From positions 15,994-79,993 of the forward strand of contig DASUAV010000174.1 in assembly GCA_035763605.1 (NCBI GenBank): 64,000 nucleotides of DNA. The letters are read 5' to 3'. Within the stretch, counting starts at the first letter, position 1. Each line of letters begins with the position of its first letter. Below, piece after piece: positions 1 through 64,000 of this stretch. Both the position numbers and the translations under genes were made by a program. A model generated the notes under the pieces. The model saw only the letters and a list, made by a program, of their open reading frames with translations, searched no databases and was not told where the DNA came from. The stretch comes from Candidatus Acidiferrales bacterium (lineage in GTDB: Bacteria; Acidobacteriota; Terriglobia; Acidiferrales; UBA7541).

Positions 1-380
1 CCCACATTTTGCGCGCCGCTGGAAATGAGCAGCTCGACGCAGCGTCGGAGGTAATCCGGCGCTATGCGCGCATGCGCGTCCACGCGGCAAATGACTTCGC
101 CGGAAGCGACTCGGATAGCGAGGTTCAGGGCTACGGGCGTGATTCGCCGATCGTTAAGCAAGGGGATAATCAGCGGAAACTGGCCAACGTAAATCTTGAT
201 GATTTCCCAGGTCGCATCGGAACTCATTCCATCAACCGCGATGATTTCGAGGCGGTCAACGGGGTAGTCGTTTTGCAGAATGGAATCGAGACATGCGGCG
301 ATGAAGCGCTCTTCATTTCTGCATGGAACAATCACGGTGAGTTTTGGCAAACGCGGCGGCGATGAGGAATTTGGGTTCAT
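1..380 (-). CDS. glycosyltransferase family 2 (N-terminal part; gene continues beyond window start)
   Basis: Absent from the ORF track because it runs off the window. My minus-strand translation from ATG 380 reads MNPNSSSPPRLPKLTVIVPCRNEERFIAACLDSILQNDYPVDRLEIIAVDGMSSDATWEII..., the GT-A/GT2 N-terminal signature (VIVPxxNE, DxxSxD). ATGA overlap with the stop of the upstream asnB-like gene. The listed + ORF 9..365 is its antisense shadow. Confidence 0.8.
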   Translation of the reverse strand, partial: MNPNSSSPPRLPKLTVIVPCRNEERFIAACLDSILQNDYPVDRLEIIAVDGMSSDATWEIIKIYVGQFPLIIPLLNDRRITPVALNLAIRVASGEVICRVDAHARIAPDYLRRCVELLISSGAQNV

Positions 381-2326
381 GAAGCGACTGTTTGCAAATC
401 GGGCTGGGCCGCCTTCGGGCGTTCCGGCGCGCGATGAAGGTGCGAGAGCCAGACGCTGGTTGCGGCCAACTTGAAGAGATCGTTTTCCGTGAGAACGCCG
501 CTTTGGGCGCGACGCGGGTTAGCGAGATAGGAGCAAATCTTCGAAACATCGAAGAACTCGGCGAGGGGAGAAGCGAGACTCGCGAGCAAGTCGATAATTG
601 GGCGAGCAAGGTCATTTGCGAACCATTGGCGCGCGGGAGTTTCGAAGCCACGTTTCTTGGTTTGCCAGCGAACCTCCGGCGGCAGCTGGCGCATGGAATT
701 TCGGAGAGCGTATTTCGTGTAACCCCTTCGGAGTTTTGTGCTGGCTGATGTAGCGAGGACAGCTTCGACGATGCGGTGATCCAAAAGTGGCAAGCGAGCT
801 TCTATGCCGGCGGACATGGAATTGCGGTCCTCCCAGTGCAGCAGAGCGGGCAAGCTGAACTGGCTCAAATCTTTCCAGAGGCGCTGATTGAGACTACCGC
901 AGTGTCCCTTATCAACATGGAGCGAGGCGCTGCGGCGAAATTCGGGAAGCGCGAATTTCCAAATGCCGCTCAAGTTCTCGCGCAAGAACTGGGGCGCGTA
1001 ACGGCGCGCATTCCTCCAGCTCCAATTCACTGAGCCATTGCGGATGGAGTAGGCGGCGAGCGACGTAGTAAGGTGCAGCCATTTTCTGCTACGAAAAAGG
1101 GTCTGCCACCAAAAGAAAAAGAATTTGCAGTAGCCGGCGAAGATCTCGTCGCCGCCCTGGCCGTTCAGCAGAACGATGGTTCCGTCGGCGCGTGCCGCTT
1201 CGAAAACCTTGCGTGAGGCAAACGTAGAAGGACCGCCGGTAGGCCCGTCCTGAAAATAGGTGAACTCCGCAAGCTGTTCCCAAAGTTCCCCAGGCTGGAG
1301 CGAAGCCTCACGATGTCGCACGCCCGCGCATTTAGCAAAACTGCGGGCGGCGAGGAGTTCGTCATCAGCGAAGCCTGGAAATCCCATCGTGTAAGCTGAA
1401 AACGAAAGCGAAGTTTTCTGCAAAGCTGCGAGAGAACAGATCGAAGTGGAATCGAGTCCGCTGGAGAGGCAAACGCCAACGGGAACATCGCTTCTGAGGC
1501 GCAAACGGACGGAGTCGGCCAGCAGGGAAGCGAGCTCTTGTTCGAGTTGCCGGTCGCGCGAATCGTCGAAGTCGTCAGCGATTTCGGCCGTCCAGTAACG
1601 ATGCGGGCCGTCCAAAGCTTCCGCCGCCAAATCGAATTCCATCCAATGCGCGGGAGGAAGCTGTCTGACGGATTCGAAAAATGTGCGGTCATCATGATCC
1701 TGCAAATAATGCAGAAAGAAATCGGCGAGGACGGGATAATCAATGCGAGCCTCGAAATCGAGCGCGAGAAATTGCTTTAATTCCGAGGCAAGCACGAAAC
1801 GGCCCGCTTGATGCATGTAATAAAGAGGCTTTTCGCCGAAACGGTCGCGAGCCATGAAGAGTTTCTTGCGGGGAGCATCCCAAATCGCGAAGGCAAACAT
1901 TCCGTTTAGGCGATTCAAGCAATTGACACCCCATTTTTGATAGGCGGCGAGGAGAACTTCCGTATCGGTGCGCGTCGAGAAGCGGTGTTCAGGCTGAAGC
2001 TGGTCGCGAAGCTCGACGTGGTTGTAGATGGCGCCATTGAAAACAATCCAACGTCCTGAATTGCGGAGGTTCATCGGCTGACGGCCCGCCTCGGAAGTAT
2101 CAAAAATTCGCAAACGGCGGCTGCCGAGGCCGAGCTGGTAATCCTGTGCAGCGCCTCTTTCTTCCCAAAATCGCCACCGATACGCAGGGCTGGACATTTC
2201 CTTTTTCGGGGCGAGACTGGCAAATCCCCAATCGTCAGGGCCGCGATGCGATGCGCTCTGCGTGCCGAACCATAGTTCATCGGGGCTTACGCCCTCGCGG
2301 GAATAAATGGCAAAGATTCCGCACAT
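377..2326 (-). CDS. asnB: asparagine synthase (glutamine-hydrolysing) family amidotransferase, EPS-locus type
   Basis: 649 aa. N-terminal MCGI supplies the Cys2 Ntn glutaminase nucleophile. GATase-II core 'LNGMFAFAIWD...LFMARDRFGEKPLYY' and PP-loop-like 'CLSSGLDSTSI' are present. Its start shares one nt with the GT9 stop (TGATG). Confidence 0.9.
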   Translation of the reverse strand: MCGIFAIYSREGVSPDELWFGTQSASHRGPDDWGFASLAPKKEMSSPAYRWRFWEERGAAQDYQLGLGSRRLRIFDTSEAGRQPMNLRNSGRWIVFNGAIYNHVELRDQLQPEHRFSTRTDTEVLLAAYQKWGVNCLNRLNGMFAFAIWDAPRKKLFMARDRFGEKPLYYMHQAGRFVLASELKQFLALDFEARIDYPVLADFFLHYLQDHDDRTFFESVRQLPPAHWMEFDLAAEALDGPHRYWTAEIADDFDDSRDRQLEQELASLLADSVRLRLRSDVPVGVCLSSGLDSTSICSLAALQKTSLSFSAYTMGFPGFADDELLAARSFAKCAGVRHREASLQPGELWEQLAEFTYFQDGPTGGPSTFASRKVFEAARADGTIVLLNGQGGDEIFAGYCKFFFFWWQTLFRSRKWLHLTTSLAAYSIRNGSVNWSWRNARRYAPQFLRENLSGIWKFALPEFRRSASLHVDKGHCGSLNQRLWKDLSQFSLPALLHWEDRNSMSAGIEARLPLLDHRIVEAVLATSASTKLRRGYTKYALRNSMRQLPPEVRWQTKKRGFETPARQWFANDLARPIIDLLASLASPLAEFFDVSKICSYLANPRRAQSGVLTENDLFKLAATSVWLSHLHRAPERPKAAQPDLQTVAS

Positions 2327-3417
2327 CAGCGGTTGGATACCTCGAATGATTCAATGTCGGTGCGGACACTGAATTCTCTCTGCTCGTTCGGACTGCCAAT
2401 GAGGCGCACGGCAGCCTCGAAGACGGTTTCAGGCGAGATTGAGCCAATGCATTGGCAACCGTTCCATCTGCCGCGAAAGCATGGGTGGCAAGCTGCTTGT
2501 GGACAAATGGCAATTCCACGATTGTGACGCGGGGCGCGTCGCGAGGCGGAGGTCGGGCCGAAAATGCTAATCGTGGGCACGCCCAGCGCCGCCGCGATGT
2601 GCATCAGGCCGGTATCGCCTGACACAAACAGATCACAGCGGCTGAGCATCGCCATTGTCTCGCGAAGATTCCATTTACCGGCGCCTTCGAGCCAGGGCAC
2701 GTCGCCCGCATGTATTCGCGCGTGCTGCGCATCCGCCAGTTCGTTGTCCGCGCCAAAGCTGATGACATGCAGTCCCGGCAAGTAGCCGCCTATTCGCCGC
2801 AGGAGTTCGCCGAAATTCTCCGTCGGCCATCTTTTGTCCGGCACCACCGACGAGCAATGCACGCCAACGATGAGATCGGAGGCGCTGAATCCCGTTTTCA
2901 TCAGAGCAGCACCCGCCCATTCGATTTCGCGCGCGATCAAGTGAATATGCGGAGGCGGAAGAGGAACGCGTATGCCCAGAGCGACCGCGATTTCATCAAG
3001 CGCGCCGGACCACGGCGTCGTCCAGCTTTGTTGCACCGAATGCGTTAGAAATCGAGCCAGTGAAGGAGACGCTTCGCCGAAAACATATCGCGCGCCAACG
3101 GCGTATTTCAGCAGCAGCAACTTTGCGGCGGAAATTTCAGGCGCGGAAACGATAACGTCGACTTTGCCCGCGAGTTGTCTCCAGAGTTTCAGCGGAGGAC
3201 ATTGGTGTTCCAAGCCATCGTGTACAAAGAGCGGAACGAGCGACAGATTTTCCTCGCGGAGCAGCTCGAATTGCTGCAATGAAGCAAGCAGCAAGTACAC
3301 GGGCCAGCGGTTTTCGGCCAACTCGCAAATCGAGCGCAGCAATGGAAGCGTCTGAACGAGATCGCCGAGGCCTTGCGTCGCAACAAAAAGCAAACTGCGG
3401 GCAGGTCGGACGGACAT
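2326..3417 (-). CDS. glycosyltransferase family 9 (heptosyltransferase-like)
   Basis: The longest ORF starts at TTG 3447; the first ATG is 3417 (MSVRPARSLLFVATQGLGDLVQTLPLL). C-terminal 'GDTGLMHIAAALGVPTISIFGPT' is the typical GT9 nucleotide-sugar binding block. Confidence 0.8.
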   Translation of the reverse strand: MSVRPARSLLFVATQGLGDLVQTLPLLRSICELAENRWPVYLLLASLQQFELLREENLSLVPLFVHDGLEHQCPPLKLWRQLAGKVDVIVSAPEISAAKLLLLKYAVGARYVFGEASPSLARFLTHSVQQSWTTPWSGALDEIAVALGIRVPLPPPHIHLIAREIEWAGAALMKTGFSASDLIVGVHCSSVVPDKRWPTENFGELLRRIGGYLPGLHVISFGADNELADAQHARIHAGDVPWLEGAGKWNLRETMAMLSRCDLFVSGDTGLMHIAAALGVPTISIFGPTSASRRAPRHNRGIAICPQAACHPCFRGRWNGCQCIGSISPETVFEAAVRLIGSPNEQREFSVRTDIESFEVSNR

Positions 3418-3443
3418 GCCTGCAAGAAATTGGTCAGCGGGAG

Positions 3444-4850
3444 TCAATCAGCTTCCGATTTCACAGCATTGGTTTTCGCAAGCTCAACGCCGCCACGCTG
3501 AACATTGACTGCCGCGAAGACAGGATGCAAAGGCAAACGTAGCGTAAGCAGGTCTGCCGTAAAGAGAAGCAACTGCGCCGCAGCCACTACGCCGAACACC
3601 AGAAAAAGCGTGTACAGAATTCCAAGCGTGCCTTCTTCGGCGGAGAAGCCTCCAAAAAGAACAAACATAATGTAGCCGCAATGCACAGCAATGGACTGCG
3701 CCGAGGCCGCGAAGCGTCGAAATATGCCGAGGAAAGCGCCCGCGAGAGCAAGATAAGCAATCAGACTCACAACACCTCGGTCAGCCATCGCGGAACCCAT
3801 CAACATGGGCGCGGGAGTTTCTTCCTCGAAGGTGTGGAAATCCGAGTAGATCATGTAGCCCAGACCGCGAAAGGGATGGTCCGGTTTTTGCGGATAAAGG
3901 AATCGTGGAATCCAACTGACCAGCGAATACACGCCGACTTTGTAGTTGCGGAAGAGCGCGCGGTTGCCGGACAGCGAATTCACAAATTGGCAGTATCCGC
4001 GATACAGGCCGTCATCGCTCCAGCGCATCGCGGTGGCTGCGCCGGCTTCAGTAATCATTTGCGCGAAGCTGCGACGACTCGATGCGCCATCGCCTTGGTT
4101 CGGCAAAATCCAGAATTTCGCGCCGACGCCGAAAAAAGCAAGAAGAAGGAGCACTGCTGCGATTCGCAGGCGGCACAATTTCCTGAAGAGCGTTCGGTTA
4201 TACACATAGAGCACGAGCGCGCCCCAAATCACCGGCTCTTCCAGCCCGCCCTTGTTTGTGCGAAGGAAAAAAGACACAAACATCATAAGCGACAGGACGA
4301 ACACAAAGCGCTTCATCTGGTTTTGCATCGCAGGGAGCGTAAGCGCCAGGCCAAATACCGCTATATCCGCGCCTCGGTACCAGAATCCGCCGAACGGGAG
4401 CGCCTGATCGCGGAAAAGATTCAACGCCGAATAAAAGCTCGCGCCGGAAAATGCGCCAACGAGCCAAAGCGCGATGAGCGTGAGAATTCCGCCGAGCGCG
4501 GCGATGGCCAGCCCCAGATTTTTCAGCTTCGAGAGTTGGCGAGCATCGAGTTCGCGTGAGAGTGTCCTGGGCCTGCCGTCAACAATTTCTAGCGCGACGA
4601 AGAGGACAAGCAGGCCAAGAATTTCCAGGGCGGTAGGGTAAAGGCGAAAAGCAAATTCCCGGTAACCAAGCGGAAGCGCGTCCGGCGAAAAAATAAAATG
4701 AAAAAGCAACGCGCTGCTATCGCTGGCCGCCGCAACGCCCAGATACGCAAGGCACAGGCCTTCCGCCGAGGCAATGTCGCGCCGGCGAATCATTACGCAA
4801 ATGAGAACCACATTTACCGCGGAAAGCAGAATGAATTCGACGATGCTCAT
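3444..4850 (-). CDS. polytopic membrane protein, possible Wzy-type repeat-unit polymerase
   Basis: 468 aa with many hydrophobic segments and one larger loop. No catalytic motif recognised, so the function is inferred from position among GT and flippase genes. ATGA overlap with the upstream gene. Confidence 0.5.
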   Translation of the reverse strand: MSIVEFILLSAVNVVLICVMIRRRDIASAEGLCLAYLGVAAASDSSALLFHFIFSPDALPLGYREFAFRLYPTALEILGLLVLFVALEIVDGRPRTLSRELDARQLSKLKNLGLAIAALGGILTLIALWLVGAFSGASFYSALNLFRDQALPFGGFWYRGADIAVFGLALTLPAMQNQMKRFVFVLSLMMFVSFFLRTNKGGLEEPVIWGALVLYVYNRTLFRKLCRLRIAAVLLLLAFFGVGAKFWILPNQGDGASSRRSFAQMITEAGAATAMRWSDDGLYRGYCQFVNSLSGNRALFRNYKVGVYSLVSWIPRFLYPQKPDHPFRGLGYMIYSDFHTFEEETPAPMLMGSAMADRGVVSLIAYLALAGAFLGIFRRFAASAQSIAVHCGYIMFVLFGGFSAEEGTLGILYTLFLVFGVVAAAQLLLFTADLLTLRLPLHPVFAAVNVQRGGVELAKTNAVKSEAD

Positions 4851-6328
4851 GCGTTAACGGGGATACGTTCGAGCGCGACATGCCCCGGAGCTTGTGAACG
4901 AAGCTCGTAAACAATGGCATCGGCGACTTTGTCCACATTATCTTTTTTCATGATCTCCGGCTGCCGAATGGGGTCGCCCCACTGCAGGCTGTGAGCGGTG
5001 GCGAGAAAAGCGACGACAAATTTCAATAGTCGCTCATGATCGGGCGCAAAGCCGTGCAGCGCCCGCGAAAGCGTCGCGGGCGGATCCGTAAGCGCTTCGC
5101 AAGAATAAGTCAGGCCGCTAAATCCGTAATACAAAGGCCCAAACGCGATAACCGGCTTCTCATAGAGAATCGCTTCCCACGCGCTGCTGCCGGTAATCGT
5201 AAGCACGGCAGCGGACTGGCGGATCAATTCGTGGCTGTCCATGGAAGGCGAGAGCAGCCGCACATTGAAGATTTTCTTGACCGCGCGGCAATCGGCGAGC
5301 GCTCGCTCGCCCTTCATTCCGGGATGCTCCTTCACGATAAGCTCGTAACCGGCAGGCAGGCTTTTGCTGATATTCTCGACGAGAGCAATCTGGTTTGTAA
5401 AGAGAGGCGCGCGCACGTCGGTGGTGAATTCCGGTTGGACATGCAGCGGAAAGTAAACAAAGGGGCTCTCCGTGCGCTTCACGTGCGCGAGGAAGGCTGT
5501 TTCAGCTACGGCGTGGCGCGCAATGCGAATGATGTCTTCGAACAAAGGCTTCCACGGCACTGTACCGTGATAAGAGCCCACTTCGAATTCACCGTCTTGA
5601 AGGTACGTTTTCAAGCGAAAGGGAATCCTGGCGATGCGACGCACGAAGCGTGCGAATTCCGGCTTCAGAGGAGAGCCCTGCGCCCAATTCAAAAATGGCG
5701 GTTTTGTTCGGGAAGCGCGGAAATTGGCGATGAATTGTTCCGCGATGATCGCTTCCTGAGAAGTAAGCCTGCGGTTCTCCAGCGCGCGAAACGCGTGTTC
5801 CATGCGCTCCCAACCGCCGTCCGGCGCGTGGAGGAAATAAAAGCGATTGGCGACAGGCGTAGCTGAGGGGATGAGATAACGAATGCCGTGCTCGCGCGCT
5901 TTCAGCCACCCAATCCACTCCGCGGCGCAGGCGACTTCGCCCAGAATAACGTCGGGCTGATAAGTAGAGAGAACCTCGACCCAAAATTCTGATATTGCGG
6001 CGACGATCGCGAGAATTTTAGAGTGCGGGTAACGAGAGATAATCCGGTCTGCGTGAATGATCGTATTGATTCGCGGTGCACCGTTCAGGCCTTCCAGTTC
6101 TTCTACTATATCGAAGGATTCTTTCGGTGTAATGGCGGGAACGCGGCGCTTGAGCCAACCGGCAAGATTGAAAATCGAAGAGAACCCTCCCGTTTTGTCG
6201 AGCAGAGCCGTGGCAGCAGTCGTGAATGAGATTGCGCTCACGTCCGCGCCAAGCCGTTCTCGCAATGAGCGAGCAATGGCCGGGAAAAAATAGCGGTACT
6301 CGCCCTTGCAAATCAGCAGGATCTTCAT
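4847..6328 (-). CDS. capsule polysaccharide biosynthesis protein family (KpsS/KpsC-like)
   Basis: 493 aa. 'FVYFPLHVQPEFTTDVRAPLF...LIVKEHPGMKG...VLTITGSSAWEAILYEKPVIAFG' resembles the Capsule_synth (KpsS/KpsC/LipB) family pattern (PLQV..D.., K.HP). Recognised from memory only. Confidence 0.55.
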   Translation of the reverse strand: MKILLICKGEYRYFFPAIARSLRERLGADVSAISFTTAATALLDKTGGFSSIFNLAGWLKRRVPAITPKESFDIVEELEGLNGAPRINTIIHADRIISRYPHSKILAIVAAISEFWVEVLSTYQPDVILGEVACAAEWIGWLKAREHGIRYLIPSATPVANRFYFLHAPDGGWERMEHAFRALENRRLTSQEAIIAEQFIANFRASRTKPPFLNWAQGSPLKPEFARFVRRIARIPFRLKTYLQDGEFEVGSYHGTVPWKPLFEDIIRIARHAVAETAFLAHVKRTESPFVYFPLHVQPEFTTDVRAPLFTNQIALVENISKSLPAGYELIVKEHPGMKGERALADCRAVKKIFNVRLLSPSMDSHELIRQSAAVLTITGSSAWEAILYEKPVIAFGPLYYGFSGLTYSCEALTDPPATLSRALHGFAPDHERLLKFVVAFLATAHSLQWGDPIRQPEIMKKDNVDKVADAIVYELRSQAPGHVALERIPVNA

Positions 6329-6337
6329 TTTTGAAAA

Positions 6338-9300
6338 TCAGGCATGGCGTTCGAATAACGCCGCGGCAAATCCCTTCAGCTCAGGCAAGGTGAAATATCC
6401 AGTGCAATACAAACAGCCGGCGAAAATGACTGCGCTTACGCCCAACAGCGAGATGTCGCGGAAAACCATCTCTGATTGGTTTCCAGCAAGCAATCCCACA
6501 ACACGGACAGCTAAAAAACAGAAGGACAGTTGAGCAAGCCGTTTCGTTTCGAATGTTTCGCGAAAGAGCTTCCAATGGATGCCGATGAGCGCGAACGAAC
6601 CGGCAGCCGTTGCGATCAACTGGCTAAACGCGGCGCCGAGAATGCCGATTCGCGGAACGAAAAACACGTCAAGCAAGATGATCGCCGCGCCGCTGAGCAG
6701 CCAGAAACAGGTGCTGGACCAGACGCGCATGCGCGTGTTCAGAATCACGACATATAGCAGAACCATAGCCATGAAGATGCCCTGAATGCCGAGCACGGCT
6801 AGCGTTGCGCTTCCGGCAGCAAACTCTGCAGGCGCTACCAGCCGCAAAACCTGCCGAGGCAGAGCCATGAGAATAGCTGCCATTCCGAATGCAAACGCGA
6901 GAACGAATTTTTGCGCGGAGCGGAACCGTTCGCGGAATGCAGGCCAATTTCGGCCATCGTAGAGCGCGGAAAGTTCCGGGAACAGGACGTCATTGATCGG
7001 TCCGGTGAGGAAGAAGACCGCCGCGGAGATAGCGAAGCAAACCGTATAGATGCCGACCTGTTTGAGCCCGAGAAAATGACTGATGACGTATTTGTCCGCG
7101 CCGAGAGAAAGTGTGGAAGCAAATACCCCGGGCAGGAGCGGCAGGCCGTATTTCGCATACTTCACAAATGTGCGGCGACTTGGTCGCTCAAGACTTATTG
7201 CGTGTTTCATCTTGAGGTAAATCATTCCTGTGCATACGCTGCAAACGCTCACGAAGACGTAAGCCGAAACGGTGCTTTCGGTATTTTTGAACCAGAGGGC
7301 GGCGGCAATGACCGCCAAAGTCTCCGGCGCGATCCTCGCGAGCGACAGCCAGGCCCACGAGCGATTGCAGCGACGCGCGCGCAGCAGATTTTTCATTTCT
7401 TCGAATAGGGAGTTGAAGAGCAGCGCGACAGCCAGAAGAGCGACGAGCCTTGTGGATTGCTTCGAGCGGAAAATCCAATAGGTCGCCTGATTTGAAAACA
7501 GAAGAAAAGCTACCCCCAAAAAAGCTCCGGCGACGCCGACCATCAGCAGCACTGTCGTGAACGCCTCGTTCACCTCCTTTTCCTGGCGCGGACCGCTAAG
7601 GAATCTCATCAGCGATGAGCCGCAATTCAGAGTGGAAATCGTTGTCGCGCTGCTGAGAGTTACCATAAAGAGCGACCACGCGCCAAACCCTGCGGGACCC
7701 AGCGCGCGCGTCAGCAACACCAACCATAGATAAGTCTGGAGCTTCTGAAACGGAACGGGCAGATTCGAGAATGCAATGTCGCGAACGAATTTGCGTTTCG
7801 CAGCGCTGCTTGCAGGGCTGGAAGCCGCTACCTCCAGTGAATCGCCTGGCAATGGCAGTATTGCGGTCGCGGCTTGCTGGTGGTTCATTAATGAATTGTT
7901 TTCTCTCAAGCTGCTGGCCGAAATCGCCGCCTCAGCTACGACTGTCCGACTCAACTGTCTGGACCAAAGCTCCAGCGCAGCCAGCCGCGAAATCAATTTG
8001 TGATCAATATCCGACTCGCCTCGCAAAAACGAGTTTCTTTGCTTTTGGAAATACTGTTCGTCCACGAATTCGAACAGCCGCGGCGCGCGCGCAAATACTG
8101 TGGGCGTTTTGAGCAGTTCGCGGAAGTAATGCCCCAGTGTTCCGCCGAGCAAAAGCGCTTCGAATGAACCATTTCGATTCGGCTTCTGCTCTCGTGTTCG
8201 GGCAGTCCCGTTCTTCGCCGATTGCGGGCGGCTGGATAAGAATCCGTGCTGCGCAAATTGATTTCGGATGATGTACTTGGGCCGGCGGTAGAAGGCACGC
8301 ATCCGATAGGGAAGATTGACGAACAGATTCACGATGCGCGAATCCAAGTATGGCATCTCGGCGTGCCCGCCGCCGAGTCGAATCGCGTGAAACACCAATC
8401 GCGTGTCGAGATGCAGCATGCACATGTCCAGGCTGAGTTCCAGCATTTCGCGGTAAAACGCCGCGGGCGTGAGCCGTGAAACGGCTGGCATCACGAAATT
8501 CGTGGCGTACCACTCCCACACGGATTCGAATCCAAGCGCGGTAAGGAGCGGAAAGCTGAGTGGCGCAGCGCCCGGCATTTCGCCGAATCCAAACACCCGG
8601 CCCGCATAGAACCGCTCCATACTGGAAAAGCCGCCCAGCAAGCTGGCAAACATGCTTGCCCCTCGCGCGCCCGCGCACGCCTGGACGGTACGCGCCAGGA
8701 GCCTTCCTGCCAAGCCGTCCTCGCGGGGAGCAATCGCGCGTAAGATCGGCATCATCCGGAGAAACAAGGGCGAGAAAAACAACCGTCTCAAGGTGTAACC
8801 GGCTGATGGCAGAGTGTAGTTATTGTCCGCGAGCGTATCGGCCATCTGCCCCGAGAATGCGCTGTAAGCGCCACCGAAATGCGATTTCAGTTCCGCCGCC
8901 ATCCGCGCGAAAAGCGGAAGCGTGGTGCGAACTCCCACCGTCCACGATCCACAGCAGGCGCTCCATTCCTCCGGCAGCGCTTCATCATTAGGATCCACAC
9001 AAATGGCGCGATGAGCGATTCCTAGCGTGGTGGAAAGCTCGCAAGCGGCCATCGTTTCATTTTCGCTTTCCGCGTGGCCGCGAACGGATGCTGTCACTGC
9101 AAGCGGGCATTGCGATCCATGCTTCGCAAGCAAGTTCGCCAGCAAAGCAGAATCAATCCCGCCCGAGAGCAAAATCCCATTCGCATGGCCGATTCTTGGC
9201 TGAATGGCAGAGTCAAGCAAGGAACTGAACTCGCGGACTGCTTTGTAGCTCGCAATCCCGCGTGATTGCGGAGAAAGACGCCAATACCGATGAGACTCGA

Positions 9301-9931
9301 CGCTCAGTCCGCGTCCTCGCTCGTTGATCCTCAGGAAGCGTGCGCGACCGACGGTTTCCACGGATTCGAAGAGAGTGAAAGGCGCGGGAACAAAACCTTC
9401 ATGCGCAAGATAGAATGCAGTGGCAATGGAATTGAATTCGGCATGAGCGCCAGCGAGGAGCGCGGACTGCGAGGCAAATGCCAATCCGGAACCGAGCTGC
9501 CGGATTGAAATGTCCTCGCATCCGAATTTATCGACTGCTAAAAATATGCTTTTCGATTCACGGTCAACGAGCACAACACAGAAATTGCCTTCCAAGAGCG
9601 CAAAAGCGGAGCTTCCGTGCCGCTGATAAAGTCGCGCAATGCAGGAGGGCAAATCGGAGGGACCAATGTGACGCACTTCCGTATGCCTTCCGAAAGAGGT
9701 ATCAGATGCAAGCAGAGGCTTGCCCCAAACGAATACGATTGGACGCTGCGGACACGTGCGAGCCGCATCCCAGCGACAGAAATCGCCGTGTGCTGCCGCA
9801 TTTACCCAGATTCGCAGGCATGGCGCACTTGAATCGAGCGCCAGCTTCCATTCAAATCCATGCGGTGGAAACAAAGCTTTCGGACTTTTGTGTTCTGGCC
9901 CGATAAGTCCCATAAATGCGGGATAGCTCAT
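6338..9931 (-). CDS. fusion: AsnB-like amidotransferase domain (no Cys2 nucleophile) + Wzx/MOP-family polysaccharide flippase
   Basis: One uninterrupted frame spans 6338..10063 (1241 aa from a GTG inside the neuB-like gene). The first ATG outside that gene is 9931 (MSYPAFMG...). The N-terminal ~680 aa carry 'LEGNFCVVLVDRESKSIFLAVDKFG' and the PP-loop 'ILLSGGIDSALLANLL'. The C-terminal ~480 aa (from about nt 7800 down) are multi-TM with a Wzx look ('LLTRALGPAGFGAWSLF', 'YAKYGLPLLPG'). There is no stop between the two halves. Confidence 0.8.
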   Translation of the reverse strand: MSYPAFMGLIGPEHKSPKALFPPHGFEWKLALDSSAPCLRIWVNAAAHGDFCRWDAARTCPQRPIVFVWGKPLLASDTSFGRHTEVRHIGPSDLPSCIARLYQRHGSSAFALLEGNFCVVLVDRESKSIFLAVDKFGCEDISIRQLGSGLAFASQSALLAGAHAEFNSIATAFYLAHEGFVPAPFTLFESVETVGRARFLRINERGRGLSVESHRYWRLSPQSRGIASYKAVREFSSLLDSAIQPRIGHANGILLSGGIDSALLANLLAKHGSQCPLAVTASVRGHAESENETMAACELSTTLGIAHRAICVDPNDEALPEEWSACCGSWTVGVRTTLPLFARMAAELKSHFGGAYSAFSGQMADTLADNNYTLPSAGYTLRRLFFSPLFLRMMPILRAIAPREDGLAGRLLARTVQACAGARGASMFASLLGGFSSMERFYAGRVFGFGEMPGAAPLSFPLLTALGFESVWEWYATNFVMPAVSRLTPAAFYREMLELSLDMCMLHLDTRLVFHAIRLGGGHAEMPYLDSRIVNLFVNLPYRMRAFYRRPKYIIRNQFAQHGFLSSRPQSAKNGTARTREQKPNRNGSFEALLLGGTLGHYFRELLKTPTVFARAPRLFEFVDEQYFQKQRNSFLRGESDIDHKLISRLAALELWSRQLSRTVVAEAAISASSLRENNSLMNHQQAATAILPLPGDSLEVAASSPASSAAKRKFVRDIAFSNLPVPFQKLQTYLWLVLLTRALGPAGFGAWSLFMVTLSSATTISTLNCGSSLMRFLSGPRQEKEVNEAFTTVLLMVGVAGAFLGVAFLLFSNQATYWIFRSKQSTRLVALLAVALLFNSLFEEMKNLLRARRCNRSWAWLSLARIAPETLAVIAAALWFKNTESTVSAYVFVSVCSVCTGMIYLKMKHAISLERPSRRTFVKYAKYGLPLLPGVFASTLSLGADKYVISHFLGLKQVGIYTVCFAISAAVFFLTGPINDVLFPELSALYDGRNWPAFRERFRSAQKFVLAFAFGMAAILMALPRQVLRLVAPAEFAAGSATLAVLGIQGIFMAMVLLYVVILNTRMRVWSSTCFWLLSGAAIILLDVFFVPRIGILGAAFSQLIATAAGSFALIGIHWKLFRETFETKRLAQLSFCFLAVRVVGLLAGNQSEMVFRDISLLGVSAVIFAGCLYCTGYFTLPELKGFAAALFERHA

Positions 9932-9971
9932 GCAATCGTCAGAGAGGAACCGCGTACATACGCGATGTAGA

Positions 9972-11099
9972 TCATGCAACTGACATTTGAGACCGATCGA
10001 GGAACTCCTGCGAGTTGCGCCCATGGTCGGACGATTCCAACATCTTCCAGGTGATGTACTCACCTTTGGAAACCGGCCTTAGCAGCCTACGACCTATCAC
10101 TTCGTCCAACTGGCAAGGGAAAATAGCGTCTGAAGGAGCAGGCCGCAGAACGTCAATATCGCTGCGTTGAAGCCGAATGCCGACTGGAAGATCAACGGAA
10201 GCACGCAAACATCGGCGCTGCAAAATCACTGTTTCAATTTCATTCGTCGCGACGAATTTGTCTTCCGAGCCAAGCGCGCGCTCTAATTCGCGAGTACGCT
10301 CGACCATTTCAAACCACGTTTCAAGGTTCATCGAAAAAGGATGATCGGGGCCTTCGCGCGTGATGTCGTCGGTGAAATGCTTCTCGATGATTTTCGCCCC
10401 GAGAGCAACGGCACCAAGCACAGTTGCATGTCCAGCAGTGTGATCAGAAAGTCCAAGAACTGCATCCGGAAATTCGGCGCGATAAGTCCGAAGCACATTC
10501 AAGTGAATGTGATTTATGGATTCCGGTTCGCCCGTATAGTTCGTGTTGCATTGCAGCAGCGCAATTTGAGTATTGTTTCCGCGGACAGTCTCAATCGCGC
10601 GCCGCACATCCACCATATTCGAAGCGCCAGTCGAGAGAATCACCGGTTTGCGTTTTGCCGCAACATGCGCAAGCATCTCGGTCCAGGTGATGTCGCCTGA
10701 GCCGATTTTGTAGGCTCCCACATAGGGATCAAGCATGTTCGCCGCTTCAATATCGTAAGGCGTGGAGAGAAATTCGATGCCCGCTTCGTCGCAGCACGCC
10801 TTCAATTCTGGAGTCCATTCCCACGGAAGCGAGGCAGCGCGATAGACTTCACAAACGGGCTTGCGCCATTTCGCCTGGTGCGAAAGCTGAGTGCCCAGCG
10901 AGCGAAATCCAAAATCACTGACGATTTTCTCCGCGCGAAAATGCTGGAACTTGGCGGCATCAGCGCCTGCCTGCGCGGCGAGGCGAATGAGGTGTTTGGC
11001 GCGCTCCAGCGAGCCGTCGTGATTCGCGGAAATATCCGCGATGAAATAGACCGGCGAATCGCCGCCGATCGGGCGGTCACCGATTTTGAAGCTGGGCAT
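9972..11099 (-). CDS. NeuB-family nonulosonic acid synthase (N-acylneuraminate/pseudaminate/legionaminate synthase-like) with SAF domain
   Basis: 375 aa. 'MPSFKIGDRPIGGDSPVYFIADISANHDGSLERAKHLIRLAAQAGADAAKFQHF' is the classic NeuB N-terminus. The C-terminus 'LRPAPSDAIFPCQLDEVIGRRLLRPVSKGEYITWKML' is SAF-like. Confidence 0.85.
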   Translation of the reverse strand: MPSFKIGDRPIGGDSPVYFIADISANHDGSLERAKHLIRLAAQAGADAAKFQHFRAEKIVSDFGFRSLGTQLSHQAKWRKPVCEVYRAASLPWEWTPELKACCDEAGIEFLSTPYDIEAANMLDPYVGAYKIGSGDITWTEMLAHVAAKRKPVILSTGASNMVDVRRAIETVRGNNTQIALLQCNTNYTGEPESINHIHLNVLRTYRAEFPDAVLGLSDHTAGHATVLGAVALGAKIIEKHFTDDITREGPDHPFSMNLETWFEMVERTRELERALGSEDKFVATNEIETVILQRRCLRASVDLPVGIRLQRSDIDVLRPAPSDAIFPCQLDEVIGRRLLRPVSKGEYITWKMLESSDHGRNSQEFLDRSQMSVA

Positions 11100-12237
11100 G
11101 GGAACGTCTCCTTGCGACTGTTGAGCCGAGCAGGCATTCGTAAGCTTCCGATAATTTCGCGAAATTGCGCCGCCAATCCGCTCTTTCGCGACCGATTGTC
11201 ACATTCGCGCGGCCGGCGACAACGCGCGCGGCATCATCACGCATCGCCAGAATTAGTTTCTCCGCGAGCTTCTCCGAGTTGCGGACAGGGAATAGCCAGC
11301 CATTCTCGCCATCAGTCACCCATTCACGATTGCCCTCGTTACGTGGGACGACAACCGGCAAGCCGCACGCCATCGCTTGCAACAAACTGATGGAACTGCC
11401 GTCGCACGGCGCGGCGCTTGCGTACAAATCAGCCTCCGCAAAGTAGTCCGGCAGCATCTCTTCGGGAACGCGCCCGGCAAGATGGATTTTGGATTCAAAG
11501 TGATTTGCCCTGATGAATGTTTCGACGGATTTCCTCAAGCTGCCGTCGCCGAGCATGAGAACGCAAGCATCCTCCTGTTGCTGCAATAAGACTTTGATCG
11601 CGCCGAGAAGCACCGATGTTCCGTAAGCCGGCTCAAGCGCGCGCACGGTAATCACCACCTTGCAATCCGTCCAACCTAATCTGTTGCGCAAATCGAGCGA
11701 TGAAGGTCTTGGCCTGAACTTGTCCAGCCCGACTCCCCACGGAAAAGTGAAAATCCGTTCCATTGGAAGAGAACCGTACTCAACAATTCGTCGGCAAACA
11801 GCCCGGCAATCCGCGATGGCTGCGTCGGCGCGGCGCAACGTGAATTGAGTTATGTGACGGAGCGCATTATTTTTCTCGGCCGTTACAAGCACATCCGAGC
11901 CCCAGGACATTACGAGCAGCGGATGAAATCCGCTGAGCGCAGCGAAAAATCCGCCAGTCTGCACCGGCCCAGCGTGGATCAAATCAGGAGCAACGTTGTG
12001 CACCAGGCGATCAAACCGTTTTGCGGCAATGAGCCAGTTGCGCCTCCCAGGCGATAGTTCGCCGCGAGTCAATGGCGGCAGCCAGCGAATCGGAGCGCCC
12101 ACGCGCGGCAAATCCTTCTGAATAGACGCCTCTGCACAAGGCAGAAAAACAATCTCATGCTCCATTTCCGCCATGCGCTCAAGGAAGCGCCGGTCATGCG
12201 TGCAATATCCCTGCGAAACGTAAAGAATGCGGGCCAT
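11077..12237 (-). CDS. glycosyltransferase family 4 (GT-B, group 1)
   Basis: Internal ATG 12237 (MARILYVSQGY...) lies 2 nt after the upstream stop, so the 445-aa longest ORF is an over-extension. The C-terminal 'LYASAAPCDGSSISLLQAMACGLPVVVPRNEGNREWVTDGENGWLF' is the EX7E-type GT4 block. Confidence 0.8.
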   Translation of the reverse strand: MARILYVSQGYCTHDRRFLERMAEMEHEIVFLPCAEASIQKDLPRVGAPIRWLPPLTRGELSPGRRNWLIAAKRFDRLVHNVAPDLIHAGPVQTGGFFAALSGFHPLLVMSWGSDVLVTAEKNNALRHITQFTLRRADAAIADCRAVCRRIVEYGSLPMERIFTFPWGVGLDKFRPRPSSLDLRNRLGWTDCKVVITVRALEPAYGTSVLLGAIKVLLQQQEDACVLMLGDGSLRKSVETFIRANHFESKIHLAGRVPEEMLPDYFAEADLYASAAPCDGSSISLLQAMACGLPVVVPRNEGNREWVTDGENGWLFPVRNSEKLAEKLILAMRDDAARVVAGRANVTIGRERADWRRNFAKLSEAYECLLGSTVARRRSHAQLQNR

Positions 12238-12239
12238 GC

Positions 12240-13184
12240 TTACGTCGCTGCGCCGGAGCGGACGAGTCTCTCGATACCTGCATCTCCGGCCAAATACCCG
12301 CCGAGAGGCATCGTCTCGCGCATCATCTGCGTTTGCTCTCTTACCGAAGGCATCGTGCGACCGAGAAATCGCGAAAGTTTTTCCGTCGAAAGAGATGTGT
12401 TCTTTGGACGGCAAGCGCGAAACGGGAACTCATCAACGGAAACAGGATGAATAATGGACGCGTCAAGCTGAAACGCCCGAGCAAGCTCTATCGCGAATTC
12501 GTATTTCGAGCAGGAATCTCGCGCTCCCAAGTGAAAAAGTCCGCGCGCATCGCGGCGAATCAGCTCCAGAATGATATGAGCCAGTTCGTCTGTGAACAGC
12601 GGACTGAATCGAACATCCGTAAAGCCGCCGAAGCCCTCGCCTTTTATAAGTCGTGCAAGCATCCATTCGGCAAGACCGGCACGGTGACCATGAGACCATC
12701 CAAAGAAGTTCGTGCGAATGATGAGCGCATTGGGACAGCTTGACCGGACGAACTCTTCCGCTGCGAGCTTTGTGCGCGCATAAACGTTCACAGGAGCCGG
12801 ATCATCGCTTTCGCGATAATTGCCGCGTGTTCCATCAAAAACGGAGTCGGTGGAGATCAGGATGAATTTCGCGGCGTCCTCGGACGCCCAACTGGTGAGC
12901 ACCTTCGTGGCTTCCACGTTGACAGCCCACGCGCGGCTCTCATCCCTCTCGCACTGCTCCACATCCGTCAGTGCCGCGCAATGAATAATGAGCTGCGGGT
13001 GGACCTTGCTCAGAAACCGCAGCGTTGATGAGGCATCGGTTAGATCGAGGTGCCTGTGCCGCCACTGCGCCGCCGGAGGAATGATCGTTCGAGAAATTCC
13101 AAAGAGTTCGTGTTCATTCAGAGATTCTCTGGCGATGCAGCTCCCCAGCAGACCAGTCGCGCCCGTGATGAGCAGTTTTGCCAC
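12240..13184 (-). CDS. RmlD-like NAD(P)-dependent sugar reductase/epimerase (extended SDR)
   Basis: Starts 'MAKLLITGATGLLGSCI' (Rossmann GxxGxxG). About 314 aa with the RmlD substrate-binding-domain look ('YARTKLAAEEFV' YxxxK). Confidence 0.7.
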   Translation of the reverse strand: MAKLLITGATGLLGSCIARESLNEHELFGISRTIIPPAAQWRHRHLDLTDASSTLRFLSKVHPQLIIHCAALTDVEQCERDESRAWAVNVEATKVLTSWASEDAAKFILISTDSVFDGTRGNYRESDDPAPVNVYARTKLAAEEFVRSSCPNALIIRTNFFGWSHGHRAGLAEWMLARLIKGEGFGGFTDVRFSPLFTDELAHIILELIRRDARGLFHLGARDSCSKYEFAIELARAFQLDASIIHPVSVDEFPFRACRPKNTSLSTEKLSRFLGRTMPSVREQTQMMRETMPLGGYLAGDAGIERLVRSGAAT

Positions 13185-13205
13185 GAATACTATTTCAGCG
13201 GTCGT

Positions 13206-14027
13206 TCACCATGCCGTGTATCCGCCATCAACAATCAGGTTTTGGCCCGTAACGTAAGCCGACGCATCGGAGGCAAGGAATACCGCCGCGCCTTTAAGGT
13301 CGTTCGGCCCGGCCATGCGCCCCATCGGAGTTCGCTCGGCGTATTTTTCCACGAAAGGGACGGGCATGGATGGAGAGAACAATCCTCCGGGACTGATGCA
13401 GTTCACGCGAACGCCGCGCGCAGCAAAATAAACAGCGAGATAGCGCGTCAGTTGAATCATACCGGCCTTTACAAAGCCGTAGCTCGGCGGATTGGTCATT
13501 TCTGAATGGCCTTCGTAAATTCGGAAATCAGGGCTCACGATGCCATAAATTGAGGCGATGTTCACGATGCTGCCGGCGCCCCGGTTCGCCATCAGAGCGC
13601 CGAAAATGCGGCAAGCACGGTAAAGCGGAACCGAATTCTCTCCCACGGCTTGCGCCCAATCCGCATCGGCGTGCTCGTCCATCGGCTCCGCTTTAACCAT
13701 CACCGCATTATTGAAAAGAACGTCGAGTTTTCCATAGTTCGATTGGATCTTCCCCGCCACGTCCAAGACCGATTCTTCGTTCAGCAAATCGAGCGGCAGC
13801 GCATCTGCCTCATGCCCTTGCGACGAAAGCTCATCCGCGAAATCCGCGCATCTGTCGTAATTTCGCGAGGCGACGATTACAGTCGCTCCGGATTCGCCCA
13901 ACGCCCGGCAAATCTGCCGTCCATAACGTCCAGCGCCGCCAGTCACCAGCGCGACGCGATCTTTCAGCGAAAAAAGATCTCGAACATGAACGTTTGGCGA
14001 GACAGTTGCTGTCGTTCCAATACTCAT
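13206..14027 (-). CDS. SDR family oxidoreductase (classical short-chain dehydrogenase)
   Basis: 'VALVTGGAGRYGRQICRAL' (TGxxxGxG), 'NNAV' and 'YGFVKAGMIQLTR' (YxxxK), with the C-terminal 'SDASAYVTGQNLIVDGG'. ATGA overlap with the upstream gene. Confidence 0.85.
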   Translation of the reverse strand: MSIGTTATVSPNVHVRDLFSLKDRVALVTGGAGRYGRQICRALGESGATVIVASRNYDRCADFADELSSQGHEADALPLDLLNEESVLDVAGKIQSNYGKLDVLFNNAVMVKAEPMDEHADADWAQAVGENSVPLYRACRIFGALMANRGAGSIVNIASIYGIVSPDFRIYEGHSEMTNPPSYGFVKAGMIQLTRYLAVYFAARGVRVNCISPGGLFSPSMPVPFVEKYAERTPMGRMAGPNDLKGAAVFLASDASAYVTGQNLIVDGGYTAW

Positions 14028-14782
14028 GTCGGAAAAGGCTGATGCAAGTGCGCGTTGTATTGTGCGAGGCGCGGGTTCGCGTCGAGAAATCGAATCACAT
14101 CTTTCAATCGCATGTGGTCACCGCCCGGAACGCTCTCATAAATTCTGCGAATCAGGCGCAAGTCTTCTTCGTGATCCACAGTCAAAAAATAATTCGGACG
14201 CTGGATGTCAGCCGCAGAATGTAATTCGACGCAATGGAATTCGCTGTGCTTTTTTGCGTAAGCCGCGAAGTATTCGCGCCCATGCGGATCCGTCAAATGG
14301 CGGTCGCAATATTCCAATACCGAACGGCTCGCTGCTTCCGCACCGGCTCCATATGGATGCCCATCGCGATGCATGTTATGAACAAGAACCGGTCGGATGC
14401 CGTTGCCGCGCTGCTGTTCCATCAACTCCGTTATCAGCGCGTCCAGACCTTCCGGATCCGTGAGCGGATTATCACCAGTGACGCGGACAAACTCGCTCAA
14501 TCCGAATGCATCCGCCGCACCCAACAATCTCGCAGTGAGGTCGCGTTCCGGGCCGCGAAACACCTTCACTCCCCATAGAACGCAGCATTCTTCTATAACG
14601 TCATCCTGCGACTGGCCAGACGTGGCGACGATCACTTCTCGAGCCCGCCGGCAAAGCGCCATCCGATTGCACAGCCGTTGCAGCAACGGTTTCCCGCAGA
14701 TTGGCACAAGCGCTTTGCCGGGTAATCGCGTGGAACCCATTCGCGCCTGCACCAAAATCCCGACTCGCCCGCCGTTATGCAT
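14024..14782 (-). CDS. cytidylyltransferase (SpsF/acylneuraminate cytidylyltransferase-like, CTP_transf_3 type)
   Basis: 'GILVQARMGSTRLPGKALVPICGKPLL...VIVATS...RVTGDNPLTDP' matches the SpsF/KdsB/NeuA-type nucleotidyltransferase N-terminus. Confidence 0.75.
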   Translation of the reverse strand: MHNGGRVGILVQARMGSTRLPGKALVPICGKPLLQRLCNRMALCRRAREVIVATSGQSQDDVIEECCVLWGVKVFRGPERDLTARLLGAADAFGLSEFVRVTGDNPLTDPEGLDALITELMEQQRGNGIRPVLVHNMHRDGHPYGAGAEAASRSVLEYCDRHLTDPHGREYFAAYAKKHSEFHCVELHSAADIQRPNYFLTVDHEEDLRLIRRIYESVPGGDHMRLKDVIRFLDANPRLAQYNAHLHQPFPT

Positions 14783-16043
14783 GCGCCGCGCGGCAAAGCA
14801 GGTGCCGGTGCTCCATCACCTTCTGCATGGCATTCACGATATCGTCCATATCTGCGCCGGTCGCGGGGGATCGCACGATACCCGTGAGCATCACTTCGCG
14901 CTCATAAAGCCGCTCCGCCGTCGGACAGATTCCGCGCTCATAGCTCGCGCTTCCGCGATAATGCTCAAAGGCGAAGTGCTGTCGGTTCTGATAGAGCGGC
15001 GCGAAATACAGTGGACGCACATAACCTGCCGAAAAAGGAATGCCTTCCGCATTCATCGCTTGTACAAAGACCTCTCGCGGAATACCCGCCTGCGCTTCGT
15101 CGTACTTGAGCGCATAGACGTAATACACATGTCGCGCATTCGGCAGCGCCAAGGGAGGCTTAATGCCTGGAAGCCCCGCAATTCTCTCCGAAAGATGACT
15201 CGCCAGTTCGATGCGTATCTCATTCAGGATATCCAGTTTTTTCAATTGCGCGATGCCCAGCGCCGCTTCCATTTCCGTCATGCGGTAATTCCAGCCGAGC
15301 ATCGAAGAGGAATAGGTCCGTTCCTTCTGCCCTTCGGCGATCATTTCTCCATGATTGCGCACCATGCGCGCCTGCTCAGCGATTCCGGCATCATTGGTGA
15401 TGAGCATGCCGCCTTCGCCTGTGGTGATCGTCTTGCTTTCGGTAAACGAAAAAATGCCGCAATCGCCAAACGTTCCTACAAAGCGGCCATTCCATTTCGC
15501 GCCGGGCGCCTGCGCGCAGTCCTCAATCAGCCGCAGATTGTGTTTTTTCGCAACGGCAATGAGCGCATCGAGATTCGCCGGATGTCCGAAGAGATGAACA
15601 ACGATGATCGCCCGCGTAAGCGGCGTTATGGCGCGTTCGACCGCGTCCGGATCAAGGCCGAACACGACGTCATCAATATCCGCAAAAACAGGAATCGCAT
15701 TGTGCATCAGCCCGCACGTAGCCGTGGAAGTGAACGTATACGGCGGCACAATCACTTCTCCTCCGGGTTGCACTCCCGTTGCGACAATAGCCGCGTGCAA
15801 AGCCGCTGTGGCTGAATTGAACGCTACCGCGTATTTCGTCCCGTGATATTCCGCGAATTGCCTCTCAAACTCTTTTATTTTTTGCCCGCCATTGAAGTAT
15901 TCTCCGGGCGCGGCAATGAATGTGGAAAGCCTGCCAATCTCCAGCACTTCCATCACCGCTCGCTTTTCCTCTTCGCCGATCACCGGATGCGCTGGAAACG
16001 GTTTTGTCCGCAGCGGTTTTCCGCCCAGCATTGCCAGATTCAT
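14775..16043 (-). CDS. DegT/DnrJ/EryC1/StrS family sugar aminotransferase (PLP)
   Basis: Internal ATG 16043 (MNLAMLGGKPLRTKPFPAHPVIGEEE...) forms an ATGA overlap with the upstream stop. 'FERQFAEYHGTKYAVAFNSATAALHAA' and 'GIFSFTESKTITTGEGG' (Lys-containing block) are typical of the family. Confidence 0.9.
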   Translation of the reverse strand: MNLAMLGGKPLRTKPFPAHPVIGEEEKRAVMEVLEIGRLSTFIAAPGEYFNGGQKIKEFERQFAEYHGTKYAVAFNSATAALHAAIVATGVQPGGEVIVPPYTFTSTATCGLMHNAIPVFADIDDVVFGLDPDAVERAITPLTRAIIVVHLFGHPANLDALIAVAKKHNLRLIEDCAQAPGAKWNGRFVGTFGDCGIFSFTESKTITTGEGGMLITNDAGIAEQARMVRNHGEMIAEGQKERTYSSSMLGWNYRMTEMEAALGIAQLKKLDILNEIRIELASHLSERIAGLPGIKPPLALPNARHVYYVYALKYDEAQAGIPREVFVQAMNAEGIPFSAGYVRPLYFAPLYQNRQHFAFEHYRGSASYERGICPTAERLYEREVMLTGIVRSPATGADMDDIVNAMQKVMEHRHLLCRAAHA

Positions 16044-17125
16044 GAACTCGCCCTCTTCGCTGCGGAATTTGGCAGCAATGAATCCGGTGACGACGAAGTT
16101 GAACGAAGATCTGCCGCGCTTGCTGCGCACAATCTGACGCGCTTGCCGCATTCGAGCGCCGAATGACTCAGCGCGCAAACGATTTCAAGCGCCGCGCGCC
16201 CATCTTCTCCACTGCTCACCGGAACAGCGCAATTCTGGATGTAATCCATCAGGTGGCGCACGCCCAGCGGCAGCAGGTCCTGCGTGAACTCGCCTTCCAT
16301 CGGCAGCGGAGCGGGAAACAATTCGCGATATCCCGAATAACGTTCGCTCTCGCGAGCCTCCTCGAAATCCGCGCAATAGCCGTGCGAACCAATCCTCAGC
16401 CGGCCTTTCGTTCCAAGAAGACTCATTTCAAAGATGGTGTAAGCCGATACATCGCACGCTTGAATCGCCGCAAGAGCTCCGCAGGAAAGGCCGAGCCATC
16501 CGTCTATATTTGGATCTGCGGCGCTGGACGACGCGCACGCACTTACGCGCCCTTCTGCCCACGCGACTTCACCGGCATACAGCCGCAGCAGGTCGAACAA
16601 ATGCGTGCCGGTATTGACGATTCCCGCGGTGTAATAACACGTCGCCTGCTGCAACTTGCCCAATCCGCCGTCGCGCACAAATTGCGCTAATTGCTGATGC
16701 ATCGGATCGAATCGCCGCTGATGATCAATCATCAGAACGACATTTTTTGCGGCACACAGTCGAATCATTTCAGTTGCTGCTTCGACGCTGTCCGCGATCG
16801 GCTTTTCGCAGAAAATGCCGCGCACGCCGTACTCCACGGCACAGCGGGCGATTTCCAGGTGAGAGCTGCTCGGGGTGCAAATGGACACAATATCCAAGCG
16901 CTCGCGAGCAAACATCTGAACGTGGTCCGAATAAAGTGCGGACACGCCAAATTTTGCGCCGTATCGCTGCCGCTTAACTAAATCCGTGTCGCAAAGCGCC
17001 GCCAGCTCAACGCCAGCCGTGGAGAGGTACGCGCGTGCGTGCGTGCTCACGTATTTGCGCCGCGTATCATCATCAAAGCCGCATCCAATTCGCCCGCATC
17101 CGACAATGCCCGCGCGGAGTTTCAT
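16040..17125 (-). CDS. Gfo/Idh/MocA family oxidoreductase
   Basis: Starts 'MKLRAGIVGCGRIGCGF' (N-terminal Rossmann), with 'IFCEKPIA' (EKP motif). ATGA overlap with the GNAT gene. Confidence 0.85.
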   Translation of the reverse strand: MKLRAGIVGCGRIGCGFDDDTRRKYVSTHARAYLSTAGVELAALCDTDLVKRQRYGAKFGVSALYSDHVQMFARERLDIVSICTPSSSHLEIARCAVEYGVRGIFCEKPIADSVEAATEMIRLCAAKNVVLMIDHQRRFDPMHQQLAQFVRDGGLGKLQQATCYYTAGIVNTGTHLFDLLRLYAGEVAWAEGRVSACASSSAADPNIDGWLGLSCGALAAIQACDVSAYTIFEMSLLGTKGRLRIGSHGYCADFEEARESERYSGYRELFPAPLPMEGEFTQDLLPLGVRHLMDYIQNCAVPVSSGEDGRAALEIVCALSHSALECGKRVRLCAASAADLRSTSSSPDSLLPNSAAKRASS

Positions 17126-17706
17126 TTCGTCACCGTCATCGCGCGCGGCTGCAGGTAAGTCTCCCGAAGCGCCTCATATTCCGAACGCAGCAGGCTCATC
17201 CGAATCGCGTCGTAGTATCGAAAATTGCGGTACTGCTCCTGCCGCAACACGCCTTCGTGAACAAATCCCGCCTTCTCATACGCGCGCACGCCGCCAGGAT
17301 TTTCCGCATTCACACCCAGCCATACCTTGTTCAAATTGAGTTTTTCGAACCCATAAACCACCATCAACTTCGCGCATTCCGTGCCGATTCCGCGATTCCA
17401 CACGCGCTTATCGCCGATGAACACGCGAAACTCCGCCGTGCGCATCACCCAGTGAATGCGGTAGAGGCCTGTAGTACCCACAAATGCTCCCGTCTTCCCA
17501 TCGCAAACGGCAAAAGCAATTTCGTCTGGATTGTTGCGGTCGCGTTCCCATTGCGCGGCGAGCATTTCTACGTTTGTGGGCAGCAGGCCCATGAAAAGCA
17601 GGCGCGTCACCTCCGAGTCGTTCAGCCACTCCGCAAGCAAAGCCAAATCGGCGCGCCCCAGGCTTCTGAGGCAGACAACATTCCCTTGAATGAACGTGGC
17701 GATCAT
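17122..17706 (-). CDS. GNAT family N-acetyltransferase
   Basis: ATG 17706 (MIATFIQGNVVCLRSLGRADLALLAEWLNDSEV) gives an ATGA overlap; ATG 17715 is an alternative start. 'RVWNRGIGTECAKLMVVYGFEKLNLNKVWLGVNAENPGGVRAYEKAGF' is a RimJ/RimL-like acetyl-CoA binding core. Confidence 0.8.
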   Translation of the reverse strand: MIATFIQGNVVCLRSLGRADLALLAEWLNDSEVTRLLFMGLLPTNVEMLAAQWERDRNNPDEIAFAVCDGKTGAFVGTTGLYRIHWVMRTAEFRVFIGDKRVWNRGIGTECAKLMVVYGFEKLNLNKVWLGVNAENPGGVRAYEKAGFVHEGVLRQEQYRNFRYYDAIRMSLLRSEYEALRETYLQPRAMTVTK

Positions 17707-18734
17707 CTCGTGCATGCCGCTCGAGCCGAGATGTGCACCGCGACGGGCAAACCGGTGCACAGCGATTCCTTCGCTTTCTCCGCGAGCCGCAGGGATTTCA
17801 ACGCCTCGCGGCCGTCTACCAGAGGCGTTGCTTCGCCCGTCAAGCATTCAAGCAAATGGCGCATTTCCGATTCGTACATCTCCTCGATGCTTCCGCAATT
17901 CTCCGCTTCGTGCCACCTTCCGACCTGAGCATTGAAATAGCGCGCTTGCCTCGTAAAAACATCCGCCTGAATTCGGCCTTCGGTTCCCACGATTTCGCAC
18001 CATCGCTCCGCCGGACGGCTGACAAAATCCAAATGAATCGAAACAATCTTGTCCGGATAGCTCATCAAGATTTCCGCCGTATCTTCCACATCAATTTCCA
18101 TCTCGCTGAACTTGCCTCCCGCGCAATAGATCTTCTCCGGCTCCCCAAACAGCCGGCAGGCCATGTCCAGTTCATGGATAGCGTCCAAAATCACGCCTCC
18201 CCCAAGTTCGCGCCGCGCTCCGTAGCCGGCGCGATAGTCTTCCCAGGGATGCCGCGAAGGAAGATGCGAACCGAAATGAAAATGCGCGCTGGTGACGTTT
18301 CCGATTCGACGTTCGCAGATCCACGCACGCACATAATTCAGCACGCGATCAAAACGGAAGTTGTATCCGGCAAGCAACAAACGGCCCCGTGCTTCTGCGG
18401 CGTCAATCAACGAATGGACGCCTTCTGCCGAATCTGCAAGCGGCTTTTCGATGAACAAATGGCAATCGCTTTGCAGCGCCCGATCTGCCAGCGTCAGGTG
18501 CATGCTGGTCGGCGCGCAGATGAGCGCAATTTCAGGCTCTTCGGCGAGCGCTCGTTCTGCGCTGTCGAAAAAGTTCCCGCCGCGCTCGTCAGAAAGGGAA
18601 GCGGCGCGTTCGATCTGCGGGTCAACGAGAAGCAAATTCGCTACACCCAGTTTGCGCAGGTTCCGCGCATGTCGCTGCCCAATCGAGCCGCAGCCAATCA
18701 CAGCAATTCTCATTTCATTAAAATCGGGCAGCAT
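17703..18734 (-). CDS. Gfo/Idh/MocA family oxidoreductase
   Basis: ATG 18734 (MLPDFNEMRIAVIGCGSIGQRHARNL) lies 5 nt after the upstream stop. 'LFIEKPLA' EKP motif. Confidence 0.85.
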   Translation of the reverse strand: MLPDFNEMRIAVIGCGSIGQRHARNLRKLGVANLLLVDPQIERAASLSDERGGNFFDSAERALAEEPEIALICAPTSMHLTLADRALQSDCHLFIEKPLADSAEGVHSLIDAAEARGRLLLAGYNFRFDRVLNYVRAWICERRIGNVTSAHFHFGSHLPSRHPWEDYRAGYGARRELGGGVILDAIHELDMACRLFGEPEKIYCAGGKFSEMEIDVEDTAEILMSYPDKIVSIHLDFVSRPAERWCEIVGTEGRIQADVFTRQARYFNAQVGRWHEAENCGSIEEMYESEMRHLLECLTGEATPLVDGREALKSLRLAEKAKESLCTGLPVAVHISARAACTR

Positions 18735-18739
18735 TTCGA

Positions 18740-19786
18740 CTAACGTGCAGCAGCCACGGCTCTCAGAAAAGCCGGTTCGTGCGGCTGCTGATTTTCGGAA
18801 CGAGATTTGAAGCCCAACTGGGCGAGGAGCAAGGCAATCTCGTCGCGTCCGAGCCAATGCGAATTTGTGTTGCTGGCGTACTCGAACGAGTCCACGCACG
18901 GCTCGCCCGAACTCCAGTTCGCCGCGTCCCACCAGCGAAAATCCGGCTGAATCACGAAGAAATCCTCCAGTTCAACCGTGTGTCGCGCGTCATCCCGTGG
19001 AATCATCACTTCGTGCAGCTTTTCGCCCGGCCGTATTCCCACAAATTCGATCGAGCATTCCGGAGCGATTACCTCTGCCAAATCCCGTATCTGCACGCTT
19101 GGAATTTTCGGCACGAAGATTTCGCCGCCGTGCATCTGTTCGAGGCAGCTCATCACAAAACGCGCGCCCTGTTCGAGCGTAATCAGGAAGCGCGTCATTC
19201 GTTTGTCCGTGATCGTTAGCCTTCCCGTTTTTTTCTGTTCCCAAAAATACGGAATCACGCTCCCGCGGCTCCCTGCGACGTTTCCATAGCGCACCACGCT
19301 CATGCGCGTCTTCCGCGCGCCGGCGTAAACGTTGCCGGCAACAAACAGCTTGTCCGAACACAGTTTCGATGCTCCGTACAAATTCACGGGCAGGGCCGCC
19401 TTGTCGGTACTCAACGCAATCACGTGCTGCACCCCGCAATCAATGGCTGCATCAATCACGTTGGCCGCGCCCATAACGTTGGTTTTGATGGCCTCAAACG
19501 GGTTGTATTCTGCGCACGGAACTTGTTTCATCGCCGCGGCATGGATCACGATGTCCACATCATAAAAGGCGCGATAGAGCCGTTCTTTGTCGCGCACGTC
19601 CCCTATGAAGTAGCGAATGTTCGCAGCATCGAACCCTTCCGCTCTCATCGCGAACTGCTTCATCTCATCGCGGCTGAAAATGATGATCTTCTTCGGCCGG
19701 TAATCGGCCATAAGCAGTGAAGTGAGCTGCCTTCCAAAGCTGCCCGTCCCGCCGGTAATCAGAACTGTTTTTTCGCTCCAGCTCAT
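18740..19786 (-). CDS. UDP-sugar 4,6-dehydratase, PseB/FlaA1/CapD-like
   Basis: ATG 19786 (MSWSEKTVLITGGTGSFGRQLTSLL...KKIIIFSRDEMKQ) forms an ATGA overlap with the NusG-like gene. 'VIHAAAMKQVP..EYNP.EAIKTNV.GA.NV' is characteristic of PseB/CapD dehydratases. Confidence 0.85.
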   Translation of the reverse strand: MSWSEKTVLITGGTGSFGRQLTSLLMADYRPKKIIIFSRDEMKQFAMRAEGFDAANIRYFIGDVRDKERLYRAFYDVDIVIHAAAMKQVPCAEYNPFEAIKTNVMGAANVIDAAIDCGVQHVIALSTDKAALPVNLYGASKLCSDKLFVAGNVYAGARKTRMSVVRYGNVAGSRGSVIPYFWEQKKTGRLTITDKRMTRFLITLEQGARFVMSCLEQMHGGEIFVPKIPSVQIRDLAEVIAPECSIEFVGIRPGEKLHEVMIPRDDARHTVELEDFFVIQPDFRWWDAANWSSGEPCVDSFEYASNTNSHWLGRDEIALLLAQLGFKSRSENQQPHEPAFLRAVAAAR

Positions 19787-20385
19787 ACGTTCGCCTGAAT
19801 CTGAGCTGCGTCGCATCCGCGGAGAACTTTCCATTGCTCGCCGCCGTCAATCGGACAGATGTCCTCAGCATCAACGTCCACAACCACCGAGCGCATAATC
19901 AAATCAATCGACAGCACGAGCCGCAAGCCGCCCTTCCTCCTGAGCAAAGTTCCCTCCATTCCCGCGAGAGGCCCGCGCAGAATTCGCAGCTTCTGCCCTT
20001 CGCAGACGTACGGATGCGGCTCCATTTCGATTTGTCCTTGCAGGCCTTTGCGAAGCGCTTCAATATCCGCATCCGCCAGAGGCTCCGGCGTATCGCCGAA
20101 ACCCACCAGACGCGCGACTCCCGGCGCCTGCAAAACTCTCAGCCGTTCTAGGAGCGGCAGGCGAACAAAGACGTATCCCGGAAACAAAGGCAGTTTCAGC
20201 CGCACTCTGCGGTCCTTCCACTGATGAATCGCCTCATACAGTGGCAAAAAGTATTCGACGCCCCGCCCGGCAAGATGTTCAGCCACGCGCTTTTCATGAT
20301 TCGCGCATATATACGCCGCATACCAAAAAGGTCTCAGGCATGCCGCGCTGCGTGATTCAATCGAAATGGATTCAGAGCTGCTCAT
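19783..20385 (-). CDS. NusG/RfaH-like transcription antitermination paralog (NGN + KOW)
   Basis: ATG 20385 is preceded by GAGG at 5-nt spacing. NGN domain: 'WYAAYICANHEKRVAEHLAGRGVEYFLPLYE...LPLFPGYVFVRL'. KOW domain: 'GQKLRILRGPLAGMEGTLL'. Confidence 0.8.
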   Translation of the reverse strand: MSSSESISIESRSAACLRPFWYAAYICANHEKRVAEHLAGRGVEYFLPLYEAIHQWKDRRVRLKLPLFPGYVFVRLPLLERLRVLQAPGVARLVGFGDTPEPLADADIEALRKGLQGQIEMEPHPYVCEGQKLRILRGPLAGMEGTLLRRKGGLRLVLSIDLIMRSVVVDVDAEDICPIDGGEQWKVLRGCDAAQIQANV

Positions 20386-20581
20386 TTCAACCTCGATATC
20401 ACAGCCTTTCGCTTGCACGTTAACTGTCAACCTGCTCGCTTCTACCTTGGGACAAAGCTCCGCCCCGCGACTTACAGCCGCTTTTTCCGCTGAGTGCCTG
20501 AACTGAAAAATCGGCAGCCCAGTGAACGTATCTCTGAGTGCGGCTAAAACTTTCGTCGGCGCTCAATCCACGGAGTGCTCT

Positions 20582-22840
20582 TCACGCGCTCGCATTTTGC
20601 GGCTCGTTCACTTGCTTCCGCGAACGTTCGTAATATCCAGTGCGGTAGTAACCCGCTTCCGCGAGATCAATATCGTTCAGCACCGCGCCGATGATGTGCG
20701 CCCCAACAGCGCCAGCGCAGTCCTGTGCTCTTTGCGCCTGTTCGCGCGAGGTTGCGCCTCCCTTGATCACCAGCACCGTTCCTTCCACCACAGCAGCGAG
20801 AATCCGCCCATCGGTGATATTCAAAAGCGGAGGCGCATCCACCAGAACAAAATCGTAGTCCTTCATGGCATCCTTAATCAGCGCTTCCATGCCTTCAGAG
20901 GAGAGAAGTTCGCCCGGATTAGGCGGCTCTGGGCCGCACATCAGGCAATCGAGGCCTTTTGCAGCCGTCACTTGCACAAGGCGGCGCCACTCTCCCTGTC
21001 CCGAAATACCCGCGAGGTAATTCACCAGCCCGGACGAGCCTGCCAAATGGAAGAAATCCTGCACGCCCGGTCTGCGAATGTCGCCGTCAATCACCAGCAC
21101 TCGCTTGCCAAGCTGCGCGAGCGAAATCGCCAGGTTGCAGCACACCGTCGTCTTGCCTTCGTGAGCTTCGGCGCTGACAAACGCCAGCGAACGCGGCGGC
21201 CTTCCCGCAGTCGAAAGCAGTATTGAAGTGCGCAGCACGCGAAAAGACTCGCGCAGCTCAGACGTATCCATGGCGCCGCTATCAATGCGAAGCCAGCCAT
21301 TTTGCTCTGCTGCTTTGCTCATTTCCGCAGCGCCCGCCTGCGAACGCCTGTTCAATGCCAGCCGCGGCCTCCGCAACCGGTGCTTGCCCGTAGCTCGCTC
21401 TCTGGGAATCAGCCCCAGAATCGGCAACTCCAGCAAATTCGCGACATCCTCCGGGCCTTTCACCGTGTTGTCAATCCGCTCCTGCGCGAATGCAAACAGC
21501 ACGCCCATGAATACGCCCGCCAGCAGCCCGATGCTCAAATTCAGCGGCACCCGCGGACTTACCGGCTTCGCCGGCGCAACCGCCGCATCCACCACGCGCA
21601 CATTGCTGGCTTTCAATCCCGCCGATACACCCGCTTCTTTGAGTCGTTGCAGCAGGCCTTCGTATAACTGTTTGTTCGTGTCCACTTCGCGTTTCAAAAT
21701 GTTGTACTGAACAGCCGCCTGCGCCGACGCGTTCGCTTGCTTCTCCTGCTCGGCGAATGCCTTCTTCACCAAATCCTCACGGTGAACAGCCGCAAAATAC
21801 TGATCGGCAATGTGCCGCTCCGCTTCCGTCCGCTGCTCATTGAGCAATTGCCGCGTACGTTCAATCTGGCTCTGAATCTCCTTCATCTTCGGATAGCCAG
21901 GCTTGAAATCCGGCGTCAACTGCGCTTTTTCCTGCTCCAATTCCGCCACTCGTTCCGAAAGATCCTGCGTCAGCTTGTTATCAAAAACTCCGGGCAAAGC
22001 CGCGTAGTCTCCGGCTTCACTGATCCGGTATATGGACTCCGCCTGGTATCTCTGCGCCTGCGCCTGCGTAAGTTCATCCTGTAATTGCTGCAAGCGCTCG
22101 TTGACAATGTTCTCCGGCTGCCCCTTGTCGTTTTCGAAATACAGCAGCCCATTATTCTCAGCGTATTGCTGCAACTGATCTTCGGATTTTTCCAGCTTGA
22201 TTTTCAGCCCGTCGAGCTGCTGCGAGAGCCATTGCGTCGCGCGTTGCGTCGCGTTCCAGTGAGCCTGTAGATTTTGCTCGATGTAACTGTCCGCAACGCT
22301 GTTCACCACCTGCGCCGCCAGTTGCCGATCTTCCGAATCGAACATCACGCGCACCAGCCGGCTGCGCGGTATTGGAACTACGCTCAACCGCTCTTCGAAT
22401 TTTTGCAGCACGCGCTGCTCGTCTTCGGGCGTGATCTTCCCGTCCACATTGAACTCGCCACCTTTATCCAAATGAAGCCGCTGAATCACCGCGCGCGCCA
22501 CCGCATCGCTTTGCAACAGTTTTTCCTGCGTCTCGATGTAATCATCGGTGAGATTCTCTGCTTGGAACATTTGCTGCAGCGTCGCCACGTCTGTGCTTGG
22601 CTGCTCGATTTCCAGTAGCGCCCTGGCCTCATACTTCGGTCTTTGTTTCACCGTCCACATCAGCACAAAAACGAATACAACCATCGCCGCGGAAATCCCG
22701 CTCCATCGCCTCTTTTGCATGACTCGCCACGCCGCCCGCAGCCACGCCGCTGCATCCGCCGCCTGGCCATGCATCACAAGCGGACGCTGGCGCAAAGCTT
22801 CCGCCTGTCTCACCAGTTGAAGTTGGTTCTCTTTCTCCAT
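20582..22840 (-). CDS. polysaccharide co-polymerase / tyrosine autokinase (Wzc-like, fused chain-length determinant + BY-kinase)
   Basis: 752 aa. N-terminal TM segment, long coiled-coil region, second TM, then kinase Walker A 'EAHEGKTTV', A' 'VLVIDGDIRRP' and B 'DFVLVDAPPLL'. Tyr-rich tail 'GYYRTGYYERS'. The start lies 1 nt after the wza-like stop. Confidence 0.9.
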   Translation of the reverse strand: MEKENQLQLVRQAEALRQRPLVMHGQAADAAAWLRAAWRVMQKRRWSGISAAMVVFVFVLMWTVKQRPKYEARALLEIEQPSTDVATLQQMFQAENLTDDYIETQEKLLQSDAVARAVIQRLHLDKGGEFNVDGKITPEDEQRVLQKFEERLSVVPIPRSRLVRVMFDSEDRQLAAQVVNSVADSYIEQNLQAHWNATQRATQWLSQQLDGLKIKLEKSEDQLQQYAENNGLLYFENDKGQPENIVNERLQQLQDELTQAQAQRYQAESIYRISEAGDYAALPGVFDNKLTQDLSERVAELEQEKAQLTPDFKPGYPKMKEIQSQIERTRQLLNEQRTEAERHIADQYFAAVHREDLVKKAFAEQEKQANASAQAAVQYNILKREVDTNKQLYEGLLQRLKEAGVSAGLKASNVRVVDAAVAPAKPVSPRVPLNLSIGLLAGVFMGVLFAFAQERIDNTVKGPEDVANLLELPILGLIPRERATGKHRLRRPRLALNRRSQAGAAEMSKAAEQNGWLRIDSGAMDTSELRESFRVLRTSILLSTAGRPPRSLAFVSAEAHEGKTTVCCNLAISLAQLGKRVLVIDGDIRRPGVQDFFHLAGSSGLVNYLAGISGQGEWRRLVQVTAAKGLDCLMCGPEPPNPGELLSSEGMEALIKDAMKDYDFVLVDAPPLLNITDGRILAAVVEGTVLVIKGGATSREQAQRAQDCAGAVGAHIIGAVLNDIDLAEAGYYRTGYYERSRKQVNEPQNASA

Positions 22841-22841
22841 G

Positions 22842-23969
22842 CTAGCGCCTGTAAACGATCAGTCCTCCCGTGATGGAAAGCGCCGCCTCTGCCCCGCGAT
22901 AAAATGCCGATTTTCCCGCGCTGTTCGGAATGAATAAAATGTCTTTCGATTGCAGCACAGGATCCGCCGCTTTGCCCTCCAGAATCCGCTTCAAATCGAT
23001 GCGAATTTCCTGTTTCTCTCCGCCGGCCTCAGTGCGAATGATTCGCGCGCCTTTCTGGCTGGACGTGCTGGTCGTCCCCTCCGCCAGCGCCAGCGCCTGC
23101 AGCACCGAGATGTTCTCGTTTGTCCTTAGCAGAAATCCTCCCGGCTTGTGTACCTGTCCAACCACATAGACGATTCCCGCCGGCGGCACTTTCACCACAT
23201 CACCCGGATACACCTCCACATTCGAGGCAGAGCCCGCCGACGTAAGCAGCTCTTTCAAATCAACTTGAAGGGATTTTGGCGCATGTTGCGCGGGACCGAA
23301 TGGCTCATGGTTGGCCGTCAATTCCAGCGAATCATCCTCTGCGGTTCCGTTGCGGCGCATGATTATCACCTTGTCGCCCGCATCATCGGCCAAGCCTTGA
23401 GCCAGCGATAGCACCTGAATCAGGCTTTCCGGTTCCTGCAACTGGTACACGCCCGGCCTTCCCACCGCGCCAAACACGGAAACAGGATGGCTTTGGATCT
23501 CTTTCACGAATACATTTACCTCTGGATCCGTCATGAAAGTTTGGCGGAGAAGTCCTTCGATACGGCTTTCAAGTTCTTCAACGGTTGATCCGAAGGCCTC
23601 CACGTCACCTATCAGCGGCAGCGAAATGGTTCCCTTTGCCGAAACACGCACCGTTCGGTCCAAGTCCGGCGCGTTGTAAACGGAAATTTCGAGCAGGTCA
23701 TTGGGCCCGATAAGGTAATCGCTGGCTGTTTTGGCCAGTGTGCCTTTTTGCGAGGCAAGCTGCTGCAAACGCAAATTGTAATTTTGCGTCGTTACTTCCT
23801 CCGCTGGCCTCGTGGATTGCTGCTGGCCGGGTAATTCACTCCCAAAAGCGAAACTGCCGGTCGCTGAGCAGGCGAGAATCGCCGCAAACGTCAAAAGCAT
23901 GAGAGATAGCCAAAGAATCCGGAACCTGCAGGTGCGGCAGAGCCGAAGCGGCCCTGCGAAAGCACACAT
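22842..23969 (-). CDS. polysaccharide export outer-membrane lipoprotein (Wza/EpsE-like, Poly_export + SLBB)
   Basis: 'YLIGPNDLLEISVYNAPDLDRTVRVSAKGTISLPLIGDVEAFG' is the Poly_export motif, and the SLBB-like 'PGVY.L' recurs. ATG 23969 gives a lipoprotein-type signal (…FAAILAC). The longest ORF extends to 24077, so the start is uncertain. Confidence 0.85.
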   Translation of the reverse strand: MCAFAGPLRLCRTCRFRILWLSLMLLTFAAILACSATGSFAFGSELPGQQQSTRPAEEVTTQNYNLRLQQLASQKGTLAKTASDYLIGPNDLLEISVYNAPDLDRTVRVSAKGTISLPLIGDVEAFGSTVEELESRIEGLLRQTFMTDPEVNVFVKEIQSHPVSVFGAVGRPGVYQLQEPESLIQVLSLAQGLADDAGDKVIIMRRNGTAEDDSLELTANHEPFGPAQHAPKSLQVDLKELLTSAGSASNVEVYPGDVVKVPPAGIVYVVGQVHKPGGFLLRTNENISVLQALALAEGTTSTSSQKGARIIRTEAGGEKQEIRIDLKRILEGKAADPVLQSKDILFIPNSAGKSAFYRGAEAALSITGGLIVYRR

Positions 23970-24077
23970 ACAGCTTCGAGACAGACTTCCAACACGCGTT
24001 TGCTTTTTTCCCACCGTTTCTCCCACAGCCCCGTACAAGTGCAGAAACTCCCCCCGCACTGTACCGTTGCGGGGCAC

Positions 24078-24333
24078 TAATACTTTCTGTGGCGTTTTTT
24101 ATGCAAGCGGCAAATGGCGGCGCAAAGCGACATGTCGCGACAGAAGTGTCATGCGTCTGTGGAAAACTCGGCTAAACCCTTTGTTTTGGTATTGAGACCG
24201 CTCATACGGCCTCTCGTTGGCTGCAGCATTCCACTTCAACTCAATTACTTTATGTTAACTTACATCTATTGTTCCTTACGCTCAAACGGCATAGAATCGC
24301 GACCGTAGCTCTGATTGCTTGGGAGATTTCTCA
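24078..24333. promoter_or_regulatory. divergent control region between the wza-like operon and the HTH membrane regulator
   Basis: Non-coding gap between divergent genes, with an AT-rich stretch around 24230-24290. No promoter consensus could be assigned. Confidence 0.35.
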
Positions 24334-25119
24334 ATGGATTCGCACGCCGAAGCTCATGTTCCTCTTTCTTCTGCTGACCGTCTCGACGGCTGGAAAGTCA
24401 TCGCCGCCTATCTGGGCAAAGATATCCGCACCGTCCAGCGTTACCAAGTTGAGGGCTTTCCTATACACAGGCGGCAGAACGCGAGGCATGGGTCGGTCCA
24501 CGCCTACAAATCCGAGATCGATAAGTGGTGGATCACTAGAGATCCAGCTCTGCGCCAGGAGCGCCCGGAGTTGGGGCGCGTTGCTGCCGTTTCCCGCCTA
24601 AAACGCTACATACGTCCCGCGATCTACCTTGCGGCCGGAATCGTACTCACTTTGTCGGCTCTGACGGCTCGCCAGTTGCTTTTCGGCGACCAACACGAGC
24701 TCGCCAGTCCACCGAACATGCATTCTGTGGTCGCCGTTCTCGAGTTTAGAGGACTGTCGCTGAATTCAGAGGATGGCAGTCTCGCGCAAGACTTCACGCA
24801 AAGAGTGATAAGGAATCTTCAACTCCAGAATCTGCTTCGGGTTATTGATGCCTCCAGTAAGGAAACGCTTTCCGCCACCCCGCCGGATCTGCCACGCCTC
24901 GCAACTACGCTCCACGCGGATCAGGTTTTGTCAGGGACAGTCGCGCGCGAGCACGATGAGCTTCGAATAGCCGCCCAAGTCGTTGATGCGCGAAGCGGAA
25001 AAGTCCTGTGGAGGGCACAGTTCGAGAATCAGGCTTCCGACACAGATTCTCTTGAATCCGGGCTTGCGCATGCTGTTGCAGTCGGAGTGGAGAATGCTCT
25101 GTCTGTGGCGGCTCACTAG
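24334..25119 (+). CDS. membrane-anchored HTH regulator with TolB-N-like periplasmic domain
   Basis: N-terminal 'LDGWKVIAAYLGKDIRTVQRYQVEGFPIHR' (excisionase/MerR-like HTH), one TM segment (AIYLAAGIVLTLSAL), then 'VVAVLEFRGLS...DFTQRVIRNL...VLSGTVARE.DELRIAAQVVDARSGKVLW'. That last pattern occurs in extracytoplasmic domains of many kinases and cyclases. The longest ORF starts at TTG 24319. Confidence 0.65.
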   Translation: MDSHAEAHVPLSSADRLDGWKVIAAYLGKDIRTVQRYQVEGFPIHRRQNARHGSVHAYKSEIDKWWITRDPALRQERPELGRVAAVSRLKRYIRPAIYLAAGIVLTLSALTARQLLFGDQHELASPPNMHSVVAVLEFRGLSLNSEDGSLAQDFTQRVIRNLQLQNLLRVIDASSKETLSATPPDLPRLATTLHADQVLSGTVAREHDELRIAAQVVDARSGKVLWRAQFENQASDTDSLESGLAHAVAVGVENALSVAAH

Positions 25120-25166
25120 CTCGGTCCGTGGCCACGCAGCCGAAAATTGAGCGTGCATCAAAACGC

Positions 25167-26201
25167 TTACAGCGTCTGCGTCACGATCTGCAGCGAGCGC
25201 GGGCGATCGGGATCGAGTCCCTTCACTTCGGCGAGATGCGCGGCGAAAAGCTGGCCGGGGACGATGTAAGGAATGGCGCTGTAGATTTCGTTTCCTTTTC
25301 CCGGCACACGGATGGCGCGCGTGACTCCCGGCAGGCGCGCGTCGCTGGAAGTAATGGCAATGGTTTCCGCATGCAAACCGTCGAGCCGCTTGATTAAAGC
25401 TAATTGTCCGGAAAATGTTTTCCCGGGGGGCGCGAGCAGAATCACCGGAAAATCGCGTTCGATCATGGCAATGGGGCCGTGCAAAAAATCAGCGGAGGAA
25501 AAGCGCTCCGCGACGATGTAGCAGGTCTCCATCAATTTCAGCGAGAGCTCGAACGCGTTGGCATAATTCAGTCCTCGCGCCACGACCGCGCACTGGCGCA
25601 TATAGCGATACCGCTGCACCATTTCTCGGATCTGTTTTTCGAGCTTCAGAGTTTCCTGCACGCGTAGGGCAATTTCCTCGAGCGCGCGCAATTCGATCTG
25701 CCTGCCGAGGGCGAAGGCCAGCAGGTACAAAATCATGAGCTGTCCGGTATAGGTTTTTGTAGCGGCGACGGATCTCTGCTTGTCCGCACGAACGAGAAAC
25801 GTTTCATCCGCCAGGCGCGCCATAGCCGACCGTGCCTCGTTCGTCACCGCAATCGTATACGCGCCCTGCTTCCGAGCATTTTTCAAAACAAGATTAATGT
25901 CTGTGCCCGCGCCCGATTGCGAAATGCCAATGACCAGCGCTCGCCGCAGATCCAGCCGTGCATTGTAAAGCGTGTGAACGGAAGGAGCGCAGAGCGAGAC
26001 TGGGATGCCCGTGGAAATTTCCAGCAGATAGCGGCCAAACAGCGCAGCGTTATCGGACGTGCCGCGCGCGACGAGAACAATCAGCCGGAAATCACGCGAT
26101 GCCGCGAACCTTCTGAACTTTTCGGCGTGAGTTCGTTCCGCCGCGAATGTGCGCCGCAGGGCTTGCGGCTGCTCATGAATCTCCTCGATCATCCGCGACA
26201 T
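25167..26201 (-). CDS. SIS-domain sugar-phosphate isomerase/deaminase (GlmS isomerase-domain-like)
   Basis: ATG 26201 (MSRMIEEIHEQPQALRRTF). Two SIS repeats ('LVARGTSDNAALFG', 'IGISQSGAGTD', 'VARGLNYANAFELSLKLME') and no glutaminase domain. Confidence 0.75.
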   Translation of the reverse strand: MSRMIEEIHEQPQALRRTFAAERTHAEKFRRFAASRDFRLIVLVARGTSDNAALFGRYLLEISTGIPVSLCAPSVHTLYNARLDLRRALVIGISQSGAGTDINLVLKNARKQGAYTIAVTNEARSAMARLADETFLVRADKQRSVAATKTYTGQLMILYLLAFALGRQIELRALEEIALRVQETLKLEKQIREMVQRYRYMRQCAVVARGLNYANAFELSLKLMETCYIVAERFSSADFLHGPIAMIERDFPVILLAPPGKTFSGQLALIKRLDGLHAETIAITSSDARLPGVTRAIRVPGKGNEIYSAIPYIVPGQLFAAHLAEVKGLDPDRPRSLQIVTQTL

Positions 26202-26235
26202 GAGCGCCTCGCTTGTTGAACTTGCCGCGGATATC

Positions 26236-27957
26236 TCAATTTTCGCCGCGCCATCCCTGCCCGCGAAGCGGCCGGCCCGCCGTCGCACCGGTCAGCTTTC
26301 CATCCGCGAACTCGAGCTGCCCGTTCACGAAAACGTAATCCAAGCCCTCGGACATTTGGTTGGGGTTCTTGTAGGTCGCTTTGTCAATGATTGTCGCGGG
26401 ATCGAAAATCGTGATGTCCGCGAAAAATCCCTGCTTGAGCAGCCCGCGCCCGACCAGATGTTCGCGTTCCGTCGGCAGCGAAGTAACTTTGCGAATCGCC
26501 TGCTCCAGTGGAACCAAATGCAAATCCCGCGAATAGTGTCCGATGAATCGCGGCATCGAACCCCATGCGCGCGGATGATTGTGCGGTTCGAAAAGCGGCC
26601 CGTCGAGCGCAGTTTCCGGTGCGTCGAGGCCGATGCTGGTCCACGGCTGCTTCAGCCCGTAATGCAAATCCTGCTCGTTGGCGATGAAGTACAGCGCGCC
26701 GGTTTGCGCATCGTCGGCAATCACAAAATCAAAAAGGGCGTCGAGCGGGTCTTTTTTTTCAGCGGCGGCAATCTGCGCCACGGTCATGCCGTCATATTTT
26801 TTCAGATCCGGATTCACCACGCCGGACACCATCACGCCGGGCGCGCCACCGCTGTCGAAGTACAAATTCTCCCATCCTGGATGATCGGCGGCCATTTCCG
26901 CCTTGATGCGTTTTCGCGTTGCGGCGTCGTGCAGACGCGCAAGCAGCTTTGTCGCGCCGCCATCGGCTACCCACGGCGGCAAACAGGAGGCTAGCGCCGT
27001 CGCTCCGGCGACATATGGATACATATCGGCGGCCATGTTCAGGCCGGAATTGCGCGCGTTCTGAATTTTCTGGACTAATCTCGGCATGGAACCCCATCGC
27101 GATTTGCCGCTGACTTTCAAATGAAAAATCTCGACCGGCAAATCCGCTTTACGCCCGATTTCGATTGCTTCATCCACAGCCTGCATTTCCGTCTGGCCTT
27201 CGCTGCGCATGTGCGAAGCGTAAATTCCGCCATATTTGGAAGCCACTTTGGCCAGCGCGATCAATTCATCCGTTTTCGCGTAGTGTCCGGGGGGATAAAT
27301 CAATGCGGTCGAAAGGCCCATCGCGCCTTGCTGCATCTGCTGCGCGACCAGATCCTCCATTTTTTGCAATTCTTCGGGAGTTGGCGCGCGATCATCATCT
27401 CCAATCACAGCTTCGCGAACTTGAGCCGCGCCAACATATGTGCCGATGTTCAGCGCCGTGCCGGATTTTTCCAGGCGGTCGTAGTAGCCGTTCAGATCGG
27501 TCCAATCAATCCTCAAGTGATATTGCTCGAGGAACGGCTTCATCGGCGTAATCGTCTTTTCATCCTGCGGCGCAATCGAGCCGCCCTCGCCGGTGATTTC
27601 GCTGGTGATTCCTTGCGACAACTTGCTCAGCGCCCTTTTATCAATCAGCAGCGACGTTTCTGATTGGCCGAGCATGTCAATGAAACCGGGCGCGACAATT
27701 TTCCCGGTGGCGTCGATCGTTTCTTTCGCGGTCGCACCATCGAGTTTGCCGATGGCAACAATTTTGTCGCCGCGAATTCCGATATCCGCCGCATACCATG
27801 GATTTCCTGTGCCATCGAGAATATGCCCGCCATGAATGATGACGTCATAGCTCTCGCCGGAATTCGCCGCAGCCTCTTGGCGCGCCGCTGAACGGACTCC
27901 GACGGACACGAGCCCTGCTAACAGCAGCGCTGCCAGCCCGATAATTGTTTGTCGCAT
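26236..27957 (-). CDS. secreted amidohydrolase, N-acyl-D-amino-acid deacylase (D-aminoacylase)-like
   Basis: Signal peptide (MRQTIIGLAALLLAGLVSVG). 'DVIIHGGHILDGTGNPWYAADIGIRGDKIVAIGKL' is the typical D-aminoacylase N-terminus, followed by 'PGFIDMLGQSE'. Confidence 0.75.
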   Translation of the reverse strand: MRQTIIGLAALLLAGLVSVGVRSAARQEAAANSGESYDVIIHGGHILDGTGNPWYAADIGIRGDKIVAIGKLDGATAKETIDATGKIVAPGFIDMLGQSETSLLIDKRALSKLSQGITSEITGEGGSIAPQDEKTITPMKPFLEQYHLRIDWTDLNGYYDRLEKSGTALNIGTYVGAAQVREAVIGDDDRAPTPEELQKMEDLVAQQMQQGAMGLSTALIYPPGHYAKTDELIALAKVASKYGGIYASHMRSEGQTEMQAVDEAIEIGRKADLPVEIFHLKVSGKSRWGSMPRLVQKIQNARNSGLNMAADMYPYVAGATALASCLPPWVADGGATKLLARLHDAATRKRIKAEMAADHPGWENLYFDSGGAPGVMVSGVVNPDLKKYDGMTVAQIAAAEKKDPLDALFDFVIADDAQTGALYFIANEQDLHYGLKQPWTSIGLDAPETALDGPLFEPHNHPRAWGSMPRFIGHYSRDLHLVPLEQAIRKVTSLPTEREHLVGRGLLKQGFFADITIFDPATIIDKATYKNPNQMSEGLDYVFVNGQLEFADGKLTGATAGRPLRGQGWRGEN

Positions 27958-27995
27958 CGTCAAACACTCCTTCGCAAGTTGCCGGAAGCCGATCG

Positions 27996-29525
27996 CTACC
28001 GCGCCGGCATATTTCTCACGCGCGTAAATTTCAATCCTTCCGTACGCATCTCGGACACATCACCATTTCCATCCAGCACGAAAGTCACGCGCGAATGCCC
28101 AGCCTCGCCCAGGTTGGCGACAAACGTGTCGAACTGAAAATGCTGCAAAGTTCCGTTGAGCGAAAGAAATTTAATTTGCAGCGCATTTCCGTTCAGCGTA
28201 ACCACCGCATCGCCGTACGCCTGATTGCGATAAGTCCCGGCATACGCGGCGAGTTCGCGCGAAGGATGAGTATCGGGATGTTTCGGCGCTCTCGACGCAT
28301 CGGCCGCTTTTCTCTGCATGGCGCTGAATTTCTCTCCGATGTCGGAGAAATACTTCGTCCAATCGCGGTCCGGCACATTCAGGAATTGGTCAATCAAGTG
28401 GTAGCCGAGGCCCTCGCGCAGCGGCGTGTGATCCAAGTTGGTTAAAATCACAAAACCGGTGTGCACTTCGGGAATCAGCACGACAAGCGAAGCAAATCCG
28501 TCAATGTCACCGGGATGCAGCAAAATCTGGTGCCCGCCGTAATCCTGAATGAACCAGCCCATCCCGTAACTCAGTTGCAGAGCATGCGGGAAAAAGAAAT
28601 CGAATTCGCCGCCCTGCGGCACGATCATTTGCGGCGTATGCATTTCGTTCATGCTTTTCGCGGAGACGATCTGCTTGCCCTGATACATGCCGTTATCGAG
28701 CTGCATAGAGATCCAATGGGTCATGTCGCCGACACCAGAATTAATCGAACCTGCCGGCGCTACGTTGTCGATATTTCTCCACGGAATAGTCACCACTTTT
28801 CCGTCACGCTCATCGTGTGGCGTGGCGTGATCCGCGGCCTTTTGCGCGTCATTGGAACTGAAATCCGCGCCGTTCATTCCCAGTGGGGCGAAAATGTGTC
28901 CACGAACAAAATCCTCCCAAGTTCCGCCGCTCACTTCGCCCACCGCGTAACCAACTGTCGCGTACATCACGTTTTGATACTGGAATTCCGAGCGAAAGCC
29001 GGCGTCGAGCGGAATGTAACGCACGCGGCGAATAATCTGGTCGAGCGGCAGGGCCGTTCCGTACCACAGCAAATCGGTGCCGCCGAGGCCGGTGCGATGA
29101 GTGAGCAAATCGCGCATGGTGACTTGCTCGTCCGCCAGCGGATCGTTCAGATGAAAGAACGGGATGTAATCGTCCACGCGCCCGTCCCACTGCATTTTTC
29201 CTTCGTCCACCAGGATTCCTACCGACGCGGCGGTGAACGCTTTCGTGCACGAGCCAATGTCGAAAAGAGTATTCGCGGTAACGGGCTGGCCGGTGGAAAT
29301 GTCGCGCACGCCGAATCCTTTGGCGTACATTTCGTTTCCGCGAACAATTCCAACCGCCAATCCCGGGACTTTCCATTCGCGCATCTGCGCCTGAATGTAG
29401 CTTTCGAGCTGCGCCCATTGCGCATTCGACTGCGCCGCGCGCGGTTTCGGCCGCGCCTGTGCGACAAACGAAAAAGCCACCAGCCATACAACCATCATCG
29501 CGGCTCGCGCCGTGACTCTACTCAT
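27996..29525 (-). CDS. serine hydrolase, beta-lactamase/PBP4-like fold (class C type)
   Basis: ATG 29525 is preceded by GAGGAGGG. It has a signal peptide and the SxxK motif 'IGSCTKAF'. About 510 aa with an extra C-terminal domain. Confidence 0.8.
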   Translation of the reverse strand: MSRVTARAAMMVVWLVAFSFVAQARPKPRAAQSNAQWAQLESYIQAQMREWKVPGLAVGIVRGNEMYAKGFGVRDISTGQPVTANTLFDIGSCTKAFTAASVGILVDEGKMQWDGRVDDYIPFFHLNDPLADEQVTMRDLLTHRTGLGGTDLLWYGTALPLDQIIRRVRYIPLDAGFRSEFQYQNVMYATVGYAVGEVSGGTWEDFVRGHIFAPLGMNGADFSSNDAQKAADHATPHDERDGKVVTIPWRNIDNVAPAGSINSGVGDMTHWISMQLDNGMYQGKQIVSAKSMNEMHTPQMIVPQGGEFDFFFPHALQLSYGMGWFIQDYGGHQILLHPGDIDGFASLVVLIPEVHTGFVILTNLDHTPLREGLGYHLIDQFLNVPDRDWTKYFSDIGEKFSAMQRKAADASRAPKHPDTHPSRELAAYAGTYRNQAYGDAVVTLNGNALQIKFLSLNGTLQHFQFDTFVANLGEAGHSRVTFVLDGNGDVSEMRTEGLKFTRVRNMPAR

Positions 29526-29620
29526 TCTGCCCTCCTCGGAATTCGACAGCGCGCATCCTACCACACCCGTCGCGCGACGCATCCGCCGAGAATCATTTGT
29601 TTCATTTCACGATTCGCGCA

Positions 29621-29656
29621 CAAAACAAAACGGGCGGCCCGCCATCGAGCCGCCCG
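29621..29656 (-). terminator. rho-independent terminator downstream of the 122-aa secreted protein gene
   Basis: The minus-strand RNA reads CGGGCGGC-tcgatggcgg-GCCGCCCG followed by TTTTGTTTTG. That is an 8-bp GC stem plus a U tract, about 25 nt after stop 29680. Confidence 0.7.
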
Positions 29657-29679
29657 CTAATCCTGCAATGTTTTCGAAA

Positions 29680-30048
29680 TTATAGACCCGGGCTTGCGGC
29701 CTTCTTCTTCGCCATGCCGATCATCTTCACGGAGGTCACGTGGATGGTATCGCCGTCCAGCGTGCCGGACACGCGCACGTGGTGCGAAGCGTGCTCCGAT
29801 ACCGCCGACTGCGGATCCAGCTGGTACACCTTGTGATTCGCCGTATCATAAAGCACCAGCTTGTCCCCCGCGTCAACGCACTTCTTAACGCAGGCTTCGT
29901 TGGTTCTCGCCTTCGCATTCATCGCGCATTTGGAGTCTGTGATATATCCCGGAAATGACTTTGCAGCGCTTGCCGCTTGGGGAGCCGCATAGCCGGCGCC
30001 CGCCGCGAACAATACTGCCGCTCCGAACAACATCGCTCGCTTCAACAT
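29680..30048 (-). CDS. small secreted protein of unknown function
   Basis: 122 aa. Signal peptide MLKRAMLFGAAVLFAAGAGYAAP, then 'DKLVLYDTANHKVYQLDPQ...HVRVSGTLDGDTIHVTSV'. It reminds me of a small DUF family common in Acidobacteria, but I could not place it firmly. Confidence 0.55.
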   Translation of the reverse strand: MLKRAMLFGAAVLFAAGAGYAAPQAASAAKSFPGYITDSKCAMNAKARTNEACVKKCVDAGDKLVLYDTANHKVYQLDPQSAVSEHASHHVRVSGTLDGDTIHVTSVKMIGMAKKKAASPGL

Positions 30049-30212
30049 TTGATTTATATCCTCCTCAGAGTACGCCTTTTATTGCCCATGCAGGGCCGAG
30101 CAGCTATTTACTGTGTCACAATTCCCCTCCGTTGTCTATATTCACGCCGCTCGCGAACCTTGCCGGGACGGTTTGACAATCGTCTTCCCGCGCCTTAGCC
30201 TCGCCTTTGAAA

Positions 30213-31724
30213 ATGCCCATTTCAAACCCGTTCCAACATCGTCCTCATCCGCACCTTTACGAAATCAATACCTGGGCGTGGCTTGAAGAGCTTTCCCGCA
30301 AATTTGGCCGCCAAATTTCTCTCGGAAGTGTGCCGTCATCTGAATGGGACGAGATCGCTGGGTTAGGATTCGATTTTGTGTGGTTGATGGGAGTGTGGCA
30401 GCGCAGCGATGTGAGCCGCCGATATTTTCAGACCGACTCCGCGAGTTTTTCCGCATACGACCGCGCGCTTCCCGGCTGGAAGCTGAGCCAAATCGCCGGC
30501 TCGCCGTACTCTGTGCGGCAGTACGAGCCGGATGCGCGCATGGGTTCCTGGAGTGATCTCGACCGCGCGCGCGAAGAATTGCGCTCCCGCAACATCGGAT
30601 TGATTCTCGATTTTGTCGCGAACCACACCGCGCCTGATCATCCGTGGATGTCCGCACATCCGGAATACTACCTGCGCGGCTCGCAGCAGGATTTTCGGAA
30701 GTATCCCAACGCATTTTATCTCGTCGAATCTTCTGTCGCGCAGAACGCCGAGCCGGATATTTTCGCGCATGGCCGCGACCCTCATTTCCCGCCCTGGCGC
30801 GACGTCTTGCAACTGGATTATTTTGAGCCCGCCGCCCGGGCTGCACTCATGGGGGAGTTGCGCGAAATTGCACGCCATTGCGATGGCGTCCGCTGCGACA
30901 TGGCCATGCTCGTTTTGAATGATATTTTCGCGCGTACGTGGTCTCCGCTACTGGCTGGACGCACGCCTCCCGCTCAAGAATTCTGGAGCGAAACCGTCGC
31001 CGCACTACCGAGAGAATTTATCTGGCTTGCTGAAGTTTACTGGAATCGCGAAGGGGAAATGCAAAAGCTCGGTTTTCAATTCACTTATGACAAAGGACTC
31101 TACGATTCACTTCGCAGCGGCAACATGGCCGATATTCGCGCGCGTCTCGCCGCACCGGTCGCCGCGCAAAGCCATTGCGCGCGCTTTCTGGAAAATCACG
31201 ATGAGGAGCGCGCGGCGGCAGTTTTTGGCAGCACCAAAATCGAATCCATCGCCACTCTCATCGCCACACTGCCGGGAATGCGTTTCTACCATCATGGCCA
31301 GCTCGACGGTTGCAAAATTCACCTGCCCATTCCGCTCGCGTTCGCCGCACCCGAGGCCATTGATGCGCAGACACGCAGCTTCTACGGACGCATCCTAAAA
31401 ATCTCGAATGAGCCCGTCTTTCACATAGGCGAATGGAAATTGCTCGATGTCACTAGGGCAGGAGATTCCACATTCGAGAATCTTGTGGCGTATCAGTGGC
31501 GCTCGAGTGACGCACTAAAAATCGTGGTCGCGAATCTCTCCGGCGCCGTTTCTCAAGCCCGCGTGCATCCATTGAGCGGATTCTCATCCGCGCTGCAGTA
31601 CAAATTGTTCGATCAGCTCCACGATGTCGCTTACGACCGCGCCGGTGCCGAAATCGTTTCCGCCGGCCTCTATGTGCGCCTCGATCCGTTCGGCGCGCAG
31701 GTCTTCTCGGTCACGCCTTTGTGA
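30213..31724 (+). CDS. alpha-amylase family (GH13-like) glycoside hydrolase
   Basis: Conserved GH13 regions are present: 'LILDFVANHTAPDHPW' (region I), 'GVRCDMAMLV' (region II, nucleophile Asp) and 'FLENHDEER' (region IV). The longest ORF starts at TTG 30207; the first ATG is 30213. Confidence 0.75.
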   Translation: MPISNPFQHRPHPHLYEINTWAWLEELSRKFGRQISLGSVPSSEWDEIAGLGFDFVWLMGVWQRSDVSRRYFQTDSASFSAYDRALPGWKLSQIAGSPYSVRQYEPDARMGSWSDLDRAREELRSRNIGLILDFVANHTAPDHPWMSAHPEYYLRGSQQDFRKYPNAFYLVESSVAQNAEPDIFAHGRDPHFPPWRDVLQLDYFEPAARAALMGELREIARHCDGVRCDMAMLVLNDIFARTWSPLLAGRTPPAQEFWSETVAALPREFIWLAEVYWNREGEMQKLGFQFTYDKGLYDSLRSGNMADIRARLAAPVAAQSHCARFLENHDEERAAAVFGSTKIESIATLIATLPGMRFYHHGQLDGCKIHLPIPLAFAAPEAIDAQTRSFYGRILKISNEPVFHIGEWKLLDVTRAGDSTFENLVAYQWRSSDALKIVVANLSGAVSQARVHPLSGFSSALQYKLFDQLHDVAYDRAGAEIVSAGLYVRLDPFGAQVFSVTPL

Positions 31725-31773
31725 CTGCATTGAACGCGCGAGAACCAGCTTGTTCCGGCTACTTTGAATGGGG

Positions 31774-32583
31774 TCAAATGCACGCCCCCGCTTTATTCGA
31801 CCATTCCAGTTGCACAAGATAGTCGCCGAGTTTCTTCGTTTTCCACGCGCAAATATCGCCGATTTCGCCATTCGCGTCGTCGTACCAACTCTGTCCGGGA
31901 ACCGGGTCCGTAATGGCCTCGCACAATTCATGCGAACTCGTCGAAGTCAGCGCGTCAGCCGCGGCCAGTCCGCCCAAACAGCCCGAGCAGCCCGGATACG
32001 GCATCACCGCGTAATAGATTCCGTCTCCGAAGGTATCGTGATAACCGCAAAACACCTGGCAGGACGCGCTGCCGCCCTGCACCACCTGCACTCCATTCGG
32101 CAAAAAGACGAAGTAGAGTGTGTTCGGCGTCGTCGCCGGCAGCGTTTCATCGCCGATTCCTTGCCCAATCATATTTTGAATGTCGCTGTCCTGCACTGAA
32201 GTGCCGGGCGCGGGCGACGTGATCACTGTTGTTCCTGTGCGTGACCCGTGCCCGATGCTCTGTCCATCCACGCTGTATTCGTTGAGCTGATCCATCAATT
32301 GGCTCGTCAAAATGTAATCGAAAAATTGATTCATCTTCGTCATGACAGGGCTGTTGGCTGCATCCTGCCACGCGGCACCCCAAAAGATCGTGAACACTTC
32401 CACGGCGGTCAAGAGCAGCCCGCCGCGATAAGTAAGTTGGGCCGCAGCTGCTTCAGCGACGCGCATCGCTCCCGGATGCATCGGCACAACGCGTATCGGA
32501 TGCTTTGTCTTTGCGGCTGAGCCTTCGCGGTCCGAGGCTTCACGCTCGTGCGAAGGTTTTCTCTGCTGAGGTTTTCCGGCCAT
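31774..32583 (-). CDS. hypothetical protein, Cys-rich, conserved-looking
   Basis: ATG 32583 is preceded by GGAGGG. 'LTYRGGLLLTAVEVFTIFWGAAW', 'FCGYHD', 'SHELCEAITDP'. Eight Cys in the C-terminal half. No family assigned. Confidence 0.5.
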   Translation of the reverse strand: MAGKPQQRKPSHEREASDREGSAAKTKHPIRVVPMHPGAMRVAEAAAAQLTYRGGLLLTAVEVFTIFWGAAWQDAANSPVMTKMNQFFDYILTSQLMDQLNEYSVDGQSIGHGSRTGTTVITSPAPGTSVQDSDIQNMIGQGIGDETLPATTPNTLYFVFLPNGVQVVQGGSASCQVFCGYHDTFGDGIYYAVMPYPGCSGCLGGLAAADALTSTSSHELCEAITDPVPGQSWYDDANGEIGDICAWKTKKLGDYLVQLEWSNKAGACI

Positions 32584-32947
32584 GGTCCCTCCGTGTTCGA
32601 TTTTTGCGCGAGGGCCAGGCAAGAAAAATACGGGCGCAAACAGCATAGCGCCGCCATTCAATTTGTAAATGGTACCGGCTGCGAGCAGCCTTTTCTGCTC
32701 AACCGCAAGAGAGTGGCCGGAGCGATTTATTCCCGAAAACGAATTAAGCTCCGCTTACAGGTTTAATAGGTTTTGGACGCAGACGAGTAGCGATTGAAGC
32801 GAGGCGGGCGTGAGCGCACGGGCACGTTGAACAACTCAGAATGTTTTCCTCGGAGGTTTCGTCCGCCAGTTCTGAGGCGGTTTGCCGAAGGCCTGCTTGC
32901 CCCCTGCGGCGCGAGAGCAGCCGAACCGTCGCTCGCCTCGTGTTGAG

Positions 32948-35224
32948 CTACTGGGCCAAGGCTTTGCGGGCCTGTTCCGCGTCCTGATTATCAAGCTTCA
33001 TCTGCAGAGCGGCCTGGAGCTGCTCTTTGCCTTGTGATTTCTGCCCGCTCGAGACCAAAACCATTCCCAGGTGATAATGGTACTGAGCTGAGCTCGGATC
33101 CCTCTTAACGCAATCTTGGAGCAACTGCAAAGCGCCTAGATTGTCGCCCCGTTTAAACATCACCCACGCAAGCGTATCGGAAAAACTGGGAATGTCAGGG
33201 TCCTGCGACTTGGCTTTTTGCGCGAGTCCCAGAGCGGCATCCAAATTCTGGCCCTGCTCGGCATAAATCCAGGCCAGATTATTTGCGGCGACGACGAAGT
33301 TTGGGTCGAGGTCCAGGGCCTTCTGGAACTCATCTGTGGCGTTCTTTAGATCGCCTTGGCTCATGTAGATATTTCCGATCTTTGTGATTACAGGAGCCGA
33401 AGGAGGCACAATCTGCATGCTCTTCTCGTAAGCCTGGATTGCCGCAGTGTAGTTCCCCTCCTGCTCATAGATCTGGCCCATTTGGAGATAAGCGCTCGCC
33501 ATCTTAGGATCCAGCTGAATGCTTTTTTGTGCTTCGCCCATTGCATCTGAATATTCCTTATTCACATAGTGCATCTGTGCCATGAGCAGATGGGCATCAG
33601 CGTTATTGGGATTTTGCGAGAGGAATTTCGAGACCACCGCACTGGCTCTGGGCTGCTGCTTTTCGGAAATGAGGAAATTTGCGTACCTGGTCAAAACCGG
33701 AACACTATTCGGTGCTTCGCTCAGAGCTGTTTGGTATTCTTTTTCCGCCTGAACCGACTGCTTTTTGGCCAAATAGAGGGCGCCCAGATTAATGTGAACA
33801 TCGGGATTTATAGGCGCCAGTTTGGCCGCGGTCTCGAACTGCTCACCTGCCTGATTAACTTGGTCCAGACGCAAGAGCACTTCCCCCAGCAGCAGGTGTG
33901 CCTCCACGTTTCCCGGATTTTTCTGTTCGAGTTCTTGCGCGTATAGCTGTGCCACAGAGTATTTGCCCTGTGAGTAATTCAAATTCACCAGCGCTGTGAG
34001 TGCAATGGGCAGAGAAGGCGCGAGGCGCAATGTCTGCTGGAGCTCATTGTTGGCCTGCGAAGCACTGTTTTGCTGCAGATAAGCCATCGCAAGGTAATAA
34101 TGCGCTTGAGGAGAGTCTGCGGAGTCGGCGGCGACTTTCTGCAAGTATTGCACTGATTCTGGAACTTTTCCCTGAGCCATAAGCAGCCGACCGTGATTGA
34201 TACGCGCGGTGACGTCATGCGGAGACTTTTTCAGCAAAGCGCCATCTATCGCAGCCGCCTGATCCAGCTTGCCGCCGGCGAGATAGAAATCCTCCACGCG
34301 CTCCTGCAATTCGAGATTCTGGGGATCAATGGATAGACCACGCTGATATTCGGCCAGGGCGCGATCATTAAGCTTGGCCTGAAGATAAAAATCGCCAATG
34401 GCACGCGCCACGTCGGGAGACTTGGGCAATTGATTGGAAAGCTTCGAGAGAATGTTCTGTGCGTCGGCGGTTTTGCCTTGGCTCTGGTAAGCTGCGGCCA
34501 GATTCAAATACAGAGCAGTGGCATCGGGATTGGCCTGAATTCCCGCCTGTAAGGCCTCTTCGGCTTGCGCCGTATTCTTCTGCAAGCGATAGAAATTCGC
34601 CAAGTCAATGTAGGCCGGTACCGATTTGGGATCGACGCCAATGGCTTTCTTAATGTTCGACTCGGCATCAGAGTTACGGTGTAACTGCATATCGAGAAGA
34701 GCTACATCGAGGTAGGAAGTCGCCTCCTTCGGCGCAAGCGTTAGAACATGAGAGAACTCTTGCAATGCCTGATCGAACTGCTTCTGCGCGACGTAAACGG
34801 AGCCGAGCAAGCGGTGAGCTTGAACATTGTCGGGTTGTTGTTTCAAAACAAAATTTATATCATTAAGAGCGGGAGAGGATTGCTTCGCTGAGAGCAAAAG
34901 GCGAGCTCTCTCCAAGCGAGCGTCGATACGGCTGGGGTCAATCGTGATGGCCTGATTGAGGGTGTTATAGGCCGAATTTGCGTCCCGCAGAGCAAGATCT
35001 GCTTTGGCAAGCTGATAGTAGGCCTCCACGTACTTTGGATCGACCTTGAGTGCGTTACGAAATTCAATTGCAGCGCTCGAGTACTGCGCCTTTTTCATGT
35101 AGGCCTCGCCTTTATTCAAAAAATTGAGCTTGGCCTTCTCCGGATTGGCGGCGCAAGAAATTAAGAGCAGAGAAAGGGCTGCCGCTGTTGCGATGAAGAA
35201 TATACGAGCTGGTTCGCGACGCAT
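32948..35224 (-). CDS. prsT: PEP-CTERM-system TPR-repeat lipoprotein (PrsT-like)
   Basis: ATG 35224 is preceded by GGAGGA at 7 nt. Lipobox 'LLLISC'. The rest is wall-to-wall TPR repeats (..AIEFRNALKVDPKYVEAYYQLAKA.. and similar). It sits immediately downstream of exosortase and EpsI. Confidence 0.8.
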   Translation of the reverse strand: MRREPARIFFIATAAALSLLLISCAANPEKAKLNFLNKGEAYMKKAQYSSAAIEFRNALKVDPKYVEAYYQLAKADLALRDANSAYNTLNQAITIDPSRIDARLERARLLLSAKQSSPALNDINFVLKQQPDNVQAHRLLGSVYVAQKQFDQALQEFSHVLTLAPKEATSYLDVALLDMQLHRNSDAESNIKKAIGVDPKSVPAYIDLANFYRLQKNTAQAEEALQAGIQANPDATALYLNLAAAYQSQGKTADAQNILSKLSNQLPKSPDVARAIGDFYLQAKLNDRALAEYQRGLSIDPQNLELQERVEDFYLAGGKLDQAAAIDGALLKKSPHDVTARINHGRLLMAQGKVPESVQYLQKVAADSADSPQAHYYLAMAYLQQNSASQANNELQQTLRLAPSLPIALTALVNLNYSQGKYSVAQLYAQELEQKNPGNVEAHLLLGEVLLRLDQVNQAGEQFETAAKLAPINPDVHINLGALYLAKKQSVQAEKEYQTALSEAPNSVPVLTRYANFLISEKQQPRASAVVSKFLSQNPNNADAHLLMAQMHYVNKEYSDAMGEAQKSIQLDPKMASAYLQMGQIYEQEGNYTAAIQAYEKSMQIVPPSAPVITKIGNIYMSQGDLKNATDEFQKALDLDPNFVVAANNLAWIYAEQGQNLDAALGLAQKAKSQDPDIPSFSDTLAWVMFKRGDNLGALQLLQDCVKRDPSSAQYHYHLGMVLVSSGQKSQGKEQLQAALQMKLDNQDAEQARKALAQ

Positions 35225-35249
35225 TTTTGGATCCTCCATAGGTCTACTG

Positions 35250-35897
35250 CTAATTCGGTATGAATTCGCTCAGAGATGGAAAAATCATCTGCGTAAATTT
35301 CACAAGCGTAGCTTTGGCTTCAGCGGTATTGTTGTCGCTAATCGGGGCGATAAGCCGCACAAGAGCCCCATCTGTGCGATTGCGCGTAATCGCGTCGTGA
35401 ATCATCCAGAACTTGCCCCAATATTCGCTTGCAATCACCCGGCCACGGCCTTGATACCAGTAGAAGACCAATTGCTTGTTGAGTCCTTGAGCGATTACAT
35501 ATTCATTTACGGTGATTCGGTTTCCGTTCTCCACTGGAATGGTTGCGTACCCGGACTCGATGGGATCCCATCCTGCGCCCGGCAGACAATTTTTGGGGGA
35601 ATGAATCGTGTCTCCGGTGCGCTGGCTTGCGTAATAACCGACGTAAAGCTCTACAGGCGCGGCTGTGGAACTCGTGTAGACGCGATTGGTATAGTCCGTG
35701 ACACTAACGGCTTGCACGATTCGCTGCTCCAATGGGTACTCTTTGCCGCGCCAATTGCCAATCTCATAAGTCAAATCCTTGAGAGGCTGGCGCGCCATTG
35801 TCGGCTCGCCATGGCTCATGGCGTGAAGCAGGACGGTGCCGCCCAGAAGTACAGCTATCACAATCGCAAATCGAACGACCATGCCGCGGCTACGCAT
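35250..35897 (-). CDS. epsI: EpsI family exosortase-associated protein
   Basis: 215 aa. One N-terminal TM segment, then 'LKDLTYEIGNWRGKEYPLEQRIVQAVSVTDYTNRVY...YVGYYASQRTGDTIHSPKNCLPGAGW', the EpsI signature. 8-nt overlap with the exosortase gene. Confidence 0.85.
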   Translation of the reverse strand: MRSRGMVVRFAIVIAVLLGGTVLLHAMSHGEPTMARQPLKDLTYEIGNWRGKEYPLEQRIVQAVSVTDYTNRVYTSSTAAPVELYVGYYASQRTGDTIHSPKNCLPGAGWDPIESGYATIPVENGNRITVNEYVIAQGLNKQLVFYWYQGRGRVIASEYWGKFWMIHDAITRNRTDGALVRLIAPISDNNTAEAKATLVKFTQMIFPSLSEFIPN

Positions 35898-36783
35898 GGC
35901 TCTGCTCCTTACCTGCTCGAGTTATTTTGCGCAGCAACCAGTGGCAGCCAAACATCAGCAGCAGCGCGGCTACAAAGATCACCCAGCCGGAAAATTCGTG
36001 AAAAAATCCTTCGGCCATATCCTTGCCGAAATGATAGGTCAGTAAGCCGGCACCGAAAATTCGAATGGAATTGCTGACGATAGCAATCGGAACCATGATG
36101 ATGACCATGAACCACCGGATCCATCGCTTGCTTTCGACCAGATAACCGTAGGCGATCGCCAAAGTAATGAGAGTCATCAGCGACCGAATGCCGCTGCACG
36201 CGTCAACGACTTCAAGAGTGTAGTTCGGCAAAATGATCAGGTTACCTTCCCGGAGTACGGGCACGTTGATGAGCTGAAGCCAGAAAGTCGCGAAGCGGGA
36301 AGCCATCAGCTGTAGCGGGAAAGTGATCTGATTGTAGATAAGCACGGGAATTGGAATCATCAATACTAGGAAGGAAAGCGGGAAAAATATGGCCCGCAGC
36401 ATGCCCCATCCCGCGAGGAAAAGAACGATTCCCCCGAGCAGAACCAGTAGCGAACAGCGGGTTGAGAATAATTCAGCTCCCAGTGAGCCCACCAGCAGGA
36501 TTCCGATGGCGGCAAGCATTACAAAGATGCCGAAGTTGGCAGGCTTCATCTTCGTTTGCGCCAGCCTTTGCCGCTCTTTCCAAAGCACGAATGCAGAGAA
36601 AACCGGCACGAGAAAGCCATGGCCGTAGTTGGGATCGGTCCACCAATCCAGAACCAAAGCCTTAAGAATCGCGCCGTAAAGGAGGAGAACCAAGGCTGCA
36701 AATATGCCTATCCATAGAGGCCAGAGGATTCGGGTCTCGGATCTCTGCTGTGCCAGAACGGCCTGTGCCGGGGAATTTGCCAC
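35890..36783 (-). CDS. exosortase (EpsH/Xrt family transpeptidase)
   Basis: 297 aa, GTG start. 'WWTDPNYGHGFLVPVFSAFVLW', catalytic-Cys block 'VVDACSGIRSLMTL' and 'VSNSIRIFGAG' are exosortase hallmarks. About 8 TM segments. Confidence 0.9.
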   Translation of the reverse strand: MANSPAQAVLAQQRSETRILWPLWIGIFAALVLLLYGAILKALVLDWWTDPNYGHGFLVPVFSAFVLWKERQRLAQTKMKPANFGIFVMLAAIGILLVGSLGAELFSTRCSLLVLLGGIVLFLAGWGMLRAIFFPLSFLVLMIPIPVLIYNQITFPLQLMASRFATFWLQLINVPVLREGNLIILPNYTLEVVDACSGIRSLMTLITLAIAYGYLVESKRWIRWFMVIIMVPIAIVSNSIRIFGAGLLTYHFGKDMAEGFFHEFSGWVIFVAALLLMFGCHWLLRKITRAGKEQSHA

Positions 36784-36986
36784 GTTAGTCCACCTAGTTT
36801 GATGCCAAAAACGGGCTGAGTAGAACCCGATTTTGCCAGATCAAGCGTAAACCTCTGCGCATACGTGCAAGACGCTTGCCTAAACCCATGAAAACGAATT
36901 GAATAGTGGTGGATAACACCTTTAGCGACTGTAATTTAGGCGCGTCATAATCTGCCGATAAGAAAGCCTGCGGCAGGCAAGCTGCA

Positions 36987-37004
36987 TGTGCAAATTATTG
37001 CATA
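36987..37004. promoter_or_regulatory. palindromic candidate operator TGTGCAA-ATTA-TTGCATA, upstream of the exosortase operon
   Basis: Lies in the 333-nt gap between the cysQ stop and the exosortase start. It matches the site at 40909..40926 in 13 of 14 arm positions, and the left flank GCTGC..ATG is also shared. Confidence 0.4.
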
Positions 37005-37116
37005 TTTGCCAGTGTTTTTGTTCCTCTCTTTACCGAGCTATCTGATTTCATTCTGCCTGGATCGAGAACTGGTGAGCTATTTTTCGCAAGAGCGGATGAG
37101 TGTTCAGAAGGAGTAG

Positions 37117-37959
37117 TTATTTTGGGGACCTGACCAATGCGTTTGCCCAAGGACGGCAATCCTCGAATTCTGGGCTCGTGATCAGTTCGGAAAGAAATGG
37201 GTGCAATTTGGCCAGCCCTGCAGACGAGAAAGCAATAAGCCCTCGAAAAATGGGATCGGGCTGGTTGAATGTTGGAGGTTCTCCATTGAGCTGCAGGACG
37301 ATGCCGCCCGCAAAGCAGACAAGCGCCACGCCCGCAGCCACGTCCCATTCATGTTTTGGGACCAGAGTCCAAGTGGCGTGGGCTCTGCCGATCGCGACCA
37401 AGCCAAGTTTATAGGCCACCGATCCCATAGCCAGCATGCGAAATTTCGATTTGCTGAAGCGTTCCCATTCTCCTCGCTTGACTTCGCTGCGGCTGCCGAG
37501 CACCAGTGGTTCAAAATCCAGTGCCTTGCAATTGCCGTTTACGGCGCAGTTTGCGGCAGATATGCCAGCTTCCAAGGAGCCATAAACGAGTTCCCCAGTG
37601 CAGGGATTGAGTATGCCGGCGGCAACGAGATGCCCTTCCTCGAGCAAAGCGACTGAAATGCACCATTCGGGGATGCCAGAAACGTATTCTTTGGTGCCAT
37701 CCAGCGGATCAACCAGCCAGATTCTCGAGCAATGCAAACGTTCAGAATTATCGGCGCTCTCTTCGGAGAGCCATCCCTCCCCGGGCTGCACAAGCATGTT
37801 GAACAACAACTGATTGACTTCCTGCTCGGCATCCGTTACGGGATCGCCTCCGTCTTTTCGATTAACGCGGACTGATTCCATCGAGCGGGAACGGTACAGC
37901 TTTGCGCCCGCTTCCAGCGCGCCAACGATTTTCTCTGTGTCTTCTTTATGAGTTGTCAC
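37117..37959 (-). CDS. cysQ: 3'(2'),5'-bisphosphate nucleotidase (CysQ / inositol monophosphatase family)
   Basis: 'WLVDPLDGTKEY' (DPxDGT metal site) and 'EWDVAAGVAL' (WD motif). GTG start 37959. Confidence 0.8.
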   Translation of the reverse strand: MTTHKEDTEKIVGALEAGAKLYRSRSMESVRVNRKDGGDPVTDAEQEVNQLLFNMLVQPGEGWLSEESADNSERLHCSRIWLVDPLDGTKEYVSGIPEWCISVALLEEGHLVAAGILNPCTGELVYGSLEAGISAANCAVNGNCKALDFEPLVLGSRSEVKRGEWERFSKSKFRMLAMGSVAYKLGLVAIGRAHATWTLVPKHEWDVAAGVALVCFAGGIVLQLNGEPPTFNQPDPIFRGLIAFSSAGLAKLHPFLSELITSPEFEDCRPWANALVRSPK

Positions 37960-38032
37960 TCTCTTCCTTTGCTTTCTATTTATTCGATCTCACGAGTGTA
38001 GGGAAGCAGGAAGCGCTTGCAGACATTCAAAA

Positions 38033-38812
38033 CTAAAGCATCGATATGCCGGCGGCTACCAGAGCTGAAAACAGCACCATTCGGAGCCATGCTGCACGAA
38101 AGGATGTCGCATACTGAGCAGCGATCCACGCAGCCGGAATTGACCCTAACAGTAGAGCCGCTAGTAAGGAAAAATCGACATTACCCAGAATGAAATGGCC
38201 CGTGCCAGCGACCAAGGCGAGGACCACGGAATGCGCGATGTCCGTCCCGACGAGCATCTGCAATCGGCGACTGTAAAACAGGACCAGCAGAACCATTATG
38301 ATGCTGCCGGAGCCCATTGAAGTCATGCCGACAAGGAATCCTCCGATTACCCCAACGGCAATTGCGCCGTTTTGCGGCGTAATCCAGACTGGCAGTCGCT
38401 CGCGAAGGCTTTTCTTGCCTGTCTTCTGGAGGTATCTCTGGAAGAGAGCGAATCCGGGAGTAACAATCAGAAGCACGCCAATCATGATCTTGAGCAGCTC
38501 ATTGACACTATTTCCGAGATGAACTCGCAAAATGGCAAGCGTGGTCACGCCGAGAATCGCCCCGGGAATGCTTCCAAGAGACATTCGTAAGACGAGGCGA
38601 GTATCAACACAGCCCCGCCGGTAGTAAGACCAAGCTGCGCCAACCTTTGTAGCAGCAACAAAGAGAGCCCCGGTTCCGACCGCGAGAATTGGAGAAACGT
38701 CGAGAAGAAGCACCAACAATGGAACGAGGAGCGCACCACCGCCTACACCGGTCAGCCCTACCATGGCCCCGACGGCGACGCCTATGAAAAGCGCAAGAAG
38801 AATGTGGTGCAT
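38033..38812 (-). CDS. TauE/SafE family sulfite/anion exporter-like membrane protein
   Basis: 259 aa, about 8 TM segments. Internally duplicated 'GVGGG.L.VP.L' type motif ('LTGVGGGALLVPLLVLLL' and 'MGSGSIIMVLLVL'). Confidence 0.75.
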   Translation of the reverse strand: MHHILLALFIGVAVGAMVGLTGVGGGALLVPLLVLLLDVSPILAVGTGALFVAATKVGAAWSYYRRGCVDTRLVLRMSLGSIPGAILGVTTLAILRVHLGNSVNELLKIMIGVLLIVTPGFALFQRYLQKTGKKSLRERLPVWITPQNGAIAVGVIGGFLVGMTSMGSGSIIMVLLVLFYSRRLQMLVGTDIAHSVVLALVAGTGHFILGNVDFSLLAALLLGSIPAAWIAAQYATSFRAAWLRMVLFSALVAAGISML

Positions 38813-38826
38813 CTCGCTCGTTCTCT

Positions 38827-40572
38827 CTAAGAGTTAGATTCCGCCGCCTCGCCGACGTAACCTTCTTTTTCCAGATACAACATGATCTCCTGGGCCGCCT
38901 CTTCTGGGCTCATCTCGGCAGTGTTGAGAACGATTTCTGGGTCGCTGGGCTCCTCGTAGGGATCGGAAATCCCGGTAAACGTCGGAATGAGTCCAGCTCG
39001 GGCTTTTGCGTACAACCCCTTTCTGTCGCGCTGCTCGCAAATTTCCAAGGAGGTGGATGTGTGCACCAGAATGAAACCGCCCGAACTTGAAACCAGCTGG
39101 CGCACTTCTTTCCGAATGCTGTCATACGGCGCAATTGGCGCGCAGACTGCAATCCCACCATTCTTGGTAATTTCGTGCGCCACAAATCCGATTCGTCGAA
39201 TATTGAGGTCGCGATGCTCTTTTGAAAACGTCAGTTCAGAAGAGAGGTTCTTGCGCACGATATCGCCGTCGAGCAGCGTCACCGGTCTTCCGCCCATCTC
39301 CAGAAATTTGACCAGCAGAACGTTGGCAATAGTGGACTTTCCAGAGCCGGAGAGACCGGTAAAGAAGACCGTGAAACCTTGTTTACTTCGCGGAGGGTAA
39401 GTTCGGCGCAGTTCCGTAACCACCTGCGGATATGTAAACCAGGTGGGAATCTCGCGGCCTTGAGCGAGCCGAGCGCGCAGTTCGGTTCCCGAAATATTCA
39501 AGACGCGGCTGCCCTGTGGAACTTCATCCTCCGGCATGTAGGTGTCTTTGTCTTCGAGGTAGACCATCATTTTGAACGGCACCATGGTCACGCCGATTTC
39601 TTGTTGAAATTGCTGCAAGAGCTTCTGCGCTCCATAGGGATCATAGAATGGCTTCCCCTTGGAATCCTTTCCTGGACCAGCATGATCGCGGCCCACAATA
39701 AAATGTGTGCAGCCAAAATTCTTACGGATGATGGCGTGCCAAACGGCCTCACGCGGCCCGCCCATACGCATCGCGAGAGGTAGCAGCCCGAGCTTAACTG
39801 TGTTTGCAGGATAATGAGGGAGAATTGCCTGGTAACAACGAACTCGCGTGTAGTGGTCCACATCGCCAGGCTTGGTCATTCCCACAGACGGCTGAATGAA
39901 TAGGTTCGCGGACGCTTCCTTCGCGGCGCGAAAGGTAAGCTCAACGTGGGCGCGATGCATGGGATTGCGAGTCTGAAAAGCAACCACTCGACGCCATCCG
40001 AGCCGCGCAAATTCTGCGCGCGTCTCCGCGGGAGTCAATCGAAGAGAACGATAATCGTAATGCGCCGGAAGCTGCAAGCCGTCGATTTTCCCGGACACAT
40101 ACACCGGATTGGCCCTTTGCATCGCATAGACTGCGCCGGGGTGCAAAGAATCCGTCGTACCGAAGACACTCTCCGCTTCCTTTTGACGGTCCGGCTCCCA
40201 TAATTCTTCAACGTGCAGCGCTGCCAGCATTACGCCTTCAGGATCTCGCAATGCGAGTGTGGCACCGGGCTTGAGTTTCTTCGCAAACTCCGCGCCAATG
40301 TCTAAAACAATAGGCATGGGCCAGACTAAGCCTCCGGCGAGATGCATGGTCGAGCAAACCGACTCATAATCAGCACGGCTCATGAAACCCTGAAGAGGCG
40401 AAAATCCGCCATTCATCAGCAACTCGAGATCGCAAAGCTGTCGAGGTGTGAGGTCAAGCGAAGGCCATTCCTTTGAGGCAGAACGCAATTCTTCTCGACG
40501 CTTCGCGTCCACGATGAGATTAACGAGGGTACCGCCGTGGGGTGGATTCAAGTGCTCGGGCTTGTTATTCAT
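38827..40572 (-). CDS. bifunctional sulfate adenylyltransferase (ATP sulfurylase) / adenylylsulfate (APS) kinase
   Basis: ATP-sulfurylase motifs 'FQTRNPMHRAHVEL' and 'HFIVGRDHAG'. The C-terminal APS kinase has the P-loop 'FFTGLSGSGKSTIANVL'. ATG 40572 (MNNKPEHLNPPHGGTL) fits the usual Sat N-terminus; the longest ORF reaches 40638. Confidence 0.9.
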   Translation of the reverse strand: MNNKPEHLNPPHGGTLVNLIVDAKRREELRSASKEWPSLDLTPRQLCDLELLMNGGFSPLQGFMSRADYESVCSTMHLAGGLVWPMPIVLDIGAEFAKKLKPGATLALRDPEGVMLAALHVEELWEPDRQKEAESVFGTTDSLHPGAVYAMQRANPVYVSGKIDGLQLPAHYDYRSLRLTPAETRAEFARLGWRRVVAFQTRNPMHRAHVELTFRAAKEASANLFIQPSVGMTKPGDVDHYTRVRCYQAILPHYPANTVKLGLLPLAMRMGGPREAVWHAIIRKNFGCTHFIVGRDHAGPGKDSKGKPFYDPYGAQKLLQQFQQEIGVTMVPFKMMVYLEDKDTYMPEDEVPQGSRVLNISGTELRARLAQGREIPTWFTYPQVVTELRRTYPPRSKQGFTVFFTGLSGSGKSTIANVLLVKFLEMGGRPVTLLDGDIVRKNLSSELTFSKEHRDLNIRRIGFVAHEITKNGGIAVCAPIAPYDSIRKEVRQLVSSSGGFILVHTSTSLEICEQRDRKGLYAKARAGLIPTFTGISDPYEEPSDPEIVLNTAEMSPEEAAQEIMLYLEKEGYVGEAAESNS

Positions 40573-41112
40573 AGGAAAGTTGGAACGTGAACTATGCCTC
40601 CCATTGAGATTTTTACTTCCTTGCGGTCGCCACATCAATATCGAACGGCTCGCTATGCGCGACTCACCTGTCTTATTTGTTCACCTTAATCCTATTCGTA
40701 AAAACTAGGAGAAACAGAAGCCACGAGGACCTAATCGGGACATGGTCAAAAAATCACTTCCGTGCGCGCCAGAACGGACATTGTGAATCCGCGTCAATGA
40801 CAAAGCAATTCGCGCTCCGAACATGACCAGAAACCCATTGCGCAACATACGTCATTACATAGGATTACATCGGAAAACTCAAAAATCAAAGTTAGATCTT
40901 GCTGCCGATGTGCAACCTATTGCACAGTACCAGCCCTGCCCGTTCCATATACGTCCGCGCTCTTGTTCCGTCCAAATGTGAGATGACCTCCGGCACGATG
41001 ACGGCGATTTCTAAGCTACTGCGAGGTAGATTTGCTAGAATTTTTGCGCTGTCGACAAAGGCGAGCCATCGAATAGAAGTTCGAATCAACGTTTGGCAAA
41101 AAGGCAAAGAGT
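40573..41112. promoter_or_regulatory. long, visibly AT-richer divergent intergenic region (sat/cysC <-> deacetylase)
   Basis: About 540 nt with no convincing ORF. Contains the palindrome at 40909..40926 and an 8-bp palindrome TTGCGCAA near 40837. Confidence 0.4.
40909..40926. promoter_or_regulatory. perfect palindromic candidate operator TGTGCAA-CCTA-TTGCACA
   Basis: Perfect 7-bp inverted repeat with a 4-nt spacer, 187 nt upstream of the deacetylase ATG 41113. Near-identical copy at 36987..37004. Confidence 0.4.
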
Positions 41113-42198
41113 ATGTCTCCGCGTGAAATCAATCCGGACGGTTTGCACGAACGTAGAAATCGTCGATCGTGGCCCATACCGTTGGGCTTCGAGTTGGCAA
41201 AGCTAGTCGGCCCGCGATATGCGCTGCGTTGCCTGCTGTTTCATGACGTTGCCGATGAGGTGTCGGAGTTTACAGATGGTCTGGGCGTGACGCTTGGCGT
41301 TCCCGGGTTCGAGGCGCTGATCCGTTTCGTCTCGCGCTACTACACGGCAATCACGTTAGAAGATTACCTCGGCTTTCAAGCGAGTGGGAAGTTTCCGCCG
41401 CGCCCGGTCCTGATCACGTTTGATGACGCGTACGCATCAGTGGCTTCGAATGCAGCTCCCATCCTAAAAGAATACGGAGTTCCCGCCGTGTTCTTTGTCA
41501 CCGCCTCCCTTGTGGGAAATGAGGAGTTAGGTCTGGACAATCTGCTCTGCTATGTGACCAATAGGTTCGGATTTGAAGCAGTGCAAGCCGTGGGCCGTCA
41601 GTTTTCATCTGAACGAAGGGAATTCGAGTCGCTTGAGCAGGTTTTCGATGACTTGCTTCCGGCAATGTCTCGAGAGCGTATACGGCAGCTCCGAACAGCG
41701 CTCGCTGCGGCAGCAGGAGTTTCGACGCGAGAGCTGGCCCAAAAAGCGCAGCTGTACGTCAATGCGGGACAACTGCGTGCGCTGACACAGAATGGATTTG
41801 AGATTGGAAACCATACCTTCTCGCACGTATTTTGCCGGACTCTTTGTCCGAATGAGTTTCACGACGAGATTGACTTGAATAAAGCAACGTTAGAGACGAT
41901 TACCGGTTCGAGAGTCAGGGCGTTCAGCGTGCCTTATGGCTCGCCGGTAGACCTGACCAGTGAACTTGTCGAGAATCTACGGCGTTCCGGGCATGAACTG
42001 GTTTTTTTGGCTCGCGACCGGCCGAATCCGCCGCAAACGGATCCGTTTCATCTGAATCGAGTCAACATGCATTCCGGCACAGAGCGGGATTTCTTCGCGG
42101 AAATCGAACTGCTTCCGAGGCTTCGCTCATTGGTCGATATCCTTTTGCGAAGAAGACAAGGCCGGAACGGATTGCCGAATCATATGTATCTCGCTTAA
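41113..42198 (+). CDS. polysaccharide deacetylase (NodB homology / CE4) family protein
   Basis: 'PRPVLITFDDAYASVASNAAPILKEYGVPAVFFV' (TFDD motif) and 'FEIGNHTFSH' (His motif). Confidence 0.85.
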   Translation: MSPREINPDGLHERRNRRSWPIPLGFELAKLVGPRYALRCLLFHDVADEVSEFTDGLGVTLGVPGFEALIRFVSRYYTAITLEDYLGFQASGKFPPRPVLITFDDAYASVASNAAPILKEYGVPAVFFVTASLVGNEELGLDNLLCYVTNRFGFEAVQAVGRQFSSERREFESLEQVFDDLLPAMSRERIRQLRTALAAAAGVSTRELAQKAQLYVNAGQLRALTQNGFEIGNHTFSHVFCRTLCPNEFHDEIDLNKATLETITGSRVRAFSVPYGSPVDLTSELVENLRRSGHELVFLARDRPNPPQTDPFHLNRVNMHSGTERDFFAEIELLPRLRSLVDILLRRRQGRNGLPNHMYLA

Positions 42199-42235
42199 TT
42201 TTCGGGAGGAGGATTTCGCTAAAGTTTCAACCTTA

Positions 42236-43060
42236 ATGAGAATCATCCTCGTTACCGCCGACAATCTGGAACACATCTATGTTGCCAACAAGCTCGCCGA
42301 GGCGATCCCGCTCAGCAGCATCATCATAGATCATGGAAGGCGCATCAGCTTGCTCGCCAAGGCGCGGCGTCTCTGGCGCAAATACACGGTCCGGCAGCTA
42401 CTCTCGCGCGTTCACGTGGCAGTAATGACTCGCATCTGGCGAGATGAAGCAATCGGCCGCAGTTCCATGCTCGCGGCTTACGGAGCTGAGAACTGTTTGA
42501 AGTTTTCCCATCCGGAACTGCTCCAGCACATCCATGGCATCAACACACCTGACGGTACGCGAGCCGTAGCATCAACAAGTCCGGATGTGCTACTGATTTA
42601 CGGTACGGTGCTGGTGAGCTCGCGAGTGCTTTCCTTGGCTAAGGTGATTGCCCTGAATATGCACACCGGCATCTCGCCGAATTACCGTGGAGCAGATTGC
42701 GCGTTTTGGCCCCTTTATAACGGTGAACTGGAAATGGTTGGCGCGACGGTGCATGAATGCACGCGTGACATTGATGGTGGGCGGATATTTGGCACGGCAA
42801 GAGCGCGGTTGCGGCCCGAGGATGACGTTTTTTCGGTGTTCGCTCGTTCAGTAATCGCAGGTGCCGACCTTTACGCCGCCAAAGTGAAGGAACTCCTCGC
42901 CGGAGACCTCAACGGCATTCGCCAGGACCTGTCGTTGGGCAGGGAGTACAGAGCGTGCGAGAGAAGCGTAGCTGCTGAACAGATGGTACGAAAGCGTATT
43001 CGAGAGGGCCTGATCAAAAGGTTCGCGAATGCGGTACCGGAAGCAGACCTACACGGCTAA
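42236..43060 (+). CDS. stand-alone formyltransferase (Fmt/ArnA-N-terminal-like)
   Basis: 'IALNMHTGISPNYRGADCAFWPL' corresponds to the N-x-H-x-SLLPxxRG block, and '...ATVHECTRDIDGGRIFG' carries the conserved Asp. 274 aa, with no C-terminal tRNA-binding domain. Confidence 0.7.
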   Translation: MRIILVTADNLEHIYVANKLAEAIPLSSIIIDHGRRISLLAKARRLWRKYTVRQLLSRVHVAVMTRIWRDEAIGRSSMLAAYGAENCLKFSHPELLQHIHGINTPDGTRAVASTSPDVLLIYGTVLVSSRVLSLAKVIALNMHTGISPNYRGADCAFWPLYNGELEMVGATVHECTRDIDGGRIFGTARARLRPEDDVFSVFARSVIAGADLYAAKVKELLAGDLNGIRQDLSLGREYRACERSVAAEQMVRKRIREGLIKRFANAVPEADLHG

Positions 43061-43308
43061 TAGGTTTCCCCAAAATAAAACTCCAAACTCCTTGTATATC
43101 TATGCCTTAGGCCCGCCGACTTGTGCGGTTTTGGGCACGGCCTCACTTACGACCCACTAACACCCCCTCCACTTGGTCCTTGTACTGGACTCGGGCACAC
43201 AGCGGGTACAGGTGCGAGAACCTGAACCATTTTCCGACTACCGAGCAGGTGTTTTGCGTTTCATCTCCCGTCACAATCGCAGCACGGTCGGGTAAAGACC
43301 GGAGTCCA

Positions 43309-46251
43309 ATGGGGAGAAATGAAATGCACACCAAAACCCAGCAACTCAGTTCTTTGCACGCTCAGTCGATCCAGGAAAGCAGCCTAATACGATGCCGGCG
43401 CTGGATGGCGACTATAGCGGTGTTGAGCACCTTGTTATGCGTCAGCATTGGCCTAGCCGGGTGTGCACTGAGCGGCTCCTCTGCGACTCCGCCTCCACCC
43501 TCAAGTCTAAGCATAACTACGCCGAGCCTCACGTCGGCTAAGCAGCAGTCCACTTACAATGCAGTATTAACCGCTACCGGCGGCAGCTCTCCTTACCATT
43601 GGAGTGTCAGCTCCGGCTCTTTGCCGAGCGGATTGTTCTTGACGAGCTCGACTGGCGTAATTTCCGGAACCGCCGCGCAGTCAGGGAGCTTCCCTTTCAC
43701 AGTCCAAGCTCAGGATTCTTCTTCGCCGATACAGACGGCCACTCATAACTACACAATCTCCGTTTCTGCTCCGAATTCCAGTTCGGGCGTCAGCATTACC
43801 ACCAGCAGTATGCCTCCTGGAACGGTTGGAGCTTCCTATTCAAAGACTCTGAGTGCCAGCGGCGGCACGTCGCCTTATACATGGGGAATCGCTTCCGGTG
43901 CACTGCCTGCGGGGATCTCACTGAACGCGTCCACGGGAACGGTATCGGGGACCCCTTCTCAGCAGGGAACTGCGAATTTCACAGTAAAAGTATCGGATTC
44001 AGCTCAGCAAAGCGCGCAAGCTGCATTGAGTATCAATGTCTCGACTGGTACGAACAATACTTCGCTGATTATCACTACAACTTCTCTCCCCGCTGCCCAA
44101 GTTTCGGTGCCGTATTCGGCAACAGTCACAGCGAGTAATGGCACGGCGCCATATACGTGGAGCCTGGCATCGAATTCCGGGCCGCTGCCTGCTGGACTGA
44201 CCCTATCCGCTACGACCGGCACAATTTCCGGCACCCCGACTACCGCAAGCGCATACAACTTTACGATCCAGGTCTCCGACAGCAGTGCTCCGCAACAAAG
44301 CGCTTCCCAGACGTTCACTCTTTCTACGTCCGGCGTAGCGCTGGATCAGTACGGCGGCCGCGAAGATATAAAATGCGCGACCGCGACCGGCGTCTTCCAC
44401 GTGGAAAAAATTCAGAATCAATGGTGGTTCTGCACGCCGCTGGGAAATGCCTTCTTTATGCAGGGCATTTATGTCGTTTCTGCAAGTGATTCCAATTATT
44501 CAGCGGCAGTTACCGCCAAATACGGGGATAACGGTCCTCAGTGGAGCATCCACACGAACCAGAGGATGGAAAGCTGGGGATTCAACACCCTCGGCATTTA
44601 TGCGAACCGGATAAATCTTCCCACTACGACGGACAACCGTTTTCCACTTGACTCCCAAGGCCTGCATTCCCAGCCCGTGAAAATGCCTTTCATATTGGTG
44701 GTGAGGCCCGCTTTGTATTCCATGGAAAACCCCGCGATCTCAACAGTTAACTTCACCAACCAGCAATTCCTTACCGAGCCTGTTAAGAACATGCTCGGAG
44801 GGCTAAGTCCCGTTTATACCGGCTTTAGGCCCGCTAACGGAGTGGCTGACTACTTCGACGTCAACATGAGAAACTGGCTCGATCAGGACCTGAGTTTGGA
44901 ATCGGGAATAAACCAAATTGCCAAGTCTCCCTATTTCCCGTATGTATTAGGAATCGGCACCGATGATGGAGACGAAATGTTCGGCTTCGGAGCCGGCGAT
45001 GCTCTTCCCACACAGCCGCTCGGCCACACGAATCCCAATCTCTCCTGGTTGGTTGCCACAATGGCTCCCGTTCAGACAGCCAGCTCAAAATTGAAAGCCG
45101 TCTATGGTGATACCACCGTGTACACCAAGAAGGCCTGGCACGACATGCTTGTAGCGAAGTACGGATCAATCGCAGCCCTAAATACAGCTTGGGGCTCAAA
45201 CTACAGCACGTTCGACTCCTCCGGCACACCTGTCTCGGGTGAATCGGTTGGGACAGGGAACGGAAGCACGCTCAGTTTCTCGCATTCAATTTCTAAACTC
45301 ACTCCTACCGCCCATTCGATACAGATTTTGCTCAACGGTACTCCTATTGGAGGCGATCTCGGAAACGGCACGATTTACGGACCAACTCTGGCGACCACAA
45401 GCGCAATTAACTACACCACCGGCTTGCTGCAAGTGAACTTTACGTCCGGAAATGCTCCCGCTTCGGGAGCGGTAATCACGGTCAGCTACATTCAAAATGG
45501 CTGGGGCATCGGCAGCGGACTAATGGACGAAGACGGGCGCGTTGCTCATCAAGCATGGCTGGGCATCGATTACACCAGCCTGTCGGATACAAACGCAAAC
45601 GTCAAAACTGACCTTAACAATTTCCTTTTTTCGATGGCCGATCAGTACCTCGGTATGTGCGCCACGGAAATCAAAAAGGTGTTCCCCAATCTGCTATTCC
45701 TCGGCCCAGACAGCCTGGGCAGCTACGGAGATCCGCCGCGCTCACAAGTGCTGCAAGCTGCGACGAAATATCTTGACGTTCTTTCTGGGCCCGGCGACAT
45801 CGAGCGAAGCCAGGCGGCAATCGATTTCCTCGGTCAGTACTTCGGCGATAAGCCGGTTATTGAGGGGCAGTATCGTTCCGCCAACGCCGACTCGGCCTGG
45901 AGTTCGGTCACAAAGACGATTGATAACATTCATGAGTTTGCAACCCAGCAGGCTCGCGGACAAGACTACTATAATGACGTCACCACCTTGCAGTCTCTCT
46001 CGTACACCGCCATCGGCTCACATCCATTCATCGGCGCATCGTGGTGGCAATACACCGACAATCGAAGTGAGCAGCGGAACTGGGGTTTGGTCACATTGTT
46101 AGATAATGCGTATGACGGACACGAAGCCGTTTCCGCGCAAGTTTCCTGCTCCGCTCCGATTCAGGGCTTCACGTGTGGCGGCGAGGCGGGCAACTACGGC
46201 GATGTCATCACGCAGGTACGCGCTGCTAACCTGTTCTGGCTGACTCATTAG
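43309..46251 (+). CDS. large lipoprotein: three Ig-like (He_PIG-type) repeats + ~640-aa domain of unknown family
   Basis: The start is uncertain (43309, 43324 or 43405; the longest ORF starts at 43123). Lipobox 'GLAGC'. Repeats carry 'LPSGL.L...TG.ISGTP'. The C-terminal domain is paralogous to 50687..52651. Confidence 0.8.
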   Translation: MGRNEMHTKTQQLSSLHAQSIQESSLIRCRRWMATIAVLSTLLCVSIGLAGCALSGSSATPPPPSSLSITTPSLTSAKQQSTYNAVLTATGGSSPYHWSVSSGSLPSGLFLTSSTGVISGTAAQSGSFPFTVQAQDSSSPIQTATHNYTISVSAPNSSSGVSITTSSMPPGTVGASYSKTLSASGGTSPYTWGIASGALPAGISLNASTGTVSGTPSQQGTANFTVKVSDSAQQSAQAALSINVSTGTNNTSLIITTTSLPAAQVSVPYSATVTASNGTAPYTWSLASNSGPLPAGLTLSATTGTISGTPTTASAYNFTIQVSDSSAPQQSASQTFTLSTSGVALDQYGGREDIKCATATGVFHVEKIQNQWWFCTPLGNAFFMQGIYVVSASDSNYSAAVTAKYGDNGPQWSIHTNQRMESWGFNTLGIYANRINLPTTTDNRFPLDSQGLHSQPVKMPFILVVRPALYSMENPAISTVNFTNQQFLTEPVKNMLGGLSPVYTGFRPANGVADYFDVNMRNWLDQDLSLESGINQIAKSPYFPYVLGIGTDDGDEMFGFGAGDALPTQPLGHTNPNLSWLVATMAPVQTASSKLKAVYGDTTVYTKKAWHDMLVAKYGSIAALNTAWGSNYSTFDSSGTPVSGESVGTGNGSTLSFSHSISKLTPTAHSIQILLNGTPIGGDLGNGTIYGPTLATTSAINYTTGLLQVNFTSGNAPASGAVITVSYIQNGWGIGSGLMDEDGRVAHQAWLGIDYTSLSDTNANVKTDLNNFLFSMADQYLGMCATEIKKVFPNLLFLGPDSLGSYGDPPRSQVLQAATKYLDVLSGPGDIERSQAAIDFLGQYFGDKPVIEGQYRSANADSAWSSVTKTIDNIHEFATQQARGQDYYNDVTTLQSLSYTAIGSHPFIGASWWQYTDNRSEQRNWGLVTLLDNAYDGHEAVSAQVSCSAPIQGFTCGGEAGNYGDVITQVRAANLFWLTH
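43504..44328 (+). repeat. three tandem ~90-aa Ig-like coding repeats inside the lipoprotein gene
   Basis: The repeats begin 'LSITTPSLTSA...TATGGSSPYHWSV..GSLPSGL', 'VSITTSSMPPG...SASGGTSPYTWGI..GALPAGI' and 'LIITTTSLPAA...TASNGTAPYTWSL...GPLPAGL'. Confidence 0.75.
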
Positions 46252-46471
46252 GCTCCCGGCTAGCCGCGACGAGAAGCGGCGCAGAAGCATGTGGCTGGCA
46301 CGGAGAGCCCCGCCGCAGAGAGCGCACAATCGCGGACTCTCAAAGGCTAAACAACTGTTTGATTCGAATTTACGCGGTGTCGTTTTGCGCGCGAATTGGC
46401 TGGTAGCCAGTATCCGACGTGCATTATGCCTGCATCGGATTATTCACAATTTCCGGCGTTCTTTGCTGGCA

Positions 46472-47560
46472 TCAAGTAGCAACCTTTGTTTCCGCGCGAA
46501 CCGTGTTTACTTCCGTGCCGCTCTTCCAAGCAGAGAGATCGCGACCAAGCAATGCCTCAGTAGCTTCGATCTGGGGTCCGATCGCGGTTCGGAGGCGGAC
46601 CGCTGTCTGCGTGTCCAGAGACGGCATCTCCGTGAAGACCACTTTCCGAAGCTGTTTGCCTAAAGACGTTCGCGCGGCGATCTCTACCATTCTTTGCGCT
46701 CCATGCCGGCGTACCCAGTGAAGAAACGCTTCGAATTTGTCGGGTCGGTCCTTGCCGAGGCGAAAAAACCATCGCAGAAAACGTCCAAAGGCAGTCCCTC
46801 GCGGCATCTGTTTGAGAGCGTGGACGCGCTGCTCTGGAGCAACCGGAGCACGGCGCACATCGATTGTGGGAATCCCAATAAAGTCGCAGATTTGACTGAT
46901 GTAGCTCTGCGGAGATGCGACGAAATCATCGTACAGCACAACAAGCACTCTAGCTTCGCCGAAAGTCGCTTGCCAAAGACGGACGTATTTGGCGTAATCG
47001 CATGCGTCTATAATTTCAGCCCAATGCTTTTCCGTGGCTTCGGCAAAGCTCACGGTCGTGCGTCCATTCCAAACGCTCAATCTGTAAAGCGAATACTGGC
47101 GTTCGACCGGGTCCCTCAACGTTATTATAATTCTGCAGCCAGGAATATCCCGGGCGATCCGCTCGCGGGCTTCACGATTGTAGAAATAAGTCGGGGCGAT
47201 CTCGCCGGCAGGTTTTTCTCCCGGGCAATTCGCGAAGTATTTTGCATACAGGGACAAACCCTTGTCGTAATCACGGTCAAAAAAATTGGTCTCTTTGATG
47301 TTCGCAGGCAAGCCGACGCTTCCCACTAAGAACTGGTGAAGCCATGTTGTGCCAGTACGCGTAGGGCCGACCGCAATGAAGCTGGGGAGGCGTGTGATGG
47401 TCTGATCTCCCTGCTTCGCGCTTGCGAGGCTCGGCGCGTTGTCATTCCCGCTTCTCGTCAAGGAGTCAGCCTTTCCCGATTTGCTTGTTGAGTTTAAGGA
47501 GTGCACAGGCTCCAAAATCCTTCGCGATCTTGTTCTATTCTCTGCCCGATACAGGTACAT
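46472..47560 (-). CDS. sulfotransferase family protein
   Basis: PAPS 5'-phosphosulfate loop 'GPTRTGTTWLHQFL' and 3'-phosphate motif 'ITLRDPVERQYSLY'. The start is ATG 47560 or GTG 47563, overlapping the upstream sulfotransferase stop. Confidence 0.85.
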   Translation of the reverse strand: MYLYRAENRTRSRRILEPVHSLNSTSKSGKADSLTRSGNDNAPSLASAKQGDQTITRLPSFIAVGPTRTGTTWLHQFLVGSVGLPANIKETNFFDRDYDKGLSLYAKYFANCPGEKPAGEIAPTYFYNREARERIARDIPGCRIIITLRDPVERQYSLYRLSVWNGRTTVSFAEATEKHWAEIIDACDYAKYVRLWQATFGEARVLVVLYDDFVASPQSYISQICDFIGIPTIDVRRAPVAPEQRVHALKQMPRGTAFGRFLRWFFRLGKDRPDKFEAFLHWVRRHGAQRMVEIAARTSLGKQLRKVVFTEMPSLDTQTAVRLRTAIGPQIEATEALLGRDLSAWKSGTEVNTVRAETKVAT

Positions 47561-48410
47561 CACTGTCAGCCATGTGCGGTACGTTGGCTTGTTCAGATTG
47601 CAAATCGTACCCCAAGCTTCGCATCAGCGGACCCCATGCGGACTCAATTGCTGACACTTCCTCGGAATTCAAAGCTGATCGCCAACCTCCGGTCACTGCG
47701 GTGCGCACAAACCGAATATCTTTTCGTTTTGCCCGCGTTCCGATCCAGCGATCCTCATCGCGCTTTTCCAATTCCCTCATGCGTTCCGCCGTGCTTTTCT
47801 CCGCCGCTGTACTCAATCTAGCCCCATCGCACCGGATTCCCAAGAAATCAGCCACCTTCGCCAGCTCCGCTACGGTAGTCTTCTTCATTTTCTCGTACTG
47901 AAGCAGCAGGAAATCTTCTTTGCTGAATCGCGTACTTATCCAGCTGGCCACGTTTTCACCCCACGACGCGTATGTCGGATCCACTTCTCCCAGAACAAAA
48001 CGCTGGACAAATTTGCTAATCGGATATCCGTCAGTAATAAATCCCTGTTTTAGATGAAAATAGTAATACGAAATCACCACGTCGCGCGGATCGCGGACGA
48101 TGTATATCAACTTCTTGTACCGCGGATCGAAGTATTGGTGAGTCTTTATGAGGCGTGGCCGGGGAATGCGGTCAAGCTCGCGGTGCGTGATGTTGATAAC
48201 ATCAGGAATCAGATAATCGATATTCAGGAAACTGACCTCTTTTTCAGGAAACAACAGATTCGCGATCAGAAACCGTGTCCACGTATTGCCCGATCGGGGA
48301 TAGGAAACCAGGAAACGATCATCCGGGTAAATCTTAAAATTGCGGCCTCCTCGGTTCAGCCCCATGAGGGTCTTGAATCCGTCGATCAGGTCCGCTGTTG
48401 TTCTCAGCAT
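47535..48410 (-). CDS. sulfotransferase domain protein
   Basis: 'VSYPRSGNTWTRFLIANLL' (5'-PSB loop) and 'IYIVRDPRDVVISYYYF' (3'-PB motif). Confidence 0.85.
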   Translation of the reverse strand: MLRTTADLIDGFKTLMGLNRGGRNFKIYPDDRFLVSYPRSGNTWTRFLIANLLFPEKEVSFLNIDYLIPDVINITHRELDRIPRPRLIKTHQYFDPRYKKLIYIVRDPRDVVISYYYFHLKQGFITDGYPISKFVQRFVLGEVDPTYASWGENVASWISTRFSKEDFLLLQYEKMKKTTVAELAKVADFLGIRCDGARLSTAAEKSTAERMRELEKRDEDRWIGTRAKRKDIRFVRTAVTGGWRSALNSEEVSAIESAWGPLMRSLGYDLQSEQANVPHMADSDVPVSGRE

Positions 48411-48663
48411 TCGGGGTCCCTTCGCCGAGCGACTGCGCGCCGCCGTATAGGCAGAACGACCTATGAGCTGGCCGTCTATCCGCGTTTACTTCGCATCAGC
48501 TCGATACTAGAATAGCCTTTGAACGCGAATGAGCCAAGATCAGCCGCATCAAACTTTTCTATGCGAGCGATACCTCATTCCGGAGCTTCGATAGAGACGT
48601 GAAACAGCCGAATTGTCGCTTGCGGGCAATTTCAACAGGCCGGACAGTAAACTCTGCTCGAAT

Positions 48664-49746
48664 ATGAATGCGCCATCCTCAACCGGTTCCCCTGAACGGA
48701 CTGCAAGAGAGCAGGAAGTGGAGGTCCTGACGGCTACAGAAGAAGACTCCACGCAGTGGAACGAGTATGTCTTCCGACGTGGGGAGTGTGCGAACTACCA
48801 TCGATGGGACTGGAAAAAAGTCATTGAGGAGGCATTTTGTTGGAAGACCTGTTACCTCGTCGCTAAGGACAAGGGTACGATATGCGGCATTTTGCCCTTG
48901 GCTGAGAACAAGAGCCGCCTTTTTGGGCATCTGCTATGTTCACTTCCTTTTTTCAGCGAGGCTGGAATTGTTGCGGACTCGCCGCCAGTTGCGAACGCAC
49001 TTGCGCAAGAAGCCGTTCGATTAACGGAGCGGGCTGGCGCCAAGTATATCGAGCTTCGCCACGCGCATGACATCGCTCCGTCCTGGCGCTCGAAAACAAA
49101 CAAGGTGACGCTCGTGTGCGATGTGTTTGCCGACCCGGAAGAAAATATGCAGCATCTCTCGACGAAAATGCGAACGAACGTGAGGCGCTCGTTAAAGTCA
49201 GGTTTTCAAGCAGAGTTCGGCGGGCGGGAATTCCTTGACGATTTTTATGAGATTTTTTGCCTCAAGATGCACGAATTGGGAACGCCTCCGTATGCCAAGA
49301 GATTTTTCCATCTTATTCTGAGCGCATTCCCGCAGGATGCCTTTATCTGCCGTGTGCGGCACGCCGGGAAGACAGTTGGAGCTGCTTTTCTCACCGGCTA
49401 CCGCGATACAATTGAAGCAAACTGGAGTGCCTGTGCTGGAGACGCGATGTCGCTTCGGCCAAACATGTTTCTGTTTTGGGAACTGCTTTGTTTTGCGGGG
49501 CGAAAGGGCTATCGCACATTCGATTTTGGTCGCTCTTCGATCGATTCCGGGACGTACCGCTTTAAGCAGCAATGGAATACTCGCGTGGTGCCTCTAAATT
49601 GGAACTACTGGAGCAAGTCGGGCGAGCAGGCACTGGAACTGAATCCGGCTAATCCGCGATATCAGGCGGCCATCTGGGCGTGGAAACATTTGCCGCTCTC
49701 AATTACAAAGCTGGTTGGCCCGGCGATTGCCCGATGCCTGCCGTGA
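48664..49746 (+). CDS. FemAB-family protein, PEP-CTERM/exosortase-locus-associated type
   Basis: 'QWNEYVFRRGECANYHRWDWKKVIEEAFCWKTCYLVAKDKGTICGILPLA' and '...FRFKQQW' resemble the FemAB-related family found in exosortase loci. ATG 48664 gives ~360 aa. Confidence 0.7.
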   Translation: MNAPSSTGSPERTAREQEVEVLTATEEDSTQWNEYVFRRGECANYHRWDWKKVIEEAFCWKTCYLVAKDKGTICGILPLAENKSRLFGHLLCSLPFFSEAGIVADSPPVANALAQEAVRLTERAGAKYIELRHAHDIAPSWRSKTNKVTLVCDVFADPEENMQHLSTKMRTNVRRSLKSGFQAEFGGREFLDDFYEIFCLKMHELGTPPYAKRFFHLILSAFPQDAFICRVRHAGKTVGAAFLTGYRDTIEANWSACAGDAMSLRPNMFLFWELLCFAGRKGYRTFDFGRSSIDSGTYRFKQQWNTRVVPLNWNYWSKSGEQALELNPANPRYQAAIWAWKHLPLSITKLVGPAIARCLP

Positions 49747-50690
49747 ACGCCGGGCCGCTCGCCGAGACAGTCCGCGTCTCGGTGATAATTCCCACGAAGA
49801 ATCGCGCTGCGGACCTGGAACGAACGATCGACACGCTTCTGATTCAGACAGTGAAACCATTCGAAATAATCCTTATCGATCAAAGCGCAAAGCCGTCATT
49901 TACCAGAAATCTATCCATTCCGATGCATTACATTCATGACTCTGCGCTCTCTGGGGCTTCTGTGGCTCGAAATGTCGGAATGCGCGGAGCCAAGGGAGAC
50001 ATTTGGCTGTTTCTCGACGACGATGTTGTCCTGGAGCCGAATTTCATCGAAGAAATCCTAAAAACCTATCGCGAAGATGTTACCGGAGTGTCCGGGATCA
50101 TTACCAATTACTCGATGCCGCCATTGCGCCAGAGGTTCTGGGAGAAGCTTTTCCAGAAAGGCCCATTCCGCGATGAGAGACAGACCGTCTATCGAAACGT
50201 GAGTCGGCACAGCCAGGTTGGATCTGTTCGGGTCCGGTTTTTTGGAGCTGGGCTCATGAGTTTTCGCGCGGAAGCGATTCGTGAGCACCGATTCGACCCC
50301 CGCTTAACAGGCCCGTCTCCCGGTGAAGATGTGGATTTCTGCTTGCGATTGCCGAAAGAGAGTACATTGCTGATTACACCGCGCGCCCGACTGATTCATA
50401 ACCGCAGTCCCGAGAATAGAAAGAGTTCCCACTGGCTGAGTGTCCAATCCCAGGTTTTTTACTACTTGAGGGAGCGGCACTGGCGGCAAGGAATGTGGAA
50501 CAACATTTGTTTTGCGTGGCTTAAGATGGGCTACGCAGTGCTTGCCAGCTATTCGTTCGTCAGAACTGGATCTCTAGAGGCTTGGCACGCCTGGTGCGCG
50601 GGAGCGAAAAAGGGCAGGGAGCTAGCCGCGCCAGGATCAAGCCAAACAAACAATGTCATCCGTAGCTCGATAAAAGGGAGCAGGAGATGA
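49734..50690 (+). CDS. glycosyltransferase family 2
   Basis: 'VSVIIPTKNRAADLERTIDTLLIQTVKPFEIILIDQS' and 'LFLDDDVVL' (DxD). ATG 49734 overlaps the FemAB stop by 13 nt. Its stop overlaps the next ATG (ATGA). Confidence 0.85.
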   Translation: MPAVNAGPLAETVRVSVIIPTKNRAADLERTIDTLLIQTVKPFEIILIDQSAKPSFTRNLSIPMHYIHDSALSGASVARNVGMRGAKGDIWLFLDDDVVLEPNFIEEILKTYREDVTGVSGIITNYSMPPLRQRFWEKLFQKGPFRDERQTVYRNVSRHSQVGSVRVRFFGAGLMSFRAEAIREHRFDPRLTGPSPGEDVDFCLRLPKESTLLITPRARLIHNRSPENRKSSHWLSVQSQVFYYLRERHWRQGMWNNICFAWLKMGYAVLASYSFVRTGSLEAWHAWCAGAKKGRELAAPGSSQTNNVIRSSIKGSRR

Positions 50691-52651
50691 AAAGGGCTTT
50701 TCTCATTATCCTAATTCTGCCATTGCTGTCTGGAATTGCCACAGCGCAGGACTTTGATAATTACGGCGGGTTGAAGTCAATTAAATGCGGGAAGGCAACG
50801 GGACACTTCACCGTAGAGAAGCTCGGAACTCAATGGTGGCTGTGTACGCCCGAAGGCAATGGATTTTTCATGCAGGGTGTGTACGCCATTGCGGCTTCGA
50901 CGAACAAGACTCTCGACCAAGCCGCGAAAGCCAAGTACGGCGATAGCAATGGTCCACTTTGGACAGAGGCCACTTTGCGCCGAATTAAATCATGGGAGTT
51001 CAACGCGCTGGGAATCTACGCCTCAGCCCATCTTTTGCCGATAGACGACAATCGCTCGTTTCCGAAAACAATCAAGCTCCCCTTTATCAGTGTGACGCGC
51101 CCCGCTCTTTATAGTATGAGGAATCCGCAAATTGACGTCTATCATTCCAAAGGGCAAAAGCTTCTCGATGACCCCGTAAAGAATATGCTTTATGGCGCAA
51201 GCGAGGTGTACAAGGGCTATCGGCCCGGTCCCGGAGTTGCGGACTATTTCGACAAGGACTTCAAGCTCTGGTTGCAGAGGGATCTGCAGGTATCGCAGCA
51301 ATTTCAGCTCCTTAAGTCGTCTCCCAACGCGACGTACCTAATAGGAATTGGGGAGGATGACGGGGATGAAATGTTCGGATTTGGCGCGGGCGATGCTTTT
51401 CCGACCACTCCGCCCGGGCATAACAATCCGCACCTTTCCTGGCTGGTGGCCACGATGTCGCCGGTGCAGACTGCCAATGCCCGATATAAAGCCGTATATA
51501 CGGACACGACGGTTTATACAAAGAAAGCCTGGCGAGACAGCCTTGCTGCAAAGTACGGAACAATCGCACAGCTTAACAAGGCATGGAGTGCGAGTTACAC
51601 GACTTTCGATTCCACAGGCACACCGATACAAGGTGAGGCGGTCGGAGTGGGCGACGGTTCCACGCTTGTGTTCAGTCACACCCTGGAACGGCCCGTGGCG
51701 AGTCCATTCTCCGTGCAGATCTTTGTGAACGGCACGCCTGCAGCGGGCGATATTGGAAAGGGGAAGCTATACGGCCCATCGCTGGCATCCGGTTCGATTG
51801 ACTATGCAAATGGGAGACTCGATCTTGAGTTCGCCTCCGGTGAGGCTCCACAGAGGGACGCGAAGATTACGGTGAATTACATACAGAACGGATGGGGTAT
51901 AGGTTCCGGGCTGATGGATGAAGACGGCCGGGCTGCGCACCGCTCCTGGCTCGGCAGCGATTATTTCTCTCTGCGAGATACAAAGCCGGCGGTACGCGCG
52001 GATTTAGACGCTTTCCTCTATGCGCTCGCCAGCGAATATCTGGGTACGTGTCACGATGAAATAAAGGCGGCGTTCCCTAACGCTCTTCTCCTAGGACCGG
52101 ACAGCATAGGCAGCTGGGGTGCTCCACCGCGACCCCCTGTGCTGCAGGCGGCTTCCCGGTATGTCGATGTGCTTTCCGGGCCAGGTGATTTAGAAAGCCG
52201 CCCGGATGTCATCGAGTACTTGGGCAGATATTTTGGGGATAAACCGGTCATTGAAGGGCAATACCGCACCGCCGACGCGGACTCTCCGTGGGCGGCATTC
52301 GCAAAACGGGCAAACGGAATCCATGAATTTCCTACACAGCAGGCTCGCGGACAGGCTTACTACGAAGCGATTCAAGCTTTGCACTCCCGGTCTTATGCAA
52401 ATGGATCGCACCCATTCGTCGGAGAAGCATGGTGGCAGTATTCTGATAACAGTGGTGAAAAGAAGAATTGGGGTTTGATCACGCTCCTGGACAATGCTTA
52501 TGATGGTCATGAAGATGTGACAGCCGCAGTTTCCTGTTCTCCGCCCTTAGAGAAATACAAGTGCGGCGGAGAGGAGAAAAGCTATGGTGACGTTATCAGT
52601 CTGGTGCGTAAGGCAAATATGCTGTGGCTGGAAAACGCGGCCCCGAAGTAG
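50687..52651 (+). CDS. secreted protein of unknown family, paralog of the C-terminal domain of 43309..46251
   Basis: Signal peptide MKRAFLIILILPLLSGIATAQ. Long identical blocks shared with the lipoprotein include DDGDEMFGFGAGDA, LSWLVATM, TTVYTKKAW, YIQNGWGIGSGLMDEDGR, YFGDKPVIEGQYR and TLLDNAYDGHE. Confidence 0.8.
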   Translation: MKRAFLIILILPLLSGIATAQDFDNYGGLKSIKCGKATGHFTVEKLGTQWWLCTPEGNGFFMQGVYAIAASTNKTLDQAAKAKYGDSNGPLWTEATLRRIKSWEFNALGIYASAHLLPIDDNRSFPKTIKLPFISVTRPALYSMRNPQIDVYHSKGQKLLDDPVKNMLYGASEVYKGYRPGPGVADYFDKDFKLWLQRDLQVSQQFQLLKSSPNATYLIGIGEDDGDEMFGFGAGDAFPTTPPGHNNPHLSWLVATMSPVQTANARYKAVYTDTTVYTKKAWRDSLAAKYGTIAQLNKAWSASYTTFDSTGTPIQGEAVGVGDGSTLVFSHTLERPVASPFSVQIFVNGTPAAGDIGKGKLYGPSLASGSIDYANGRLDLEFASGEAPQRDAKITVNYIQNGWGIGSGLMDEDGRAAHRSWLGSDYFSLRDTKPAVRADLDAFLYALASEYLGTCHDEIKAAFPNALLLGPDSIGSWGAPPRPPVLQAASRYVDVLSGPGDLESRPDVIEYLGRYFGDKPVIEGQYRTADADSPWAAFAKRANGIHEFPTQQARGQAYYEAIQALHSRSYANGSHPFVGEAWWQYSDNSGEKKNWGLITLLDNAYDGHEDVTAAVSCSPPLEKYKCGGEEKSYGDVISLVRKANMLWLENAAPK

Positions 52652-52661
52652 CGAGTGCGAG

Positions 52662-54173
52662 CTAGGATACAGGCAGGAAGCACCGCAAGAGCTTTCTGCA
52701 TTCTGCGTAGTTGTAGCCCCCCGAGATGAGATATAGGGCCATGGCGGTTACCCAGCAAATCAAGCCAAGCGCAGCCGAAAAAGGACCGAAAAAGTACAGA
52801 GCCAGAGCGGAGACCAGGCTTACCGCGCAAAACATCATATAGTCTTTGAAAATACCCAGGCGAAAGGGAACACTGCGCCAGGCTACGATCATCAGCACAG
52901 GCGCTTGAGCGAACATCGAGAGCCCGTAAGCCCAAATGCCGCCGGCCAAACCCCATCTTGGCCAAAGGTTGAAAAAGAGAAACACATAAAGACTCACTTG
53001 TCCGAGGCTGACCCATACTGCCCGCTGTTGCTTGCCTACGCTGGAAAGCAAGATTCCCCCAATTCGGCATGGACCCGCAACACCCAGTAAAAACGAAAGC
53101 ACGACAACCAGGTTCGCGAGAGGCAGGTACTGCGTGCCATAAATGTGCAGCAATGGGCGCGCCATAAAGACAAAAGCAAACGTGCCGGCGGCATTCACGA
53201 GCAACAGGATACGCATATGCATCGCGAATACGTCCGTGGCCCCCGCATAATTTTTTTCCGCCAAAACGTTCGTCAAAGAGGGCAAGAGTGTATCCGTGAT
53301 ATATCGATTGACCGTTCGAATCGAGTCGGCCAAAGTAATAATCGCAACGTACTTCCCGAGTACAGCCAGATTGCCGACATTCAGAATTAGAAACACGTCG
53401 AGCCGCTGTGAGAAAAAGTTCAGCGCGCTCAATTCCTGGAGTGAAAATGTGTACTTCCAAAACCCTTTGGGAAGAAAGAAGTGAAACGATTTAGCATGAT
53501 GGGAGGGTTCCAAATGGTTAAGCAGTATTCGAAGGCCTGTTAGCGAGATCCCGATAATTAACGTGAAGTAGATACCCCAGATGATTTGCGTGTAATGTGC
53601 GGCCGCAAATGTGCGGCCAAAGAAGAAAAAAGGTAAGTAGAAGAATAGGTATCCGACCGGCTGCATGCGAGCGAGACCTTGCGCCTGTGCAATCTCTAGC
53701 AGGCCTTTCAACGATGAAATGACGAGAAAAAAGAGAATGGAAACAGGAGCAAGGAACAGGATCAAAAGCTGTAGATGAGGACTGGTGTTTTTGCCGAAAA
53801 TATAATGGAGTTTATCGGGCCAGACTGTCGCAACAATCAGGTAAGGAATCAGCCCAAGACACGTAATCGCGTAGTACGATGCCAGGAAGGACCGCCTCTT
53901 GCTCCGTTCCACTTCAGGAATGAACTTCATGGCGACAGCATCGCCGCCCAAATAGAGGAAGCAGGAAACGAAGGTGATGTAGGCGCCCATCAAACCGTAC
54001 ATACCCACGGCTTCGGGACCGGTTCGGGCAAACAATATGGTGGTCCCGTAACTAAACGGAACCGATAGCCCGGCTAGCCACACGGTAGAACGCATGCCGG
54101 TGATAATCCGGTCGCGTTGTGCTTCGGGCACGCGTGAAAGCAGCGGGATTGCAGAGTTGGATTGCTCAGCCAT
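52662..54173 (-). CDS. Wzx/MOP-family oligosaccharide flippase
   Basis: 503 aa, about 12-14 TM segments, polysaccharide-biosynthesis-protein look ('FARTGPEAVGMYGL', 'LLPSLTNVLAEKN'). Confidence 0.75.
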   Translation of the reverse strand: MAEQSNSAIPLLSRVPEAQRDRIITGMRSTVWLAGLSVPFSYGTTILFARTGPEAVGMYGLMGAYITFVSCFLYLGGDAVAMKFIPEVERSKRRSFLASYYAITCLGLIPYLIVATVWPDKLHYIFGKNTSPHLQLLILFLAPVSILFFLVISSLKGLLEIAQAQGLARMQPVGYLFFYLPFFFFGRTFAAAHYTQIIWGIYFTLIIGISLTGLRILLNHLEPSHHAKSFHFFLPKGFWKYTFSLQELSALNFFSQRLDVFLILNVGNLAVLGKYVAIITLADSIRTVNRYITDTLLPSLTNVLAEKNYAGATDVFAMHMRILLLVNAAGTFAFVFMARPLLHIYGTQYLPLANLVVVLSFLLGVAGPCRIGGILLSSVGKQQRAVWVSLGQVSLYVFLFFNLWPRWGLAGGIWAYGLSMFAQAPVLMIVAWRSVPFRLGIFKDYMMFCAVSLVSALALYFFGPFSAALGLICWVTAMALYLISGGYNYAECRKLLRCFLPVS

Positions 54174-54225
54174 TTCGCGTGAATCGGTCTTTCAGCGGGC
54201 GCTCTTGCGCAAACTAATCCTGAGA

Positions 54226-55512
54226 CTAAACTCTCTCGAATCTCGCATGCACAAGATCGGTTTCTGGACCCGCATTAGTCGCGGGCGCTGAAAACGCGCG
54301 TGAGCTCTCCGCCTTCTCGACGCGGTCAAGTTCGCGGCAGCGTTTTCGAAAAAGAGCGGGAATAGCCGCTGAAAGAAAAATGATAATCCAGAATGTCTTT
54401 TGGTACTCCGCCGAAAGGAACATGGAAGCCACAGCAAAACCGACCAAGCCCGTTTGCATACCGCTGGTCACAGCGAAGAAAAATTCATCTCCTCTTTTTC
54501 GCGCGTCGCGGCGGACCTTGGCCAGCGATGAATATGTTGAAACCAGTATGCACAAGAACAGCAAAATGCCCAGTGTGCCCATTTCCGCAGCGTACTCGAC
54601 ATATACATCATGGGCTATATATCCGCCTCTGTCTTGAAACAAGCCCATGCTGTCCATCGTCTCTTTGAACCTGCCGAGGCCCACACCCGTGATGGGATGC
54701 TTCGCATACACTTTCAGCCCGGCATAAAACAGCTCTTTGTGTGCCTCTGTTGATGCCGTGTCTCCATACCGAGGATGGAGAATTCTCTGGATCGGCGAAT
54801 TCGGCGAAATAATCAAGAGCATGGCGATCACCACGCCGGCGCCCAGCAACTGAGCCTTCTTACGAGATCGCATGAAGATGAATACGGCACAGACGCAAAT
54901 GCCGAGGAAAGCGCCCCGTGACGCTGAAACTACCAGGGAAGTGGCTGTGAGCATTGTGCAGGCGATCACGAAAAGCTTCTGACGGAACGGCAACTTTGTT
55001 TTTAGCAGGAAGTACCCAAGCGCCAGAGCCAGAATGGCGTTCGCCCCAAAATAATTCGCGTCGCCGGAAACCCACCCGGCGCGGTAACCGGAAGAGAACC
55101 CGTTCTTTTGCCATTCTCTCAGCAAGTACAACGATGCCACGGACAGAGCGCCCATGATGGCAAATACGGAATAGCGCAAGCGGCGCACCGAATCCACCAG
55201 GACAATGATGACAAAGAACATGAAGACGAAAGAGAGATAGCTCATCAACGGGCTCATGAAGATGTTAGGCCGATCGCCGAGAGCCATATAAGAGATAGTT
55301 GCGAGAAATACCAGCGCCGCAAAGAATCGCGCTTGCCAAGTGCCAAACAGAGTTGGAACGCCCCCTTTGACGGCAACATAACCGAGTGCATAGAGAAATG
55401 CCACCAAGCCGACGTACTTGAAAACAGTGAAGCCATCGCCGCCCAGTTGCGCGCCAAACCACGGCTGATTCGGTACGGCCGAGAACCATACGATGAGGTA
55501 ATAGAAGATCAT
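54226..55512 (-). CDS. O-antigen ligase/polymerase family membrane protein (Wzy_C type)
   Basis: 428 aa, polytopic. 'VSASRGAFLGICVCAVFIF' together with the large loop '..HPITGVGLGRF....HDVYVEYAAEMGTLG' matches the O-antigen ligase domain pattern (SRG...GxGxG...H..y). Confidence 0.75.
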   Translation of the reverse strand: MIFYYLIVWFSAVPNQPWFGAQLGGDGFTVFKYVGLVAFLYALGYVAVKGGVPTLFGTWQARFFAALVFLATISYMALGDRPNIFMSPLMSYLSFVFMFFVIIVLVDSVRRLRYSVFAIMGALSVASLYLLREWQKNGFSSGYRAGWVSGDANYFGANAILALALGYFLLKTKLPFRQKLFVIACTMLTATSLVVSASRGAFLGICVCAVFIFMRSRKKAQLLGAGVVIAMLLIISPNSPIQRILHPRYGDTASTEAHKELFYAGLKVYAKHPITGVGLGRFKETMDSMGLFQDRGGYIAHDVYVEYAAEMGTLGILLFLCILVSTYSSLAKVRRDARKRGDEFFFAVTSGMQTGLVGFAVASMFLSAEYQKTFWIIIFLSAAIPALFRKRCRELDRVEKAESSRAFSAPATNAGPETDLVHARFERV

Positions 55513-55564
55513 CTGGCCGTCCTTTCCGTTGTTTTCCCGTGTATATCCATAACGATTCCTTAAC

Positions 55565-56548
55565 TCAAATCTGTGGCGCTTCGCGATGTCGCGAAAGGCG
55601 TACCAGCAAATTCGGACGCCACTTTTCCAGTTGGCGAAGATAAGTGAGCGCCGCTCGATTGGCAGGCGTGCGGTCTGGCCGAATCTTTTTCAGCCCGGAA
55701 ATTCCATCGCGAACGCCCTCCCAAAACGGCTTGAAAGCTCCACTGCGCAGAGCAAACACGCCCATCATTCCGATTTTTGGCACGAGGTAACGCATCCCCG
55801 CAAAGAACGGGAAATCCTTGTAGGAGATCCAGAAATAATTGCGCGTGAAATATTTATATTGGCGGTCGGAGCTGCGTCCTGTTTCCGATGCGCGATGTCC
55901 CACGCGAACTTGCGGGGTGTGCAAAATGCGGAAACCATGGTTGAACAGCTGAATGACCAGGTCGTCGCCCTCTGCTCCGTAGAATAAAGGTTCGTAATAT
56001 CCGCCGCAAATGTCGAGAGCTTCGCGGCGAAAGGCGCACGCCCCTTCGCCGAACCAGGTGGTCTCAAATTCAGATTCTGAGTGTTCTTTCCAGTAGCGGG
56101 GATGGCACCATTCTCTCAGACGGAGTCTGCCTGTATCCGGATCACAGACCTGCAGGGCCAACACGTGAAATTCCGGCCGCTGGGCGAACAAGTTCACAAT
56201 CTTTGTGATCTCGAATGGCGAGAGGAACTTCACGTCATCTTCGAGGAAGACCACGACGTCACCGTGCGACGCACGCAGTCCTGCGTTGCGGCCTCCGCAA
56301 GCCCCGCGGTTTTCAGTAAGTTGCACAAAATTTATTTTGTGGGAGCGCTGTTCAACTACTGCTCTGACGTCGTCGCACGAGTTGTTGTCCACGACGACCA
56401 ACTCGACGTTTGGATAATCCTGCGACAACACTGAGTCGATTGACTCCTCAATCGTTTCGCGCCGCTTGTAGTAGAGGATAATGACGCTGACGAGCGGGCC
56501 ATCGGCGTTAGCTGGCCCTCTAATCTCCTGATTCTCTGTGCCGCTCAT
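55565..56548 (-). CDS. glycosyltransferase family 2
   Basis: 'LVSVIILYYKRRETIEESIDSVLSQDYPNVELVVVDNNSCDD' and 'VVFLEDDVKF' (DxD). Confidence 0.85.
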   Translation of the reverse strand: MSGTENQEIRGPANADGPLVSVIILYYKRRETIEESIDSVLSQDYPNVELVVVDNNSCDDVRAVVEQRSHKINFVQLTENRGACGGRNAGLRASHGDVVVFLEDDVKFLSPFEITKIVNLFAQRPEFHVLALQVCDPDTGRLRLREWCHPRYWKEHSESEFETTWFGEGACAFRREALDICGGYYEPLFYGAEGDDLVIQLFNHGFRILHTPQVRVGHRASETGRSSDRQYKYFTRNYFWISYKDFPFFAGMRYLVPKIGMMGVFALRSGAFKPFWEGVRDGISGLKKIRPDRTPANRAALTYLRQLEKWRPNLLVRLSRHREAPQI

Positions 56549-56549
56549 C

Positions 56550-57569
56550 CTATCCGCTCACAATTCCAACGCGCCGGAGAAATTTCACTGCCGAGCGCAC
56601 CGGGTAATACACCACGTCGTTCCCCAGGATGTACTTCGTGAACCAGCGGTACTTGCTGAATTTGAACATCAACGTGTTGAGCCGGTCCTTCGGGGGCGGC
56701 TCGAAATGCGTGGAGAATTTCTGCCAATTGCCGTCAACCTGAATTTCCTGCTCTTCGATATTGCCGAGGCCCCGCTTGGCCGCGAAAACTACGTGTTTCG
56801 ACAGCATGGGATTCAAGCCAATCAGGCGCATGCAGGTGGCATCGAGCGCCACGCCGTCTTGGCTTCCCAAAATTGCATCCAGAATGCGAGGTTTTCCCGC
56901 CACTGGACCTCGGCCCTCCATGCAAACTGTGGCGTCCACAATCGAAAACTGAGGATGAAAAATTCGGTGCAGCGAAGCCAGCATCTCGTGGATTGCGCCA
57001 TGGTGCTGAATGCGATCCAGCGCAAGCGGCACGCATCCCCACTGGTTTTTCAGAACGCCTGTGAAGTAAGTCAATGCGTGCGTTTTGAGTACCGGTACGG
57101 AAATGAACGTATCGCATTCGAGCAGCATGCGCGGCAGCGGAATTTCTCCAATCGGCTCGACCTGACAATTCACCAATGCCATCTTCGACAAATTCACCAG
57201 CGCGACGCCGTATTTTCTCGCGAGCTCCGTGTAGCCGGTTGCCTCGTAAACGTACTCCGTTGTCTGCCGGATGTGATCCGCTTCGACCACGGAAATTCGA
57301 TTGGTCCGTTCCAGCAACACTTCGCAAACTGCGGCCGTCACAGCCAATTTCGTGTTCGACGATTCGATTTGCTCGGGAACGGCTGTGCACAGGTTCGGCT
57401 TGAGCACTACAGTGCCGCCCTGCGGCACCCAGCGCCGCCACTCGCACAACTCCATGCATTCGCGAACGGCCGCGGCAATTCCTTTTTCTTTTGTTCCTCG
57501 AAGCGCTACACGGCTCTTTTCTATGCTGGTCATAGGTCCTGTCGAATGATTTGTAAGAGTCCCTTCCAT
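56550..57569 (-). CDS. DUF362-like protein
   Basis: 'GGTVVLKPNLCTAVP....TKLAVTAAVCEVLLE' and 'SVPVLKTHALTYFTGVLKNQWG' resemble DUF362. ATG 57569 lies 11 nt after the upstream stop. Confidence 0.5.
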   Translation of the reverse strand: MEGTLTNHSTGPMTSIEKSRVALRGTKEKGIAAAVRECMELCEWRRWVPQGGTVVLKPNLCTAVPEQIESSNTKLAVTAAVCEVLLERTNRISVVEADHIRQTTEYVYEATGYTELARKYGVALVNLSKMALVNCQVEPIGEIPLPRMLLECDTFISVPVLKTHALTYFTGVLKNQWGCVPLALDRIQHHGAIHEMLASLHRIFHPQFSIVDATVCMEGRGPVAGKPRILDAILGSQDGVALDATCMRLIGLNPMLSKHVVFAAKRGLGNIEEQEIQVDGNWQKFSTHFEPPPKDRLNTLMFKFSKYRWFTKYILGNDVVYYPVRSAVKFLRRVGIVSG

Positions 57570-57580
57570 TTTGTACCCGG

Positions 57581-58864
57581 TTAAGCGGTGGTGCCTTCCA
57601 GAAATTGCGAATAGTTCCACAAGACGTCATCCACCAATTTGCGCCAGAGCGCCTCGTCTGTGTATCGCGATTGCGGAGTGCGCTCCGGCAACAGGGCTCG
57701 AAGCTCCGCCCAATTGACGTCAAGCCGCGGCGGCTGCCCGCTGTGTTTCACGAGGCAGGGAAGGCGAAAGGCGACTTCCGCAGCAGCCTGGTAAACGAGG
57801 TAGCGAGGCGTTGCCTGAAAAGCTATTGTCACCCAGCGAGGCCACTGCGCAGCGTTCTTCAATCCGCCGCGCCGCTTGACTAACGAAGCCCAGCCACGGA
57901 GGCGCTGTTTTGCCGTTTGCCGCCGTGCCAACTCGCGCGAAAGCTCGGCAACAGTCAGGATGCCTGTTTTGCCCGCGAGTTCCATCGCCTGCCAGCGCCA
58001 CAGACGCCGCATGTAGCTGATGGCTTCCTTCCACAGTTCGACGCCGGATTCGCAATAGACGTCATCTCCTGTGAGCTTCCACATCGTGCACTCAGACACT
58101 CGCATGGCAAATTTGGCTAACGGGAAGGGGGCATTCGCCACTGAATTGGCGGCCATGCTCTGGAGTCGCTTGGCGCGTTCCTGATAACTTGGCGCATACT
58201 GTCTTGCAAAGACCAAATAAGAAGTCGCCATATCCAGAAACAATTTGACTGTCGCGTAATGCAAATCAGTCGGCAGTTCCGCTGAATCGGGCGACAGGCG
58301 GTGCACGAAGGCGAGGTGTTCGATCATCCTGTTGCATAACATGCGCCAGGCATCTTCGCGCGGTAGGTCTGCCGCAGAAAAATCTGGAATCAATCGGAGA
58401 ATGCCAGGATCGCCCCAGACGACTCTGCCGCAATTCCTGAGCTCGTAGGAAAAAATTGCGGGGGGAAGCGTCTGGAAATATTGAGGAGAAACCGCATGAG
58501 CATGCACCGTACACCGCAGACCTTCTTTCAGCAGAATCTCCTCGATTCTTTGGCTGAGCGCCGCTTCTTCGACTACTCTCGGCATCGGAGAGCCAGCGCT
58601 GAAAGCCATCAGGAAATCAGCGTCGCCGAGAAGCTCCGAGCCTTGCGAATGCTCGATAATGGTCGCTTCGTCACGTGCCAGGCTGCCGGTAAGCACAATT
58701 GCCCGCAAACCGTCACCGAAAGACGCCCGCACGATCTCGATTGCACGCGCAGAAGTCAAATTTCGCGTTTGGAGCGCGCGTTCCGTCGCTCTATTTTTTT
58801 CATCGAGGCGAGCGGTAGCTTTGCCCGATTCACCAGTCAAAATTTGGGAGCCTGTAAATTCCAT
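57581..58864 (-). CDS. nucleotidyltransferase-fold (Pol-beta superfamily) protein with large helical C-terminal domain
   Basis: 'AIVLTGSLARDEAT......LGDADFLMAF' fits the G-S-x(n)-[DE]x[DE] minimal NTase signature. The remaining ~300 aa are helical with no motif I recognise. Confidence 0.45.
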   Translation of the reverse strand: MEFTGSQILTGESGKATARLDEKNRATERALQTRNLTSARAIEIVRASFGDGLRAIVLTGSLARDEATIIEHSQGSELLGDADFLMAFSAGSPMPRVVEEAALSQRIEEILLKEGLRCTVHAHAVSPQYFQTLPPAIFSYELRNCGRVVWGDPGILRLIPDFSAADLPREDAWRMLCNRMIEHLAFVHRLSPDSAELPTDLHYATVKLFLDMATSYLVFARQYAPSYQERAKRLQSMAANSVANAPFPLAKFAMRVSECTMWKLTGDDVYCESGVELWKEAISYMRRLWRWQAMELAGKTGILTVAELSRELARRQTAKQRLRGWASLVKRRGGLKNAAQWPRWVTIAFQATPRYLVYQAAAEVAFRLPCLVKHSGQPPRLDVNWAELRALLPERTPQSRYTDEALWRKLVDDVLWNYSQFLEGTTA

Positions 58865-58899
58865 CGAAGATTTCCCGATTCGCTATGTTCGCGCAACCT

Positions 58900-60078
58900 C
58901 TATGATTCCCGCGCCACCTCAACCTGCCGGCTCATAGGCTTCTGCAAATGCCCGGCCCATGCATCGAGGTAAAACTGAGTCGTTTCCCGTATGAATTTTC
59001 GGGCGCTAAAGGCCTCTAAGACATGGCGACGCCCTGATTCCGCGAGCGCTTGCCTTCGTTTCGGATCGCGGAGCAATGCACACATCGCTTCCGCCATGCG
59101 TTTTGAATCGCCCGGAGGCACGGTTAGACCCGTCTCGCCGTGGATGACGACATCTGGAGTCCCGTCAACTGCGGTCGCTACGATCGTCTTGCCCGCCGCA
59201 AGGGATTCGATCGCGACCAGTGGCAGGCCTTCGTAGTAGGAAGGCAGCACAGTTAGGTCCGCCAACGCGAGCCAATCGGGGGTGTTCGATTGATATCCAA
59301 CGAATCGCACGGAATCGTAAACGCCCAAAGCGCGCGCTTGCTGCTCGAGATTGTCGCGCAGCGCGCCATCGCCCACGCAGACCAATCGGGCGTTCGGAAA
59401 TTCCTTGAGCACGTCCGGCACGGCGTCAAGGAGTACGTGATGGCCCTTCTGCGGTTCCAGGCGCGCCAGCACCAACAGAACTGGATCGTTCTCTCCAAAT
59501 CCAAGCGATTGCCGCATGCCGGCCGGCGCAGGTCTCTCCGGGTCAAACTTCTCGAGATTGCAGCCATTGTGGATGACGCGAACCCTGGACGGGTCCACGC
59601 GCTTGTTGCCGGTCAAATGCTGAGCGCATGCGGAAGAAACGGCGATGAAACGGCTCACGCACGTCCCGGCGAGCCGGTCCACAATGTATTTGGACTTTAG
59701 CCAGCCTTTTCTCCACGGCTCACGGCTATGCGAAGTTTCAATCACGACTGGAACGCCACAAAGCCGGGCAATCGGAGAGGCAAACAAACTGGCGCGAAAC
59801 ATATGGGCATGCAGAATCTGAATTCTGTGGCGGCGAATGGCGCGCGCCAGCACGATGGCACCACTGATATCCGAAATGCTGTCAATCATTACCGGCGTTA
59901 CTTGCACGTCGTTCGGAATTTCATCCCCGAACTTCTCCCGTAACTCTTTCGGGCATGCCAAGTGAAGCTGAAACAACTGCCGGTCCAAGCCGCGCAACAA
60001 TTCGAGAACATGTTCTTCGACGCCGGCGCGCACCGTCGAATTCGAAAAAATCATCAGCGAAATGGGTTGCGTGCTCAT
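58900..60078 (-). CDS. glycosyltransferase family 4 (GT-B)
   Basis: 'LTVLPSYYEGLPLVAIESLAAGKTIVATAVDGTPDVVIHGETGLTVPPGD' (EX7E block). ATGA overlap with the upstream gene. Confidence 0.85.
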   Translation of the reverse strand: MSTQPISLMIFSNSTVRAGVEEHVLELLRGLDRQLFQLHLACPKELREKFGDEIPNDVQVTPVMIDSISDISGAIVLARAIRRHRIQILHAHMFRASLFASPIARLCGVPVVIETSHSREPWRKGWLKSKYIVDRLAGTCVSRFIAVSSACAQHLTGNKRVDPSRVRVIHNGCNLEKFDPERPAPAGMRQSLGFGENDPVLLVLARLEPQKGHHVLLDAVPDVLKEFPNARLVCVGDGALRDNLEQQARALGVYDSVRFVGYQSNTPDWLALADLTVLPSYYEGLPLVAIESLAAGKTIVATAVDGTPDVVIHGETGLTVPPGDSKRMAEAMCALLRDPKRRQALAESGRRHVLEAFSARKFIRETTQFYLDAWAGHLQKPMSRQVEVARES

Positions 60079-61277
60079 GCTCTAGCGCGTTGTGCGGCCT
60101 CCCACATCCAATCATGCACATCCTGTACGGATTGCATCGAGTTCTCCGGTCTCACGTTGCTCAGAAATACTCCGTCGGAATACGGATCGTCAGGATGGTA
60201 ACCGTGCATTCCCACAGGCCGCCAGCTTGTTCCGTTAAAATCGCTCCGTGAAAGCAGCCAACCGGGATGCAGCAAAAAAATCAGCTCGCCGAATCGACGG
60301 TCCGGAAAGAAAACACCGAAGCGCTTCAATTCCGCATCGGAAAGAACTCGGCCGCACGGCGCGTTATTCAGAATTTCGGTGACAGTTTTGCGCGCGGCAT
60401 CGGTGAAAAACCAGAATCGCGCCATGGTGGAATCGAAAACGGCCAGGTAATCCTCCGGCATGCGCAGCGCCAGTTCTTCGAAGTGCTTAAGCAGATCGTA
60501 TTTCTTGCTGACTGGAGTCATTCCGTGGTCCGAAGTAATCGCGAAATTCGCGCTGTCACTTGTCTCTTGCGCCGCCGCAAAAACTTTGCGCAGATTTTCT
60601 TCGTACCACCGCAGGCGCTCTTCGATTTTCTCTGGTTCCATGCAGTGCATGTGGAGGAACATGTCCATTTCGCTGAGATACAGAAAATAAAACGAGGCCG
60701 CACTGGAGCGAATGTCCTCTTCTGCCTGGCGGAGGATCTGGGCGTCGGTTAAATGATGGTAAGTGTAAACGCGGAAGGGAAGGCCCTCGCGCTTGAGCTG
60801 GTCGAAGATGGACGGCGCTCCGGTGATTCCTCCGAGATCGTAAATGTTTCGCCGTTCCACCCAGTTGAAGTACGGAATCAGCCGCGGTGAAACGCAGCAG
60901 TCGAACAGTGGCCCCAAACCGAGCAGCCTTTTGCCCGTTTCCTTGAGCAGTTTTCTCGTGACTCGGTGGTCCAGTATCCCATTCGGCAGAAAAAGGAAGT
61001 GCCGGAACCAGCGAAACGGCGAACCCTGCGGATCATAGTAGAAAAGGTTCCAATGGCCATTCTCAGCCGGAGGAACGCCTGTCAGCATCGCCGGAATCGC
61101 TCCCGAGCTGAATCCCAGCACCGTGCGCAAGGGCTGACGATGAGGGAGCACGTCCGTCAGAAAATTGCTGTCTTCCACGTACTTCCAGCCAAGGGCGTCA
61201 ATCAGCACGATGACGGACACCTGTTTACGATCGCCGGATTTGCGCTCTGGCAGCACGGCTTGTGAAGTCCCACTCAT
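60075..61277 (-). CDS. alkaline phosphatase superfamily protein (type I phosphodiesterase/nucleotide pyrophosphatase-like)
   Basis: 'VSVIVLIDALGWKYV' (metal Asp), 'GFSSGAIPAMLTG' (nucleophile region), 'ITSDHGM' and 'VGMHGY'. ATGA overlap with the upstream gene. Confidence 0.7.
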   Translation of the reverse strand: MSGTSQAVLPERKSGDRKQVSVIVLIDALGWKYVEDSNFLTDVLPHRQPLRTVLGFSSGAIPAMLTGVPPAENGHWNLFYYDPQGSPFRWFRHFLFLPNGILDHRVTRKLLKETGKRLLGLGPLFDCCVSPRLIPYFNWVERRNIYDLGGITGAPSIFDQLKREGLPFRVYTYHHLTDAQILRQAEEDIRSSAASFYFLYLSEMDMFLHMHCMEPEKIEERLRWYEENLRKVFAAAQETSDSANFAITSDHGMTPVSKKYDLLKHFEELALRMPEDYLAVFDSTMARFWFFTDAARKTVTEILNNAPCGRVLSDAELKRFGVFFPDRRFGELIFLLHPGWLLSRSDFNGTSWRPVGMHGYHPDDPYSDGVFLSNVRPENSMQSVQDVHDWMWEAAQRARA

Positions 61278-62455
61278 ATTTCCGCCACTTGGCTAAGGAA
61301 TTTCACTGCTTCACGCGCTTTCTTTTCTGTGGTGCGCTCTGTCAGAGGCAGATTGATTACCTCACGCGCGGCGCGCTCTCCCTCGGGACACATCCCGGGT
61401 CTGTATCCGAAAGCCTCGGCGTTTGCCTCCCGAGGATGCAACGGATGGTTAAACCAGTCTCCAATCTCGATGCGCTTTTTGCGCGCTTTCTCCAGCACAT
61501 CCGCTTTGTTGCGCACGCGCATTGGATATCGCAAAAGCACGGGGTCCGCATAATGCGGAACGTCGAGCGCAGGCAATCCGAAGGAGCGCAGCGCTTCATC
61601 GTAAGCAAGCTTCAAGTTGCGTCTTCGCACCAGCACGACCGTGCTCGCCAGCCGTTTTTTCAGAAGCCATTCCTGCAATCCCGACATTTTCTTCGCGTAC
61701 CGCTCTGGCATTTTTCCATCGAACTCACCCGAATCGTTCGTGCCTACAAACACCCCATGATTAGCGAGAGTGCGAAATGCGTCTGCCGCCATCCAATAAA
61801 GTCGCGGTGACGAGAAAATCGAGCGCAGCGCAAGTTGCCCAGCCAGCAGTGAAAGTTCGCGAAACGAGGGGTTATTGCATTCCTCGTCATGAAACCGCGC
61901 CAGTTTTTTCGCCAAGTTCTTGTTCGTGGTGCTGAGCCAGCCTCCCAGCCCTGTCGAAACGGGCTTGGACCACTGTGAACTGAAGATTGCAACGTCGCCG
62001 GCGCTGCCTGCTTCCTGCCAGATGCCGCGGTCATCACAGTAGCGAGTTCCCAGAGAATGGGCGCAATCTTCGATTACTGCCATACCCTGGGCTCGCGCCC
62101 AAGCGGCAATGCGCGGAGAGGTTCCCGGAATCCCGTATGTGTGCTGCAACAGCAGCGCCTTGATGCGCTTTCCGTGATTCGCCTCAAACGCATCGGAGTA
62201 AGTGCCCAAGGAGGGGCTGTAGGTCTGAGGATCAATATCGGCGTAAATGCAATTGGCGCCGGCGAATAGCGCCGCCCCGGGCACCATAGCGCATGTGTAG
62301 CCGGGAACGATTACGTTGTCCCCGGGTCCAATGCCGAGCGCTTTGAGCGCCCCATAGAGCGCCACGCGGCCTTTCCAAAAGGTGAACGTGAACTTCGAAG
62401 GCGCCGCGCTCGAAAGCGCGTTCTGTGCGCTCGCGGATTGTGATATTTGCACCAT
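61274..62455 (-). CDS. DegT/DnrJ/EryC1-family PLP-dependent aminotransferase
   Basis: 'GPGDNVIVPGYTCAMVPGAALFAGANCIYADID', 'IEDCAHSLGTRY' and 'IFSSQWSKPVSTGLGG' (Lys block). Confidence 0.75.
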   Translation of the reverse strand: MVQISQSASAQNALSSAAPSKFTFTFWKGRVALYGALKALGIGPGDNVIVPGYTCAMVPGAALFAGANCIYADIDPQTYSPSLGTYSDAFEANHGKRIKALLLQHTYGIPGTSPRIAAWARAQGMAVIEDCAHSLGTRYCDDRGIWQEAGSAGDVAIFSSQWSKPVSTGLGGWLSTTNKNLAKKLARFHDEECNNPSFRELSLLAGQLALRSIFSSPRLYWMAADAFRTLANHGVFVGTNDSGEFDGKMPERYAKKMSGLQEWLLKKRLASTVVLVRRRNLKLAYDEALRSFGLPALDVPHYADPVLLRYPMRVRNKADVLEKARKKRIEIGDWFNHPLHPREANAEAFGYRPGMCPEGERAAREVINLPLTERTTEKKAREAVKFLSQVAEI

Positions 62456-63439
62456 TCACATTTTCCCGGATGCTTCTGCCGTTATCGATATTGGAGTCGC
62501 CAGAATTTTCTCGTCTGTTTGCAACGGAATCATTCGCTGCAGCGCCTGTATCAATTCTCCTCGGCTCGCCGTTTCAATTTCCTCTCGCCGAACCAGCCCT
62601 TCGAAGCTGGTTATCGAGAATTCCTGCATCAGACGCTCGATTTTTGGCATGGTTGAATCAAGATTCACGTACGATTTGAAGCGCCGTTTCCAGTTCATCG
62701 CCAGCCGCGGGTGCTCGGGGTCGATTTCGCGCGGATGCACATAAAATATGACGGGGCGGCCCTCGTTGAGTACCCGGTTCGCCATTCTGCTGATTACGCG
62801 GTATGGAAACAGGCGAAGATAGCCTCCGCCGAAAAAGCACATTGGTTTGCCCATCACCTCGGCCACTGACAAGGGGAACTCGAACAAGCGTCCTGCGTTT
62901 CCTTCAATCCAGAAAGGCGCGCGCTGTTCATCCGCCATGCCGCCGTGACCGCGGGTAGCAGGAAAAACGGAGGAGTCGTAGACGTATCCCGCCTCAATCA
63001 GCTTGTCGAAAAACCATCCCGTATCATGTGTGACAGAAAATCCCGCAGAGCGATAGCCCCAAACGGCTCTGCCGGCGATATCCTCAAGAATTTTTTTTGA
63101 ACGCACGGCATCTTCATAGAACGCCTCCGGCCTCAGTTGATACACCAGCCGATGCGCATAGCCGTGCGAGGCAATCTCGTGACCGTGCCGCGCAGCTTTT
63201 TTGACCAACGATGGAAATTTCTTAGCCACCCATCCTAGAAAGAAGCAGGTAACGTGCACTCCCTTTCTCTCAAAAAGCTCCAGCAGCCGCTCAAAATTTC
63301 GCTCCACGCGCGACGGCAGCGCCTCCCATTCCGCAATATCGGGAGTTGTCGGCAGGTCGAGGATATGAAACCAATCCTCCACGTCTACCGAGAACACGCA
63401 TTTCCTCGCCGCTATTTTCGCGCTTTCCTTCGTATTCAC
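62456..63439 (-). CDS. polysaccharide deacetylase, PEP-CTERM/exosortase-locus subfamily
   Basis: 'FSVDVEDWFHILDL' N-terminus, 'FFLGWVAKKFPSLVKKAARHGHEIASHGYAH' and 'YVHPREIDPEHP'. GTG start 63439. Directly abuts the next gene. Confidence 0.8.
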   Translation of the reverse strand: MNTKESAKIAARKCVFSVDVEDWFHILDLPTTPDIAEWEALPSRVERNFERLLELFERKGVHVTCFFLGWVAKKFPSLVKKAARHGHEIASHGYAHRLVYQLRPEAFYEDAVRSKKILEDIAGRAVWGYRSAGFSVTHDTGWFFDKLIEAGYVYDSSVFPATRGHGGMADEQRAPFWIEGNAGRLFEFPLSVAEVMGKPMCFFGGGYLRLFPYRVISRMANRVLNEGRPVIFYVHPREIDPEHPRLAMNWKRRFKSYVNLDSTMPKIERLMQEFSITSFEGLVRREEIETASRGELIQALQRMIPLQTDEKILATPISITAEASGKM

Positions 63440-63460
63440 CTTTATTCCTGTTTTCGCGGA

Positions 63461-64000
63461 TCAGGCGTTCTGCCGACCGCGAGACAGCACGGCAACTTCC
63501 CAAACCGCGAAGCGCCTGCCCGTGCATGCCTGGAAAACTCCGATAATGGCAGCCAGATTGACCAGCATGAAATAGAATGGCATCGTCAAAAGAGGTCCTC
63601 CCTGCTGATCCCTTAAGTTGAGCATCCAGCCGCCAAAAGCCAGAATGTAGAACACCGCCTGAAGAGCCACCAGAAGAGCGAAAAATGGAGACCGCGCAAG
63701 CATCATCGTGGCGGCCAGAATCATGGCCATGGGAATCAGCGACAGCCACCGTAGTACCTTGCGGGATACAAACTGCCATCCGCGAAACCCCCGGAGGCAA
63801 TGCCGCAGCCTCCAGAATCCCAAAGCGCCCTGGCCGCAGATACGCTTCTTCCGATTGAATTCTTCGCGCGGCGAACGCATCGCCTTTTCCAGCGCCCATG
63901 CCGACGGATCGCAAAGCAATCCATAGCCCTGACTGCCGATCCAGAAAGGCAGTTCCAAATCGTTGGCCAGATCCGGATGAAGCGTGTGGAATAGAGACCG
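63461..64000 (-). CDS. glycosyltransferase family 2, C-terminal part with TM tail (gene starts beyond window end)
   Basis: The frame is open to position 64000; the track's 'M' at 63958 is an internal TTG. My upstream translation reads RSLFHTLHPDLANDLELPFWIGSQGYGLLCDPSAW..., the GT2 'ED.EL..R....G' region, followed by 2-3 TM segments. Confidence 0.65.
   Translation of the reverse strand, partial: RSLFHTLHPDLANDLELPFWIGSQGYGLLCDPSAWALEKAMRSPREEFNRKKRICGQGALGFWRLRHCLRGFRGWQFVSRKVLRWLSLIPMAMILAATMMLARSPFFALLVALQAVFYILAFGGWMLNLRDQQGGPLLTMPFYFMLVNLAAIIGVFQACTGRRFAVWEVAVLSRGRQNA

Follow-up and report, generated by a model that had tools for sequence, protein, structure and literature searches.

The window – the whole 64,000-nucleotide stretch of DNA that was analysed – belongs to the MAG of an uncultured soil acidobacterium, 81.9% complete. 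Ten co-directional genes occupy positions 9972–19786 on its minus strand (Table 1). Pfam and NCBIfam profile searches identified them, in order, as PseB, GfoA, GNAT, GfoB, DegT, a CMP-transferase, an SDR, an RmlD-like reductase, a GT4-like protein and a NeuB-like synthase, followed by a reading frame for AsnB and Wzx. Once start codons were refined, most neighbouring genes either overlapped by 4 nt (ATGA) or lay a few bases apart, which agrees with the ten consecutive, largely overlapping genes named in the initial annotation. The catalytic motifs are intact: EKP in both Gfo proteins (at residue 96 in GfoA and residue 107 in GfoB), YxxxK in PseB, the RmlD-like protein and the SDR, and the PLP lysine (K204) in DegT.

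PseB is the first biosynthetic gene, and its start overlaps the stop codon of a NusG/RfaH-like paralogue. This paralogue is kept at the head of the syntenic loci L003–L007 and L099; in locus L098 a NusG gene is instead found upstream of wzc. At the other end, the AsnB/Wzx frame lies directly downstream of the NeuB-like gene, and L003, L098 and one JGI contig likewise have an AsnB-like gene after NeuB or PseI.

Table 1. Features of the nonulosonate locus and its immediate neighbours, in gene order
Feature	Position	Strand	Evidence
NusG/RfaH-like paralogue, operon head (context only)	19783..20385	-	PF02357, E 2e-17
PseB, inverting UDP-GlcNAc 4,6-dehydratase	18740..19786	-	TIGR03589, 501.8 bits (cut-off 407.75)
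GfoA, ElaA-like candidate dehydrogenase of a (CMP-)nonulosonate hydroxyl	17703..18734	-	PF01408, PF02894, PF22725
GNAT N-acetyltransferase, predicted tailoring enzyme, not PseH	17122..17715	-	Acetyltransf_3, E 1e-23
GfoB, Gfo/Idh/MocA with atypical C-terminal domain, putative dehydrogenase partner of DegT	16040..17125	-	profile matches
DegT-family aminotransferase (DegT2), predicted tailoring transaminase	14775..16043	-	PF01041, E 1e-100
SpsF/KdsB-type cytidylyltransferase, putative CMP-nonulosonate synthetase	14024..14782	-	CTP_transf_3, E 1e-26
Classical SDR, ElaC-like candidate ketoreductase completing epimerisation	13206..14027	-	adh_short_C2, E 2e-47
RmlD-like protein, predicted C4 ketoreductase of the PseB product	12240..13184	-	RmlD_sub_bind, E 6e-62
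GT4-like protein, candidate UDP-sugar hydrolase, functional stand-in for PseG	11077..12237	-	Glycos_transf_1, E 3e-27
NeuB-like nonulosonate synthase with SAF domain	9972..11099	-	PF03102, E 6e-74
AsnB-like amidotransferase and Wzx flippase reading frame (context only)	6338..10063	-	Asn_synthase, Polysacc_synt

The NeuB-like protein scores below the cut-offs of both TIGR03569 (270.9, cut-off 399.65) and TIGR03586 (230.9, cut-off 340.25). With a profile of its own clade run over 301 genomes, members scored at least 596 bits and all other NeuB-family proteins at most 274. The clade is monophyletic in a tree (SH-aLRT 100) and sister to PseI, so that by profile and phylogeny it is distinct, neither NeuB/LegI nor PseI. 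The RmlD-like protein reaches 207.8 bits against TIGR01214 (cut-off 224). By its PDB matches, which do not include 6IFD, the cytidylyltransferase is not PseF- or ElaB-like.

Eighty loci encoding a NeuB-like protein at least 58% identical to that of the window were surveyed, and neighbours were counted within 10 kb. These loci come from Acidobacteriota, Chloroflexota (including the cultured Leptolinea tardivitalis), Planctomycetota, Elusimicrobiota, Nitrospinota, Gemmatimonadota, Verrucomicrobiota, Pseudomonadota and Methanomicrobiales. PseB is present in 74 of the 80, the RmlD-like gene in 71, the GT4-like gene in 74 and a CMP-transferase in 70; PseB and the RmlD-like, GT4-like and NeuB-like genes are all found together in 66. 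The conserved core thus consists of PseB, the RmlD-like reductase, the GT4-like protein, the distinct NeuB-like clade and the CMP-transferase. There are exceptions – L027 and L080 have the NeuB-like gene with the GT4-like gene missing, four loci with full flanks have no RmlD-like gene within 10 kb, and 18 of the 80 carry a DegT homologue (less than 45% identical) alongside the RmlD-like gene, the two that were scanned (L011, L052) being true PseC. Because of the last two groups, reduction is not simply a substitute for amination everywhere.

Around this core, the window operon can be read as three modules: the core itself, an Ela-like Gfo/Idh/MocA and SDR pair around the CMP-transferase, and a GNAT-GfoB-DegT trio. 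The modules behave independently. G019, a congeneric, 100% complete genome with the same locus type, has at L099 (on a contig shared with L006) the core and GfoA-CMP-transferase-SDR without the trio, and L097 has the trio with GfoA and the SDR missing. The four extra oxidoreductases pointed out in the initial annotation thereby find places: one in the core (RmlD-like), two in the Ela-like pair and one (GfoB) with DegT.

No gene for PseG (TIGR03590) or NeuC (TIGR03568) and no credible Epimerase_2 gene was found by whole-genome profile search in either the window's MAG (81.9% complete) or G019 (100%), which extends to whole genomes the earlier remark that no hydrolase or 2-epimerase gene was evident. 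Ten other genomes bearing the cassette had no PseG above the cut-off, and the five of them tested for NeuC had none. A further genome, G026, does have a true NeuC, but on another contig. The search of twelve genomes revealed no other hydrolase family. The view that the cluster is a variant nonulosonate route with no PseG or NeuC, rather than a canonical Pse or Leg pathway, is supported; the interpretation proposed at first is, as a whole, partly supported.

A natural swap between the window locus and a canonical Pse cluster is seen in the Terriglobia locus L098, which has the order PseB-PseC-GfoA-GNAT-GfoB-DegT2-CMP-transferase-SDR-PseH-PseG-PseI-AsnB-Wzx. All five of its Pse genes that were scanned, a set without PseB, scored above the NCBIfam cut-offs. 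The genes common to both loci are in the same order and 34–70% identical (PseB 70%, SDR 62%, cytidylyltransferase 49%). L098 has PseC and PseH and no RmlD-like counterpart; overall, its PseC, PseH, PseG and PseI stand against the RmlD-like, GT4-like and NeuB-like genes of the window. Since L098, with the same gene order, carries PseG there, the GT4-like gene is in exactly the place of PseG. A tailoring block is common to the window operon and ordinary pseudaminic acid clusters, and orthologues of the window DegT and GNAT coexist with true PseC and PseH in L098, and likewise in L096 and L097.

This coexistence bears on the functions of DegT and GNAT, which the initial annotation had taken for backbone enzymes of the PseC and PseH type. 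If they were, the GT4-like and NeuB-like proteins would complete a route to Pse5Ac7Ac, with the RmlD-like protein on a side branch. PseC is indeed the best-scoring NCBIfam model for DegT (251 bits; LegC 230, cut-off 420), PseH matches GNAT (40.8 bits, second to 73.7 for spermidine N1-acetyltransferase), and in some loci the NeuB-like and GT4-like genes are accompanied by a true PseC. These scores are, however, far under the curated cut-offs for PseC (423.5) and PseH (93.1). In the canonical Pse clusters L096–L098, the window DegT shares 66–68% identity with the second DegT (68% in L098) but only 33–38% with the first, which is in the PseC position and in L098 is a confirmed PseC (33%). GNAT is 34–63% identical to its orthologues, the value being 63% for those located before GfoB in L096 and L097. 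DegT always travels with GfoB, a dehydrogenase that would be pointless if a 4-keto group already existed, and the G019 locus lacks DegT and GNAT while keeping the rest. A canonical Pse pathway in disguise is accordingly improbable, and DegT and GNAT are, by orthology and profile score, tailoring enzymes.

The trio GNAT-GfoB-DegT would turn a hydroxyl group into an N-acetyl group. GfoB adjoins a DegT orthologue in the window, L009, L053, L096, L097, L098 and two JGI contigs. In Pse-type sugars, C5 and C7 already bear nitrogen, and free secondary hydroxyls at C4 and C8 arise only after condensation; in canonical Pse clusters the trio could therefore have no other substrate than the complete nine-carbon sugar. 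Among the nearest PDB relatives of DegT are enzymes whose substrates are non-nucleotide ketones – Fic25 (243 bits), 2-DOI aminotransferase (208) and KdnA (200) – as well as perosamine synthase (217), with weaker matches to WbpE (140) and to 2fn6, which we take to be H. pylori PseC (128).

The Gfo, DegT and GNAT proteins could instead form a WbpB/WbpE/WbpD- or GnnA/GnnB-like set making a separate UDP-2,3-diacetamido sugar, or uronate, for an exopolysaccharide unrelated to the nonulosonate; the initial annotation had offered a 3-amino uronate of this kind as its alternative. The logic of Gfo plus DegT equals that of WbpB plus WbpE, and the archaeal UDP-GlcNAc 3-dehydrogenase model, whose cut-off is 450 bits, picks up both Gfo proteins with scores near 100. 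Yet WbpE is a weak relative of DegT next to the best match, the operon has no UDP-GlcNAc 6-dehydrogenase gene, and all five GfoB homologue contexts sampled were nonulosonate clusters with the order GNAT-GfoB-DegT-CMP-transferase. Such a separate sugar is very improbable.

The GT4-like protein is the candidate for the step that PseG would carry out. We know of no GT4-family enzyme that is a dedicated hydrolase. Its AF2 model (pLDDT 94.6) has as nearest folds BshA and MshA, and also PglA, all true transferases, and a D279-G-[ST]-S motif is invariant where canonical GT4 enzymes presumably have E-G-F-G. The possibility raised earlier that it is a mis-called PseG fails as a matter of homology, the GT4 fold being genuine, but its syntenic position is that of PseG. 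In its distribution the GT4-like clade follows the NeuB-like clade. Its members reach 461 bits or more, whereas paralogues stay at or below 160, and such members were seen only in genomes with the NeuB-like gene. Five such genomes have one match each (461–510 bits; split across contig ends in G319), while the best score in five NeuB-like-negative genomes is 143.5 bits. Of 75 loci, 72 have the GT4-like gene directly beside the NeuB-like gene (overlapping or at most 20 nt apart in 66), and as a fixed partner of the latter the GT4-like gene is no bystander.

Two pathways might nevertheless be interleaved here, PseB and the RmlD-like protein making a UDP-6-deoxy-L-AltNAc donor that the GT4 would use as a conventional transferase (compare FnlA/FnlB/FnlC-WbuB and WbvB/WbvR), and another hydrolase feeding the NeuB-like synthase. 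WbuB-type GT4 genes come after fnlABC in L-FucNAc clusters, which counts for such a reading, as do the full GT-B GT4 fold with transferases as nearest neighbours and the 18 loci with PseC-like and RmlD-like genes together. L-6dAltNAc is itself a residue beside a nonulosonate in the F. nucleatum 25586 O-antigen (PMC13014188). Against it, the GT4-like gene is tied to the NeuB-like gene and not to the RmlD-like gene, which it adjoins in 6 of 68 loci, and it is still there where the RmlD-like gene is missing (L044, L045, L049, L055). It is one orthologous clade across bacterial phyla and archaea despite differing glycan contexts, it takes the place of PseG in the swap, and the twelve genomes yielded no other hydrolase family. 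Interleaved pathways are thus unlikely, and the GT4-like protein is a candidate UDP-sugar hydrolase in the role of PseG.

GfoA and the SDR mirror two enzymes of Acinetobacter baumannii KL49, where ElaA (Gfo), ElaB (CTP-transferase) and ElaC (SDR) epimerise C8 of CMP-Leg5,7Ac2 (PMC13656337). The best PDB relatives of GfoA are 8w9s and then 3EZY, the closest solved relative of ElaA, and the top match of the SDR (144 bits) is 6UH2, the search model used in solving ElaC (PMC13656337). GfoA homologues share one ORF with CTP_transf_3 and Aminotran_3 domains in L052, L060, L081 and L070, and Gfo, CMP-transferase and DegT are contiguous in one archaeal and one Nitrospinaceae locus. By this analogy GfoA and the SDR are candidates for the roles of ElaA and ElaC around the CMP-transferase.

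The best explanation, with a confidence of roughly 0.58, is that the ten genes form a single operon for a modular CMP-nonulosonate pathway with RmlD-like reduction, GT4-like release and late tailoring. Its chemical steps, the hydrolase role and the tailored positions are read from sequence and gene context. PseB would convert UDP-GlcNAc to UDP-2-acetamido-2,6-dideoxy-beta-L-arabino-hexos-4-ulose, and the RmlD-like protein would reduce C4, which the canonical pathway aminates, to give UDP-6-deoxy-L-AltNAc or its C4 epimer. The GT4-like protein would free the sugar from UDP, the NeuB-like synthase would condense it with PEP to a 5-acetamido-7-hydroxy-3,5,9-trideoxy-nonulosonate (the fusaminic acid skeleton), and the SpsF-type enzyme would form the CMP-sugar. 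GfoB would oxidise a secondary hydroxyl of the nine-carbon sugar, most likely at C8, after which DegT would transaminate the ketone and GNAT acetylate the amine. GfoA and the SDR would epimerise another hydroxyl by oxidation and then re-reduction, as ElaA and ElaC flanking ElaB do; if they act at C8 like the Ela enzymes, the site of the trio must be elsewhere. The likely product is a nonulosonate of the fusaminic type (7-hydroxy, 9-deoxy) that bears two N-acetyl groups, the second probably at C8, and the operon probably makes an undescribed sialic-acid-like nine-carbon sugar.

Among the closest known systems is the CMP-Pse pathway of Campylobacter and Helicobacter (PseB, PseC, PseH, PseG, PseI, PseF). 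Both begin with a true PseB and would share a logic – UDP-sugar, free 6-deoxy-L-hexosamine, PEP condensation, CMP activation – and the window's NeuB-like clade is sister to PseI, while its relative L098 has the full canonical set in the same order. Unlike that pathway, the window has no orthologues of PseC, PseH, PseG or PseI; a reductase would replace amination and acetylation at hexose C4, the place of the GT28-like PseG is taken by a GT4-fold protein, and the cytidylyltransferase is SpsF/KdsB-like. With the KL49 system the window shares a triad of Gfo/Idh/MocA, CTP-transferase and classical SDR, contiguous in L099 and split by the amination trio in the window. This likeness is one of families, arrangement and PDB relatives (second-best for GfoA, best for the SDR); the window enzymes would act on a Pse-type or 7-hydroxy nonulosonate rather than on Leg, and the cytidylyltransferase is of another type than ElaB.

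The O-antigen sugars of Fusobacterium nucleatum ATCC 25586 were reportedly described by Vinogradov in 2017. They include fusaminic acid (5-amino-3,5,9-trideoxy) and L-6dAltNAc (cited in PMC13014188 and PMC7371886). The skeleton predicted for the core product is that of fusaminic acid, a 5-amino-3,5,9-trideoxy-nonulosonate with a C7 hydroxyl, and the predicted precursor 6-deoxy-L-AltNAc co-occurs in the same polymer. The literature searched yielded no biosynthetic genes for fusaminic acid. Since the amination trio and epimerase pair are added in the window, its end product should differ from fusaminic acid.

There is a natural precedent for a manno-configured, Pse-like nonulosonate with nitrogen at C8, namely the 5,7,8-triamino-3,5,7,8,9-pentadeoxy sugar of the Flexibacter/Tenacibaculum maritimum O-polysaccharide (PMC3210612). 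A sugar of that type would result from the trio inside canonical Pse clusters, whereas the window sugar would bear a hydroxyl at C7 rather than nitrogen. Finally, WbpB/WbpE, NtdC/NtdA and inositol dehydrogenase with inosose aminotransferase follow the same two-enzyme logic of oxidation then PLP transamination, and an N-acetyltransferase then follows such hydroxyl-to-amine pairs, as in the window; here the enzymes would act on a nine-carbon ulosonic acid rather than on a UDP-hexose, sugar phosphate or cyclitol.

Ten genes are encoded on the minus strand of the window behind a NusG-like paralogue, and the identities that the initial annotation gave them were borne out by Pfam and NCBIfam. PseB is an inverting UDP-GlcNAc 4,6-dehydratase (TIGR03589, 501.8 vs 407.75 bits; NCBIfam scores are given throughout as bits vs the curated cut-off). 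The operon also encodes two Gfo/Idh/MocA proteins (GfoA and GfoB), a GNAT protein, a DegT aminotransferase, a CTP_transf_3 (SpsF-type) cytidylyltransferase, a classical SDR, an RmlD-like reductase (207.8 vs 224), a genuine GT4 and a NeuB-family synthase carrying a SAF domain. After refinement of the start codons, most junctions are 4-nt overlaps or gaps of a few bases, and the catalytic motifs are intact. Around the operon lies an exopolysaccharide locus of the exosortase type, in which Wza/Wzc, AsnB-like, Wzx, KpsS-like and GT9 genes occur. The KpsS/KpsC-family (Capsule_synth) protein encoded downstream, which is kept in the syntenic loci L003–L007, is a plausible candidate transferase for a CMP-nonulosonate. 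The AsnB-like amidotransferase gene directly 3' of the NeuB-like gene has counterparts directly 3' of NeuB-like or PseI genes elsewhere; its product may alter the nonulosonate, for example by amide or amidine formation.

Coordinates of the operon, its neighbours and related features in other loci and genomes
Feature	Sequence	Coordinates	Remark
Ten-gene operon	window	9972-19786	minus strand
NusG-like paralogue	window	19783-20385	precedes the ten operon genes
GNAT-GfoB-DegT trio	window	14775-17715	
KpsS/KpsC-family gene	window	4847-6328	downstream of the operon
AsnB-like gene	window	6338-10063	3' of NeuB-like
AsnB-like gene	L098	15646-17541	3' of PseI
AsnB-like gene	L003	11181-13205	3' of NeuB-like/PseI
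AsnB-like gene	one JGI contig		3' of NeuB-like/PseI
Core beside Wzt gene	L037	4259-19260	Leptolinea tardivitalis YMTK-2
True PseB and PseC with RmlD-like, NeuB-like, GT4-like	L011	5962-12201	
NeuB-like without RmlD-like or GT4-like	L027	5808-9983	Planctomycetales
Fused Gfo-CTP_transf_3-aminotransferase ORF	L052	5926-9024	
Fused Gfo-CTP_transf_3-aminotransferase ORF	L060	5955-9044	
Fused Gfo-CTP_transf_3-aminotransferase ORF	L081	5857-9075	
Fused Gfo-CTP_transf_3-aminotransferase ORF	L070	5469-8693	
True NeuC	G026, contig C4	490120-491208	contig other than that of the reductive cassette

Nonulosonic acids, a group of surface sugars, influence phage and immune recognition as well as biofilm properties, and three pathways for their biosynthesis are known (Neu, Leg and Pse). 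The window matches none of these beyond its dehydratase. The scores for the later Pse enzymes fell short of their cut-offs – 251 vs 423.5 for DegT as PseC (TIGR03588), 40.8 vs 93.1 for GNAT as PseH (TIGR03585), and 230.9 vs 340.25 for the NeuB-like protein as PseI (TIGR03586) – as did those for LegB (62 vs 475), LegC (230 vs 420) and NeuB_NnaB/LegI (270.9 vs 399.65). By model score the dehydratase is PseB and not LegB; the NeuB-like protein belongs with neither NeuB/LegI nor PseI. In a quick maximum-likelihood tree its clade was monophyletic (SH-aLRT 100), with a long stem, and sister to PseI (support 90).

The initial annotation had seen no hydrolase or hydrolysing 2-epimerase gene in the operon, and whole-genome searches agree. 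In the MAG to which the window belongs there were no matches at E ≤ 0.01 to PseG (TIGR03590, a GT28-like UDP-sugar hydrolase) and nothing credible for Epimerase_2, the one weak match of 18.8 bits being far under the cut-off. Because this MAG is only 81.9% complete, the search was repeated in G019, a congener with this locus whose genome is 100% complete; its best PseG match was 20.9 bits. NeuC (TIGR03568) was absent from both. None of ten further genomes bearing the NeuB-like gene had a PseG above cut-off (weak matches to the model, of 23–33 bits, were not counted), and in the five of these searched for NeuC, including that of the cultured Leptolinea tardivitalis, there were only non-hydrolysing, WecB-level matches. 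A true NeuC (407.6 bits) was found in the acidobacterium G026 along with the reductive cassette, so two nonulosonate routes can share one genome.

All five genes of a reductive, aminotransferase-free cassette are present in the window: PseB, RmlD-like, NeuB-like, an adjoining GT4-like gene and the SpsF-type cytidylyltransferase. Membership is indicated by the NeuB-like profile (632 bits), the tree placement and the alignment of the GT4-like protein. The NeuB-like protein has very numerous close relatives. A genome scan with it as query gave 80 loci from nine bacterial phyla and Methanomicrobiales, at 58–77% identity, and tblastn of the window proteins on these loci found PseB in 74, RmlD-like in 71, GT4-like in 74 and the cytidylyltransferase in 70. 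PseB, RmlD-like, GT4-like and NeuB-like occur all together in 66. Among 301 Acidobacteriota genomes, a profile of the NeuB-like clade scored its members at 596 bits or more and no other NeuB-family protein above 274; members were found in three genomes, too few for a phylogenetic profile. Most Chloroflexota loci have the core alone. In the cultured strain L. tardivitalis YMTK-2, the neighbours of the core include genes for a methyltransferase, a Gfo/Idh/MocA protein and a Wzt ABC-transporter ATPase bearing a Wzt_C glycan-cap-binding domain, and the nonulosonate may cap an ABC-exported polysaccharide.

There are exceptions to this pattern. A PseC-like DegT gene lies beside the RmlD-like gene in 18 of the 80 loci, and is a true PseC in L011 and L052. 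In L011 the genes for a true PseB and for PseC (475 bits, likewise true) come before those for the cytidylyltransferase and the RmlD-like, NeuB-like and GT4-like proteins, and about 17 loci from Acidobacteriota and others are similar; the scanned ORFs gave no PseH or PseG. In loci of this type one 4-keto sugar seems to be subject to both reduction and amination. Four loci with full flanks (L044, L045, L049 and L055) have NeuB-like and GT4-like with PseB and the cytidylyltransferase, and no RmlD-like gene within 10 kb. The GT4-like gene is absent beside NeuB-like in two loci, L027 and L080, and a PseG or NeuC replacement was sought in both and not found. L080 has a small GT2. In L027 there is another NeuB-family gene, of very divergent sequence, along with genes for a class-III aminotransferase, a PIG-L protein and a HAD protein.

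We consider it rather probable that the GT4-like protein is the UDP-releasing enzyme of the pathway. The case is made by position, by co-occurrence and by the absence of any alternative. The GT4-like gene directly adjoins NeuB-like in 72 of 75 same-strand cases, with an overlap or at most 20 nt between them in 66. In an independent sample of the class to which Leptolinea belongs, five further NeuB-like-positive genomes (Leptolinea apart) each had exactly one member of the GT4-like clade, at 461–510 bits (one split at contig ends) with paralogues at 160 or less, while the best score in five NeuB-like-negative genomes was at most 143.5 bits. The fold and motifs are no proof of this activity. The AF2 model (pLDDT 94.6) is a standard GT-B GT4 fold, nearest to BshA and MshA, which use UDP-GlcNAc as donor and small soluble acceptors. 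The Glycos_transf_1 Pfam domain is present, and an ESM Atlas look-up returned generic GT4 clusters only. Canonical GT4s have E-G-F-G in the donor-binding EX7E motif. In the GT4-like clade D279-G-[ST]-S is invariant, with Asp in place of the first Glu and with E or Q at the second position; H14, R17, D115, D143, R199, N303 and W306 vary little or not at all.

A comparison with L098, a Terriglobia locus with canonical Pse genes, shows what the reductive core may replace. The order in L098 is NusG-Wzc-TPR-Wzy-PseB-PseC-GfoA-GNAT-GfoB-DegT2-CMPt-SDR-PseH-PseG-PseI-AsnB-Wzx and that in the window is Wzc-NusG-PseB-GfoA-GNAT-GfoB-DegT-CMPt-SDR-RmlD-GT4-NeuB-like-AsnB/Wzx, where CMPt is the cytidylyltransferase and DegT2 the counterpart of the window DegT. 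The canonical genes of L098 pass their cut-offs: PseC 457.6 vs 423.5, PseH 139.6 vs 93.1, PseG 168.3 vs 153.55 and PseI 456.8 vs 340.25. The shared genes are 70% (PseB), 50% (GfoA), 61% (GfoB), 68% (DegT), 49% (cytidylyltransferase) and 62% (SDR) identical, the window NeuB-like protein and L098 PseI just 33%, and L098 has no counterpart of the window RmlD-like or GT4-like genes. As read from gene content and identity, this is a natural module swap, in which RmlD-like would stand in for PseC plus PseH, GT4-like for PseG, and the NeuB-like clade for PseI. The fate of the 4-keto group would be decided by RmlD-like in the window and by PseC plus PseH in L098. What is new here is this exchange with a canonical Pse cluster, together with the tailoring block that the two have in common.

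Five further genes sit within the core in the window: GfoA, GNAT, GfoB, DegT and SDR. The initial annotation had placed DegT and GNAT in the backbone of the pathway, and this has to be corrected. Both are tailoring paralogues, occurring side by side with a true PseC in L096, L097 and L098 (the first two being other Pse-type loci) and, in L098, with a true PseH as well. GfoB homologues of 52–61% identity were traced to their contigs, and all five sampled contexts were nonulosonate clusters with the order GNAT-GfoB-DegT, the cytidylyltransferase following directly in three. In G019 (locus L099 on contig C15, the contig of L006) the order is PseB-GfoA-CMPt-SDR-RmlD-GT4-NeuB, and only about 60 nt (tblastn coordinates) separate GfoA from the cytidylyltransferase, so the trio is missing as one block; the two congeneric genomes differ cleanly by the presence or absence of these three genes. 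In L097 the trio is present, and GfoA and SDR are absent.

In a Pse-type sugar nitrogen is already present at C5 and C7, C6 is taken up by the ring, and the C4 and C8 hydroxyls arise only after hydrolysis and condensation. The trio in L096–L098 must therefore act on the nine-carbon sugar. A tie of oxidation and amination to CMP activation is indicated by gene fusions: in four loci an ORF of about 1030 aa joins Gfo/Idh/MocA, CTP_transf_3 and a class-III (GSA-aminomutase-like) aminotransferase, lying in L052, L060 and L081 between a DegT in the PseC position (the true PseC in L052) and the RmlD-NeuB-GT4 core, and in L070 without such a DegT. Gfo, cytidylyltransferase and DegT genes are also contiguous in one archaeal and one Nitrospinaceae locus, which points the same way.

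The AF2 model of DegT was poor (pLDDT 53, from a five-sequence alignment), and Foldseek output was used solely for PDB titles. The PDB protein that DegT matches best is Fic25 (243 bits), with an acyclic N-acetyl diamino acid as ligand; next come GDP-perosamine synthase, 2-deoxy-scyllo-inosose aminotransferases and the Kdo C8 transaminase KdnA. WbpE (140 bits) and H. pylori PseC (128 bits; PDB 2fn6) are weaker. A WbpB/WbpE/WbpD 2,3-diacetamido route on UDP-GlcNAc(A), matching the 3-amino-uronate that had been offered as an option for the Gfo-DegT pair, is disfavoured by that WbpE score, by the UDP-GlcNAc 3-dehydrogenase model (about 100 vs 450) and by the nonulosonate setting of all sampled trio contexts.

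The variant nonulosonate route proposed at the outset is supported, and we put at roughly 0.7 the probability that the operon is a single nonulosonate pathway, a reductive core plus tailoring. For the aminated carbon C8 is favoured, tentatively and at a little short of even odds. The fullest proposal is that the GT4-fold clade is a new, non-homologous UDP-6-deoxy-hexosamine hydrolase family replacing PseG, and that the trio aminates and acetylates a CMP-nonulosonate at C8, giving 5,8-diacetamido-7-hydroxy-3,5,8,9-tetradeoxy-nonulosonate; as a whole this is rather doubtful. This sugar is undescribed. If the pathway as read here is right, UDP release would have another enzyme family, unrelated to the first; genes would be assigned for the first time to sugars of the fusaminic type (7-hydroxy, 9-deoxy); and a portable tailoring block would put a new N-acetyl on finished nine-carbon sugars of canonical and reductive pathways alike. 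The predicted product has the mass of Pse/Leg5Ac7Ac, so mass-only environmental surveys may record it under Pse or Leg. L098 and the window, with their swapped modules, offer a ready-made comparison; L. tardivitalis as a cultured core carrier makes the chemistry testable, and tests are also possible in vitro.

Each of the two predicted features has a chemical precedent. Fusaminic acid (5-amino-3,5,9-trideoxy, with a C7 hydroxyl) is found alongside L-6dAltNAc in F. nucleatum 25586 (PMC13014188, PMC7371886), and Flexibacter maritimus has an 8-amino Pse-like nonulosonate (PMC3210612). The literature consulted on fusaminic acid, on 6-deoxy-L-AltNAc-derived nonulosonates and on the T. maritimum 8-amino sugar, and that on PDB entries 8GYH, 6UH2, 6OEW and 8W9S, gave structures and precedents and no gene assignments.

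For GfoA and SDR the comparison is with ElaABC of A. baumannii, in which ElaA, ElaB and ElaC epimerise C8 of CMP-Leg5,7Ac2 (PMC13656337). The second-best PDB relative of GfoA is 3EZY, reported as closest to ElaA, and the best of SDR is 6UH2, the search model for ElaC (PMC13656337). By analogy, GfoA and SDR are candidate nonulosonate epimerases of the ElaABC type; if, like Ela, they work on C8, the trio would need C4 or C7. The Gfo/Idh/MocA, CTP-transferase and SDR architecture of ElaABC is also found here, contiguous in the G019 locus but interrupted in the window.

Follow-up and report, generated by a model that had tools for sequence, protein, structure and literature searches.

The classical PAPS-plus-sulfotransferase module is that of rhizobial nodPQ together with nodH, responsible for Nod-factor sulfation. 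The acceptors of nodPQ/nodH and of raxPQ with raxST in Xanthomonas are a lipo-chitooligosaccharide or a peptide, and not a Wzy-type polymer, and to our knowledge a linked permease or phosphatase has not been described as part of either module. Polysaccharide clusters with PAPS genes have been described for Cobetia marina KMM 1449, where the sulfated capsule cluster contains cysNC, cysD, cysQ, a sulfate permease and a sulfotransferase (PMC11766843), and for Vibrio sp. KMM 8419, where PAPS-synthesis genes accompany sulfotransferases (PMC11641403). Both capsules have been chemically proven to be sulfated, and the authors regard PAPS and sulfotransferase genes occurring together as a hallmark of sulfated polysaccharide synthesis (PMC11766843, PMC11641403). 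The sulfotransferases of the synechan (xss) cluster from Synechocystis sp. PCC 6803 belong to distinct subfamilies, of the PF00685 and PF13469 types, and are genetically linked to the sulfated exopolysaccharide (EPS); the main text of that paper makes no mention of PAPS, CysQ or sulfate adenylyltransferase, and exosortase is named only outside the main text (PMC8205485).

Organization of the locus

The window analysed here is the whole stretch of DNA, 64,000 nucleotides long (Table 1). The initial annotation had described a fused ATP-sulfurylase/APS-kinase gene with a TauE/SafE-type transporter gene beside it and a CysQ-type phosphatase gene, located directly upstream of exosortase, epsI and prsT on the same strand, and two adjacent sulfotransferases with both PAPS-binding motifs between EPS genes. 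Apart from the CysQ assignment, coordinates and profile matches bear out these family identities and the placement of all five genes: the cassette (37117-40572) adjoins xrtA-epsI-prsT on the upstream side and on the same strand, and EPS genes of the XrtA system surround the sulfotransferases at 46472-48410. We consider it fairly probable that the locus makes a sulfated extracellular glycan through a Wzx/Wzy-type route. A gap of 333 bp with two terminator-like hairpins separates the phosphatase and exosortase genes and is counted against this explanation; the region shows no excess of such hairpins over shuffled sequence. Also counted against it is that a priming glycosyltransferase (profile searches) and a PEP-CTERM protein were not found within the window.

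Table 1. Genes of the exosortase-linked polysaccharide locus, with positions in the window and the basis of each assignment.
Feature	Position	Strand	Basis
PrsT, TPR lipoprotein of XrtA/PEP-CTERM system	32948..35239	-	TIGR02917 341.7 bits (cut-off 312.2)
EpsI, exosortase-associated protein	35250..35897	-	PF11984 187 bits; TIGR02914 138 bits (cut-off 42.8)
Exosortase, XrtA type	35890..36783	-	PF09721 259 bits; TIGR03109 211.1 bits (cut-off 208)
Inositol-monophosphatase-superfamily phosphatase, putative PAP phosphatase	37117..37959	-	PF00459 (Inositol_P) 134 bits
TauE/SafE (TSUP) family permease, putative sulfate importer	38033..38812	-	PF01925 (TauE) 148 bits (cut-off 32.6)
sat-cysC fusion, bifunctional ATP sulfurylase/APS kinase	38827..40572	-	NF004040 (bifunctional sulfate adenylyltransferase/adenylylsulfate kinase) 924.9 bits (cut-off 669); Pfam; motifs
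Polysaccharide deacetylase, divergent from sat/cysC	41113..42198	+	PF01522 89 bits
Formyltransferase-like protein	42236..43060	+	PF00551 35 bits (cut-off 26.1)
Lipoprotein-like, He_PIG Ig repeats and GH50-like C-terminal glycoside-hydrolase domain	43123..46251	+	PF05345 131 bits
Sulfotransferase 1, heparan-sulfate 3-OST/NDST-like	46472..47563	-	Sulfotransfer_3/_1
Sulfotransferase 2, cytosolic-SULT-like	47535..48410	-	Sulfotransfer_1
FemAB-family XrtA/PEP-CTERM system-associated protein	48613..49746	+	TIGR03019 341.7 bits (cut-off 260.35)
Family 2 glycosyltransferase	49680..50690	+	PF00535 76.5 bits
Secreted GH50-like glycoside hydrolase, without Pfam family	50687..52651	+	phmmer, AlphaFold2, Foldseek
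Multi-pass membrane protein, putative repeat-unit flippase	52662..54173	-	10 hydrophobic segments
Wzy_C-family polymerase / O-antigen-ligase-like protein	54226..55512	-	PF04932 57 bits
Family 2 glycosyltransferase	55565-56548	-	Pfam
DUF362 protein	56550-57620	-	Pfam
427-aa protein, family not assigned	57581-58864	-	
Family 4 glycosyltransferase	58900-60078	-	Pfam
Alkaline-phosphatase-superfamily protein (Phosphodiest)	60075..61277	-	PF01663 59 bits
DegT-type aminotransferase-like protein	61274-62455	-	PF01041 141 bits
XrtA-system polysaccharide deacetylase	62456-63439	-	TIGR03006 304.1 bits (cut-off 276.2)

The polysaccharide deacetylase gene divergent from sat/cysC is kept beside the cassette in loci L167 and L088, and the same two loci keep the formyltransferase-like gene, whose product scores 67 bits with NF005414, under the cut-off. 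In the lipoprotein-like protein a hydrophobic segment with LAGC spans residues 93-119, and the true start of the gene is probably later than that of the open reading frame; its C-terminal part has close homologues whose identity to the 654-aa paralogue is about 57-59%. The secreted hydrolase matches GH50 beta-agarase 4bq2 by phmmer (E 2.8e-13), and the top Foldseek matches of its AlphaFold2 model (pLDDT 91.3) are all GH50 (E 1e-21). Profile searches gave no family match for the multi-pass membrane protein, and its gene is kept beside Wzy_C in L167, L168 and L170; the adjacent pair of family 2 glycosyltransferase and DUF362 genes is kept in L167 and L168. A second polysaccharide sub-locus lies at 1-24077 of the window, and the polymer that would be sulfated may belong to either, a further point against the explanation above.

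The PAPS cassette and the sulfotransferases

The mechanical open reading frame of sat/cysC covers 38827-40638, and gene callers and homologues put the start at 40572, giving a protein of 581 aa with the Pfam domains PUA_2, ATP-sulfurylase and APS_kinase. All three motifs quoted in the initial annotation, QTRNPMHRAH (aa 200), GRDHAG (aa 294) and GLSGSGKST (aa 406), are present, together with LDGD (aa 434). The P-loop and the DGD motif of the kinase are intact, which sets the protein apart from its best PDB match, 1i2d, and from fungal ATP sulfurylase, where the domain is regulatory. The TauE-family permease has about eight hydrophobic segments, and other genomes have about 30 loci in which its gene comes after sat/cysC. 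Sulfate uptake has been demonstrated for members of the TauE family (PMC11535334), and import of sulfate is the presumed direction of transport here.

The phosphatase gene, its motifs DPLDGT (aa 84) and WDVAAG (aa 205) and its linkage to sat/cysC are as first described, but homology alone does not yield the proposed CysQ type. Neither motif is specific within the inositol-monophosphatase superfamily, the best NCBIfam match, CysQ TIGR01331, reaches 104 bits and is under the cut-off of 228.8, and SuhB/IMPase structures match the protein as well as CysQ does, so that homology cannot split them; we count this against the production of a sulfated glycan. The CysQ-type assignment comes instead from conserved linkage: of 80 genome loci, about 45 have the phosphatase gene after sat/cysC. 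PAP (3'-phosphoadenosine 5'-phosphate) is the presumed substrate.

Sulfotransferase 1 scores above the cut-offs of both Sulfotransfer_3 and Sulfotransfer_1 (63 and 57 bits) and carries the motifs PTRTGTTW and RDPVERQYS, its start being uncertain (326-347 aa according to the callers versus 363 aa in the open reading frame). Its PDB matches are 3rnl and heparan sulfate 3-OST-3 (62-63 bits), and KETNFFD lines up with AEPHFFD. Homologues with 58-81% identity are found in polysaccharide loci. Some sources label these homologues 'LPS sulfotransferase NodH'. Sulfotransferase 2 matches Sulfotransfer_1 over the full length (113 bits) and PDB 5x2b (81 bits), with the motifs PRSGNTW, KTH and RDPRDVVIS, and relatives with 39-53% identity are located at most 10 kb from a PAPS cassette in eight other genomes. 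The 5'-PSB and 3'-PB motifs are present in both proteins, as is a candidate catalytic base; their hydrophobicity reveals no membrane or signal segment, and both are cytoplasmic in nature. No observation directly favours the reading that the genes resembling sulfotransferases or phosphatases have become inactive relics and that the polymer is unsulfated. It is extremely improbable, given that the reading frames are intact, that the motifs for PAPS binding and catalysis are retained, and that homologues at 57-81% identity hold the same position in other genomes.

Conservation and alternative roles

Gene order is identical on 20 contigs from metagenomes that belong to the same organism. A block of at least 21 kb recurs in GCA_046704945.1, running from GT2-Wzy to sat/cysC-TauE-phosphatase-xrt with two sulfotransferases inside it; its proteins are 66-93% identical there and on two further contigs. 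Because this order is kept in other contigs and genomes, the arrangement of cassette and EPS genes is no chance juxtaposition. In a survey of co-occurrence with exosortase, 9 of 54 related loci, from at least three exosortase clades, had the cassette immediately upstream of xrt, and there polysaccharide genes precede the cassette too. The 45 related xrt loci that are free of the cassette count against a sulfated glycan, and most PAPS cassettes in other genomes are without a neighbouring xrt. The tie between exosortase and cassette is therefore facultative.

The cassette is widespread: genome collections contain more than 596 relatives, and of 80 loci about 45 have the same order. This wide distribution, mostly away from exosortase genes, would suit housekeeping sulfur assimilation, with sat/cysC, TauE and phosphatase as suppliers of a PAPS or APS reductase and the EPS neighbours being incidental, and so would the identity of Sat/CysC to its counterparts in L167-L169 (93-95%), which is far above that of the neighbouring proteins, as expected of a core enzyme. 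We nevertheless find such a role quite unlikely. Around the cassettes of 34 loci from other genomes, almost all of them from Acidobacteriota, family 2 glycosyltransferases, sulfotransferases, polysaccharide deacetylases, flippases and Phosphodiest are the most frequent families, and the top lists from these loci are free of families for PAPS reductase, sulfite reductase and cysteine synthase; an open reading frame with a CysH motif was present in only one of 80 cassette loci. Moreover, only PAPS consumption calls for an intact APS kinase and a phosphatase linked to it, and two sulfotransferases lie about 6 kb away within the conserved block. The cassette could also supply both sulfur assimilation and sulfation.

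Dedicated PAPS genes also serve the sulfation of Nod factor (nodPQ/nodH) and of a peptide (raxPQ/raxST), and here too the acceptor could be something other than a secreted exopolysaccharide. Candidates would be a small metabolite, a glycolipid, a glycan of LPS or capsule, and the tyrosines or glycans of PEP-CTERM proteins. The solved structures related to sulfotransferase 2 are of cytosolic enzymes for small molecules and of glycopeptide-antibiotic sulfotransferases, and we count the small-molecule substrates of the closest of these against a sulfated glycan; the NodH label given to homologues of sulfotransferase 1 and the presence of O-antigen ligases within the Wzy_C family also favour a different acceptor. 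However, the sulfotransferases are flanked by the FemAB XrtA marker and by glycosyltransferase, flippase-like, Wzy-like and GH50-like genes, the block containing them stays intact across genomes, the best alignments of sulfotransferase 1 are to polysaccharide sulfotransferases, and profile searches found no secondary-metabolite or lipid-synthesis genes in the block. PAPS-dependent sulfation of another acceptor is thus possible but unlikely.

Proposed route and comparison with known systems

A role of the locus in sulfation is supported by the synteny of the block, by the recurrence of the xrt-linked cassette and by a cassette that in other Acidobacteriota has a polysaccharide setting with sulfotransferases and without adjoining cysH or sulfite reductase; the glycan as acceptor and the timing of its sulfation are inferred. 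Sulfate would be imported through the TauE-family permease and converted in the cytoplasm to APS and then PAPS by the fused ATP sulfurylase/APS kinase. The soluble sulfotransferases would move sulfate from PAPS to sugars of a lipid-linked repeat unit, built by the glycosyltransferases encoded next to them, and the neighbouring deacetylase may expose an amine first. The inhibitory by-product PAP would be converted to AMP by the inositol-monophosphatase-like enzyme. Once flipped, the sulfated unit would be polymerised by the Wzy-like protein and then exported. Outside of the cell the two GH50-like hydrolases would probably trim the polymer, and the adjacent XrtA-EpsI-PrsT genes would be part of the same matrix-building programme. 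The initial proposal of a module for PAPS supply, transfer and PAP removal acting on the polysaccharide of the locus is partly supported: all comparative tests strengthen it, a dedicated and self-contained nature is possible, and homology alone does not give the CysQ type.

Like the Cobetia and Vibrio clusters, the locus has its own PAPS-synthesis genes and sulfotransferases inside a polysaccharide biosynthesis cluster, and in Cobetia cysQ and a sulfate permease parallel the phosphatase and TauE genes as well. Those clusters have heterodimeric CysD/CysN(-CysC), another sulfate permease and export by an ABC transporter (Kps), whereas here a Sat of homo-oligomeric type is fused to CysC, the permease is of the TauE family, the phosphatase is a divergent member of the IMPase family, and the predicted system is of Wzx/Wzy type, adjoins an XrtA exosortase and belongs to Acidobacteriota. 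The synechan cluster is also of Wzx/Wzy type with two sulfotransferases, but it is cyanobacterial and plasmid-borne (PMC8205485). The EPS marker set of the XrtA/PEP-CTERM system (NCBIfam/TIGRFAM: XrtA, EpsI, PrsT, FemAB and XrtA deacetylase) is above the cut-offs throughout, and the locus differs from that system in general by a cassette that only those nine related xrt loci carry. Full-text literature searches found no paper tying exosortase or PEP-CTERM loci to sulfation. The Cobetia and Vibrio capsule papers have already presented the concept of such a module, and only the setting, exosortase and Acidobacteriota, appears to be new. The host is an uncultured soil acidobacterium, and a layout known from a few marine bacteria, and not from Acidobacteriota or exosortase-linked loci, is found here as a variant with non-orthologous parts, in a new phylum and in an exosortase context.

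A PAPS cassette and two sulfotransferases in an XrtA-type polysaccharide locus

The initial annotation had proposed that a PAPS supply, a CysQ phosphatase and two sulfotransferases together sulfate an exosortase-linked exopolysaccharide (EPS). All five genes were found on the minus strand with every motif that had been quoted, and the polysaccharide locus around them, extending from 32948 to at least 63439, is of the XrtA type. The genes for sulfate activation form a cassette of a fused sat/cysC, a TauE permease and a phosphatase (37117-40572), with xrtA-epsI-prsT directly downstream. In addition to the features collected in the table, the locus encodes two GT2 and one GT4 glycosyltransferases, a Wzy_C protein, a DegT-type aminotransferase-like protein and a ten-segment membrane protein that is probably a flippase. 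The phosphatase gene and the exosortase gene (xrt) are separated by a gap of 333 bp containing two terminator-like hairpins. Between 32500 and 49000, matches to promoter and terminator consensus sequences were no more numerous than in shuffled sequence, which is compatible with co-transcription of cassette and xrt or with its absence. Searching the window for Rfam families and tRNAs returned no matches.

Features of the window, with the model scores in bits and cut-offs in brackets
Feature	Position	Strand	Evidence
Asparagine-synthase-like/flippase ORF	6338-10063	-	1241 aa
PseB	18740-19834	-	passes TIGR03589
UpxY-family antiterminator	19783-20430	-	
Wzc-like export gene	20582-22840	-	
Wza-like export gene	22842-24077	-	
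PrsT	32948-35239	-	TIGR02917, 341.7 (312.2)
EpsI	35250-35897	-	TIGR02914, 138 (42.8)
Exosortase, XrtA type	35890-36783	-	TIGR03109, 211.1 (208), marginal; generic exosortase model, 213 (105.55)
Inositol-monophosphatase-superfamily phosphatase	37117-37959	-	134
TauE/SafE (TSUP) permease	38033-38812	-	PF01925, 148.4 (32.6); about 8 hydrophobic segments
Sat-CysC, bifunctional sulfate adenylyltransferase/adenylylsulfate kinase	38827-40572	-	NF004040, 924.9 for the whole protein (669); PUA_2, ATP-sulfurylase and APS_kinase domains
Deacetylase and formyltransferase-like pair	41113-43060		
GH50-like paralogue (C-terminal part of ORF)	43123-46251	+	no Pfam/NCBIfam family
Sulfotransferase 1	46472-47563	-	Pfam Sulfotransfer_3/_1, 62.8 (27) and 57 (22)
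Sulfotransferase 2	47535-48410	-	Pfam Sulfotransfer_1, 113.3 (22)
FemAB-family XrtA-system marker	48613-49746		TIGR03019, 341.7 (260.35)
GH50-like paralogue	50687-52651	+	no Pfam/NCBIfam family
DUF362 protein	56550-57620	-	
Phosphodiest-family protein (alkaline-phosphatase superfamily), within the EPS block	60075-61277	-	PF01663, 59
XrtA-system deacetylase	62456-63439		TIGR03006, 304.1 (276.2)

The open reading frame for Sat-CysC spans 38827-40638, and gene callers and homologues place the start at 40572, giving a protein of 581 aa. It carries the ATP-sulfurylase active-site motifs QTRNPMHRAH (aa 200) and GRDHAG (aa 294), and the APS-kinase motifs GLSGSGKST (Walker A, aa 406) and LDGD (aa 434). 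The closest solved relative is the Penicillium ATP sulfurylase (1i2d), whose C-terminal domain is regulatory and has GYMNSGKD and LLGD aligned to these two kinase motifs. Because Sat-CysC has kept the Walker A loop and LDGD, unlike the fungal domain, its kinase domain should be of the functional type rather than degenerate, and we predict that Sat-CysC is a genuine PAPS synthase, as is the Aquifex enzyme 2gks, another of its matches. Its identity to proteins of metagenome-assembled genomes labelled Terriglobales, Candidatus Sulfotelmatobacter and similar reaches 74% at most. The Sulfotelmatobacter label raised a dissimilatory role in sulfur metabolism, which we rejected since the APS kinase is intact and there are no apr or dsr genes nearby.

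For the TauE permease, the linkage to sat/cysC and the existence of sulfate importers in its family lead us to infer that it would import sulfate rather than export sulfite or sulfonates. Sulfate import has been demonstrated for TauE-family members (PMC11535334), and Corynebacterium CysZ belongs to the same TSUP family (PMC5840216).

The designation of the phosphatase as CysQ-type was not supported by homology by itself. Both CysQ equivalog models scored below their cut-offs (TIGR01331, 104.3 bits against 228.8; NF008182, 78 bits against 379) and the HisN model gave 92 bits. When compared with solved structures, the single sequence matched SuhB with 72 bits, M. tuberculosis CysQ with 62 and Bacteroides CysQ with 59, and with a profile of 30 cassette-linked phosphatases SuhB scored 129 bits, Bacteroides CysQ 117 and M. 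tuberculosis CysQ 80, so that SuhB/IMPase was matched at least as well as CysQ in either case. The metal-binding motifs DPLDGT (aa 84) and WDVAAG (aa 205) are common to the whole inositol-monophosphatase superfamily and not specific to CysQ. Since subfamily assignment gives no preference to CysQ, a role in removing PAP is suggested instead by gene linkage: about 45 of 80 genome loci have the phosphatase right after sat/cysC, and the two genes are likewise linked in eight of the nine cassette-bearing xrt loci described below.

Both sulfotransferases have the two PAPS-binding motifs, as had been noted: the 5'-phosphosulfate-binding loop (PTRTGTTW in sulfotransferase 1, PRSGNTW in sulfotransferase 2) and the 3'-phosphate-binding motif (RDPVERQYS and RDPRDVVIS, respectively). 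With motifs of this kind present, we consider it very improbable that the genes are inactive relics. Sulfotransferase 1 aligned best with the bacterial sulfotransferase 3rnl, heparan-sulfate 3-O-sulfotransferase 3 and the NDST sulfotransferase domain, and its KETNFFD falls on AEPHFFD of 3-OST-3, the region around the catalytic glutamate of this group. Sulfotransferase 2 has the fold of cytosolic SULTs and its KTH aligns with their TH, at the position of the catalytic histidine. Neither protein has a signal peptide or membrane segment, in keeping with enzymes that draw on PAPS in the cytoplasm.

Gene context points to a polysaccharide as the acceptor of both enzymes. Sulfation of something else, such as an LPS or capsule glycan, a glycolipid, PEP-CTERM glycoproteins or a small molecule, appears unlikely to us. 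Despite the complete xrtA-epsI-prsT set, no PEP-CTERM-like tail was found among the window's ORFs of at least 60 aa; PEP-CTERM substrates are usually scattered over the genome.

A second polysaccharide sub-locus lies at 1-24077 on the minus strand and includes the Wza-like and Wzc-like export genes and the UpxY-family antiterminator. PseB is its only nonulosonic-acid-type gene to score above cut-off, with the PseC-, PseH-, NeuB/PseI-like and cytidylyltransferase-like genes all below theirs. These results suggest that the island with the sulfation genes also specifies a sugar of the nonulosonic-acid type. The 1241-aa ORF of this region is an apparent fusion of an asparagine-synthase-like amidotransferase (aa ~140-700) and a Polysacc_synt flippase domain (aa ~770-1075); it may be a genuine fusion or a pair of genes read as one.

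Conservation of the block and of the cassette

The exact phosphatase protein was found on 20 metagenome contigs with identical gene order. Beyond these, the whole block is kept in an NCBI assembly (GCA_046704945.1, locus L167) and on two metagenome contigs (L168 and L169), in the order GT2, Wzy_C, flippase-like, GH50-like, GT2, FemAB, sulfotransferase, sulfotransferase 1, He_PIG/GH50-like, (formyltransferase, deacetylase), sat/cysC, TauE, phosphatase and exosortase. Identities per gene across the block range from 66 to 93%, and the sulfotransferase 1 homologues are 66-79% identical by tblastn. The second sulfotransferase slot varies, being occupied by a different sulfotransferase in L167 (8715-9617) and by a 57%-identical relative on the strand opposite to the window's in L168 (8516-9391) and L169 (4803-5702). 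The modification enzyme at that slot thus seems to have turned over, as is typical of modification genes. The DUF362 gene is the best conserved of the EPS block, with 91-96% identity over the part present in L167 and L168 compared with 66-92% for its neighbours.

The initial annotation had also called for a survey of related genomes for these five genes next to exosortase. We surveyed 80 metagenome loci encoding exosortase relatives (57-92% identity), 54 of them with at least 1 kb of upstream sequence. The order xrt-epsI(-prsT) was kept wherever the contig was long enough, and cassette genes lay directly upstream of and co-directional with xrt in nine of the 54 loci, spread over at least three exosortase clades in a rough neighbour-joining tree. 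In three such loci from different clades, polysaccharide genes once more precede sat/cysC, namely those for FemAB-like, DegT, methyltransferase, asparagine synthase, UDP-GlcNAc 2-epimerase and heparinase II/III-like proteins. Neither sulfotransferase had a match in the 80 xrt-centred loci, which is uninformative because most contigs are short and the distance from xrt in the window is about 10 kb. In one locus (L088, 2213-4555) the deacetylase and formyltransferase-like genes are co-directional with sat/cysC-TauE-phosphatase-xrt, whereas they are divergent in the window; the pair is thus inverted between the two, yet its linkage is kept. Another locus with cassette and xrt (L140) has a sulfite-oxidase-type molybdoenzyme (Oxidored_molyb and Mo-co_dimer) downstream of prsT, at 13580-14884 on the minus strand.

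From the side of the cassette, we compared 80 genome loci with Sat-CysC relatives. TauE accompanied sat/cysC and the phosphatase in about 30, and almost none of these cassette-bearing loci had an exosortase nearby. Eight genomes had relatives of sulfotransferase 2 (39-53% identity) less than 10 kb from the cassette. When 243 genes flanking 34 cassettes were assigned to Pfam families, the leading ones were GT2 and polysaccharide deacetylases (10 each), sulfotransferases (at least 9), Phosphodiest (8, from 122 of the flank genes), flippase families, heparinase II/III-like proteins, asparagine synthase and UDP-GlcNAc 2-epimerase. In other Acidobacteriota the heparinase II/III-like gene recurs close to the cassette, as in L012, L018, L024, L027, L038, L057 and L092, often with an asparagine-synthase-like gene and sometimes with UDP-GlcNAc 2-epimerase. 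PAPS reductase, sulfite reductase and cysteine synthase were absent from the commonest families of the 34-cassette census, and the CysH motif ECG[IL]H was present in one ORF only in all 80 Sat-CysC loci. If the cassette served pure housekeeping assimilation of sulfur, it would feed a PAPS or APS reductase; its gene neighbourhoods argue against this explanation, which we regard as quite improbable, and a dual role in assimilation and sulfation is possible.

Taken together, the conservation of the block, the link to xrt and the cassettes found on their own show a PAPS module of Acidobacteriota that is conserved and mobile and has polysaccharide loci as its habitual setting. Placement next to xrtA recurs, but in a minority of cases.

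Proposed sulfation and the nature of the polymer

The initial interpretation is supported in part: a sulfation module is still the best reading of these genes and has been strengthened by comparative genomics, although the link to the exosortase is facultative and a dedicated role is a proposal. We consider it fairly probable that the mechanism as a whole runs as follows. The TauE-family permease would take up sulfate and Sat-CysC would convert it to PAPS, from which the two cytoplasmic sulfotransferases would sulfate a lipid-linked repeat unit, perhaps after the conserved neighbouring deacetylase has exposed an amine. The phosphatase would clear the PAP, and the unit would be flipped, polymerised by the Wzy-like protein and then exported. 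Finally, the GH50-like enzymes would process the polymer extracellularly. The scheme builds on observed family identities, motifs, cytoplasmic location and gene linkage, and from these it infers which way sulfate is transported, that PAP is the phosphatase's substrate, what the acceptor is and when sulfation takes place.

The last step involves the two paralogues that we identified as GH50-like glycoside hydrolases by phmmer (match to the GH50 beta-agarase 4bq2, E 2.8e-13) and by an AlphaFold2 model (pLDDT 91.3) for which the top Foldseek matches were all GH50 (E 1e-21). One of them has a signal peptide; its paralogue resembles a lipoprotein and contains He_PIG Ig repeats. The family also adjoins xrt in seven comparison loci (L120, L122, L123, L125, L138, L150 and L155). 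Because the solved GH50 structures topping the searches are all agarases, except for two entries titled only 'GH50', they may hint at a galactan-type polymer at this locus.

As a tentative generalisation, soil and peat Acidobacteriota might widely use the conserved sat/cysC-TauE-phosphatase cassette with sulfotransferases in polysaccharide loci to make sulfated matrix polysaccharides, with the cassette tied to the XrtA programme in some lineages. Such polymers might carry N-sulfate groups added to deacetylated sugars or, in view of the GH50-like hydrolases, resemble galactans.

Significance and comparison with known systems

If the polymers are sulfated, this bears on how abundant soil bacteria build their matrix and on the origin of soil sulfate esters, and it matters most if soil Acidobacteriota prove to be common makers of such polymers. 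Because Acidobacteriota are among the most abundant soil bacteria, much of the sulfate-ester pool in soil would in that case have a biological source that has so far gone unrecognised. Between 20 and 60% of the organic sulfur in soil consists of sulfate esters (PMC4267179). How bacteria make sulfated extracellular polymers has been described as poorly known (PMC10483923), and for sulfated polysaccharides this applies to bacteria other than cyanobacteria. For soil Acidobacteriota, a fused sat/cysC with TauE and an IMPase-like phosphatase by sulfotransferases in Wzx/Wzy or XrtA loci gives a searchable signature that can be used in metagenomes and tested in cultured relatives.

The classical precedent for PAPS genes accompanying a sulfotransferase is rhizobial nodPQ/nodH. 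In Cobetia marina KMM 1449, the cluster for a sulfated capsule contains cysN/C, cysD and cysQ together with genes for a sulfate permease and a sulfotransferase (PMC11766843), and Vibrio sp. KMM 8419 has second cysNDC copies with three sulfotransferases, a combination that its authors regard as the 'hallmark' of making sulfated polysaccharides (PMC11641403). Two sulfotransferases also occur within the Wzx/Wzy locus for synechan in cyanobacteria (PMC8205485). A polysaccharide cluster with its own PAPS supply is therefore an already published idea, and to that extent the initial proposal was not new. Our full-text literature searches found no paper that joins sulfation to exosortase/PEP-CTERM loci, nor any dealing with sulfotransferases of Acidobacteriota in EPS loci. 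The Cobetia and Vibrio polymers are chemically proven to be sulfated; that of the window, which comes from an uncultured member of the Acidobacteriota, is predicted from its genes. Compared with these two systems, the parts found here are functional analogues and not orthologues, namely a Sat-type sulfurylase in fusion with CysC, a permease of the TauE family and a phosphatase that is a divergent IMPase-family member. What sets the locus apart from the published PAPS-supplied clusters is its Wzx/Wzy-type assembly, its occurrence in the phylum Acidobacteriota and its physical link to the XrtA exosortase system.
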